A DNA stretch of 62,929 bases, counting the filler, from Sphacelaria rigidula (taxonomy: Eukaryota), in assembly GCA_964200075.2 (NCBI GenBank). It is 5 parts of 5 records of this genome, joined end to end, with 100 filler letters (N's around TTAATTAATTAA, not from the genome) between each part and the next. Parts side by side here need not be neighbours in the genome. Positions count along the whole stretch, not along the records: positions 12,608 to 25,114 come from CAXNAA020003686.1; 4 more parts are not named here. One strand, written 5' to 3'. Of this stretch, positions 1 through 62,929 are shown one piece after another (within the stretch, counting starts at the first letter, position 1; every line of letters starts with the position of its first letter). The notes beneath the pieces are model-generated. The model was not told the origin of the DNA, searched no databases, and worked only from the letters and a program-made list of their open reading frames with translations. Made by a program: the position numbers and the translations under genes.

Positions 1-44
1 AGTTTGGGGGAGGAAGATACTTTCGCTCTGTGTCACTCTTTCGC

Positions 45-120
45 ATCTTCCCTGCAATGGAGACATGGGACTTCAACCTCATTTTATGTTTCAACTCCAA
101 AAATTAGGATCGGCTGTTAT
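45..120. repeat. Terminal segment of a repeat family; inverted copy at 62854-62929
   Basis: 45-120 matches the reverse complement of 62854-62929 with 6 mismatches in 76 nt. Homology stops at ...CGGCTGTTAT, exactly where Academ-like sequence begins (121). Confidence 0.9.
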
Positions 121-3100
121 TTGAAGTTTCTTAAAAAACTAGGAAAATGCTTGAACTCCGCGAAAAAAATAAAAAAAACGTGGGCATCCCTGCTGTGGTG
201 GTTGCCTCCTTCACCGGAGGAGATCCTTCTGCAATTGCGGCCAAGACTTTGAGAAATTTGGCGCAGCATCCAACTTTTCGTGTGGTGCGGCCGCGCCCAT
301 TTAATCCAAGTGATACAGTTGACGCCAGTTATGGACGTCTCTACTTCGAATCCTGACGGATTCCCTTTTTTTCTGTTCTGTCGGTAAGGTGATTTATTAT
401 GCAGTACATTATTTTTTTCATTCAGCGGCGGTCCCGTCCGATACCACGTTGGCCTGCAGGTCACACCAATACACTCAAGTCGGGCTGATTTGGTGAAGTT
501 GATAACTTATGGTGTGACATACGAATGCGGGATTTACTGCTGGCCCAGCTTGCAGCCCTATTTTGTATTGTTCGTATATGTTATTTCGCGGCCTAAAGGG
601 AGCCAGGGGAGTATTGACAGCTTCTAATGGCTTCCTGTACTTTAAGGAAATAAAATACTCGAGGGAGATTTTTTTTTGAGTAGTGGCAGATTATTTCATT
701 TTCACATACACTCTTCTGCCAGAGTGATCAAGACCGGGGGAACAACCCGTATCACGTTCGTATTTTCCTGTGGCCACAGATTTGTGTTCGAGTGGACAGG
801 CATTTAGTATAAGAATGGTCGACACGAGGTGATGACTGTCATGGTTTTCTACACCTGATCACCACTTTATTCTGGACTCGACTGATGTTTATAGTTCGAG
901 GACGAACACACAACTTCAGCAAAACAAACAAGACACAAGCGCCTGAAAACGTTGATGTGACGCGACAGATTTTCTAAGGATGAACGCAAGGCATACCGAG
1001 GAGGCAACATCGGCCCAGTCATCATCTACGCCCAAAACGAAGGAATAAATGGAAAAAACGGTCGTCAACATGTTGTGTTTGCCATAAAGAGCGGTTTAAA
1101 TCAAACGTTCCGAAAACCGGCCCGATGTATGATGCGCATGACCAGTGATCACACGACCCTCCGGTTCGGTGCAGATGGTGCAGGATCAGGGATATCGCCG
1201 AGAGTGTGACGACGAACACCACCCTATATTCCTCGTCCAACTGTTCAACACAGTAGTGATACCGTTGATCCCCGGCGGTTCTCTCCTTGCACGAACACCA
1301 TAGCGTTGAGGCGCGAGCGTTGGTAGTGCTGCACGGTAAGTCGAAATGTTCACTGGCATACCATCAGTGTCGTCGCCGATTAGTCGTGTTGCGTTGAAAC
1401 ATGCACTTGATTCATATTACTATATAGCCTGATGCACCACAGGCGACTCGCTGACGGGCGTAGCCAGATCACTCCCCATACACTTTTGCACCCCACGGTG
1501 CACCGCACAAGCACGAACCATCAACGCCATGTACATGATACACAGCGCACGACTGCAGCCTGGAAAAAAACAACCTTGAATTGTACAGGAACGTTTGCGC
1601 AATCTATCTATAGGCAGAACAACCCCAATATTATCCACAGACTGAAATCAGAACGCAAAATCTTCCTCATTGTCATCGCCCGCTTCCGTTGCCGAGTCCT
1701 CTCTCTCGGACCTGCTGCATTCTGAATTCGAATCTCCGATCCAGATCCCGGCTGCAGAGTTCGACTCGTGTCCGGTGGGTTTATCTGATCCGCCGTCGCA
1801 AAGGTTGGCACTGATGGGCTCTTCTCCTAGATGCGCCCTCCCTACCCCCTGCCTCCCGCCGCCGTGCCCGTAACGCCCCTCACCATCGGTCATATCAACA
1901 GGTGCCCCTGGCGCGTTGCTCGCTCCACTTGCCGCGCCCCTTCCGCGGGATGCATCCGGCTCGCCCCTTGCATGCTTCACTGTTGACCGGTCTTTCCCCT
2001 TGCGAGATCGGCCGCGTGCACGGCCGTCTACGCCGTCGATCTCACTGATCGGATCTGGTCTCGACTGCGCTCCCCCCACCACCTCCCTCCCGGCGCCGCG
2101 ACAGCGAGGCTCCTCACCATCAGTCTCATCAACAGGTGCCCCTGGTGCGGTGCTTGCTCGAAATGCCGCCCGCATTCCACGTGATGCAGTCGACCCGCCC
2201 CTTGCATGCTTCGATGTTGATCGGCTTCTCCCGTCTCGCGATCGGCCGAGAGCACCGCTGTGTCCGTCGCCGGTTTCCTTAACGGGAATCGCGGCGGCCG
2301 CTCGCGAAGGGGGCGGGGGCAGGAAGCAGCGACCCTGGCAACCGCAGCTCAGAGTTCAGTTGCCCAAACACCTGCAACTCCGACATCTGTGTTTTGTCGC
2401 CGCCCTTTCCGGGTTGCATGCACATCTAAGTACTTGCACGTTTCCGGAAGTGTCGACGTATGTGTAACTCGACAAAAACACCACAATGTTATCGCGTGAT
2501 AGCTCCACCCCCGCTAGTATCGACGCTTTTACACCACCCTTGTGGTGAGTCCTCCTCTCCGGCTCTATGCCCCACCCGCGTCCGTTGAAGTTCACGGGGG
2601 GCATGCTGCGGAGGAAGCTTCCCTCCCAGTATTCCAACACTGCATCGGCCTTACTGACGTGCTTCTCACAAGCGTCCAAGTCTGGGCAGCAGCGGGAAGG
2701 CTGGTGCCCATGCGCTGTGATGATACACAGGCGGATCTTGTTCACGTACGACGCCAAGTCCTGTCTGCACGGGGTGAACAGAATTTCCGGACCCGTGGCA
2801 ACTTGCGAGAAAGCGTTTTCGTGCCTAAAAAAGAAAACGGTGGACAGCAGCTTCACGCCCTCGTCCATATCCACCCTGAGCCTCCCATCTTTGTCCGCCA
2901 GTATCGCTTTCGTGAAGAGGTTCAGCGTGCGAATGGCCTTCAGAACGAAATCCCACATCTTCAGGAGAGGAATCCCGGACACATGTGGTAAAACATCGCA
3001 CCCGGCCAGCAGGTAAGTCAAAACGAGCAGTGCTACCTTGATTGGTGGTGTCAGCCGACCGTACTGGCCGTCGGGCAGCCAAGCACTCTCGCTCCCGTCC

Positions 3101-4830
3101 CTCAGATTCTCGATCGCACTGTACACCCGGTTCACCAGTATGTACTAAGGGCCACCAATCACGATGCGTTTGACAGTGACTAGCACGGCGCCTGAGCAAT
3201 GCGGCTTGATACACCCGGAGGTCATCGCCAGAAGTGCAATGATCCACTGATCAGTGTCGATGGAAGTCACCAGCCACCTCTTCGGACATTTCCCGAACAA
3301 CCTTCCGGAGTGTATGATGAAATGCACTGTGGACATCTCTCCCTCACCTACACCGGGTCCAGGTGCGCTGTGGATACTCCTATCAGGCCCACTGCCATCA
3401 CGCCACCACAACAGGTGACCAGGCGAAGTGGCGGGAAGCGCGTCACTTTGCGCGCGCGATTCTCCTGCCTCCGCTTCCTCCACCCTCTCGCGGCCTGTCT
3501 ACGTGGCAAGATACGACCACGGAATCTCTGAAACCCCTGCGCGGGCGCGTAGACTAGTGCTCGGTGCCGTCGTCGGCGCCGACGCCGCCCCGCTTGATCG
3601 CTGGCCCGTCACCGCCGCAAGGTATGTCCGCGGGACCGCCTCTGCCATGCCTCTGTCGTCGAAACGCCCACATGCCGCACTTGCTGCCGCCGGCGGCATC
3701 GCCGGTACCCCTCCTCCCGTCCGCTTGCCGCAGCTGATGTGCCGGGTGGGACGGCAGCCAGACATACGCGAGGGTTTCACCACCTGCTCGCATGACATGC
3801 AACAAGGCGTATGTGTGCAAGAATTTAGTTCTGTGCTATATTTAACGTTTCGAGAGTCAGAGTCGGGGGTTCTTGTGCACATACGAAGTATATATATATA
3901 TATTACCCACGTATGCTCACGTCCCCTGTTTGGTTCGAAAGCCACAGTCATCACCTGAAAAAAAGCAGTGTGGAGCGTGCGATCCTAACCTCTGATAACT
4001 CGCAGGGTTACCACAATAGCGAATTGAAGATGCTCTCACCTCGGGATCGGTTCTGGTGTCGTATATGACGCTCGGACTGCCCCGGGCGGCGTCTCAGCAG
4101 GCGCCCGGACGTTGCATCCCATGAGTTAGCCTTGGGGATCCTCCACATCTGCCGCGAGGGTATGTGCAGGGGGGGTGGTCGGGTGGGGAGTTGAACACCA
4201 ACACTTCTGATCGACCGTGTCATCTACCCTGCCGTTCTCATGTTCTCGTCTCCTGTGGCGACGGAGATACATGTTTGCTATCGTATGTAGCGGTCGCGAC
4301 GTCCTATCGTGATACTGAAGTACCATTTGAATTGAGAAGTCGGAATCCATGTCTACATGAACGCCGGAAATCTAGATCTACGCCAGACGTTATTGATTTG
4401 ATTCCGGGTGTCAGATCACTAACTTGAACTCCTTCTCCTGCTCGGGACAGACACCAAGTGCAAGTTGTACATTCGCTTGTGTACAACGCGAGCCGCAGAA
4501 TTATTACGACCCCGCTGTTTGCAGGAAGTGGTGTACAAACGTCTCAAATACATTGCTACAATGCACACTTGTTCTGTATATATATATAGCGTTTTCTTCG
4601 AAACAGGCAATTCTCCCTCATACCACCCCCCCTGAAAAAATCAGGGAAAATGACGGTTGCGATCAGCGCCGTAAGTTCAGAGTCGGTCAAATGCGCTGGA
4701 GAAGTATCAACGCGATCAGTGGGCATTAGGCCGGCAAAAACGTCACGAGGCACCATCGCTGAAAGTGTGGGGAAAACATAGTTTTGGGCTTGAACCTCAT
4801 TTCATCGTACAGCCTCATTTTATAGTATTG
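121..4830 (-). mobile_element. AcademX-like DNA transposon remnant, copy 1 (internally deleted)
   Basis: Collinear homology with contig 2: 121-550 ~ 22040-22470, 1380-2700 ~ 22512-23832, 3735-4603 ~ 24035-24853. Encodes a PIN/XPG-type nuclease followed by a Cys cluster. Confidence 0.65.
1648..3483 (-). pseudogene. C-terminal part of an Academ-like transposase: PIN/XPG(FEN/XRN)-like 5' nuclease, Cys8-like finger, low-complexity tail
   Basis: ORFs 3145-3483, 2356-3135 and 1648-2175 share one frame broken by two stops (3145-47, 2356-58). Motifs: GEGE, VTSIDTD, LLAGCDVLPH, H..KA.AVL.YW....GW, then CAC...CRSCRCLGN*TLSCGCQGRC. The second stop is TGC (Cys) in copy 2. Confidence 0.7.
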
Positions 4831-4904
4831 CCTGTTTCTTGCTATGAACGCCGTCCAGGTCAAAGCTTTTACTACAGTATATACTTCGCCGGCAGCACAA
4901 TGCG

Positions 4905-4990
4905 GTGTACTGCACTAAACTTTGCTGCACTGTATTGTACTGTACCACACTATACTGTACTGTGCTGCGCTGCGCTGCGCTGTGGTGTGC
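4905..4990. repeat. Degenerate pentamer microsatellite (TGTAC/TGCAC/TGCGC)
   Basis: Directly visible: tgtac tgcac ... tgtac tgtac ... tgcgc tgcgc tgcgc. Confidence 0.75.
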
Positions 4991-6292
4991 TCTATCTTGC
5001 TGCTACGTGCTGTTGGTGCAGTACACGGCAGTTCAGATGGTCCATATACTGGTGCGGAAAAAGGTTTTTTTTTCAAACTTTAGTCATGTCGCTTCATTTG
5101 CGGCATCAATGGATTTCAAAGCAACATTTTGCTATGGAAAGATGGATCTCTCTACATGGTGAAAACATCCTCCTAGTCTCTACCGGTGGCGTCATGCGAG
5201 CGCCGTGCTCTGCCATGACACCGGAGGTGAGGTTCGACGGGGGGGTGGTGTTCACCTCAGGCTGCACGGATTCTGCAAACGCTCCAAGCAGACATCACCA
5301 TTATCAGTGCAACTTGCGAGAGGACTTGCTCGTCAGTATATCAACACACCTTGACCGTCTTCGAGCCCACTTCTTCCACTTGGGCGATGCCTTTAAGTCC
5401 GCAGCTGCAGGCACAAGGTGTGCGGAAGCTCGGGGCGAAATTAGGATATTTGCCATCATCCACCGTTTCTCGCGGAGGCGTCTATTTCGCTATTATTGAA
5501 GAAAGAATGTTTTCCCCGGCGAAACACTGGACCACACGTGCTATCACCCGTACATTGGAATACGATTGTGTTCTGTTCTGTCATGAAAGATGATGGTTAT
5601 ATTCTAGATTTGGAGTGCAGAAAATGGTGCGTATCATAAGGTGGCAATATCCTACCCAGCCAACTCTACAGACAATAGCGCCGACAGGTTTCTTGCCGCG
5701 TATGACCATCAAAGGTAGGCCTCCCACAACAGCACTCACATAGGCCACGAGCGTGGTGTAGGTTTAGAGTCAGGCCATGAGGCAATGCAGACTAGCACGC
5801 CACGCATTGTAAAAGCCGAGCCGCAGAACGACAGTCAGCAACGCTCGGCTGCAAGGACACCCAGGTTCCTTGCCGGGTTGGGTATGCATCATTTTGGTGA
5901 CACTGTACATTGTACACTCTGTACTGCAGTAGACACTGTACAGTAGTTTGGCGTCGTAAGTGTACCCACCTTGTTGTGTATCGAATCGCATACGCAAGAA
6001 CTGTACTGTACATTCATGCGCATAGATACGTAAGATATGACACGAACATAAGGTCCGCCATCATCGAAATAGCTCAGGATTGTCATGCCGCGTTTCGTAT
6101 CCAGCGGGGGTTCCTCTGGAAGCGTAACTCGAAGAGCTCTATAGGGTGCAAACAAGCACTGCCCGCTTTCAAGCGGGGCTCGGCTTTGAATCGAACTGAG
6201 CCGTGATCACTAGAGAACATCTTGTGCAAACAAGAACACCCCCCTACCGGTAAGTGGGAGGGCACCTCGAAATCATCCTACGATAGAAAAAG

Positions 6293-6580
6293 AGGGGGGG
6301 GGGGGGGGGGGGGGGGGTGTTCGGGGAGAATGCCACTGCAAAAAGTGGTGAACGACGCAAGTAGTGTACGAACCAGCTTGGTGACANNNNNNNNNNAAGA
6401 AAAAACAACGAGACAAAGCACCCCCCCGCCGGGGGGGGGGGGGGGGGAGCCCGACAAACAAGGCGAGAGGGAGGGGGGGGGGGGGGGGGGGGGGGGGGGT
6501 ATTTCGGGTCGTTTCTTCCAGGAAAATGCCACTTCAAATCGTGGTGAACGACGCAACTAGTGTTCGAACGAGCTTGGTTC
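6293..6580. repeat. Poly-G tracts and a ~55-nt direct duplication around a short N gap (low-quality region)
   Basis: AATGCCACT..AA...GTGGTGAACGACGCAA.TAGTGT.CGAAC.AGCTTGGT occurs at ~6329-6382 and ~6525-6578, each preceded by a G run. N run at 6387-6396. Confidence 0.75.
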
Positions 6581-7401
6581 CAATGAGACGCACCCATTCA
6601 TACTGCGTGACAATGTTCTCACCCATATACGAGCGCACCGCGAGTGTGTCATATCGTCTGATGAGTCACGCCACGTTAGAATCGCATATTTTCCCCCCCA
6701 ACTTTGATTTGTAGGAACCCTTCATCTCATAAAAAAAACGACTTGGAAGTATGTCAGCGAGGGCAAGCTGCATGACATATGCTCTCCTGCACACTTGACA
6801 GTACGTGAAAATCACCCTAGTTATATACTCACAGAAGTGTGGCCCGTCGCACTACTTGAAAATAGTGTGGGTTGACACTGTATTTTGGCTTTTATTCTTG
6901 ACGATGCACGACTTCGTGTGGGTCTGAAGTCGACGTACCTCTCTCGCCACAGCGACATAGATCCACCGGTAAGGCCCGGGGGTCAAGAAACGACTGTGGC
7001 GAGGAGAGAGCGAATGTGTAGCTATGCAGCTGCGCGATACAGGAGAGGAGCACAGCAACAGGAGGTGCAGCAGATGTGTACATAGACTAGACTCTACCTT
7101 TTGTTGCAGACTTCCTTGTAACCCGCCGGTCGATGTACAGGTGGATCATTTGGCAGGAAGTCCTACATATAGCCGTAGGCGTTATGACACGGGACTGTCA
7201 AGAATGAGTGATATATGAGCGCCACACGTCGCCAGTTCTTTACTTGTTATCGATTCCTACCCACCGAGAAACAGCACGAAAAGTAGCAACCGATTTGAGA
7301 CCTCTCCGACGGCGAAGGCTCGCCCCACTGCACGTGGGCTCGACCTTTCTTTTCGCACACTACCTCCAAACTCCTACAACCCAACCGCCAACTACCCCGC
7401 T

Positions 7402-7788
7402 ATGGTCCCTGACACGCTGGATATGTCCGCCCCGGAGGAGATACCCTCCGCCGAGGCCCTCCACGCGCTGATCTATGAGGTGCGGGGGCCCATCTCCATC
7501 ATAAACCCAAAAAAGGTGATCGCGGTATTGGGCCTCACCGCGGACGAAACACTAATAAACCAGCTCCTGTGTGTTTGTGCACACATACTAGCATAGCCCA
7601 CATCCGTGAACATCGCGACGCTTCTGCAACCTTCCATGGCAGCAAGTGTCACCCCCGACGCTCGAAGGGACCTTCAGACCCGCGCCCTGCTGGAAGCATC
7701 GGTGGACCACCTGTGGGCAACCACCCACGGTGGCCTGAAGAAAGTAGGAGACTTCCTCGTGTCGGGATCGGAGATCGGAGCTCTCTGA
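7402..7788 (+). pseudogene. Decayed reading frame of unknown type (possibly retroelement ORF1/gag)
   Basis: ORFs 7402-7596 and 7606-7788 are in frame, separated by one TAG, with helical protein-like composition. No diagnostic motif. Confidence 0.25.
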
Positions 7789-8901
7789 TGCGGGAGACAG
7801 CACACATGGCAAGCCCGACCGGAGCGCAGCTGGCGCCGCTTCGGCACAGGAGGAGGGGGACAGCGACGAGGAACGATTGCTTACACGGATTCACCTTTGG
7901 CGGCTGGTGAGATTCCCCATTTGATTTCCAGCACGCACGCTTAGTACAGTACACTCGAGGCCCCCCAGCCGTAGGAATAGCGTCCCACTGTCCCGCAACA
8001 AACCACATGCATAAGCTAACGCAGCCCCATCAAATTAGAGTCAGTACACTATTATACTGTAATATAGGTGCAGCTCTATGCCCTGCCCAGCTCACGCAAA
8101 ACTACGGTAAGTAAGTACACTGTTGTACTGAAAAATTGGGCAGCTCTATTTTTCCCCACGCTTCACCCCATATTACAGTACGTACACTATGATACTGTGA
8201 TATCTATGTAGCTGCACGTATATCTTCCCGCAAACCCGCAAAGGTAGAACGTACAGCACAACTACACCGCAAGCCGACAGCCCAAGGTAGCATGGGGCCC
8301 AACCTTTGCAGGGAAACACGGGACCCCCGAGACAACACACCCGCACGTCTGTAGTACAGTGTGCTCGTCCCGCTTCCACTCGAGACGTCGTGCACTCAGC
8401 ATACCCAATACCCCACACGCATGTTGCCAGATCTCAGTTTCTGCGACAGCGGGTCTCTCCTTTCTTTCCGCACGTATGTACAGCCCCACCTACCCGTAAC
8501 GTGTTTCATACATCCCCTTGGTTGTACTGCCAGTCAGTAGCTATTGACTGAATACGCACCGTTCCTTCCTCACGATTCCGCCCCAGGATCTCCCGTGCTC
8601 TCCATGACCCTCGCACGCAGAACCCCATTCGGATCACGATATTCTTTGCCTGGGTATACCTCACACAGTGATACGCTGGGAGGCGCTCACATTGCTGATT
8701 AGCAGGTACTTGACCTCAATACTTCCCCGGTAATCGATCCCGGCCCGTCTCCATATGTCAAGTAGCCCACCGGCGACCTTCACAGCGCACGAGCGCTACG
8801 GTAAGCACACGCCATGTCTCTTGTCAGTACAGATGCCTACACCGCAGCACTTAGCGCCGGCCTTGAAAACGCGGCTCGCGACAACATCGCTGTTGCTTCG
8901 T

Positions 8902-8902
<1 letters not shown>

Positions 8903-8963
<61 letters not shown>

Positions 8964-9045
8964 ACCCCCCCCGGCCCCCCCCCCCCCCCCCCCCCCCCCC
9001 GCCCGCCCCGCCGCCCGCCCCGCCGCCCGCCCCGCCGCCCGCCCC
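8903..9045. repeat. ~100-nt poly-C tract followed by (GCCCGCCCCGCC)n
   Basis: Directly visible. Confidence 0.9.
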
Positions 9046-9117
9046 GAAAACAAACAAACAAATGCACAGAGGGGTGCACCGTACACGCCCACCCGACTTG
9101 CTGCCACCCATCTAGAC

Positions 9118-9345
9118 TGTACAGTACATGAAGCACCGTACACGCGCAGCCCAGATAGCACCGATGAGCACACCATTACAAGTACACGGCAGGCGCGGGA
9201 GACTCCGTACACATCCAGTTTGCCGTCGTAGACCGTACAGTACATAACGCACCGTACACGCGCAGCCCAGATAGCACAGATGAGTACACCATTACAAGTA
9301 CACGGCAGGCGCGGGAGGCTCCGTACACGTCCAGTGTGCTGTCGC
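9118..9345. repeat. Tandem repeat, ~116-bp unit x2
   Basis: GCACCGTACACGCGCAGCCCAGATAGCAC...CCATTACAAGTACACGGCAGGCGCGGGAG starts at 9133 and 9249. Confidence 0.85.
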
Positions 9346-9459
9346 CCATCCAGTACAGATTCGGGCCAGTACAGCATCGATTCGGATGCTGCACAATTCA
9401 CACCCGCCCGACCCCGTCGCCCGTACAGTACTTCCAGCACAGTCCACGCTTATCTGCCT

Positions 9460-9910
9460 CGACCCTTTGCCGCCGGTACAGTACACTTGGAAGCGCAGCA
9501 CAGTACAAGCGCCGACGAGATGCGGCACCGCACAAGTCCCCATGGCTTTTAGCCGCCTGTAGAGTACAGAGTGGGACCGGCACAAGCACACGTCCGCCCA
9601 GTCCTTCGACGCCCACACAACACAGGTGAGGGCGTTAGCACAGTACACGTGCGGATGACGCGACGTACACGCCCGTACAGCCCTTACCACATAGTACAAG
9701 CTCACTCGGCTCGTCCCTTCGTCACCGATACAGTACACTTCGGAGCGTAGCACAGTACCAGCGCCACCAAATCGCGGCATTGCACAAGCCCGCCTGGCCT
9801 TCAGCCGCCTGTCGAGTACAACCCGGGACCGGCACAAACACACACCAGCCCGGTTCTTAGCCGCCCACATAGTACAGGTGGGGGCGTAACAGTACACATG
9901 GGGTGACGCA
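9460..9910. repeat. Diverged direct repeat, ~250-bp period, CAGTACAC-rich
   Basis: ACAGTACACTT(C)GGA.GC..AGCACAGTAC.AGCGCC...GGGACCGGCACAA... at 9478 and 9730. Confidence 0.75.
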
Positions 9911-10545
9911 AAGCACAGCACACGCTCGCTTTTACCCACGCAGCATCACAGAGCCCTATGTTATGCCAGAAACCTGGCAAGCTGAACTACGCTCAACCCC
10001 GACACAATACTTAATGGTCCCACCACATACATACCGCCCGCTCAGACGTGTTTCGTACTAGCCCAGTCAGCCCCTTCATCCCAAGTCCGTGTGACACAGC
10101 TCATGCGCAGTACTCAGCAATTGTACACGCGGTTTGTGAGCACACCAGCCCACCACTTCTGCTACGTAAAAGCGAGACCGATCCAGCCTGAGAGTCCGAT
10201 AGCACAACAACAGCCGCACGACCCCGTTCGCCCGACCCGTCCCATGCTGTATCCCCGACACTGTAGTTCGAATTAAAGGTGAGCCAAGCAGCAGCGGGCG
10301 CTCACCCTCTTAAGGATGCACGCTTCACGCCCCTCACGCGAGTCACGTATCAACTCGACACCATGTTCGCCCACCTAGCTGCGATGGAGCGGTTGGCCGA
10401 GGGGCAGCCCTCACTCCGTCGCGAGATGGAGTGGGTGCGGAACCTCCGCAACGATGTTGAGGACAGTCTCGAGCGGCGCTCGCCGGCGTTAACTGCTCTG
10501 CTCCTCCACAAACGGTTTGGTGCCACCTGTAGACCTAGCCACCAT

Positions 10546-11138
10546 TGTTACCTAAGGTCAGGAACACTGTAGGTGGAGTTGCGGGTCTGATTGCCGGACT
10601 CTGTGATGGTGACCTCCATGGTGAGTAGGCTTGGTTTTGTCACTCTGGTGGAGAGAGGCTATATGGTCCTGTTCTCCTGTACTATGCTGAGGGTTAATAC
10701 ATAAGTAACTAAAGCTGCTGAAGTCCATGTGCCCGTCATGGGAGGAGTCCACATGGCAATCTGATCTTGAGTAACAGAGGTCTATAATAAACGTTAATTA
10801 AGTCCGCTGAGGCGGTAGGTCCGCTGAAAAGCAGCTGACATTTCAAGATAAGGAAGTCTGCAGGCCTGATCAGTTTGCAGCAAACGAGACCAGCTCAAGG
10901 CGTGTTAACGTCGCGAGGAGGTGGAGAAGTAGAGCCGAGGAGGTTCTGAGGCAGTGCTAGGGTGGGCTGTGGTATCGCTTGTGCGAGAGGTGCGGGGGGT
11001 TGATCGACAGCTGGCGAGCCCGTGCGCGGACCAAAAAAAGCGGCGCAATTACTGTACTGCCTAGTGGAGCCAGCGAGAGTTGCTTGTTCCACGCTTGGCC
11101 AGGTACGGCCAGGAAGAGGAGTCTAAGGACTTCAAACA
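10546..11138 (+). mobile_element. Putative 5' LTR of a Gypsy-type retrotransposon
   Basis: TGTT...AACA inverted ends, followed after 2 nt by a TGG-starting PBS and a gag-like ORF. TATAATAAA inside at ~10782-10790. No second LTR in the contig to confirm the left boundary. Confidence 0.55.
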
Positions 11139-11140
11139 CG

Positions 11141-11157
11141 TGGTGAGACCTGCGTGA
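11141..11157 (+). promoter_or_regulatory. Primer-binding site (possibly tRNA-Trp-like)
   Basis: TGGTGAGACCTGCGTGA just after the LTR-terminal CA. The same GGTGAGACCT follows the LTR at 16318-16327. Confidence 0.55.
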
Positions 11158-11293
11158 GGAAGAGGCGCTGTGGCCATTGTCTTTGTAAGGTGGTACAGCG
11201 CGTCTCGTTGTAAGGAGAGAATTGTTTTTCTTGTGAGTGGGGGGCGACTTCGTTTTTCAAAAAGGCGTGTGGAGTACTGTACTGCTGACTGAA

Positions 11294-12507
11294 ATGTACG
11301 ACTCGCAGGAATATGCCATCGTCGATGGTCGTGTTGTTCCTGTACTGGCGCTGGAGATGCCGTACTACGGCCACAAATTTTCGAGCGAGAAATCGGCCGA
11401 GTTTTTACGCAAATACGAGCAACATTTGCGAGATATAGAACAGGTGAACGCGCGGTGGACAAACCTCTTTGAGGTGGCAGCAGTTTCTGAGCTCATGCCG
11501 AAACATATTGTGATATGTCTGTGTGACGCGTTCTTGAAAAAGGATGATGGTGTTGAGGACGAGCAGTTGATTTTCGCGTTGCGCAAGCATGCGCCGTCCG
11601 GTGGAGCTGCTTGCCCTGTGACAGCCGAGAAATATGTGTCTGCCCGAGGGGACAGGTGCGACAGTGCGCTCGCCGAACGTGCAGTAGGTGCTGCGCGTTT
11701 GAAACAAAGATACAGGACAGCTGCTTGCCCTGTGACAGCCGAGAAATATGTGTCTGCCCGAGGGAACAGGCACGACAGTGCACCCGCCGAACGTGCAGTA
11801 GGTGCTGCGCGTTTGAAACAACGATACAGGACAGCTGCTTGCCCTGCGACAGCCGAGAAACATGTGTCTGCCCGAGGGGATAGGCACGATAGTGCACCCG
11901 CCGAACGTGCAGTCGGTAGGGCGCATCTTAAACCACGATGCAGGGCAGCTGTTTCCCCTGTGCAGAGCGGGAAGGAGACGCAGCACGTGTCTGTGAAAAT
12001 GGGTAGGCATGAGAGCGCGCCCGCCGATAGTACCACGGTGAGCATTGGTTTAGATGCTGCTGGTATTGTTGTTGGAGAGGGCGAACATGCCACGCAGCTC
12101 GAGCGGACTGCAGGCAGCTCAGCTACCGCTGTTGCCGTTCAGGAGTGCGCTGCTCAGGAGGTGGCGGCTGAAGCGGGAATATTTGATCCAGCCGCTGATG
12201 CCGCTGCTGTTGGAAGCGCGGAGCCAATTTGCTCCGATGAGCTAGCGCTGAGCGGCAAAGGTCCAGGTTGCTCGTGGCCGCCGGACCAGAGCGTGATTGG
12301 GGACACACCTTGCATACTCACCGCTGCAAGGGGGTGTTATCTTCGTGATGAGAGTGAGCAGAGCAAGCTTGGGTCTTGCGATGCTCAGGGTGAATCTATC
12401 TGCTCCAGTGACATGGCGGGAGATCGTTCAGATAATTCGCAGGGGTGTCTGCTTGAAGGACAGGTGGATGCCGGGTTGGCGGAATTGCGGCCGGAGCAGC
12501 GCGTAGC
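11294..12507 (+). CDS. Gypsy gag-like ORF with internal 38-aa repeats, truncated at contig end
   Basis: The N-terminus (FLRKYEQHL...VSELMPKHI...LIFALRKHA) parallels the gag at 41480-40456 (FYAKYLDNM...IDQLIPTYI...LLDTVKQHA). It lies downstream of the LTR/PBS and is open to the gap. Confidence 0.6.
11606..11947 (+). repeat. Coding tandem repeat, 114 bp (38 aa) x3
   Basis: GCTGCTTGCCCTG unit starts at 11606, 11720 and 11834. Peptide AACPVTAEKYVSARG.R.DSA.AERAVG.A.LK.R.R. Confidence 0.9.
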
Positions 12508-12607
12508 NNNNNNNNNNNNNNNNNNNNNNNNNNNNNNNNNNNNNNNNNNNNTTAATTAATTAANNNNNNNNNNNNNNNNNNNNNNNNNNNNNNNNNNNNN
12601 NNNNNNN
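12508..12607. other. Artificial contig spacer N44-TTAATTAATTAA-N44
   Basis: 100 nt with a six-frame stop linker at 12552-12563. Confidence 0.98.
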
Positions 12608-12921
12608 CATACTGCTTGCTACATCAGGTGTACACCACCTAATGCGCACCCTGCACCTGAAAACATACTAGATGAAACTTTCGGTCTTTGTCATAACCCT
12701 GCAGTTACATACGCGGATTTTCAGCGACACTTCAGTGTTTCGTTTAGACGCCAGACACGTCATTCCTGACCAGCTTCATTGGTCGTTCTGGAGGCCCGGT
12801 CCCAAAAGGGTTAAGGATGGTAGGGGGCTGAGCGTCCCTGGTCCAAAAAGCTCGACATGTCAAGGTTAAGCTTCTCTCGCACGACCACTGTGTTGTACCT
12901 CGGACTCTTGCCAGCGTACCT

Positions 12922-13690
12922 GACAAGGGGGCAACATATCTGTACAGAAAGTAGCAATGCTAGCATATTTCAAGTGCTTACAGTCTGGCAGGCGACAAGG
13001 TGGTTATAGGAGTGTTCTTCTACCGAGATCAACTTATAGTGCGCTGGGGCAGAGTTTGCATGTGAATATTTTGGCGATTGCCCCATGTGCACTTTGCCTA
13101 CGATGTATACGTTTCGGATTTTTTCACGATCTCACCGCGCCAAATTTGATGTGAAATGTACTACGCACTGGGCAAAGAATTCTACAGTGAGTACGTACAC
13201 GATGTTACGAAGTGTACTGGTCACAGTATATAATCTATTGCCTGATGTACTATGTGTAATACTAGTACTTGTAGTCGGTAACTGCACGCTACGTATGGAC
13301 ACCAGCGGGTAAAAATATCCACGATGTGAAATGCCACAGACGGATTTCGCGCCATAGCGGCTGTGTTATCATACAGCGTCGCCCAAGATACGGGCAGCCA
13401 CTACGAGTATAGCGGCGGAGGCGGCGTTTCACTCCTGCGTGCGCCACCTGTTGCAAACGCACGCTTAGCTGCAACACAGGCAGCTGTACAAAATGTGGCG
13501 TAGCGATATAGCGCGTCGCAATGGGTGATCCCGAAATATCCCACGTACACGTTGGCCGCAGCACAAGCGTCTGCATTCATGTTGTGGCGAACTACGTAAG
13601 GCAGCGGGGAATCAGTGCAGCACAGGGATAGGTCAAGATAGGATGCAACATTCTGCGGTGTGCTATGTCACCCTGCACCCTGCCGCTGTG
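12922..13690. repeat. Unclassified interspersed repeat shared with contig 3
   Basis: 12922-13105 ~ 25745-25937 and 13350-13690 ~ 26550-26878, collinear and diverged. Confidence 0.75.
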
Positions 13691-14953
13691 CAGTTATGAC
13701 CGTGAATGGGGCCCGATTTCGGGCACTATATACCGGGAAAATGGACCGACCAACTCCACAGTCAGTTGAATGCGGAAGAAATGAAACCTACACAAGCCAA
13801 TCAGTATCAATCACAAGTACACGCGTTACTTGAAATGACGACGGCGCTCATACAAAATGTGCTATTGCCATAGTACATTCTACACCACATCTGTGGCTGA
13901 CGTTGCTGTACACCTGTAACAACAGGAGGATAGAAGCTGCTGCTCGTGTTGTTGCTGTGCCCTCCTTGCTGCAGTATGCTGTTGTGCTTACCTTTCAACG
14001 CTACTTTCTCGGCAACGACGCAGAGGATTGGACTGGGGTTGATGCGTGTGCTTCTCACATACCAAAACTAGTGAGTTTGAAAAGGTTGCTATACGCGTGT
14101 CGCGGAAGACGCAGCACTTTGCAAACCGCTGCACCAAACACAGAATGTACTACAAAACGCGTTTCCTGCAACGTTCTGGCTTTTCGGATCCGCTGTGGCG
14201 ATTTAGCAACTCCGCTCGTCAAACTCACGACGTCCAGTGTGTGTGCGGGGGGCTGTGAAGTTCCAGAGGCCGGTTTGTTTCCTGTCTCGAGATGGTAGCG
14301 ATGAAAAATTTACAGCTGTCGCATACTAAACCTAGGTGACTTGGGATGGGAGCGTGTGTCATGTTCAGCAGAGGTTCGGCACAGTTTCGGCACAGGCCGG
14401 ACCAGTCTAAGGCGCCTTCATTACGTCTTCAATATCCGTCCGCATTCATTTTGTTTTTTGTAGACAACGGATAATTGGTCGGTAAGGCCTTCATTCACGG
14501 GCATAGCTGTGAGCAGGTGGTACCGCTCAAGGCATCACTGCTGCGGTTGACACAAAGCAACGAACATGGGCAGCAAGCAGTATATTCTATACAGCTGTAT
14601 ACGTTATGTGTGTTTCAAGAGGGATGCGCACGGGGTGGGGCCCGCATCTGGAGAGCCCCGCACCAACTCCGCCCCGTTTGAGCGTGAACAGACATATTTT
14701 AAGCAGCAATCATTTGCGACATGTGCTGTGACGGATCTCGTGCGTTATCCGGCCTTTTTCTCCGTGCGGCATCGCCCGTGAAGCCACTTGCTGAAGCTGA
14801 CACTGCCCACCCCTCTTCCCACGATGACTTCCTCTCTGCAGTGTTACGCCCAGGTTAGTTTAACGTTCGTCACCACCACCCCCAAAACGACACTTGGCGA
14901 CGCAAAATAACTTGGCAGGGCACAACAATGACAATTATGTTGATGCAAAGGTA

Positions 14954-16065
14954 TAGTACTTATCCTCAATTACTCCTCCGTCGAAGTCCGGTTCAATTTC
15001 ATCCAGTACACACACGAACGATCGACGAATGACCGGAAGAAACGCCGACGAAATCTGCACAAGCCCAGAAGCCATTTTCCAACATGGCCGACGTACACGC
15101 GATCGCAGATAACTCGCGCTGCACGACTGGCAGCCCGCTGAAACTCAAGAGGCAAGTAGTCATTGCTGATAGTCATCGTTTAATATCAAACTCGCGCTGA
15201 TTAGTTCTCGGGATCGTGCGTAAATCGCAAAAGATGGAGCTTACTATACATCAACATTTTCATATACGGCAAGGGTACGCGCAGCCGTGACGTCGAGGGC
15301 TGATAGAGATGCATCTTAGCTACACAGAGCAATTTGATTTGTCTTTGCAGCTGCTGCTGTGTATTGAGATATTGCCATCTCGGTGGGGGGTATTGGGGCA
15401 CATGAGATGCGATGGAAAAGCGTATCAGATACTCCGGAGTACAAGGAAAGTCGGTATCCAAAAGAAGCCGGCGGCAATTGCGCCGCGTTTAAGTGTGTTC
15501 GTAGTCGTGAAAATATTCTCCCACCCTCTTGCATGAAAACAACGGCGTTGCCCGTCAGCAGAGAAGATAGTTCAAGCAGGTGCATGCCGTTATAGCTGCG
15601 GTGGCACGCGAAATCGCTAGCGTGCAAACACAAGCATACTGTCGTCAGCGAGGCCGTGACCCCTCCGCGTCCAAGGTCAGTTCTCATCGCAAACAAACAA
15701 CGCAAAACAATACTATACGAGCTGGGCCAGCTGACAGTGATTTGCGAATGTATCGGGCCGAGTGGTCGGAAATCCGAAGCGTTGGGCGCTGAAATATTGA
15801 CACAATTATTCCATCATTACAGCGCACAACCTTCCCGGGGATGCCAAGAAAAAATGAAAATATATGCACTTCGAGCGATTTGAAGTTTCTCCAAAAACTA
15901 GAAAAACGCTGTAACCCCGTGAAATAAATGAATACGTGGGGATCGCTACTATAGTTGTGCGTCCTTCAGTGGAGGAGATCCTGGTGCAATCACGGCCAAA
16001 ACTTCCAGAATTTGGCGAAGCATCCAACTTTTCGTATGGCACGGCTGCGCTCATTGAATCCAAGT
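14954..16065. mobile_element. Terminal ~1.1 kb of the Academ-like element (copy 3)
   Basis: Collinear with 21101-22228. Homology starts sharply at TAGTAC(T/A)TATCCT in both copies. Confidence 0.7.
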
Positions 16066-16116
16066 GCTTGTCATGAAGATGCATATTAGCCTGCTGTCAT
16101 GCCGCTTCACACCCGT

Positions 16117-16327
16117 TGTCGAGTCTGGCTTTCGGTATTTCGCGTATTCCGGTATTCAAGACTGCAGGTCTGTTCAGAGTTGGTCGGGTACGGAGATGAG
16201 CTTGTATATGGTAGAAGATGTTGACAGCTAGATCTGCAGATTAGCAGATCTGGTGCGCCTACCGTCTTACTACCCATCGCTTCCCTACTGCTCTCCAGCA
16301 AGAGAAGTCTAAGCATCGGTGAGACCT
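16117..16327 (+). mobile_element. Putative short LTR (TG...CA, 16117-16315) plus degenerate PBS
   Basis: TGTCGAG...AGTCTAAGCA tc GGTGAGACCT. The 3' end and PBS resemble those at 11120-11151. Confidence 0.45.
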
Positions 16328-16449
16328 ATTGACTGGTTTGGGATTCAATTGATTGATTGGATACTGTGAGTTAGAGACAAGGCAATTAAGGAAAAGTTAA
16401 GAACCATCGCGTGAAAACTCGTCTGACATTTTGATTGCTGAGCCTGTGT

Positions 16450-17280
16450 TCAGCACTGTGTAAGCTGTGACAGCCTGACTGTTGTCCACTTGCTCCGTGA
16501 GCTTGTGCCTTGGGTTGCGAGCTGTGTCCTTGCTATAATAGCGCAACAGCTCTTCATTACATTTGGCGTCGACGGCAGGATCACATAATGGACTGACTCC
16601 GCCGGAGATGTGGCGTCTGGCGCGGCAGGCTCTGTGACGCACGTCTCGAGTGGGATGTGCACCAGGGGAGCAGCGGCGATTCCTAAAATATCGCCGGGTT
16701 CTAAGTAAGCACGATCCGTAAGAGGCAGGAGTTGTTGCCCCGCCGACACAAAATGTTCTGTGTCGGCTGGGGCGCCATTACGGGGTAACATTTCGGCAAA
16801 GTAATGGCCCGTAAATGCTGGCATGTCATTTCGGCGAACTAGTGCAACTTCAAGAAGTTGGGAGTCATCGGAGAGTGTTATACCCACGCTACCATTATAT
16901 CGTAGGTGGTAAGCAGCTCCGTTTACTTGAGGATGGTTCTGATAAGCCAGGGCGCCGTGGAGAGTACCGAAGTGCTCGATGTTGAATTCTCCACGCGGCG
17001 TGGAATGTGGCGTTAGTGGTGGAAGCGTGCGGTAGGTGCGTTGATTAAACCGCATACAGCGATCTCTGCCCAAAAATGTGGCGTGATGCATTGTGCTGTC
17101 AGGGACAATGTATACCCAGACTGCCAGGCTGGCAGATCGAGTGGTGTTGTAAAATAATTGCACACTTAGTCGTACGGATTTACGTGTCGTCAGTGGTGCG
17201 GCAGAATCACCAAAACCGCCCCATACTCGAGGTTTGGTGGTGGTTTCGCAAGCTGCAGTAGCAACGCCAGTCTGTTTCAT
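16450..17280 (-). pseudogene. Gypsy pol fragment (C-terminal half of aspartic protease and linker)
   Basis: VRLSVQLF...VWVYIVP...FLGRD..MRF resembles the retropepsin C-terminal motif. Adjacent to the RT fragment. Confidence 0.55.
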
Positions 17281-17288
17281 GTGTTTTC

Positions 17289-17995
17289 ATGTTGATTTTC
17301 GAACTCGCTTCTGGATTTTTTCAGAATGCTGTACACCCTGACACAGTCCCACTGACGGCTTTTTGTACCTCGTCCGGATTCTATGAGTGGCTTCGGATGC
17401 CACAAGGCGCCGCAACTGCCCCGGGATGCTTTCAACGCTTAATGCAACGCGTCACCGAGGCCTCGAGCACATTATCATGTACCTGGATGACGCCATCGCT
17501 TTCGATGCCTCACCATATTGCACATACCCGCACTCTACGAGAATTTCTCTCTCGCCTACGCACGCACGATTTGGAACTATCTCCATCCAAAGCTCGCCTT
17601 GGTGCGACTGACTTGGAATTTTGGGGCATTCCTTTTCGCCAGCAGGCCTGCATCCGGATACAAACAAAGTTAGGGCGATGACTGATTTGCCGATGCCAAC
17701 CAACATTTCTCAACTTCGCTCATTGTTGGGCGGGCTATCCTACTACCGCAATTACTCAAGACGCTTATCGAAAAGCCAGTACTCTGCTTTGGGAGGCAAT
17801 ACAAGACGGCTCCCGCCTTTCCCAACTCCACGCTGACGCCAGCACAACGGATTTGGAGGAGTTTTAAATCAACCTCAGGTTAATGGCTCCGTCCGACCCA
17901 TCCTCTATATCAGCCGCGCTACCCTGCCCAACGAGGCCAATTGGAGCCCGCTAGAACTGGAAGGTGGAGTAATCACTCGGGCCATGAAGCGCCTA
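17289..17995 (+). pseudogene. Ty3/Gypsy reverse transcriptase-RNase H fragment, frameshifted
   Basis: FELASGFFQ, TAFCTSSGFYEWLRMPQG, MYLDDAI, LRSLLGGLSYYR, DAS, RPILYISRATLPNEANWSPLELE. Confidence 0.9.
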
Positions 17996-18921
17996 GCGGT
18001 TGCTAAGGCGCGGGCTGCAGTAGAAGACAAAGGACGGTCAGGTGTGTCCGTATCGGATAAACCTAAAATGCGGGCCGAAACATCAGCCAATTTAGGAATC
18101 ACTTGCCTGGGGGTCGCCGAACCCGAGGGGGGAAGGTCTGTGCTAGACCGGTTCCAGCCAGTTGCGGAAGAACCGGAAGAGTTACCTCCGGAGTTCTTGC
18201 GGTGCGGTTTGCGAGGCGGGCGGTTCGGTCCAGAACCGCCCGGAGAAGATCCTCCCCCGCCATGGCAGCGGCGTGAATTCCCACCATCGTTGTCGTCGTC
18301 ATCTCGCCTGTGGCGTTTTTCTGGCCCCGGAAATTGGAGCTTGCGGGGGGCCACCCATCTTCATCTTCGTCTCCGTCGATGGTGGCGCCGGAATGAGTGT
18401 TGTAGGCGGCGCGGAGCGCCGCAAAAAGTTGAATGACAGCATCAACATCAGTCTCGTGGTCCGGGTGATCACCGATGGTCGTCTAAAGGATCAGTTGGCC
18501 CAAGGTGAGCACTGATACGCCATCTTTGAGGAAGGCGCCGCCCTGGTCCACGTAAACCCTCACAGCATAAAACATTTGCTGTGAGATGAGGGTCCATGCG
18601 TCGCGGGAGCAATGAAGGTGATTGCGGCGTTGGAAGGGCCCGGTATAGGTGGCGATGGGACGAGAAAGCCACTCTCGTTCGTGGGGCGCCAGTTGCAAGT
18701 CTCGGGCAGAGACGACATTCGCCGCCGAGCTAGCTCTACGAGGTGGCGGTGGTGGAGCCGTTGTGGGGCGGATCCAGCCCAAAAGTGTCACGAAAGAAAT
18801 GGCTATTCAGCGCCTGATGTTTTGGCTCAGGCTGCACGAAGCGCCTCATATTGACGTCTTTGGCGAGAACGAACCCAGGCGTGGGAATTCCCAGCTGCTC
18901 GTTGTGCTCGGCTTCCACCAT
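17996..18921 (-). pseudogene. Decayed ORF of unknown function, divergent partner of 19100-21005
   Basis: Protein-like frames 18921-18790, 18791-18483 (continuing past one stop) and 18354-17996, with an acidic/Gly-rich tail. Cut off by the Gypsy RNase H at ~17995. Confidence 0.4.
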
Positions 18922-19099
18922 TTCGATTTACGTGAAGATTTTACCTCCCCAAACCCTGCACTTTTTTGGGGGGGGGCTATCGTAGAAAGATGCCCACATC
19001 ACACGTCACGGTTGAGCGCAAGTACAAGCGACAAACCTTAATCTTCATGATCGCTGCAACATAAGACTCCCGTACTTCCTCTTGGTATAGGTACTACCC

Positions 19100-21005
19100 A
19101 TGTCGGGTAAACGCTCGAGACAAGATGAACCCCGTGACGATGACGAAGATGAACATCCACCCTTGTCTGACTCCGAAGACGACCAAGTGCAGACTAACCG
19201 ATACGTCGATCCCGACTACGTCGATCCCGACTACGTCGTGCCGGATGAGGCCGTCGGTGATCACCCTCTTGGGGACATGTTCGGGAACAGTGATCACCAT
19301 GATGCCAACCTCTTCTCGCCGGATGCCGATCGCTTTTACTTTATCGGGTCTGGCACTAGCACCTGGGGTGGTGTGGGGCCGCGAAGACGGGACCGTGTCT
19401 TTCTCCGTGGGGTCCCCGCAAACCGACGTCGTGCCTTCATGGATGATTCCGTGCATTCCCCAGATTCCCAACAGTCCGGCATGTTGGGCCCGGACCTGGG
19501 GACCATGAATGTCGACCTCCGCCAGTTTCCATCATGATCGTACAGTGGCGTTTCCGACCTTGATCTGGACTACCAGTTGGTCCATATGCACATAGAATCC
19601 ATAGGCTACTCAGTCTTCGAAGAGGGCTTCGACGAGCTTTGCTGGACCCTACCTCAAATACGGGGAGGGCTGACCGAACTGGGAATAAAAGATGGTGAAC
19701 AACATCTTTCCGTCGCTAGGGGTCCGGGGATCCTGATGGCGACGTACAATCCCTGGCCAAATGGGGAGCCGGCGGACGAAGATCGTCAACGGGACGAACG
19801 TCGCGATCCTCGCAAGTTGATCCTGGATCATTTGCGAACGAATCGGGGTCCTGACTGTTTCCTCAATACAAAAATAGAACTCCTTGTCCGTGCTCCCCAC
19901 ATGATCGCGGCCCCGCACCCTGAGAGATGCCCTGGCTGCTGCTGGTCTGGAGCAGCTGATCTGGCTAAATTGGGGCATGAAGTGCAGGTCGGATGAATAT
20001 CTCAAGATAAGCGAGGCAGCTGTGAAGATGGACACTCGAATGAGCAACGCCCACGGTTACGATAATGACGGGACCGAGTACCGTACTCCGAACAGGTACG
20101 ACATAAGTTGTACCTATCGCGTTCCCTGATACATGGTCTTCGCCAGTGCATACGGATCTATTCCTCGCGACAACACAAAGGTTCGCCGAGGAGCGACCAA
20201 ATTCATTGTATACGGTCAATGTCCAGGTCTCCAGCGGCGGAAGTTTGGCGCCATTCAGTCGAGGAAGGGGGGCCTACGGTCACGCCCACTTGTCTCGAAG
20301 ATCACCGTGTACCCCGTGAACGATCACGTAATTCGGGCTCATGGCAGGTTCCAGTTCAGATCGGCAGAGACAATCGTTGAAACCCGGAAAAACGTCGGCC
20401 GCGTGGTGAACATGACCGACACCATCTACTCGCCCCGAAACGCCCGGGGAATGCGGGCTGCTATGTGCGGCATTCGGGTGGAGGTCAGAGTGACCGCCGT
20501 CACCGCGGAGGAAGCAAGGGATTACGTCCATGCTCGCAACCTCTGTGACCTAGTCACGCTGTTCGAGGAAGCCGGCCATACCAAGAGGTCCCTACAGAGG
20601 GTCCACTAGGTCGTGAAGGGAACCGGCCGGCCCTGCGCGAGTGTTCCCGGTGTCGCTAGTCCCCGTCGACGTTGTCGGCGGGTACACCATGCGGATCACG
20701 GATGCCGCAAGCAAATACCTCGTCGGGACAAACGCGAACGTCACCACCCCCACGCAAAGGCGTGCCCAGAGAGATGTATACGGTGGGGAGAACATTCGCG
20801 AGGTGGCACCGACCAACGTGATATCACCCCGGAGTACGGATTCTGGATATACGGGATCGAACTCGTTGAAAACCCAAACCTCCCGATCCCCCGGGAGGAC
20901 AGCGGCTCTCCGGGAAACGAGCAAGACGGCGCTGGGAGGAGGAACGGTGGGGGGGGTGGTGGAGGTGGAGGGGGTGGGGGGAGGGAGGTGCCGGCCCCGG
21001 TTTAG
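19100..21005 (+). pseudogene. Decayed ~600-aa ORF of an unclassified element; weak Rep_trans-like motif series
   Basis: 19100-19537 and 19577-19996 are in frame across one TGA. A +1 frame from ~19920 reads WLNWGMK...RYDISCTYRVP*YMVF...KFGAIQS...KITVYP...GIRVEVRV. Further frameshifted pieces run to ~21005. Confidence 0.5.
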
Positions 21006-21100
21006 TGTCACGTTCTTCACCACCACCCCCAAAATGAAGACGCGACGGAGTCTAAGAAGTGTACAGAAGGTTATATCGCAACTAAAGTAGTACACAGCTG

Positions 21101-24100
21101 TAGTACATATCCTACACTACCCCCCCGTCGAACTCCGGTTCAATTCCATCCAGTACAGCACACGCACGATCGACGGATGACCGGAAAAAAACCCGCGGAA
21201 ATCTGTTCAGGCCCAAAAGCTATTTTCGAATATGGCTTACCTACACGCGATCGTAGATAACTTGCGCTGCACGAACGGCGGGTAGCTGAAACTCAAGAGG
21301 CAGGTAGTAATTGCTAATAGCCATCGTTGAACATCAAATTTGCACCAATTAGTTTCCGGGATCGTGCGTAAATTGCAAAATATGAACCTTACTATACGTC
21401 AACATTTGTCGTTATGGCAAGGGTATGCGCAGCCGCAACGTAAAGGGCTGATAGCTATGCGTCTTAGCTACACATAGCAATTTGATTTGTCTCTGCAGCT
21501 GCTGTGTGTGTTGAGATATTGCCATCTCGGCGGGGGTGTTGGGACACATACGATGCGGTGGAAAAGCGTGCCAGATACCCCGGCGTATCCAAAAAAAGGC
21601 GATATCCAAACCAAGCCGGCGGCAATTGCGCCGCGTTGAGGCGTGTTCGTTGTCGTACATATATTATCCCACCCTCTTGCATGGAAACAACAGCGTTGCC
21701 CGTCAGCAGAAAAGATAGTTCAAACACATGTGCATGCCGTTATAGCTGCGGTGGCGCGCGAGGTTGCTGCCCAAAGCATAGAGTGCAAACACACGCATAC
21801 TGTCGTCAGCGAGGCCGTGACCCCTCCGCGTCTAAGGTCAGTTGTCATGGCAAACAAACAACGCCAAAAAATACTGTACGAGCTGGGCCAGCTGACAGTG
21901 ATTTGCGAATGTATCGGGCCGGGCGGTTGGTAATCCGAAGCGTTGGGCACTGAAATATTGACAAAATATTTCGATCATCACCACGCACAACCTTCTCGGG
22001 GATGCCAAGGAAAAAAAACAGACACTCATTTTGAGCGATTTGAAATTTCTGCAAAAACTAGAAGAATATTATAACTCCGTGAAAACAAATAAATACGTGG
22101 GCATCGCTACCGTAGTTGTGCGTCCTTCATTGGAGGACATCCTGGTGCAATTGCGACCAAATCTTCCAGAAATTTGGCGCAGCATCAAACTTTTCGTGTG
22201 GCACGGCGCCGCTCCTTTCATCCAAGTGACGCAGTTGACTCCAATTATGGAGGTCACGAGTGCGAATCCCGACGGATTCCTTTTTTTTTTCCGTCGGTTG
22301 AGTGATACATTATGCCATACATTTCCTTTATTTTTTCTTTCTTTCAGTGGCGGTCCCGTGCGTTACCACGTAGGTCTGCAGGCCACACCGATATACTCAG
22401 GTCGGGCTGGTTTGGCAAACTTGATAAATTCTAGTGTGACATGCAAATGCGGAATTTACCGCTGGCCCAATCCATCACTTACGCCCAAAACGAGAAAAAA
22501 GGTGACGGTCAGATTAGTCGTCTTGCGTTAAAACACTCACTTCATTGACATTATCAGGTAATCTCATGCACCACAGGCAATCCGCTGACGGGCGTAGCCA
22601 GATCACCCCCAATACACTTTTGCATCCCACGGTGCACCGCACATCCACGAGCCATCATGGCCATGTACATGAGACACGGCTCATGACTACAGCGTGGAAA
22701 AAACAACCTTCAGTTGTACAGAAACGTTTGCGCAATCTATCTACAGGAAAGAACGGCCCCAATATTACCCGCAGACTGAAATCAGAACGCGAAATCTTCC
22801 TCATTGTCGTCGCCTGCTGCCGATGCCGAGTCCTCTCTCTCGGACCCGCTGCATTCTGAATCCGAATCTTCGATCCAGATCCCGGCTGCAGAGTTGGACT
22901 TGTGTCTGACGGGTTTATCTAATCCGCCGTCGCAAAAGTAGCCACCAGTAGGATCTTGTCCCGGATGCGCCCCCCCCTACCCCCTGCCTCCCGCCGCCGT
23001 GCCAGTAACGCCCCTCACCATCGGTCACGCCAACAGGTGCCCCTGGCGCGTTGCTCGCTCCACTTGCCGCGCCCCTTCCGCATGATGCAGCCGACTCGCC
23101 CCTTGCGTGCTTCGCTGTTGAGCGGCCTTTCCCGTTGCGCAATTGCTCGCGTGTGCGGCCATCTACACCGGCGGTTTCACTGATCGGATCTGGTCCCGAG
23201 TGCACTCCCCCCACCACCTTCCCCCCGGCGCCGCGCCGGCGAGGCTCCTCACCATCAGTCGTATCAACAGGTGTCCCTGGTGCGCTGCTCGCTCGAGATG
23301 TCGCCCTCATTCCACGTGATGCAGTCGACCCACCCCTCGAATGTTTCGCTGTTGATCGGCTTCTTCGGTTCCGCGATTGGCCACGTGCACCGCTCTGTCC
23401 GTCGCCGGTTTCCTCAGCGGGATTCGCGGCGGCCGCTCGCGAAGGGGGCGGGGGCAGTAAGCAGCGACCCTGGCAACCGCAGCTCAGAGTGCAGTTCCCC
23501 AAACACGTGCAACCCCGGCATCTGTGTTTTGTCGCCGCCCTCTCCGGGTTGCATGCACATCTGAGTGTTTGCACGTTTCCGGATGTGTCGACGTATGTGT
23601 GACTCGACAAGTACACCACAATGTTATCGCGTGACAGCTCCACCCCTGCTGTGCCCGACGATTTTACACCACCCTTGTGGTGAGTCCTCCTCTCAGGTTC
23701 TATGCCCCACCCGCGTCCGTTAAACTTCACTGGGGGAATGCTGCGTAGGAAGCTTCCCCCCAGTATTCGAACACCGCATCGGACTTACTGACGTGCTTCT
23801 TACAGGCGTTTAAGTCTGGGCAGCAGCGGGAAGGCTCCCGACCACCGCGCCTGGCGCCCGAGAGTCACAGAACAGTGCGATCGCCCTGTGTTTTCCATAC
23901 GATTGGGGACTGGGCTCCTCTCTTACTGTGTCTTCGTCGCCGACGTGGCCGTCAGCAGTTGCCCTCATATTTGACATCGACACTGCAGATTCTACGCCTG
24001 TCGGACCAAAACCCCTCTCGACCACATGTGTTGCATGTGCCGGGCGGGATGGCAGCCGCAGATACGCAGGTGTTTCACTACCTGCCCGCGTGACATGCAA

Positions 24101-25114
24101 CAACGCACATGTGTGCAAGAACTTGGACCTGTGCAATATTTGACGTTCACTGAGTCAAAGTCGGGGAATCTTGTGCGTATATAATCCTATATATATATTC
24201 CAGGCATGCTCACGTCCTGCGTTTGGTTCGAAAGCCGCAGTCATCACCCGCGATGGCTCGCGGGGTTACTGCAATAGTAAATTGAAGATGCTCTTACCTC
24301 GGATTCGGTTCTGGTGTCGTATGTGACGCTCGGGCTGCCCCGGGCGGCGTCTCAGCAGGCGCCCGGACGTCACATCCCATGAGTTAGCCCTGGGGATCCT
24401 CCACATCTGCCGCGAGGGTATGTACGGGGGGGGTGGTCAGGTGGGGAGTTGAAAACCAACGCTTCTGATCGAGAGTGTCATCTACCCTGCCGTTCTCATG
24501 TTCTCGCCTCCTGTGGCGACGGAGGTATATGTTTTCTGTCGCATGTAGCGGTCGCGGCGTCCTATCGTGATTCTCAAGAACCATGAAAAATGATAGGTCG
24601 AAATCTATGTCCATGTCGACGACGGAAATCTCGACCCACGCCATCAGTTAGTTATTTGATTCCGGGTGTCAGATCACTAAATTGGACTCCTTCTCCAGCT
24701 CGGGACAGACACTAAGTGCGAGTTGTACATTCGCTTGTGTACAACGCGAGCCGTCGATTTATTACGGCCCCGCCGTTTTCAGAACGTGATGCAGATACGT
24801 CTTCATCACATTGCTTTATACACACTTGTACTCTATGTAGCGTTTTCTTCGAAATATGGATTTGTAAAAAATGAGGTTGCACGATGACATAAGGTTCAAG
24901 CCCAAAACAGTGCTTTCTCCACACTTTCCGCGATGGTGCCCAAGGACTTTTTCGTGAGCCTAATGCCCCTCGATCGCATAGATACTTCTTCTGCGGACTG
25001 CTGCCGAGATAGCCCCCCCCCAAAACCGGCCGAAAACGTGCACGAAGGCGATGATCATAACTGCCGTTAAAGTTGGTTTCGTGCTGCACGTCGCGACTGA
25101 TTTGGGCGTTACAG
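21101..25114 (-). mobile_element. AcademX-like DNA transposon remnant, copy 2 (non-autonomous deletion derivative)
   Basis: TAG terminus at 21101. Homologous to 14954-16065 and 121-4600. Lacks most of the nuclease domain (homology to copy 1 breaks at ~23832). Confidence 0.65.
22915..23832 (-). pseudogene. Academ-like transposase C-terminus with intact Cys cluster
   Basis: ORF 22915-23730: GRGWG...CACNPERAATKHRCRGCTCLGNCTLSCGCQGRC, followed by RSTAKH(S/A)RG repeats. Confidence 0.7.
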
Positions 25115-25214
25115 NNNNNNNNNNNNNNNNNNNNNNNNNNNNNNNNNNNNNNNNNNNNTTAATTAATTAANNNNNNNNNNNNNNNNNNNNNNNNNNNNNN
25201 NNNNNNNNNNNNNN
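25115..25214. other. Artificial contig spacer
   Basis: N44-TTAATTAATTAA-N44. Confidence 0.98.
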
Positions 25215-25944
25215 AGCTGCTCAACTGCTGCGGTCATTTGGGTGTGAAGATGGCTTCGCTAGGTCGCTAGTGTTTCGGGTTTTCCGTGCAAGAGAGAAGT
25301 GCCACTGCAACCCCATATTTTGTATGAATCCCAAAATCTGAAATCGGCTGTTAAATTTAAAATCGGCTGTTTATTGACAACAAGAGAGGCATCATTTTCC
25401 AATGTCCAATTTCTCGAGGTGAAGTTGGTTTCTGCTGCAGGTCAAAATTCAACTCAATGGGTTTTGCGACTCCATTTTTGCGTCAGGATTCTTGCGACCG
25501 GATCCTTGCGAAAGTTTGTATGCTACATTTTCCTTAAAACCCCTATCGATTTCGGTTTTGGGGGGATAGCTTCGTCATACCGACACCAAACGCATCCTGC
25601 TCCGAGGAGGACGTGGACAAACAGCAGTTGCTGCTGCCCACCTAGTATCACCCTCCAAATTGAAGTCTTGAGTAAGAACCGCCAGCGTTTGGTGCCCATG
25701 TACAAAGATGATTAACATCGAGTATCATGCTCCAAAACGTATCCGACAAGGGGGAACACCCCCGTACAGACAGTAGCAATGCCAGCAGATCTTACGTCCT
25801 GACAGTTTGTGACAGTCTGGCAGCTGGAAAGATGGTTATGGCAGTGTCCTTCTAGGGAAATCAACGTACAATGCACTGAGGCAGAGCTTGCAGGTGAATA
25901 GTTCGGCGATTGCTTCACCTGCAATTCGCTCAGATGTTGCCCCT

Positions 25945-26388
25945 AACACGGGATCTTACATATCGAGGACGGAGTTTTTATTGGGGATGAAAACTCTGCA
26001 AAATTAAAATCTTCGTATCCACACCAAATCTTCGAAGTATGGTTCTATTTTTTCACCCACTGATAGCTATTGACAACTTCTACACGCGATAGAAATTTGG
26101 ATGCCGATTACCGAAATGTTGGAGTCCAAGGTGAAAAAACAATTTCAGAACCATTTTGGCGTCCGTTCGGACACCCGATATCCCCCCCCAAAAGGGCTTT
26201 CACCTAGGACCCCAAAATTTCGGCGACCGGAATCCAAGTTTCTATGGCGTGTAGCAGTTGTCAATTGCAACCAGTAGGTGAAAAAGTGGAACCATATTTC
26301 TCAGATTTGGTGTGGATACAGAGATTTGATTCCCCGGGGTTCTCATCCCCAATGAATGATCCATCCCCAATTTGTAAGATCCCGTGTT
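25945..26388. mobile_element. Foldback/MITE with ~190-bp imperfect TIRs
   Basis: AACACGGGATCTTACA...TGTAAGATCCCGTGTT, with arms pairing inward to ~26135/26198. Flanked by CCT on both sides (possible 3-bp TSD). Interrupts the repeat shared with 12922-13690. Confidence 0.85.
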
Positions 26389-28338
26389 CCTTGCATTGTA
26401 TATAGAAAATGTGCCCAGCCGTGGACAAAAAAATTCTACAGACAGACAGTACGAACACGATGTGGAAAGTGTACTGCACAAAGTCAGTGTTTTGTCGTCC
26501 AATCTTGTCTGGACGCCGGGCCCACCTTTCGGTATATGTGGGCGCACCAGCCGCGGCTGTGTTACCATACAGCTTCGCCTAAGAAATAGGCAGCCATTAC
26601 AGCGGCGGAGGCGGCCTTTCACTCCTGCGTGCGCCACCTGGGGCAAACGCACGCTGTAGCTGCAACATGGACAGCTTTACAAAATGTGATGTGGCAATAT
26701 AGCGCGTGGCGAGGAGGTTTATATCCTGCGTACACCTTGGCTGCGATACAACGGCTGCACTCATGGTGTGGCGAAGTGCATAGGACAACACGAAATCAAT
26801 GCAGGACAGGTATAGACAAAGGATGCGACGTTCTGCGGTGTGCTTTGTCACCCTGAATTCTGCCGCTGTGCAGTGGGCAGGTAGTACCGCTGCAGGCGTC
26901 GCGCCGCGGTTGGCACACAGTATCGGCTCCACACTCAAAGGGTAACTGTCATGGTACGATACTTACCACCTGGGTAGGAAGATGCCAGTTCTGTGGGCAC
27001 CGGGGCTAGCAGGCCCGAACACAATCTTTAGTATCGAAGCCATTAAGGTCGACATTATCGAGTGTAAAGTCAGCCACCGCACCAGTGGTCAGGTGTCATG
27101 CCATGAGCCGCGCAGGCTGCAGCATAACATGTGTTGCATGAAGGTCAAGCTTACATTTGTGAAGACCAGAGAACCCTCTGAGATAGCAGTCCATGATGGC
27201 GTAGATGCTCTTGTATTATTGGCGTACAGGCTAACTTGTGCTTTGCTAGTGGAGATGCATGGTCCAAAACGCTGTGACCCAAAGGGGGCGGCCAAGCCAA
27301 TTCAATCAAACAATGTAGTATGACCCATCAGGTACCAAGCATGACAAAGTATGAGAAATGGAACCCAGTCGACTGGAACATGACCAATAAACTTGTAACA
27401 TCCCCCTAGCCATATTTATATGGTTAAACACAAACTTATTGGAGGTCTGGAAGGGTCAGAACAAAAACAAAGCCTGTGCACCATACGCCTGAGAGTAAAA
27501 CGAGAAAAAACTGCTGAATTACAGTACAACAGAGGAAAACTCGTTGCAGATCTCATGAATAGGTGAACCCTGATAAGCAGGGGAAAATTCCATCCGTTAG
27601 GAAAGGAAAAAAATCTATAACGCCCTTTCCAACGACAGAAACAGCAGACAAGTACGGTCGCTGTCGTTTTCCCGGGGTCTCAGTTAGACTGGAGAACGAT
27701 CGGCTAGTTAGCATGATCGCGCGTCGACACCCTGGATCAGTTAGACTGGATTCTAGCGTAGTGCGGGGCTTAAACCTCGCTAAAAACAACCTTTCCGCGA
27801 ACTGATCAATAGTTACAGGAGTGCAGCTTTTGAGGGGTGCTCTTCTGTAACTACCGATACCTATTGTACTGGAAATAGAGCCTACGCGCCTTGGCTCACA
27901 CATGTGCCCGTATATCACCAAATGGGAAGCAATCGATAACAAAGCGGCACAAGAAAAAGACAAGGAGCACTCGAAATTCATGACTGAAGCGTACGGTAGC
28001 AGCAATATATAGTTACATATTTCCTTACTTCACTACCGTATTCCTCTCGCGGTGATATCGTGTACCCCATCACACAACAGCCATTCGTACACGTCCATGG
28101 CTGCAGTCTATTCTTTGGCTCCTCCGTTTCAGCTTGGGGCGCTAAACTTCCAAGCGAAATGGCTGTTTCTAGTCTCCATTTTCGTATCGTACCCGCCGAA
28201 AGAAATTCCCATAATCATACACGTGGTGCTTCAACTCGGCACTGATGTAGCCTTTCCAGGAGGTAGCACCTGTGTCAAAAGCTTCAAGACATCACTACGT
28301 GGGGAAGCGGGGTGCTTCGAGTGCGATGGCGGGGTCGT

Positions 28339-28840
28339 AGGAACTGTGGAGTGATACAGGTGCAAAAGGCTTATGACGCAGTATGGAGCAGTGGGTTGTG
28401 GGAAAATATATGAGGAACTGTGATCAAAGGAAAGGTGTGGACGATTGAGACGAAATAAATGTGCCAAAAATGCGACGGTGCTAGACAGGGAAACGAAATA
28501 TTTTGATCGTTTTGAAGGAGTCGCACCAGGATGTACGCTATCACCCTCTCTAACCGAGGTATTCTTCGATGACCTGATACAAGCATGAGACATGGCAAAG
28601 CGAGGGTTGGAAATGATGAAACAACTGGAAACAGTGCTGCTGGCCGCAGCTAAGAGAATACTTTGATGCGGAAACGGTGCAAACGGCAGCAAAGAAAATA
28701 TTACTTGGATGCAATAAAAATAGTGAGGATGAAAACAGTACAGAGTGCAACAGCTCAGAAACTACTTGGATGAAGTGAAGTTGGTGAAGGAGTTGGGGAA
28801 CAGTGCAGATTACAGCAGCTAGGGGAATTACTTGGACGCT
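28339..28840 (+). pseudogene. Non-LTR (LINE) reverse transcriptase fragment, copy A
   Basis: VQKAYDAVWSSGLW, GVAPGCTLSPSL..VFFDDLI (the GV.QG..LSP motif), KQLETV..AAAKRIL. Confidence 0.85.
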
Positions 28841-28849
28841 CAAAACAAA

Positions 28850-29690
28850 AAGGTACGCCCTCCCCCCTTTTGAAGTCTTTCCCTTTTCTCCACCCGTCAG
28901 TGCCTGAAACAACGTAGAGTTCTCGACAATCCAACATGGTGACAGATACAGGCAATGCAGTCCAACACGACACAAATTCAGGGGTCAGGTGGAATGTGGG
29001 TGTGGTGTTCCAGTTTGGCCCCCCTCAAGGTGTGACGCTAACACTTCGGGTATGAGGTGTTTCGGATAGGGTGGGCGGATATGGAAGGAACTTCTCGCTA
29101 TTGAGACAGCGGTGGTACGTGTTTAATGTTTACGGCCAGCCCAGAGCTCGAAGGGGCGTGTGTCAGACGATAGCATGGCGTCAGGTCGTCGGGTAGGGTA
29201 CGATTGCGCAAGAGTGTGCGTGAAACGTACTTCTCTGGGGCCAAGATTTGTACAATTATGTAACCTCTTCAGCAGTCGTCCCCCTAGGTTCTCGAATCCT
29301 GTGAAACTGTAGACATAATGGCGAAAATGAAATAGGCAAGGCATGCTGAGTAAAATATAATAATGAGGTACGTTGTACTAAATATACCGAGACAGCAAAA
29401 AGAGAGCGCGCGTGTACCTACATCGTGCAGCAATACCGTTGGCTTTTCTACGTATTCAGAATATCGGTCAGCAGGGCGACTAGAATGCTACGCTCCTGGA
29501 CAAACTGTCCAAGGTACCTGGTGGTTTGAGAAACGAACGTAGTTTTTCGATTGTATGGACGTGGCGTCTGAGTAACTGTATGCCGGTATTATCGATCAAC
29601 AGGCTAAGGAACCTGTGAGACCCTGCAGTAAAGATAAATTTGGCGAACTTGGCGAATTTTACTGAACACAAAATCGTGTAGTCGACAAAA
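28850..29690 (-). mobile_element. Gypsy remnant (RT/connection fragment and PPT-like run), copy A
   Basis: FLSLLIDNTGIQ...KLRSFL...SILVALL.DIL at ~29610-29455. GGGGGAGGGCGTAC at ~28867-28853 resembles the PPT at 37850-37867. Confidence 0.55.
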
Positions 29691-31297
29691 TTTCCCGGGG
29701 AACGTTGGGTGAGCAACACCTCGGTCAAGAAGCTTGTGCATTTCTTTTCTGATCATACGGCGTTCTCATGGTGGGAAACCGCGTTGTTTTGTGGCAAAGG
29801 GTGTGCACGCGAGACAACAACCAGCAAAAAGTATGGAACTCGTGCTTCGCCGGTCCAGCGACCATGTCAGCGACGCAAGTGTCTAAAAACTATATGTAGG
29901 GCCTGTAAGGACCGTCAAAAACTATATAGATAGTCGCGCAGTCAACTTGCATGGTAGGCTGGGCATGAAGAGCAAAAAGGCAAAATAGGGAAACTACGTA
30001 CGTCTGCGTACTGAATAAGTAATGACAAGGCAATCCACAGGAAAATGAGTGGCAGCATGATATCGAAAACCAAGTTTGAAGCAACTGAACAATGTATTAT
30101 CCAACTACGGTACCGCAAATGAACAAGGTAGTATCCAACTACGGTACAGGGGGCGTCAGAAGGTCAACCTGGTGAATAGCAAACCATACGATCGATTACC
30201 AGTGTGGGATAAAATGGGAATCCTATTTAGTGGCACCAAGGTAATGACCCTGCTACCAGAATGCTATGAAAAGGTACCCGGGATTAGCTAAACCAAACCA
30301 AATTGCAGGCACTCCACGCGGGAACACACCGTCATTGGCAAACCGTTCAGTGTTTCCTGCGTGTCCTCCCCAACGCAATGACGTTTAGCGCCGGTTCCCT
30401 CAGCGGGATGCGAACACCGAGGACAAGAGTGTGGGTGAAACAGGGGCGGAAGTAATAGCGGGAGTGGTTAGTATACGTTGGAAGTCTTGGGGTACATGGA
30501 AATATGGTTCGATTTTATACCACGTGACGCAGATCGAAATGTCGTGAGCCGGGCGGTAAATTCGGCGTTTCGGCCTTGCGAACCAGATAGATGAAACGAT
30601 TACCAGCGGAATCCTGCTCAAGCATGATGAGTACAGGCAGCGCAACAGACAAGACCCTGCAGATAGCCTGCACCCGCACGATCAAAGAAAAACATCACGA
30701 GCGCCAAACGCAATACAAAATTACCAGAACATGAAATGAAAAATAGTGCAGCGCAAAATTATTCAGCACTCAAAATACAATCGAGGGGCTTAAAACACAG
30801 TTGTGGTAGACGCGATACCCGGAGATGCAGACAATATAAGTATGTAAAATGAAAGAAAAGCAAACAAGATCGAAATAGAAATGGAAGCTTTACTGCATGC
30901 GCATTCCACAAATCCTCATGGCCACAATAATAATGCAACCCCGGAAACAAAGTACATACTGATAATGGTAGGTTGTTCTACAATAAAACTACCGGGATAA
31001 TATAGAGAATGTCTAGAACACGATCATTGCTGGAAGGTACAGCGATGATGTTATGGCTGACCAGGTGTAGATCAGGCGAAGGTAATACAATGCACGCAAC
31101 AATGACAAAACAAAAACTGTGCGATCAGATCGAAGCAAGGTTATGAAGAACATGAGGGCGGAAAATGCACGTGCACATGACAACATGCGATGTGATAGTG
31201 AGCGAGAAAAAGTACAGCCGACAGTAGGCGGTAGAGGCAAAAATAACACAACAAGCGGGACAATGACAGCCAACCAGGGTAGCAGAAAGCACGGTGG

Positions 31298-31324
31298 AAA
31301 CAGCAGCAGCAGCAGCAACAACAT

Positions 31325-31384
<60 letters not shown>

Positions 31385-31581
31385 GCAACCGCAACAGTCG
31401 TAATTAGCAACAGCAACATAAAACAGAAAACAACAACAGCAGCAGCAGCAGCAACAGCAGCTGCAGCAACAGCAGCAGCAGCAACACACAACAACAACGA
31501 CAACAACGACAACAGCAGCAGCAGCAGCAACATACAACAGCAGCAGCAACAACATACAACAACAACAACATACAACAACAT

Positions 31582-31644
<63 letters not shown>

Positions 31645-31664
31645 GCGGCAGCAGCGGCAGCAGC

Positions 31665-31697
<33 letters not shown>

Positions 31698-31715
31698 GAC
31701 AACATACAATAACAA
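31298..31715. repeat. Compound (CAA)n/(CAG)n microsatellite
   Basis: Directly visible. Confidence 0.95.
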
Positions 31716-31886
31716 CACGGCTGTACAGCTTCCGCAGCTGTCTGGAGCCTGATGTCCCGAAACGCCCCGACGTTATTATTGTCGAGAAGGATCGGTCCTC
31801 AAAAGTTGGTTATCAAAGGGTTGTCGTCAATCCAAGCAACCACAGTAATGAACAGTACGAGCAGCAGCGGCTTCAAATCGAATTTT

Positions 31887-32046
31887 TAAATTACCGATCA
31901 ACCCGTACACACAATTTGTAACATGTGTGATTCCGACCAAAAGGGATGATGGTGACGCGATGCAGTCTAAATTCCCGGCCAACCCGTACACACAATTAGT
32001 AACATGTGTGATCCCGACCAAACGGGATGATGGTGACGCGATGCAG
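31887..32046. repeat. Tandem repeat, 81-bp unit x2
   Basis: CAACCCGTACACACAATT.GTAACATGTGTGAT.CCGACCAAA.GGGATGATGGTGACGCGATGCAG at 31899 and 31980. Confidence 0.9.
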
Positions 32047-32580
32047 GGAAAGCCACTATACTGTGCGGGTAGGCCACAACAGCGAACAACGTCTCATCAC
32101 CACGAAGAGGTGCATTTCAGGGGAACAGATGCGTGGGGACCTCGGTGTAACAATTTAGGCACATATGGTGATGACAATCGTTTATCGGTAAAAGCTCATG
32201 CGGTCAAAGTGGGGCACCGTACAAGTAGCAGAGTGGGAAACTACGCGAGTGGGAAAACTACCCGTGACTTTACATGCTGGTGTAAGAGGCATTACGCGCA
32301 CATGAGGGCTAAACAGGCAGTGCGATAGCCAGCAGGGTACAACTACCCATGGGCGGTGAAGTCAAAAATCGCAACGCCTCAGGCGGGACAGTAGCCGCAG
32401 AGCAGCAGAACAAAATCGCGTTGTTCTTTAGGCGGAATAGTAACCACACAGCACGGTAACAGCCGCAGCAACATGAAAGTTTATAGTATCGCCAAAAGCG
32501 ACAGCAAGACAGCAAAGCAACAGCGACCGTGGCGGCCGTAACAACAGCAGACGATAACAGGCAGAAGCAACGCCACCACC

Positions 32581-32752
32581 AGCAAACAAACAACGAACAG
32601 CCACAGACGGTAGCAGCAGCACAATAACAGAAACAAAGGACAACAACGAACCGCAGCAAACAAACAACGAACAGCCACAGGCGGTAGCAGCAGCACAATA
32701 ACAGAAACAAAGGACAACAACGAACCGCAGCAAACAAACAACGAACAGCCAC
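32581..32752. repeat. Tandem repeat, 74-bp unit x2.3
   Basis: AGCAAACAAACAACGAACAGCCAC starts at 32581, 32655 and 32729. Confidence 0.9.
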
Positions 32753-33439
32753 GACAGTGGACAAAAACGACGCGGCTGTACAGCTTCCGGAGCTGTCTGG
32801 AACTTGATGTCCCAAAACACCCCGACGTAGTTGTAGGCCCCCTGGTTCGTTGACTCGTGCGATCTCGTTCGACCTTTATGCCTTCGTCAATTGTTTTGGC
32901 TAGGTTCTTTCACTTTTGCTTTGAACGTCTGCCGTGGCGTGTTGATGAACAATCCCGGATGAGCTCGTGCATAAAGCCGTTGGTGGCGCACTGCGTGGGT
33001 TGCATGTAACGAAGTGCAATTCGGCGGGTACGGAGCACAGGGCACCCACGAGGCAAAATAAACTACATAGCCCACGCTCGATTATTTATGCTCAACGTGC
33101 GTATGGTAGGTAGACAGAACAAAATAGTGCGAAGAGCCCAAGCAGCATACCATCATAGTAAACTGTACATGCTCTCATAGTACACTGTACGTGCTCTCCA
33201 AACATCCCAGTGACACAAAGCCGTGAACTTCAAAAGCACTGTCTACTACATGCTGAATTATGTTGCAGGTAAGATACGCTGTGGACACTACAATTTGTGA
33301 ACAGACACACTATTTACTCTATATAAAAGAAGTAATATTTTACCTGATTCGACCCACACACCAGCAAAACCCTCTCCTCCGAAGGTTTGTGGCCGGAGCG
33401 TGCCAGTGTTGACTCTACACAAGCAAGGGTTGGACACCA

Positions 33440-36400
33440 TGTCATGGTACGATACTTACCACCTGGGTAGGAAGATGCCAGTTCAGTGGGAACCGGGGCT
33501 AGCAGGCCCAAACACAATCTTTAGTATCGCAACCATTGAGTTCGATATTATCGAGTGCAAAGTCAGCCACCGCACCAGTGGTCAGGTGGCATGCCATAAG
33601 CCGCGCAGGCTTGCAGCACAATATGTGTTGCATGAAGGTCAGGCTTACATTTTGTGAAGACCAGAGAATCCTCTGAGATAGCAGTCCCTGATAGCGTAGG
33701 TGCTCTTGTATTATTGGCGTACAGGCTAACTTGTGCTTTGCTAGTTGAGATGCATAGTCCAGAACGCTGTGGCCCAAAGGGGGCCGCCAAGTCAATTCAG
33801 TCAAACAATGTAGTATGACCCATCAGGTACCAAGAATGACAAAGTATGACAAATAGAACCCAGTCGACTGGAACATGACCAATAAATCTGTAACATCCCC
33901 CTAGCCATATTTATATGGCTACACACAAATTTATTGGAGGGCTGGAAGGGCCAGAACAAAAACTACGCCTGTGCATCATACGCCTGAAAGTAAAACGAGA
34001 AAAACCTGCTAAATTACAGTACAGGGGAAAACTCGTTGCAGACCTAATGAATGGGTAAACCCTGATAAGCAGGGGAAAACTCCATCCGTCAGGAAAGGAA
34101 AAAAATCTATAACGCTATTTCCAACGACAGAAACAGCAGACAAGTACGGTCGCTGTCGTTTTCCCGGGATCTCTGTTAGACTGGAGAACGATCGGCTAGT
34201 TAGCGTGATCGCGCGTCGACACCCTGGATCAGTTAGACTGGATTCTAGGGTAGTGCGGGGCTTAAACCTCGCTAAAAACAACCTTTCCGCGAACTGATCA
34301 ATAGTTACAGGAGTGCAGCTTTTGAGGGGTGCTCTTCTGTAACTACCGATACCTATTCTACTGGAAATAGAGCCTACGCGCCTTGGCTCACACATGTGCC
34401 CGTATATCACCAAATGGGAAGCAATCGATAACACAGCGGCACAAGAAAAATACAAGGAACACTCGAAATTCATGCCTGAAGCGTACGGTAGCAGCAATAT
34501 GTAGTTACATGTTCCCTTATTTCACTACCGTATTCCTCTCGCAATGATATCGTGTACCCCATCACACAACAGCCATTCGTACACGTCCATGGCTGCAGTG
34601 TATTCTTTGGCTCCTCCGTTTCAGCTTGGGGCGCTAAACTTCCAAGCGAGATGGCTGTTTCCAGTCTCCATCTTCGTCCCGTACTCGCCGAAAGAAATTC
34701 CCTTAATCATACACGTGGTGCTTCAGCTCGGCACTGATGTAGCCTTTCCAGGAGGTAACACCTGTTGCAAAAGCTTCAAGGCATCACTACGTGGGGAAGC
34801 GGGGTGCTTCGAGTGCGATGGCGAGGTCGAAGAAACTGTGGGGTGATACAGGTGCAAAACGCTCATGACGCAGTATGGAGCAATGGGTTGTGAGAAAATA
34901 TATGAGGAACTATGATCAAAGGAAAGGTGTGGACGATTATGACGAAAGAAATGTGCCGAAAGTGCGACGGTGCTAGACAGGGAAATATCGAAATATTTTG
35001 ATATTTTTGAAGGAGTCACACCAGGATGTACGTTATCACCCTCTCTAACCGAGGTATTCTTCGATGACCTGCTACAAGCGTGAGACATGGCAAAGCAAGG
35101 GGTGAAAATGATGAAACAACTGGAAACAGTGCAGCTGGCCGCAGCTAAGAGAATACTTTGATGCGGAAACGGTGCAAATGGCAGCAAAGAAAAGAATACT
35201 TGGATGCAATAAAAATAGTGAAGATGAAAACAGTACAGAGGGCAACAGCTCAGAAACTACTTGGATGAAGTGAAGGTGGTGAAGGAGTTGGGGAACAGTG
35301 CAGCTTACAGCAGCTAAGGGAATTACTTGGATGCTCGAAACAAATAGGTACGCCCCCCCCCCTTTTGAAGTCTTTCCCTTTTCCCCACCCGTCAGTGCCT
35401 GAAACAACGTAGAGTTTTCGACAATCCAACATGGTGACAGATATAGGCAATGCAGTCCAACACGACACAAATTCAGGGGTCAGGTGGACGCAAACACTTC
35501 GGGTATGAGGTGTTTCGGATAGGGTGGGCGGATATGGAAGGAACTTCTTGCTATTGAGACAGAGGTGGTACGTGTTTAATGTTTACGGCCAGTCCAGAGC
35601 TCGAAGGGGAATGTGTCAGACGATAGCATGGCGTCAGGTCGTCGGGTAGGGTACGATTGCGCAAGAGTGTGCGTGAAACGTACTATCTCTGGGGCCAAGA
35701 TTTGTACAATTATGTAACCTCTTCAGCAGCCGTCCCCCTAGGTTCTCGAATCCTGTGAAACTGTAGACATAATCATGGCGAAAATAAAATAGGCAAGGCA
35801 TGCTGAGTAAAAATATAATAATGAGGTACGTTGTACTAAATATACCGAGACAAGGCACAGAAATGACAAGAAACATGCCCTCACACGCATGAGTTGTACA
35901 TTGATGCTCATTGTGCGAGAGTCTAGTTCGTATGCCATATCCTAGCTGAGCCACCATGAGACGACCGGATTGTGGTGGTGAAGTCTTGCTGCAATTATAT
36001 GGCACAAGAGTTTGACAGCAAAAGGAGAGCGCGCGTTTACCTACATCGTGCAGCAATACTGTTGGCTTTCCTACTTATTTAGAATATCGGGCAGCAGGGC
36101 GACTAGAATGCTACGCTCCTGGACAAACTGTCCAAGGTACCCGGTGGTTGTAGAAACGAACGTAGTTTTCGATTGTATGGACGTGGCGTCTGAGTAATTG
36201 CGTTGCATTTGGAGGGGGCTGGTTGTATGCCGGTATTATCGATCAACAGGCTAAGGAACCTGTGAGACCCTGCAGTAAAGATATATTTGGCGAACTTGGC
36301 GAATTTTACTGAACACAAAATCGTGTAGTCGACAAACTTTGCCGGGGAACGTTAGGTGAGCAACATCCTCGGTCAAGAAGCTTGTGCATTTCTTTTCTGA

Positions 36401-37720
36401 TCATACAGCGTTCTCATGATAGGAAACCGCGTTGTTTTGTGGCAAAGGGTGTGCACGCGATACAACAACCAGCAAACAATATGGAACTCGTGCTTCGCCC
36501 CCCCCAAGGGGGTCCAGCGACCATGTCAGCGACATAAGTGTCTAAAAACTATAGGTAGGGCCTGTAAGTACCGTAAATATATACATATATATATATATAG
36601 TTGCGCAGTTGACTTGCATGGTAGGCTGGGCATGAAGGGCAAAAAGGCAAAATAGGGAAACTACATACGTCTGCGTACTGAATAAGTAATGACAAGGCAA
36701 TCCAGGGGAAGATGAGTGGTAGCATGATATCGAAAACCAAGTTTGAAGCAACTGAACAATGTATTATTCACCTACGATACCGCGAAGGAACAAGGTAGTA
36801 TCCAACTACGGTACAGTATGCGTCAAGGAGTCAACCTGGTGAATAGCAAACCATACAATCGATCACCAGTGTGGGATAAAATGGGGATCCTACTTGGTGG
36901 CACCAAGGTAATGACCCTGCTACCAGAATGCAATAAAAAGGTACCCGGGATTAGCTGAACCAAACCAAATTGCGGACACTCCATAAAAAGGTACCCGGTA
37001 CCAGCTAAACCAAACTAAACTGCAGACACTCCACGCGGGAACATACCGTCATTGGCAAACTGTTCAGTGTTCCCTGCGTGTCCTCCCCAACGCAATGGCG
37101 TTTAGCGCCGGTTCCCTCAGCGGGATGCGAACACCCAGGACAAGAGTGTGGGTGAAACAAGGGCGGAAGTAATAGAGGGGGTGGTTAGTATACGTTGGAA
37201 GTCTTGGGGTACATGAAAATATGATTCAGTTTCATACCACGTGACGCAGATCGAAATGTCGTGTGCCGGGCGGTAAATTCGGCGTTTCGGCCTTGCAAAC
37301 CAGATAGATGAAACGATTACCAGCGGAATCCTGCTAAAGCATGATGAGTACAGACAGCGCAAAATTATCCAGCACTCAAAATACAATCGAGGGGCTCAAA
37401 AGACAGTTGTGGTAGACGCGACAACCGGAGATGCAAACACTATGAGTATGTAAGATGAAAGAAAAGCAAACAAGATCGACATAAAATGGAAACTGTACTG
37501 CATGTGCATTCCACAAATCCGCATAGCCACTATAAAAATGCAACCCCGGAAACAAAGTGCATACTGATCATGGTGGGTTGTTTTGCAATAAAGCTACCGG
37601 GATAATATAGAGAATATCTAGAACACGATCATTGCTGGTTGGGTACAGCGATGATATTATGGCTGACCAGGTGTAGATCAGGCGAAGGTGATACAATGCA
37701 TGCGACAATGACAAAACAAA
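33440..37720. repeat. 4.2-kb segmental duplication, copy B (runs to contig end)
   Basis: Direct copy of 26947-31115 with scattered substitutions and indels. Confidence 0.95.
34850..35335 (+). pseudogene. LINE reverse transcriptase fragment, copy B
   Basis: LDREISKYFDIFEGVTPGCTLSPSL, KQLETVQLAAAKRIL. Confidence 0.85.
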
Positions 37721-37820
37721 NNNNNNNNNNNNNNNNNNNNNNNNNNNNNNNNNNNNNNNNNNNNTTAATTAATTAANNNNNNNNNNNNNNNNNNNNNNNN
37801 NNNNNNNNNNNNNNNNNNNN
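37721..37820. other. Artificial contig spacer
   Basis: N44-TTAATTAATTAA-N44. Confidence 0.98.
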
Positions 37821-38039
37821 GTCAAACGACTAAGGCAAGCAACAAATGAGTACGCCCCCCCCCCCCGGTATCGATCGAAGGCACTTGCGGACGGTACTTC
37901 CCTCGGGTTTTTGTCGCATACTGACCAGCCTCCTCAAACCTCATTTCATTGATCAATCTCATTTTACAGAATCCCTTGTTAATTGAGCAAGTGCTTAGCT
38001 TTAACCTCGGCGGCGCAAGCCTCGGTCGGCTCCAACCAA

Positions 38040-38789
38040 ACGAAATTGTACAAATCATCTATGATAACCAAACGTACCGAAAACCATCCTCAACAGGCAA
38101 ACCATTAGCACCTTCAGGTCCGCTACTTCCGACGTACAGAAAATCAAAGCGAACAACTTCACCTGGCGCAGTACCATGCACAGTATCGCCATACGGACGA
38201 GGTACAATCTCACCAGCGCGAGGATCTACACAATGCAAAGACTGACGAACGAACTCGCGAACGTGGGAATCCATGTGAGGCCACACACAGTATTCTTTCA
38301 AACGAAACAGAGTCGGCGCCACACCACGGTGACCGGTTGACCACATGTGAGCGCGCACCATCCAGCGAGTTTGTAGAGCCTTATCATCCGACGGAATCCA
38401 CAAAACATCACTACGCCGACACGCACGCGAAACCAACCATCTTCAGCCAAAGAAGCTTGACCGAAAGTCGTAGGAAAAGAATAAACACCGTCGCCGGCTG
38501 TTTCGCGCTGCACGGTACAAATGACATCTAACGAGGGCAGCGAATCATCGGCATCACACGGGCTGTACACGGCAAGAGAACGAACAGGCACGGTAGGAAC
38601 CTTCACCCAGCGAGCTTCACCTGGCGTGAACAAAACGTTAGGCGTGACGATCGTGAGGATCTCCTGAGCCTCCGGCGCCAGCAGTATCTGCCAATACACC
38701 TGTAGCAGGTCCACCTTGCCGAAGCATTGGGCTCCCAGCAAGTCCCGCATGTCTTCTTGGCTTAGCATCACCCCCGGAGACTGTTCCAC
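38040..38789 (-). pseudogene. Gypsy RT N-terminal and integrase fragments
   Basis: CFGKVDLLQVYWQILLAPEAQEILTIVTP. Integrase zinc-finger remnant RAHMWSTGHRG...WPHM...VREFVRQSLHC, core start EVVRFDFLYVG. Confidence 0.85.
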
Positions 38790-39116
38790 TTACGTGTTCA
38801 ACGCCTGATAGTCGCTGACCAAATGAAATGTGTCCCTCTTCAGCACCGCCATTACCGGACTCGCTCACACAGCCTGGATGTTCCTAATCAATAAACCAAA
38901 TTCCACCAAAGCTGCGATGTATGAGGCAAGTCACCCGGTCTTCACCGGATCATAGCGTCTGGGCTTGGCCTTCCCTGCATTTGCCTATGGCTTGAGGTTT
39001 ACCCTCATGGGCTCTACGCGCGCTGACGGATCACCACGCAGCGCACGTCAAAAAGTATACCCGCGACGAGGCAAAGTACCACGCAGACAATGTGCGCCAT
39101 CGGCGCTTAGGCCCTT

Positions 39117-40135
39117 CTACTCGGCCTGCTGCACGCTATCCTCAAGCGCGCGTTCTCTTGCACCTCTCTCCTCTGCTGGGTCCATAAACATGTCGGGCCC
39201 CCGGTCGACCAAGCGCTCCACTGCTTCATCCGCAGGAGCCTCCTCCTCATTGGCTCTCTGGAATGACCGTATGGATACGGTCACACGCCTTGCAGCAAGG
39301 TAGCTGGGATTTTCCACGCCGGTTTGCACCGGCACAGCACGCTGGCGTAATTTATCCAACGGCAGCGGGTACAAATCAATTCCGAGCTCCTTCATCGTCG
39401 CCATCCCAAATAGAACCACGTTGTCCCTACTGGGCATGGCAGCGAAAGTAATGGGCTGACACCCCACAACCCCCCAGGGCGTACGCACGCCAGCAGTAAT
39501 CGGCACCGTTTTATGTGTAACCGTCACGGGAGCATCCGTGGCGGCCTGCGCCGTTTGCGATCCGTTTTCTAACGGAATCTGAAGCTGAGCGCCGCCAAAC
39601 TGCGAAAACATTTGCTTTAGCAACCCCACACCGATCGACGTGAGCGCGGACCCAGAATCCAGAATAACGCGAGCCATGAACGAACCTACAGAACCAGGCA
39701 AGGAAAGGTCTGCGCGTAAGCATTCAGCCTTGCGATCGACAGGTACTACGCTTGCCGAAGAACCCTGGTCGGTACCAAGAGTCACCTGACGCCAGGGTTG
39801 CCCTCCAGCACTTGACATCAATAACTGAGAATCGTCGGTCCAACCAGACCAAGTCGTCGAATATGCAGACGGCGCTGTTACAGCCGTCACAGCAGCAGGA
39901 GATGCATTAGACACGGACCCTGCCTGGCCGAGGGGTTGCGAACTGTTCGTTCCAGCACTCCCCACCGAAGTATTTACATTTCCCACGTACACTGTCTGCT
40001 CTGCTACGGACGAATCATCAGATCCAGATGTTGGTAAACTCGTGACTCCTGGAGAAAAATATGTTGTATTATTGAGAGCTTGGTCCGGAGAGACAGGTCG
40101 GGAAAGTGGAGTGAGCACGGTAGGTGAGCTCATGT
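39117..40135 (-). pseudogene. Gypsy aspartic protease region
   Basis: ARVILDSGSALTSI (catalytic DSG at ~39660) and NVVLFGMATMKELGID. Confidence 0.85.
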
Positions 40136-40455
40136 CATCTACAAACAAGAAACTCCGGAAAACAAAGAACCAAAGACAAGTTCCGGAAACGTTCCGGAAC
40201 CTCAGCAACGTTCTACATGGTTCCAGCATCGGAACTCGGACCAACGTATTTCCTTACGTACCACAAAACTTCGGGTTGTTCCCCACACCACAAATACCAT
40301 GCTTGGACTAATGCAGTATCCATAGAGAGTACTTCTACATAAGCTATAGAAAGGACTGCAAACGTTCCTCCCAATTCTCAATGATGTGGCAGCTCAGCAA
40401 CTCATGGATCGACAGTTCCGTTATTTAAACCGTCCAATCAGATGTTCTACGCAAA

Positions 40456-41480
40456 TCAGTCGATACTATAGCCACTATCACGAACACTAGAGTCACCACC
40501 TGATGACGTAGTGGAAGACACAGCAACGGAGGAAACACCATCCGCCGCCGATTGCTTGCTACCGCGGCCGCCGCACCCGCGTCTCTGATTGGCGCGGCCC
40601 CGTCCACCGTGACGGCGGCCTCGAGATCCTGAAGAATCTCGCGCATTTTCTTGAGCAGCGCCCTGAGCGCGAGTCTTGGGGCAATCCTTCATCAGATGTC
40701 CGGTGTCGCCGTAGTTGTAACACGCGCGAGTGGACGACGCTCGCAAAGACGGCTGCTGTTTCTGTTGCTGTTGCTGTTTGTGGCGCGCACCACCTGCACT
40801 TGTTGCAGAATCGCGTCGGCTATGTGCTTCGATGAACTTCCACTGGTCGGCGGCATCAAACATTTTGTTGAACACCACCGTCGGATTATTTTCCCACCCG
40901 TCTACATATGTTAGTACACTTCTAACACACGTCTTGAATTCCGGAGGCAAAATCCCGTCCACCAAAGCTGTGAAAACCGACTCGGTGGGGTCTGGCAACC
41001 AACTCCTGCCCTCCGCACGGTACATGGCTTGCACCGTGAGGTTTTCTGCAAAAAATGTTTTCATCGATAAACTGACCATCATCGCACGATCCTTCACGGA
41101 TTTTCCACCGCTTTGTGGCATCGTAAGGACTCCACGTAGTAGGTCTGCTGCAGCCCGCGCAGTGTCATGCTTGCCGCCGGTTGTCGTGTACCCGGCATGC
41201 TGCTTTACAGTATCTAGCAATTCGTCGGCGGTCATAGTCCGACTGTCCTTGTACATATCTTTGAAGCACCAGTGAATATAGGTGGGGATGAGTTGATCGA
41301 TGCTCACTCTCTCATGCCGTTTGACTCCTGTGGCATTGGCTAAATATAGCCTCTCCATGTTGTCAAGATATTTGGCATAAAAAATTCCGGACGCTTCTTC
41401 AGCCCGCCCACACTTCCAGATACTTGGGGCGGCTCTAGTGGCTCACCTAACACCAGCGGCGCTGCCGCCGCTTGAGCCAT
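40456..41480 (-). pseudogene. Gypsy gag with degenerate CCHC zinc knuckle
   Basis: 300-aa ORF with CYNYGDTGHLMKDC (second Cys replaced by Tyr). Probable original ATG at 41480, with a frameshift. Confidence 0.8.
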
Positions 41481-41651
41481 GTCGACTATAATTCAACACT
41501 TCACTGAGAGGCTCTTGCCTGACTTGTGCGTCCTTCAGCCCGGGGAGCGTCCCCCACTGCTGTGCGCTTCAAGTTGGTCTCTCTGTCTGCGGGCTAAACT
41601 GGCTTCCAGCTGTAGCCCACTTTTCTCCTTAGCCAAACTCCTGTACCAGAC

Positions 41652-41907
41652 TGCCGGAATGATATCTAGATATTATAGCCTCTTCCAGACGATCTGAACA
41701 AGGGGACTATCAACGAGGGACTCCTCCAGTAGCACTGCCCTCGTGCTCGACAAGTCCTTTCTTCTCACTTATTATCTCGGAGTGATCCTCAACAGATCAC
41801 TTCAACAGCCAGACCGCAAGGGGCCACACAGATAAGGGTTATCAACCGAGGATCCCCTGTCCCCTGCCACTGCTCCAGTCATGCATGCGATGATACTGAA
41901 CCCTACA
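41652..41907 (-). mobile_element. Putative 5' LTR (256 bp) with PBS at 41648-41638
   Basis: Minus strand TGTAGGG...CCGGCA, then 3 nt, then TGGTACAGGAG. Upstream of gag. Confidence 0.55.
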
Positions 41908-41989
41908 GGTTGGTATCATTTAGCTACAGGGCGCAGCGTTGTCACACAAAAAGTGCCCGGCTGCGCCCATTTTGACGTATTTTCGGCCG

Positions 41990-42675
41990 AAATTTCACGA
42001 CGATCTCCCGCACGCAAGTGCCCACAACGTGTAAAAAGGTGCCGCGGCAGAGTATCTCTTAATTTTCACGGAGATGTAGCATTTTCCCTGTTTTTGCTGA
42101 AACTTTGAATAGCTCTAAGGCCGCTTCTTACAGACTGAAAAAAATCTCTCCGAGAACTGCCCTTTTGAACCTTTCATCACGGAATATTGGCAGAATACGG
42201 GCCTTGGCGGATTTGACTCCTCGGAAAGAATTGCTATATTTTTCACGAGGATTCCAGCGCACTTGCCGGATATTTCGTGCTCCCACTTTTACTCTTGGCC
42301 GGAATCTGGATTTTTTCAGTCACCTGAAAAAACTTCGAGTTGTCGGGAAAAATACGTACTTTTTCCCGACACCTCGACGATTTTCGCGGCGACTGAAAAA
42401 AAACAGAATCCGGTCAAGAGTGAAAATGGGAGCACGAAAGATCCGACAAGCGCGCTGGAATCCTCGTGAAAAACATGGCACTTCTTTCCGAGGAGGCCAA
42501 ATCCGCCAAGGCCCGTATTCCGCCTATAGTCCGTGATTAAAGGTTCAAAAGGGTAGTTCTCACAGAGACTTTTTTTCAGTCAACAAGAAGCGGCCTAACT
42601 TTCTGCTGTATTTTCTTCTTGGCACCTTTCTACAAGTTGCAGATGTTCGTGATAAAAATGTCGTGCCAAATTTTC
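41990..42675. mobile_element. Long imperfect palindrome / foldback element
   Basis: ~240-bp arms 42118-42352 and 42359-42596, centred on TACGTA (42353-58). Weaker outer arms 41990-42047 and 42620-42675. Confidence 0.9.
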
Positions 42676-43267
42676 AGCGTCTAGCTCTTCGGATTAACAA
42701 CAGCCCGGCCCGAAAACAGTCAGAAACCCCTGTCAGCTGGCCCAGCTTGTGAAAAAAACGTCGGTTACTACAGGCCGCTTTCTCTCCCAACTTTCACACT
42801 CAAGCATTCGGCTAGCCTCGAAAATCCTTTAGTGGACTTTCCAAACGTCTCCCTACATGTCGTCCATTTTAAAACTCCTCACTATATGTATCACTTGAAA
42901 TAGGTATGTATATCATTTACCATATATCAAATACCGTTTCAGTAATGTTGTGATGAAAAAATTATGTATGTAGTGTACAGTGTATGATATAAGTATCGTT
43001 TTGTATCATACACCCCTGCGAAAACATTACTAAGTTATATGGAATATCATATCGTTTCGGGGGGTATATATAGGGTATAGGGTTGTACCTATACCAGGCT
43101 CTAGTACCCATACCGGGAAAACGGAAGACAAGATCAGCTACCTATGGTCGGAAAAATGTCGTCGAACAGCCCGGACACTTTCGGGGGCTAACACCCCCCC
43201 CCCTCCTGATTCGCATGGCTAATCGTCTATGTCATTGTCTCATGATGTAAGACCGTGTCATGTATAT

Positions 43268-43715
43268 GGTTGTTTTTCTTGGGGGCATATTTTCCACTCT
43301 GGAGACATTCAACTCGGATTATGACCCCCAAACAGGGAATATCGTCATCACGACGTACATCTTGGACACCATGCATCACCCCACCGACGGGAGTCTAGCC
43401 CACTTCCTCGAATCGCTTGGCTTCGAGATGTCGAGAATATCCTGTGAGCGAAACACAGCTGAACAAGAAATGCAATGTCTGCAGGTTGAAACAAAAACCT
43501 GCAGTCACCGCATTGTTGTGTCCCGCTGTGTTGTTGTTCAGAGGACATTCTCGACACCTCGGAGCCAAGCGAAGCGGAGAAGTGGACTAGACTCCTCTCG
43601 GGGTGATGCAATGTATCCAAGAAAAAAATGTGACGGTAATATCTCCTGTTTGGGGCAAAAAAACGTGTTGAATGTCCTCAGAGTGGGGGAAATACCCCAA
43701 CGAAAAGTAGCAACC
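43268..43715. mobile_element. Second long imperfect palindrome / foldback element
   Basis: Centre CTGCAGGTT-gaaacaaa-AACCTGCAG. Arms pair outward (GAGTCTAG.CCACTT / AAGTGG.CTAGACTC; CCCCAAACAGG / CCTGTTTGGGG). Confidence 0.85.
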
Positions 43716-45027
43716 GTAAGAAATAATTTTAAACGCTCTGAAGCTCGACGAATCCCACTTACGGGACTCGCCAGAATTTCCCCCCGAAAAGCATAAAAGC
43801 ATACAGTATGGTGAAACTGCACAAAATATTTCTCGATTAAAAACGACATTTTTAGGTTTTCCGGTCAGCACGACTCATGGCGGTTTTTGTTTGATCCCAA
43901 ACTTGGGGAGTCATTAGACATGAGTACCGGACACAAGTTTCGAGAAGAAAATTAAGCTACGATCGATTTTTGAGGAGATACGGACGGGCTCACCGGTCTT
44001 CGGGGGTCCTACGAATGTGCAGCCCCCGGTTCGGGCTCTTAGATATTTCCGCTCGACCGAACTCATCCGGATCGTTATAATGAACAGTTGTATGCCTTCA
44101 GTTTCTCCATATCCTCGATATTCACTGCTCTGAAGCCAACAATTCGTGTTTAGGGCTATATGCGGTCTATAACACTCCCTGGACAAACGGGTATTACGTC
44201 ATATCGTTCCAATGACCCGAAATTGAGAAATGTGTATCGAGCACGACTTGCTTCTTTTCCCAACGCCTACCGACCCTTCAACTCTCAAGTGAAGGTGACA
44301 AATGGTCTGTGGAAAAATCCCGATTAAGTTAAGACCATATTTGAAGTTTAGCTACTGTACCTGGGGAGTTTTCGTCAGTAATTTGAAATGCCCTGTACCA
44401 TGTGGGTACAAGAAAGTTGGCGTTCTTGGTTCAACCCATTTGCTTGTCAAAGCAACTGGTCTGAGCGTGCACGGCGCTACTCTCGTTACGAGTGTCTTCA
44501 TTCATTCAGGGTTGCAGTTGTGAAATTCAGGTTCAGAGTAGTCGGCGGCACAAACGGGAGCTCGCACCATTCATGCCGGACGTCACCAAAGACGGACCAC
44601 CGTATATCAAGAAGACACACGACGCACTACAGTGTGGACCCGAAAAAAATTAGAGAGAGCATCCGCAGATCTTGCAAAAGATTACTTCGGGGAGATTCGT
44701 GCCTCCACGATTAAGCTGATGAAATATAGAGTTTGTGGATCGCTAGTGTGTACAAAATAAAGCTCTCACCAACTATACCAGGAGCCCAGCAGCTGCAAGT
44801 CGTGGATTTCAACTGACCAGATGGCCGCCGTAATACACTTGGCAATAGCGATTTTAGAATACTTGACACCCTGAATCAGCCCCGAAAAATATTACTCGAG
44901 CATACATGTTGTGAGGATTTCAACGTTTTACAGTTACAGATGAGCAGACTTGATCTACACCGCCGCGTAATTTAGCCATGCCGTGCGCTACGCAACACTC
45001 AACGTTCTCACCCGCCCCCAACACTGG

Positions 45028-46336
45028 TCAATCAGTAGGCAGCGTGAGCTCCTCCAATTTTGATAGGGCATCGGACAATTTCGCGGGTGCGCGTGCCGGA
45101 AACTGATTGTGTGCAAGCCTCAGCGTGCGAAGCTCCGACAAACCCAGCACCACAGCTGGGAACTCAGAAAGTGCGTTGCTCTCTAGATCCAAAACTCGGA
45201 GATTTGCAAGGTGGGCAAGGGGCGAATCGGCTAGGGGTGAAGCCAGACGATTTCGAGACAAGCGAAGCACCCGAAGTGAGCCCGACAGACGCGAAAGTGT
45301 CGGCGGGAGGGTTGTCAGCGCATTTTTCGAAGCATCGAGCGATCGAAGGGCTGTTAGCGCGTTGCCAAGCATCGCCGGAAGGGCCACAAGTCCGTTCCCG
45401 GCCAGAGACAGGCTGACGAGGCGCGTGAGGAGGAACAGACTGCGGGGAACCTGCGGGGGTGGATTAGCGGCGTTCGTCTGCTGGCTGCTGCTGTCGCCAC
45501 CACCGCCCAACAAGCTCTGAAGATACAAAGACTTGGTGTCTCTTCGAGTGAACGGGTTGCTAACAGCCCCCAGCACTCGGCCGACTGTCTGGCCTACGTC
45601 CACATGGTTGTTCCTGTGGCATGACGAAGCCAAGTTGGCATCGCATCGCAGTCTCAGCAAGGTCCCAGTTGATGCAGCCGCCTGCGCGGTCGTCCGTGCC
45701 CGCTCTCGCGACTTACGGCCAAATGCAGCTTCAAGCGCCAGTCGCAACTCCCACAATGCCGAACACAGCGGCCGCTCGCCGAGCGCGGCCTCAAGTACTC
45801 TCTGTGCCCGATCAGGCCGCCCGGTCGCTGCCTCCAGAGCCGCCGCGGTGCCCGCTAAGCCCGGGTCTCCCGTGCCGTGCTTAGCTATCGCCTTCTCTGC
45901 GTAAGGGCACGCGCTACTGCGTAGAGCAGTAGCGACAGCTGTTGGCCACTCTGTCGACTCCATGTCTGATGGACTCTGCCCGCCCTCGCTAGCTGTGTCC
46001 GCCCAATTTACCCACCGGAGTAACGCCAGCAAGCCGGCTGGCGGCGGTGTCGCTCCTCCATTTCCGTTTCTGCCGTCTCCGTTGCTCCTGCGATTGTTGT
46101 TGTTACTGTTGTTATCAAAGGATTCGGCATCGTCGAGTGCCTCGGAGACCACGACCCAGTCCACGCCGCCACTTTTCACCTTCCAAAACTGGTTTGCGTA
46201 GGTGAGTAGCACGTCGTGGGCGAACCACGATGCCGATGCTGCCGACAAAAATACCTTGTCGGCAGCTCCACCTTTGTCTCCCGGGCGCTGCTCGAGATTT
46301 CGCGCCACATAGTCAGCAAGGGTGTCGAACCCCGGC
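45028..46336 (-). CDS. ZFC3H1/Red1-like HAT-repeat protein with C-terminal LRRs, terminal exon
   Basis: CAG acceptor at 46339-46337, phase 2, open to TGA at 45028. HAT-like RAQRVLEAALGERPLCSALWELRLALE, then ~5 LxxLxLxxNxL repeats (~45430-45100). Confidence 0.85.
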
Positions 46337-46622
46337 CTGGTGACAGCATATCAGTGGACAAACAAACCACAGGTAGCAGCGACAAAAAATAGTGACAAAA
46401 CGCAGCATGAGGGATAAACAAGTCATGGCCGTAGGGTGGATTCCGAGTGCTGGAACGGTGGAGGCTTCTCGATCCATCTATGGACTTGTTCGCCATTACA
46501 TGTAGAAAGTCTGTTGAACTCTGTGAGAACGAGAGGTCCTGACAAAGCTGTGACAACCGTGAGTGGAACAGCACCATGCTACCATGTGTCGACAAAATCC
46601 ACAATGGACGAAAACAACGTAC

Positions 46623-46702
46623 CTGGGTCGAGCTCGACTGTCCGCCAGGGCACGGAGAGCCACCTCCCGCACACCGTGCATCGAATCATCCATGCCCACC
46701 AC
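46623..46702 (-). CDS. Same gene, 80-nt internal exon
   Basis: TTTAG|GTGGTG...CCCAG|GTACGT. Phase 0 in and phase 2 out, which exactly reconciles the flanking exons. Confidence 0.75.
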
Positions 46703-46938
46703 CTAAACGGGAACGTTGGAAAAATGAAACAGCGCAGTGATGGCAAAATTCAAAGACGTGCCGACCACCTGAGGGATGCGGGGCAAGAAGCGGGTTGGCC
46801 GAAAAGCTTTCGGCATATACAATTGGTATGTAATTTACGCAACTGCGTTTGCATGTATTCGAAGCCGATGACCTCTATTGCCAAAAGACACCAACATAAG
46901 TTTACCGTAAGTTCACGGGCACGCAAAGAAGCACCCAC

Positions 46939-48237
46939 ATAGTCAGACAGGACGACCGCAGCGTGCAGTCTTTGCAGCCAGGAGAGTCTCCGACGCTCGG
47001 GAGACATGTTCGAAAACGACTCGGCGCTCAACACGTGATCCAGCGTCCCTGTTGCCGTCTGGGGACCACCTAGTACCCACAGCGCAACGAACAGGGTGGA
47101 AAGTTGACGTTCCGCACTCAGAATACCCTCGTCGTCGCCACCGCCGCTGTCTGCCCAGCGGAAGAGCGAGCCCTTTGCTCCGTCCACCGCTCGACGGAGC
47201 CACTCCTCTTCTGAATTTTGAAGCCAGGCGTCTGTGGTGACCTTGCTTCCCAAACGAGTTTGCTTTGAAGGTTTCACCCACAGGTTCATCAGTGCCTCAC
47301 GGACCACGGTTGGGGTGCCGACAGCTTTCAGATCCGCAGCTTCAGCTCCAGCGCCACCGCCGACCTTTACGCCTTGATCTCTTCCATGTGCCTCGACGAA
47401 GCGTAAGAAAGCGTGTACAGCTTCCAGGTAACTTCCGGATGGCGACAACGTTTCTACTTCCGCCATCTCGGCAGCCCGCAAGCTCACTCCTTCTACCGTC
47501 GCTCCTCGTTTATCTTCACGCTCCCGCCGCGCCGCCTCCGCTGCCCCCTGCTCCCCAAACGCATGAGATATCTCTCGGTACACGTCCACAAGCGACCGAT
47601 TCTTCCACACCACATCATGCTCCAGCAACGCGTGCTCCAAAAACGCCGAGTGATCGGGACGCGCAAGCTGGAACCGCCGACAGCAGGCGAGCGCCACCGT
47701 CCGCACCTCTTGCTGCTCGTTCGCCAAGTCCTTCCCGCGTCGGCAGCAGAACGTAAGCCAGTTGAGCGCCAACGCGAGGGACGCACCTTGCAGAGCTGAT
47801 GGTACTGGCGCCATTCCGGCGGCGCGTGCGGCGTGAGCTTCGACCGCGCTTGGCAATAAGGCGTCTTCGACTCTCAAGGGCGGGGCCCAGCCACCACCGC
47901 GTCCGTTGGTTGACGGCAACAGCTCAGCATCCTGCAGAGCACTCATAAACGTTCGGTGCGTTGATTCGCGCAGTTCTGCGCTCGCCGCAAGCCTTTTTCC
48001 TGCAGAGCTGTCGGGACTAAGCCACTCTTTCGGCCACTGGAGGACATCCCCACGGCTGCGATGAGAAGCAGGGGGGTCTTCAACGGCGTCAGCTACGCTG
48101 TCACCAGTGCACCCAACGTCCTCTGCTACCATAAGCGCGTGCGCGGGGAATTCTCCGATGACCAGTAGATGCAGGGCCGTCACCCAGAGCAGACACCTCG
48201 TTTCGCGGGGTGCTGCACGGAGGGCCTCAGCGGTGCC
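46939..48237 (-). CDS. Same gene, 1299-nt internal exon
   Basis: Pyrimidine tract plus CACAG acceptor at 48238, open frame, donor TAT|GTGGGT. An alternative phase-0 donor ACG|GTAAAC lies slightly downstream. Confidence 0.8.
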
Positions 48238-48562
48238 CTGTGACAAGAAGAAGTAGAGGGAATATGTGCTAACTCAAACTTTCGCTACGAGCAAATTAGC
48301 AATGCAGCAAAACACAGGGGGATTGGGGCAACAACATGTGAACAGCAGAACATTGTAATTCCGACAACTTGCACAAGTGAAGCAATGACCGAGTTGCCGT
48401 CCTGGCAAGTTTGGCCCTCTTACCATACGGTCGTTCCCAGTTACTCGTTAGGCTTCTTACCCAGCAACAGCACAAATGTGCGCCCAACGCCAGCGAATCA
48501 CACAGAATTAAGCTCAACTCTCATCAGAGCCGTGCGTTGACCACGGATGGCCACCTCGTTAC

Positions 48563-49331
48563 CTGTGGCAAGTGTTCACCAATGTCGACCTCTCCATTCG
48601 TGCCGCCGTTTGCACCCCCTCCTCCCTCCCCAATCTTGCGCCCTCCTTCTGAATGCCCTTGAACTTGCACGAGTGATCTTCCTGCACTCCCCTCGTCGCA
48701 CCATCCTCGCAACGATTTAGTCTCCCCGAGAGCCTCGAGCACTTCGGCGGTGGCCTGGAGGACGTAACCTGCCTCAACCAACAGCGAGCATCGCTCAAGC
48801 ACCAGATACGCCATCATACCCAGCGTGTCGCTGCCCAGTGTGCCCTGCTCGCTCCCTTCACCTGTTTTTACTTCCCCTGCTCCCTCATCTTTAGTAGAGG
48901 CAGCAGCAGCAGCAGTAGCGAGTTCCTCGGCAGGCGCGAGATCCGACGAGTGCAAAGCATCCGTAGCATTCTTCATGTCGCCTGGGGAGCTCGCCTCAGC
49001 GGGGACGCTGCCGACCCCACTTCCGTCCTCAGCCGCCGCCTGCGCCTCAGGTTCCGCTGCCGTAACAGCCGCCGGGGCCACGGTGACATTTAGTTTGCTG
49101 TGTTCCGCCGAAACTTTTGGTCCGGGTTCCTGGACCGCCGCACTGTTGGCGGCGCCCTCAATGGAAGACAAGTCGTCTTCATCATCGAGGTCGGTCGGGG
49201 GTTCTAAAAGCACGCCGATCCTGTGCCAGTGGGGAGATATCTTGTCGCCCAGAGATTGACGTTTTCCCGACTTGCTGCGTTGTAATATGCACCGATAGAG
49301 TCTCCACATTCGCCGGGACGAGAAAAAGTTG
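48563..49331 (-). CDS. Same gene, 769-nt internal exon
   Basis: CACAG acceptor (phase 2), open frame, donor CAG|GTAACG. Confidence 0.8.
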
Positions 49332-49562
49332 CTGTGAGCGGTCGGAGAGCGGGGGGCGTCGCATGCCGATAGTCAGTACAAAACCAGCGGAAGATACATG
49401 CATATAGCGATTGCAAGAAGGGAAATAAAGCCGGCATGGGTCGGGAAATGCGAGAAGCGACCACCACGAGGGTCAAGTTGGGTAGAATCCGCCAGCGTTG
49501 CAAAATGGAACATAACACGCAAGAACACGTGTGCCAACCCCCAAAAAAACACGTACACTCAC

Positions 49563-49762
49563 TCGATAGCTTCCTCGGCCATGCTCAACGCGTCGGCAGC
49601 GAAACCCGGAACCAACGCATACAACGTGAGATACAGAGCCCACAGCTCTTCCGCTTGCCCTTGCTCGCACTTCTCTATACCCTTGACCAGCACTCGTAGC
49701 GCCGGCTTAAGCGCGGCGTCATCCCCCATCTCGTTGGGTCCACGCAGCCCGCGCGTGGCCGC
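49563..49762 (-). CDS. Same gene, first visible exon (gene is 5'-partial)
   Basis: CCAG acceptor, donor GA|GTGAGT. ALRVLVKGIE...EELWALYLTLY...MAEEAI resembles the ZFC3H1 HAT segment (AL.VL.RALE...EIW..YL.L...M.E.AV) as I recall it. Confidence 0.75.
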
Positions 49763-50325
49763 CTGGTCATTGGGTGTGGTAGCGGAGAATGGGAGGTGAA
49801 GGGGGGCAGCAGTCAACTGAATGGTGTTGAGCAAACACGGGGGCGGTGAAAAACTTAGCACAAGACAGCAGAGTAACATCGAGTAAACTACACTACCTGA
49901 CCTTACCACAGCGTCACCTTTGCGGGTATACCAAGGGCATTAAAAATGCGGTACGCTCGGCAAGCAAACACTGAGGCTTTTTTCTGCAGGGAGAACTCAG
50001 GGAAGGGAATGAAGCCCGCTTGACTACTAGCGGTACGTTAGCGTAGTTCCGCCACGCTGTGTATGATCATGGCCGCGGCGCGGAGAAATGTGCGCTAGTA
50101 CCAACGAGTGGCGTGGGCATCTCTTGAGCATCTCGGAATACAACACTCCCTAAAAAAAATCGTTACAGGCTGGTTCACGGTGATCACCCAAAATTGTGTC
50201 ATCAGCAAATGCCTTCGGCAATACGCACCCAATAGTCGCATATATGGTATCATACTGACCGCAATGAAGAGACGAAGAGGGTGGCATAGCCGGATTTTTG
50301 TTTAAGGCCGTAGCGGTGGCGCTAT

Positions 50326-50425
50326 NNNNNNNNNNNNNNNNNNNNNNNNNNNNNNNNNNNNNNNNNNNNTTAATTAATTAANNNNNNNNNNNNNNNNNNN
50401 NNNNNNNNNNNNNNNNNNNNNNNNN
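50326..50425. other. Artificial contig spacer
   Basis: N44-TTAATTAATTAA-N44. Confidence 0.98.
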
Positions 50426-53400
50426 AGGGATGCGAGGTCAAAAGTCTTATGACTATGGCATGCAGGATCATGAGTACATAAGTACCCCCCTTCCCAAATT
50501 CAAGACTTCGACGTTGAATTATGATATTTAGAATTGCCAGGACATAATGAAAAAAAATATCATCGGGCGTTTGTTTTGTTCGAGACAAGAAACATTTTTC
50601 GGTTTTCAGTAAAATACCGTTTACTCATAGAAGAAATGGAAACTTTGGGTCTGATGACATATCTTTTGATGGTCAAATTACACTTGATACCAAATTTTAA
50701 GGCCCAACGTTCACAATTGAGGTGAGGCGGGGCCTGCAAACTCATCCGCCTCTAGGCTGCACCAGATCGTCTGAATAACGATTTTTTTGTCCATGTTACA
50801 ACTAACAAGATTCTCAATTTAATGAAACTCGTGCGGATTTTAGTATAGATTCATGCGTGAACGTAAAAAGCTTCCGTTGTTCCAACCACAGTGGGGTTTT
50901 CGGCACAATTCTCGACTATCCGAAACACCCTCTATGTGCGATCGCTAATCATTTTACCGTAGTCTTATCTATACTAAGCGCCCGGATCGGCCACACTCGG
51001 TGCTTGTACCGGTTATGCCATCGCCTTACCGCACCCGCGTCCAAAGTGACAACTTTTCACCGGCTCTGCCCGTACCGCAGCGTTCCGGAGGACTACCCGA
51101 TAAAAGTAACGGCTTTTGCCCGGGTTGACCCGCTCGTGTACGCGAGGCTTTGTTTCCGATTAATGGGTACCAATCCGATGCCTTGCTTCCGTTTGGCTCT
51201 TGACTGAATCATCATGCTCAGTTAACTTGTGACGTTGGACTTTACTCAGATATGTACCCAGTTTCAACGTGATTCTAAATACGCCCCGACTCTTCTTCAA
51301 CGTCGTCATAGCCTCGGTAGTTCTCTATGTTGCCGTCATCACACACTGATGAAATAGTCCCAGGTACACTCCACTGGAGAAAAGCACACCAACATCGTTC
51401 ATGGCGTTGCATTACATTTTTTGTAATCATACTTCAGCCCCCCCTTCTGCATTCCTCGGGACGAGTCCGTTGTCTTGCTTGTGAGTTTCTTGCACACAGA
51501 GAAGTACCCCCCAAATATTGCGATTTCAGTTCCAGTAGGTGGCGGCCATGTAGTGTTGGTATTAACGGACAAGCGCGTTGTTGGTGTGTCCTCTCCCTCC
51601 CAGAAGGCGATCATATAATAAGGTGGAATCAATCAGCCACGAACCCCACTGTTGGAGCCAATAGTCAAGCTATCCCAGGTACTGGCGCGTGATTGCATCC
51701 GTCAACTGTGTGTACCCGTTGGTCAGCTTCACGATAGCGGGAACCTGAAGTAGTAGCGACTCCCTCATGTGTTTGAACAGCACATCTTCGAGGGCTGAGT
51801 TTTGGCTCCCTTGGCACAATGTAAACGGACAGTACATGGGAAGGGGGGGTGACCAGTTTGCATGACCTCTGATATTCAGTTCCAAACCAAATCGCTTGAA
51901 ACCGCGTAATCTTCCGTCCCGTATTTGACTCTCCTTCAGGGAGTAAGGGGGCGAGTTTTATACTACTGTATAACAGCGCATGCCATCACAGCGGGTACTG
52001 GCCAAATGCTCCGACAGCAGTACTCGAGTGCATGTAGTTGCGTGGATAGCTTCGTTGGTGAATCACTGTGGCTCATGCCCGCTGCCTTGACGCTTGCTGG
52101 CCCTACTTGTCTGGATACGCGCCCCGGTTTCTGATATTGTACACGCCATCCAGGAAGAGTATCTGGGCTACGGGGGGATGTTCTGCATTTTCTTCCTGAT
52201 ATCTCTCGCTGCAAACTGGTTTACACATGTAAGTGTCGGCTGGACGGTACAAGCGCAGAAAGCCAAGAGTTGAGAGTAATGATATAGCCGTATCATTATT
52301 TTGGTCTGTGTTGCTGCTTCGGTTTTTGCGTGTGGTCCGTTCGTGCGCGTGGCTTTCGGTGGTTTGTGTTTTTTCCACCTGAGATCGTTGTGGTCCTTTT
52401 GATACAGACTTTTCGTCACCTGCAAGATGTCTCTTGAGCAGGTATTATCTTCCTGTGAAAAGTGACTGTCAGACGCCGTTGTCCATCTGCTCGCGCTCTC
52501 AAATTGAAAGGGTATTCGTGAGGGCGGCGTGGCCAAGAGCTTGGCTTTATTGTAATGTAATGCATTGTATCTATTAATGTGAGATGATCATTAACATATG
52601 CTGATGCGCTGCAAACCAAAAAGTGGTCATGATATGCAAGATGAACGGACGCAGGGTATATTAACGTGGAATACCCGCTGAGGAAGATGAGAGAGGGGAA
52701 ACTCGAAGAAGTAGCGAGAAACTCGAAGAAGTAGCGAAGAAATCCAGTAACGTGAGAACGAAGGCACAACAAGCAGCAGGTGCCTGTTACATGACCTCCG
52801 GTCAAGGAGATCAATAAAAGGAGAGACGGGAAGAAAAAAGGAGGGATGAGGAATCCGTGAACGTAGTACGTAACTGCGCGCCGTCCTATATCAGAGGGTG
52901 ACGCTGCGCTCGACGGGGGGTGAGGTGAGCCCAAGTTTTGCGGTAGTTGCTCCCCTCATCGTCCTTGAAATAAGAGTATTGAGGTGTGCCTCCGTCGAAA
53001 TACAGGCATACCACGGGCAGTCCAGCTGGAGAAATCACGAGTGGCCATAGGATGAGCCCTCTGCGGGGGGCGCGGCGTTTCATACTCCTGTTGAGCAATT
53101 GTCGAGCCTGCGAATGCTTGCTATGCGTGAACAATGTTGACTGCCCCTGACACGAGGCAGACATGTTCTCCTCGTTATCAAAATATCAGGCGAATTGGTT
53201 AACTCAGGTATTTACATTCGCATCGAAATGGCCCGTAGAACGGGAAGGTTCTACAGACGACGGGGTGATGAAGGAGACCCCAAAATGGGGGGTAGTAAAA
53301 GCCTGCGTTATACTGACGGTCTCGCCAGCATGTAGCCGGTTGCCAGCACCGCGTATGACCACATTATAGTAGTTGTCGTCTGAACTTCTCATTTTGTAAT

Positions 53401-54780
53401 TTGTTTTCAACACTTTTGGAACGCTCCCCTCCTGTCCCTTGGCCAAACGCCTTATTATGAGAAGCCCTGACGAAGAGGAAAACATGGAAACAGAATAGGC
53501 CGACGGCAACCACTTTTATAATGGAAGACCGGAGAATAATGTCCTCCCTGGAGAATTTGGGCAAGGTTTGTCCAATCATATCACGCAACGGATGAAGTGT
53601 GTCCAATTGCATCCATCGACAATAATCAGCAAAACCACTATGAAACATTCCATTAAAAAAATAGCAATGGGCTCCAGGGTCCAACCAGGCACGTTTGTAT
53701 ATTAGCATTTGTAGGTGAAGGAAGCACCCCTTTAACGGGCTGCAGCATCGGTTGGCGAGTTTACCAAGTCACATCGTATACAGCGAAATCTCGTCACCAA
53801 ATGTGGAAGGCACAGTGGGTTGTGCGGGCGGTACATGGCGGGCGTAATCGCAGGCGTCTGCACAGGCGATATACATGCACACGGGAGGGAGCCAACGGGC
53901 ACCGCCTACCGTAATCAGGCCAGATGAAAAACATTACAGTCAGTAAATACAGTAGGTTACAGTACTGACTCGCGGCTACACTCCGTGCAAGATGAATATA
54001 AGCATGTGAAAAATCGGCCACGAGAGTAGATGGCACTAGACGACAGCGGTAGCCGGCGTCATGAACCTCATGCAGCATGAAGTATGTCTATGCAACGGTC
54101 GGGAACGCTCAACCCGCGGTATAGATGTGGTGGGGCAACTGTGCCTTGCGTTACGCCCTTGTGTAATAGTCAACCCGCAGTATGATGTTGTCGGCACGTG
54201 CTTGGCAAAGCGCAGTTCTGTGCATGCCTCGCGCTTTACAGAGATATTATCAAAATACGATATATTTTCGAAATTTTAATCAGACATAACACGAAGCAGC
54301 AAGGCATCACCCCTGGGGCGACGGCACTTGGCAGACTCTACACCACAGTGATGGTGCATAACTCCAGGGCACATGGCGTCTGCGTCGCCTTTACACATTT
54401 TTTCAGAGGGCGGAATGGTGCTGTCGGAACGTGCATGAGCGCGATGTTGTGCATGACGTGAGTCTGCAGTCGAGGTTACCCCCAAACTGCTGTAAACACA
54501 CCCAGTACTGTACAGGGCAGTATCGCAGCACCCCCGGCGGCATGGAAAGGTGACTGCGTGGGATTGTATTACACTGCCAGTTCATAAATATGGCGAATGT
54601 GCCATCGGCGTTGCCCTTGTTGCTATGACCCTACGAAGAGTATAAACTGCAGCACGAAGGGCGTGCAGGTCAGGCGGGAAGCATGCTTCACAGAGGCTTG
54701 CCGCGCACTGTGGCCGGGGCAGGAGCTCATGAGTTTAGAATTAAAACGCCGATGGGTCCTGGACCTCGCCGCAGGAAGAA
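50426..54780 (-). pseudogene. Heavily decayed coding remnants (Tudor-like and PHD-like fragments), probably transposon-borne
   Basis: Short broken minus frames: VPGTISSVCDDGNIENYRGYDDVEEE (51367-51290), and PQCAASLCEAC and CKGDADAMCPGVMHHHCG (54715-54340). Confidence 0.3.
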
Positions 54781-55459
54781 AAAAGGAAGCCATCTCGTGT
54801 TCCACTCGTCACTCGCATGGGTCTGAAAAATACGTGTTGGGCCAAAATATTTGCGTCTTCGCTGTGAACCATCAACGATATCTTGCTCAAAAACCGGCTA
54901 TTACAAATGATCAATTTCCCATTGTGAGTTCCAAAAGTGTTAATTGACGATTTTCTTAGGCTCTGTCACTTGCCACCGCTCATCATATTGGGGATCTGAA
55001 GAAACTCGTATCCACTCCACATTTTTTTTTTTCATTTGTACTCAATATTGAGTGACTCACGAGATGACCGGTAATGGGGGGTCCTGCCACTCTTCAGCCC
55101 AGATTCTGACTTTTCGGTATTTTCGATTGATCGAGCCTGTTCCGATCGTACTTGTGAAAAAAACCCTTGAACTATTGTTTTCTTCGAAATTCTACCTACT
55201 CATTGCACTAGCGCCGAAAAACTGCGTTCCACGGTCAGTGACACCCCCCGGATAAACGGGGTATCTACTCGTATCTCCCGATGACACCAAGTAGCATTAA
55301 CTTGAGCACTGTGCTTTGCGGACGATCTGTTTGGTCCACCAAAATCTACCGACTCTCGCACTTTCGAGTCCTATCGAAGAGTAGTGCGCAAGAAAATTCC
55401 TTCAACAACCCTCAAGACTTTTGATGCTGACTACCATACGTGTATGAGAATCTTGCCCC

Positions 55460-55740
55460 CATTTTTCGTGTTTTCATCTCTCCCCTTCGGGACGAGCACG
55501 GAGTCTCCAGGCATCAATCCACGTGTCCCCTGGTGCATGCCTGACACTTCGGTTTCGAGGGTTGGACTAAAACTCCCACACCCCGTCGACCTTCGTCATG
55601 TTATTTTGCTGCTCATAATCTCAACGTTTTCAACGATAGAGATCACACACTCCTAGAAAAATGCCGGAATCTACCCGGATTCGAACGCTTGACCTTGCTC
55701 GAACGGTTTGGGGATGCACCAGCTAGACCAACGCGGCGCG
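55460..55740 (-). mobile_element. tRNA-headed SINE-like element
   Basis: A box TGGTCTAGCTGG and B box GTTCGAATCC. The body 55590-55480 is homologous to 59762-59878. Confidence 0.65.
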
Positions 55741-58700
55741 GGAACACTATCTTGGGACAATGAAGAGGTGACTATTGGCCGGCAAAAATACCGCTCTTCA
55801 GTGGAGTCACTGAAGAGGAAAAACGGGTAACGCCAGTGAGTACACTCCGAAATCGGTACCAGAAGTGTATTTTGTATCGGGTGCAGGGGGTACCAAGTAC
55901 CTGCCACCCCCTAGCAGAAAAAATGTGAGTCATTACGATGACATCCACATCGTTGGAATGCAAAATTTTCAGTGCCAACCCATCTCCGGTAGCAACACCT
56001 GTAAAGATGATGATGAAGGATGAAAGAACGCTTGAGTTGCGCGGTAGAGGCATGAAATGCGGAGTGAGGGTGGCAGAGGATCAGAAATCAGCAAACGAGA
56101 CATGAACGGGTGTAAAGGTATTAACGATGTATCTCATACATTCAAGTGCAACGAACGAAGTAATCGCCCAAGGGGAGGGGACATGCACCTACAATACGGC
56201 AGGAATAGCGGAACATGATCGCGCACGAGGGAGATTTGGTGGAGCAGTTGCTATTGCCAAATCTACTCCAGTACGGCAGTCACACAAAAGCAGTGAACTC
56301 TTTTTTGGGCACTCCCAAAAAAACACAACCAAGGGAAATGGAGCACAGATTGAAACGTGGCGGAGCATCGCCAGTACATGGAGCACTCATTTCAATCAGG
56401 ACAAGCAAATGACAAGACATACGCACGGCACTTCCACCAGGAAAACAATACGTTGACCTTCCCGAACACGTATTGGCGTTATTGATCACCCCAACAAGGC
56501 CGGGTTCAGATACTGAACTCGCCAAACTCCCGTCGATATCTGAGGTATCTTCAGCGGGATAATCACCGATCGAACGTGATTTTTCAGGTTTTACGGTTAC
56601 CGTGACTTACCATGATGAGCGTCCAATACCAAAATTGGGTTTGGAAATATGGTGAGTACTCAGAACAACCTTGAAAGGAAAGATGGGTTTTACGATGAAT
56701 CTGGGGTGGCTTATGGGCTAAGCACTCGTCATGGGTTCCATCAGTTTATAGCTCCAGGGAATGTCCACACCAAAATCGTTATCTTCCGCTGGATATATCG
56801 TCCGGGGTTTCACATAGACTTCAGTGTGGACGCTATCTCCGTACGATATAGGAATCACTAGACATGGGATTTAATCAACGAGAAAAAAATGTCCAGACTT
56901 CCGAGGACATGGGCATCTTCCCCATGATCAGACGATTAATACGATTTGCAAATCACGGCCCAACTCGTCTGTGTCGATGAGATGTTGCTTTGTGAGCTTA
57001 AATCTGCGTCTAGGCCGGGTCAGCTCGTATACTGAAGCATTCCCCACGGAAGTATGATTTTCCCCCCTATCGGCCCGACAGCACAATGCTGGTAAGTGTT
57101 TCCCGTGATCGACCTGTTTGTCCTTCCAACGTCTACCGATTCTAGAACTTGCTAGGGGACATGAAGAATACATATGGCGTTGAAAAATCCCCATGAAGGT
57201 TATCGTCTCCATGAACGGTGACTGCGGTACCTACAAGTTGGGATTGATCGTCGTGCGCGGCCTCGGCTGCCACCGCCACCACGCTTCTGTTTCATTGTGT
57301 GTTGCTTGCGAATTGCATAGTGTATGCGCGTACGGTGTTGAATCCTCCAAGTTGGGAGTATGCGCAGACTGTCCGTCAGGAAACTTTCGCCACGAATTAT
57401 CATGTTAACGGAAACAGCGAGTGTAGTGCACCGTTTTCATATTCACACCCGGAGTGCTCCAAGTCCGGCGATATCGTATATTGTACCGATTATTCGAAAG
57501 CGTCTTGGAAGTACTCGGTACCGCACCGAGTATTGAAAAATTCTGTTGACTCATGTCAACCCCTAGGAACAACGAAAATACTGACAATGACATTTAGCCT
57601 ATTCCTCTATGGTGAAGCACCACCCTTCCGGAGACGTAGCCTATTATTCAACTGAACACACCCTGGAGAATCATGCTTGGACTTCCTCTCCGCAGTGTTT
57701 TGACAGCGCTCCGTCCGGGGAAGACGTCCAAACATCGCTGAATAGAGCAGTCATATTCAGTACAGAGAATATCAAAACAGCCCGGTCGGGAGGACAGTTT
57801 ACACGCCACGCCTCCCACCGCGGGTCTCAGAAGTTGGCGTTATTTCACATTTCAAGTATCTTCGCGTGACCCTTAGCTTGTCGTTTCAGATAACCTAGGG
57901 CAGTTCGCGGATATAATCGTATTTCTGGTTGTGTCGCCGACACATTATATGGCTTCCGCTTTCTCGTAGGCATCTACAGTACTCCACCTGGTATTTGGGT
58001 CGCGCATTCCCGTAAGACTTTGCGCACCATGTGTAAATATTGTATGCCATTCATGTATATGGCACCGCAATCTTTATATATGCGCTCATGTATGAGTCAT
58101 GTGAACTTCCCTTGTTGCGTTTTTGTGTGTTGACCCTTTCATTTTCTGCTTGTTTTCATTAAATCTCCGTTCATTCATTTTTTTTCTTGTTCCACACTTT
58201 CATGTGTGCTTGAAGGCGTTTCCATTTTGTTCACCTTGGAGAGGTCTATCTTGTGACCACGCTCGGGGCCCTCAGGGATAGTTCAATGTATGACAATCAG
58301 TTCATCAATCGATGTGACGACTGCATTGCACTGACAACCGGCGATCCAAGTCATGCGAGGGATGAGTGCTACCAGTACTTGTCGTCCGTATAGTATGCTA
58401 ATATCGACATTTTGGTGTGTTCTGTGCATCCCCACTAGCAATGGTACTTGCCCTTGCTGTACTGGCTTCCTCACTCGTCGTGTCGTCCTCTCTTGTTCTT
58501 GTTCCATTCTTTGCTTGTTTCTCAGCGGTTTATGGTGGAAACAAGAGGACTGTCTATGCTGGAAGTGCAACGGGCGCTGACGGCAAAGGCGGGATTTTAG
58601 TACGGCGTTTCATATCTGAACCGAATCGGCATAACTCGTGTCAACGCACAGGACCGGCCGCAGGTTGGGTTTGGTCAGACTCAACATCTTGTGAACCGGT

Positions 58701-59611
58701 CGGAGATCAGTTCCGTCTCGTTTCTTATTCGGACAAGCGAGTTGTGGTGGGTGCTATCTGACCTCCAGCCGTTCGACCATAGGGTATGGAAATGTACAGT
58801 AGGGAGTTTTCTGGTCATTCTGTATCGAGGCTCGGAAAGTTCAGTGGATATCCCGTTGCTTGCGGCTTCTCTATTTCGTATCGTTTCAGAACAAAACGGT
58901 TTGCAAAGCAAGCCGATTTATCGGGGACACAACACATGGGAGAATGACCCCACCGTTACAGGGTTACGGGGTAAGGCTTGGGTACGAGGGTAGTGAAACG
59001 AACCAAATTTCAAGTCACAGCCTCGTGGGGAAGGAGTTGGTGAAGTCATGGTAGTCCCCCCTTCCACGCACACTTCCGCACACACATACACAATACGCGA
59101 GCAAGCGGTTTGTCGACTTGACCAAGTTGTGTTTTCTCCCATGAATCTGAGGAACACGTTGGCTTGATGCAAATTATGTGTGGGCCTGTTCAAAACAAAG
59201 TCTTCGCGACCCGTGAAGCGTGGTTCCTGCTGTCGCTGTTGTTGCTTTGGAAAACCGAGGGGCAGGGGACACGAGTTTTCGTGTTTTCACTCGATACGCG
59301 CACCTTATGCTATAGTGTTTAGATCGGGGCTACTATGCCAGGTACGAGTAGCGACAGGCGGGGGAAAAATGTGCATGTGTTTCGACTCGAATGGGGACAC
59401 CGCTTTTTGTGCTGCAAGCTAGGCGTGATATTTAACGGCAATGCTTTGACAAAAGTGTCCGTCCACACCATGCACTCGGCGCTGGGGTTGGGCCATAGTG
59501 CGGTCATGGTGAAGAAGGCTTTCGTGATAATTTGCTGTCGGCAAATGTGCATGTGCCGTCACTGCCAGTTTCTGGCGTGCAGTTGCGAGTGACAACGTGA
59601 TGACTTTCAGA

Positions 59612-59904
59612 CGCGCCCCGGTGGTGTAATGGTCCGACTGTCACGAGAACGGGGGTTCGATTCCCGATGCGTTGGGTTTTTTCTTCGTCACGTATGATTT
59701 CCACCGTGGGACGCGTGATAATGTGAGTAAACGAAGTAGTCGACTGGATTTGTGTGACGTGAGTTGACGCGGTGCGGGGGTGCTGACCCAATCCGCGAGA
59801 CCAAAATGAAGGGCGCGTACCGAGGGAGAGATGGGTTGATCCCTTGAGGCCACGGACTCATTCCGAGGAAGGGGAGGGGTTCAAAGTGTGAAGAAAAAAA
59901 ACAA
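59612..59904 (+). mobile_element. tRNA(Asp)-derived SINE-like element
   Basis: A box TGGTGTAATGG, CTGTCAC anticodon-loop remnant (GTC), B box GGTTCGATTCC, A-rich tail at ~59890-59904. The D and anticodon arms are deleted, so it is not a functional tRNA. Confidence 0.65.
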
Positions 59905-62853
59905 ATAGAGGCCGTGTGTGGTACGGCAGTCCTGTTCCGTGTTTGTGTTGGGTGACACTGCAGCCGGTGAGTGCTGGCGAGTTACCGTTGACGATAAGGC
60001 TGGACTTGTTAGTGGGTCGCCTCGCGCGTGTGTGCACTAGGGGTGAGGTTACTACGTTCGATACCTCCTGTTGGTGGCATGTCGATTAAGATGTGTACTG
60101 CCCGGTGATTGGATATGGGTTATCCGGCCGTTCGGATGCATGTATTGTGGTGAATATTCTTGCCATCCACCAGCAGGGTCGCATCTCGTACCTGGCATGT
60201 ACATACATGATATAGTTGGTTTGTTGCCCAACGTGTGTTATTTCGCCGCGCGGTAATCGTGTTTCGCACCCTGTGTAGTGGGTCGTGACAATGTGGTTTG
60301 CCGCGATCACGGAAAAGAAATTAGATCCATTGTCCACTTGCGGAGAGTTGTGATGGTGGTACGATGCAAACGATTATCGAGGCATGCACGAGAGGTGATA
60401 TACGGGTATTCTTGTAGCATTAAGCAAAAGTGTAGTATTTCCCAAACCTGGCACCATATGCGCAACTTTACGATGCGGTGACTGAGGCATGGAGATAGAG
60501 AGCTGTCGTGCGCGTGTCGTAGTCTGAAACAGGTATGACTCATGTCTTGCTTTCGTCTTGCATTTTTTTCACAACTTTTCATGTTCGGTGAGATGTCATC
60601 TCTCGTCCTTGCGGCACGGTATGTGTGTAATGTGTGATGTGCCTGACTCGTTTTGTTCCCATTTTTTGTTCCCCCTTTCAACGCCTCTTTCTTCGGGATG
60701 AATTCGTCATCTCAAGTGTTGAACCCATCTCTCCCCGGTACACGGTTACTCTTGGTATCGCGGATGGGGTCAGAAATCCCGCACCGCGTCCACTGTCGTC
60801 AAAAAATTTAGCCAAATATGGCGTTTGCTGCTCATGTCCTCATTGAGAATATAAGCTTGTATCCTCTTGGGAGATCCTAGTGCAGTTATAGTGGTTCGGT
60901 GCCGTCTGCACGGACGTGTTTCGCCGTCTTCAAATAGACTGTGCTATCGATAGCCAGGCTTTCTCGATCTCAATGAACAGGCACTGGCAGAGAATGCACA
61001 GTTACTATTAGATTCACTTGCGTCGTGCAGCAAGAAGAAGAAAGACGGCGACTTTTTTTGCAGGCGCTTATTCGGGCAACACAGGATAAAACACGAAGAA
61101 GTCTGTTGCAGGTGATGGTCGCAGTGAAGGAGGCGTTTGTAGCGGATTGAGTCGCATTCAGCATGCCGTTCTCCACCCGTAATTACTGCCACAGTGAATT
61201 ATACCTCACAAGGTTACGCACGCTGGCTTTCCCCTCCGCTCCAAGACTACAGTACCCCAGCACTCGGATAGCAAAGCAGCCAGATAATACAAGCTACCAG
61301 CCTTTCCTCTTGAAAAATGTTTCTGGACAACCACTGCACATACACTAATTTGAGATCTGTGCTTGAGAATACGTGCATCGAACTCAAACCGGTGGGTACT
61401 GGTGTATCCTCGCAGTGATGATGGAACTTGCGGGCAAGCACAGCCGATACGGTTTAACCCTTCACTCCATATCGGTGGATCTACAAACACCCGAAGCTCA
61501 CATGCATATCTGCACATGTACAAGCGCCAAGTTTCACAGCCGACCAGGGTGGTATCCCACGTCGCAATTCATGAAGAGGCTGGATAACAGCGGATCCTGA
61601 AGAATGGGATCGATCTCGAAAACGAGGTTCAAGCGGCATATGTTTTTTGCAGAGATGACGCAAAACACTTACACCGAGCGAAAACATCTTTCCTCCCGAA
61701 ATTCTGCAGCAGTAAATCAGTTGTGGCTAGGTGCACCCAACGAATGAAGTGTACGCGCGTGTCGACGACGATATCACCAGAGAGAGAAGCAACGGCAGAG
61801 AGGAAAGTCCTCGCCCGTGTCCTTTGTGTGCCCTCCCTCGGTGATCACCAATCGCTCGAGAGACTGGCATCATCGATGTTATCACCGTGTACCCAATTTT
61901 CCATGTTCCGGAACATCGAGCTGCGGAGAGATTTCGTCTCTTCTTGCCTGTGGATCTCGCCAATGCGAAGATCGATTTCTCTTTGCCTCTTTTTTCGGAC
62001 AGGACGCGCCTCTGTGCGCGGAAAAACATGTCGACGAAAAACAGGGCAACGTTTCCGTCACCACTACTACTTTTCTCTGTCACACACATGCCAGCAAGGG
62101 CGATGCTGCGGCGATAACAACATATCCAATTTGAACTTGGGGGATGTTATTTATCGTTGATTTTACCCGACCTGTGACCATCTAGTCGCCCGACCACAAC
62201 AGCGAGCCGCAGGCCTGTTGGGGTGTGAGTGTGAGAGAGATCAAACACTTGTGGAGATCTTCTTGGTATGCGGAATGAAAAAAGATACCTACATTGGTGA
62301 CCTCATCGTTCGAGCGTGGTGCACAGGGGTGCGCCAATGCTGCAATCTGGAGTTTTCGTTGCTCTACTCTGCTGACTACCCTCTGCGCAGACGTCGCCCA
62401 CGGTAACAACATGAAAGTACCAGAAATCGGGACGGCTATGGAAGCAAAATAGTTCTTTATAAACTACGTCTACATGATTGAAAATACTCTTGTTACCTGA
62501 GGAACTGTGGCTTCCCCGTACCCTTGCCAGATATCAAAGAACGACGACAGAATGTTTGCGAGTGCATGTAACTCTCATGGGGGAACAGAGAGTTTCACCT
62601 GTATGAAAATCCTCGTTTTCCCACCTGCAAATCGTTTCATGCCCGTAGCATTCTAATAAGAACGTTAAACTGTCATTTTCTGTTTGGTTCTTCGCTGAGT
62701 GGCACATTCCAATGCCAGAAACGTTTGGTAGTGCTGTTCGACAGTATCTTCGCAGGAATCGCCGGACCCAAAGCGGCCACTTTCCCTCAAATAACAAGAG
62801 TCATTTCAATCATGTCATTTCCGTGCTTTATCTCCGTGCATTTAGTGTATCAT

Positions 62854-62929
62854 ATAACAGCCGATCCTAATTTTTGGGGTTGAAACAAAAAATAAGGTTG
62901 AAGTCCCATTTCTCTCTTGCAGGGAAGAT
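62854..62929. repeat. Inverted copy of the repeat terminus at 45-120
   Basis: See 45-120. Runs off the window end. Confidence 0.9.

Follow-up and report, generated by a model that had tools for sequence, protein, structure and literature searches.

The window analysed here, a 62,929-nt stretch joined from five records of the Sphacelaria rigidula assembly GCA_964200075.2, carries a broken gene on its plus strand (Table 1) that is probably a dead, 3'-truncated gene copy of an algal mobile element. Its protein would be a non-HUH tyrosine nickase with the fold of the TATA-binding protein (TBP), related to the Rep_trans enzymes. An origin from mobile DNA is suggested because the gene is intronless and decayed, belongs to a family of divergent groups and lies in a transposon-rich neighbourhood.

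The gene covers 1906 nt, or about 635 codons, and is made up of an acidic N-terminus, a core of about 450 aa and a Gly-rich linker that ends in a glycine run and a stop at 21003-21005. The C-terminal domain of its relatives is absent: a profile of that domain had its best match in the window at an unconvincing E of 0.53. The frame opens with the ATG at 19100, is interrupted by stops at 19535 and 20127 and, compared with the homologues, changes frame near 19912, at 20580-20620 and at 20780-20810. The preliminary description of this locus had already placed the start and the two stops there and mentioned frameshifts, and the motifs it listed (WGMK, RYDISCTY with D at 20100, KFGAIQS, KITVYP with Y at 20310, GIRVEVRV with E at 20481) are likewise found where it put them. 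It had also noted the lack of introns, which is borne out: between 19313 and about 20890 the relatives can be aligned in colinear order without assuming an intron.

Several assembled sequences carry the gene. One 2069-nt contig of run X1 spans 18961-21029 without a difference, and a 2047-nt contig from a run labelled algae metagenome contains the gene with 6 differences and 1 gap. No RNA data set is listed as carrying the gene; a 322-nt contig piece of run X6, a run only guessed to be RNA, matches 19892-20213. A 175-aa database protein, P0006, is 99% identical to part of the gene, but from about 20579 onward its reading frame is a different one; the alleles therefore differ in their breaks. 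No element end was identified in the leader upstream of the gene, and the ends of the single-copy block share only 4-nt repeats, for which no target duplication is claimed. An Rfam search gave no match.

Table 1. Features of the locus and its immediate neighbours (positions in the window).
Feature	Position	Strand	Evidence
Gypsy fragments on the left (RT, RNase H)	17262..17995	+	Pfam; depth 2e4-8e4
Broken ORF remnant, multicopy repeat	17996..18773	-	Depth 1.4e3-1.2e4 in X1
End of high-copy MITE-like repeat, terminal inverted repeat ~31 nt	18774..18989		Depth 5e5 vs 25; loose-end consensus on both sides
Single-copy leader 5' of the gene	18990..19099		One 2069-nt X1 contig
Broken intronless gene of an unnamed family, predicted Rep_trans fold	19100..21005	+	Alignment of relatives; single-contig depth
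Candidate metal-binding Asp of motif N', in xLDY (D9 in RepSTK1, D46 in RepDE)	19568..19570	+	10/10 covering rows
Candidate metal-binding Asp of motif I (RxD), in NRYDIS (D116/D142)	20100..20102	+	13/13 rows
Tyr of KITVYP, candidate catalytic nucleophile (Y179/Y191)	20310..20312	+	14/14 rows
Candidate metal-binding Glu of motif IV (RxE), in GIRVEVR (E196/E214)	20481..20483	+	R-x-E-x-R in 13/13 rows
Degenerate repeat removing the 3' end of the gene	20994..22228		Second copy at 14848-16066, 82% identical

The gene belongs to a protein family without a name. When the X-read piece 19905-20606 was searched against 1.84 billion representatives (E<=0.001), 19 proteins were returned, and another search added P0005. 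Of these 20 proteins, all of them fetched, 14 went into the alignment, leaving out the repetitive P0021 and the short fragments P0015, P0016, P0018, P0020 and P0022; the set includes P0006, which is not independent of the window. The three proteins for which a source is listed come from Logan assemblies. Eight relatives are long and uninterrupted (577-1401 aa) and share the core of about 450 aa together with a long acidic or Gly-rich linker; seven of them also end in a basic domain of about 65 aa. This C-terminal domain has no match in the PDB or Pfam, and the idea that it adopts an AP2-like fold found no support in those searches. The closest relatives of the window gene are P0004 and P0005, at 41-52% identity. 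In a tree of 13 cores these two form a pair; five sequences each make up two further groups, with support of 99/99 and 88/88, and P0009 stands on a long branch. The deep order is unsure because long branches meet. Profiles of two groups match each other over 419 columns (probability 99.8%). None of Pfam, PHROGs, NCBIfam and the PDB sequences contains a match to the family. One member, P0014, has an extra N-terminal region (residues 100-320) with GACFFNSLA and a later RHF, which we take to be like an OTU-type cysteine protease, although Pfam has no match to it.

The known Rep_trans active site consists of three acidic residues and a strand-borne tyrosine, D46/D142/E214 with Y191, or D9/D116/E196 with Y179 in RepSTK1. 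The known proteins that come nearest to the family are those of Rep_trans (PF02486): RepSTK1 (4CIJ), RepDE/RepDN (4CWC/4CWE), pT181 RepC, MOBT relaxases and inovirus RstA/gII-like initiators. In the family, a D, D, Y and E are invariant in the Rep_trans order, each on a predicted strand. The D, Y and RxE of the preliminary description thus prove to be conserved in all homologues that cover them (Table 1), and the N' Asp adds a fourth conserved residue that its motif series did not contain. This Asp is modelled on strand E17-26 of model 2, the motif I Asp on a beta-strand in both models and the Tyr, as would be expected of Rep_trans, at the end of a beta-strand (E339-346 and E263-268 in the two models). 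The Tyr, putatively catalytic, is the only invariant one of the core. Further likenesses to Rep_trans are the hydrophobic-D-aromatic form of the N' motif and the small residue at D+2. Neither has an HUH triplet, and the 14 core sequences contain no H-hydrophobic-H triplet at all.

The spacing and the surroundings of the tyrosine differ from those of Rep_trans. In the relatives, the D-D, D-Y and Y-E distances are 165-180, 68-76 and 56-57 residues, compared with 99-147, 49-66 and 16-31 in 16 Rep_trans sequences; the impression that the last two were unusually long was therefore correct. A helical insert is predicted after the Tyr and would fill the long Y-E gap. Instead of the motif III context RxYxKxxE, the family has YxxxxHxxR, with Thr at Y-2 in all 14 relatives. 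The lysine of YxK was said to be missing, and it is absent from the window gene, but position Y+2 is K in 4 and R in 1 of the 14 relatives. The invariant His (Y+5) and Arg (Y+8) are possible stand-ins for the basic residues around the Tyr. For motif II (T/SxY/ExG) there are two candidate strands, YxQxPG and GSxQT, neither of which matches clearly. When motif profiles were run over about 400 positions, the first rank went to the N' Asp and to the RxE Glu, and the third to the motif I Asp. The motif III profile did not have the Tyr among its 4 best sites, and 43 of 300 shuffles equalled the total for the motifs in order. The family is further set apart from Rep_trans by its long acidic tails, its distinct C-terminal domain and its occurrence in a eukaryotic genome.

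The fold of the core is predicted to be Rep_trans/TBP-like, with the curved sheet seen in the catalytic domains of RepSTK1 and RepDE. These two structures come out at or near the top of independent fold searches with the models, and no HUH or DDE structure is among the fold matches listed. TBP chains rank just below RepSTK1, and matches in BFVD include both Inoviridae replication proteins and early-transcription-factor-like proteins of NCLDVs.

At the level of sequence, the relationship to Rep_trans is not significant. PF02486 matched neither the window pieces (E<=1) nor 12 relatives (E<=0.1), and HHalign against 16 Rep_trans members gave a probability of 0.3% (E 0.22), with a best stretch that pairs the motifs of the family with those of Rep_trans but is likewise not significant. 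It is partly for this reason that a TBP-fold protein other than a nickase has to be weighed, derived for example from the early transcription factor of a large DNA virus or from some other DNA-binding factor, in which the D, Y and E would be structural or serve another chemistry. The rank of the TBP chains and the NCLDV matches fit such a protein. However, the modelled match to RepSTK1 extends over about 200 residues and that to TBP over about 145, with a Z about 2 higher for RepSTK1; TBP-fold viral transcription factors, too, match over less and score lower than RepSTK1. The invariant acidic residues and the single invariant Tyr would have to fall into the Rep_trans order by coincidence. TBP is not known to have a catalytic D/D/Y/E set. 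We therefore consider a non-nickase unlikely and the enzyme proposed in the preliminary description probably right, given the invariant residues, the additional N-terminal Asp and the RepSTK1/RepDE fold matches. Having failed the Pfam, profile and motif III tests, the gene would thus represent a new Rep_trans-fold family and not a member of PF02486.

A precedent for such a relationship is found in the archaeal Rep-Arvir proteins (DUF7845/PF25227, exemplified by RepSNJ2), which, according to PMC13107129, are connected to Rep_trans by structure only and with similarly weak Foldseek scores. They also share with the family a non-canonical Tyr context, similar D-D and D-Y spacings and a catalytic domain that is followed by a separate small domain. 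Unlike the family, they have a Y-E spacing of 20, a MarR-like wHTH and a proven origin hairpin; the PF25227 domain has no match in the family, and there is no significant hairpin at the locus.

That locus was previously seen as a single element of about 3 kb, in which two head-to-head genes flank a hairpin. The ATGs are indeed 180 bp apart, and a 7-bp stem is present (18947-18953 / 18965-18971). Contigs of four runs, aligned to 14500-22500 at 80% likeness, give a different picture, based on summed contig depth, which does not equal copy number. The gene has a depth of 24.6, 28.7 and about 12 (X1, X3 and X4) over 19306-20640, that is, one contig; 17971-18771 reaches 1.4e3-1.2e4 in X1, and the bin 18772-19038 reaches 5e5. 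The pieces of the block thus differ from each other by 50- to 20,000-fold. Contigs with loose ends and unlike flanks pile up before 18774 and behind 18989, 128-228 of them per DNA-like run (193-228 at 18989). Together with the jump in depth, they therefore place a repeat terminus between the two ORFs. Rather than one element, the block consists of four pieces that adjoin each other and differ strongly in copy depth, and the 3-kb model, largely refuted, is now very improbable.

The repeat whose terminus separates the ORFs is MITE-like; its summed contig depth exceeds that of the adjacent gene about 20,000-fold, and it has one copy within the window. In the consensus of the loose ends, about 31 nt form an inverted repeat, and the flanks diverge after a common TGTCA. 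In other copies, which end in TG...CA, the inverted repeat reads TGACA...CCCCCCCCCAAAA / TTTTGGGGGGGGG...TGTCA; in the copy at 18774-18989 the second inverted repeat is missing, as are the final 5 nt. A TGTCA at 21006 was considered as the missing 5 nt and rejected as probably a chance occurrence, because the likeness to the repeat copy at 14848 runs through it. Both the ATG at 18921 and the 7-bp stem lie inside the repeat end, which is a neighbour of the Rep-like gene and no part of it. A divergent partner gene is rejected on these grounds. The same location rules against the stem as an origin, as does the folding of the 191-nt region around it (z -0.72, with 48 of 200 shuffles equally good).

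The other boundaries of the block are also set by repeats. On the left, matches to PF00078 (RT, E 1e-10) and PF17917 (RNase H, E 6e-7) identify the Gypsy fragments, whose RNase H does end at about 17995, as had been noticed. The minus-strand ORF next to them has no match in Pfam, PHROGs or NCBIfam and no likeness to the fetched proteins. It is possibly the internal coding part of the inverted-repeat element; alternatively, it could be ORF1 of a retroelement. On the right, an Academ-like TAG terminus had been suggested at 21101, which is rejected, as likeness to the repeat copy at 14848 already starts at 20994 (score 61, compared with a maximum of 27 in 300 shuffles).

If the gene encodes a nickase, its carrier may not have been a transposon. 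The gene could instead stem from a small DNA virus or plasmid, inovirus-like or of another kind, that was mostly extrachromosomal, integrated occasionally and left an endogenised fragment here; this amounts to a sub-case of the preferred explanation, with the same enzyme on another carrier. Its intronless structure, the single-contig depth without element ends or a second copy, and the Inoviridae proteins among the BFVD matches are all consistent with such a source. Nevertheless, no capsid or helicase gene adjoins, the supposed partner ORF belongs to a different repeat, and the very long acidic low-complexity tails (in proteins of up to 1401 aa) appear unlike compact viral Reps. No relatives were found by tblastn in phage and plasmid records, and none were confirmed in IMG/VR, JGI metagenomes or GTDB by exact-pattern scans, which have low sensitivity. 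We regard a viral or plasmid carrier as a minor possibility. An ordinary or domesticated host gene family, such as a nuclease derived from a Rep and now a pseudogene in S. rigidula, is less probable still. It would account for the single-contig depth and for the eight long relatives, several with a conserved C-terminal domain, but those long uninterrupted proteins suggest intronless genes, the family has many divergent paralogue-like groups and fragments, and the window copy is broken and surrounded by transposon debris.

For the preferred reading, a mobile element with a Rep_trans-related nickase, a mechanism can be proposed. The strand-borne Tyr (20310) would attack one DNA strand with the assistance of metal, forming a 5'-phosphotyrosine, and the freed 3'-OH would prime displacement synthesis by host enzymes. 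A second transesterification would then release or join the strand, completing a round of rolling-circle copying that could serve either copy-and-paste transposition or the replication of an integrated episome or virus. The basic C-terminal domain behind the acidic/Gly linker, present in seven relatives and lost here, would be the likeliest module for DNA recognition. Since long uninterrupted relatives exist, the nicking hypothesis is directly testable.

Rep_trans enzymes seem confined to bacteria, to which an archaeal branch has been added (PMC13107129). The eukaryotic rolling-circle transposons found in print, Helitrons and Replitrons, use the unrelated HUH fold, to which the family has no match. 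They possibly share its way of life, being copy-and-paste elements that are reported in brown algae, and Replitrons possibly also resemble it in having a single nickase gene without a helicase (PMC10288648). No eukaryotic Rep_trans-fold element was found in the accessible portions of the literature, outside subscription journals and Repbase; the papers drawn on are PMC13107129, PMC5714925, PMC4797284, PMC10288648 and PMC12477816. Were eukaryotes to have a family of this fold whose active site appears intact, it would fill in the last of the three domains and suggest a new class of transposon or virus. Tentatively, the gene may mark an undescribed class of eukaryotic DNA transposons or small DNA replicons that depend on a Rep_trans/TBP-fold tyrosine nickase, and not on an HUH, DDE or tyrosine-recombinase enzyme. 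If true, this second superfamily of rolling-circle enzymes would extend to eukaryotes as the third domain, and algal sequence data would still contain several of its clades in intact form. The family would also allow some unclassified brown algal repeats to be named. Ectocarpus has 94 unknown repeat families according to PMC12477816; a term search of five supplements to that paper gave nothing, and its DNA library may hold the family unnamed.

The remainder of the window is also rich in repeats. Fragments at 1-4600, 14848-16066 and 20994-24854 are 79-88% identical and belong to one large degenerate repeat. A minus-strand frame at 2359-3144 includes the stretch LAGCDVLPHVSGIP, which we take to be like the H2TH motif of XPG/FEN1, although the frame has no Pfam match. 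Two further open frames have no Pfam match, one of 440 aa at 11237-12556 (+), which consists partly of tandem repeats of about 114 nt, and one of 278 aa at 16453-17286 (-), antisense to the Gypsy region. The N runs (paired 44-nt) at 12508-12607, 25115-25214, 37721-37820 and 50326-50425, every ~12.6 kb, look like spacers from assembly or masking, not biology. A direct duplication of about 4 kb (26947-31114 and 33440-37720, 87-93% identity) encloses long CAG/CAA-rich simple repeats. Gag-like ORFs at 39120-41442 (-) lie upstream of RT-like remnants and include a weak match to a zinc knuckle (PF00098, E 0.004); they represent a second LTR retrotransposon. Long exons at 45031-49372 (-) belong to a probable host gene, in which the frame 45031-46350 has LRR and weak TPR matches.
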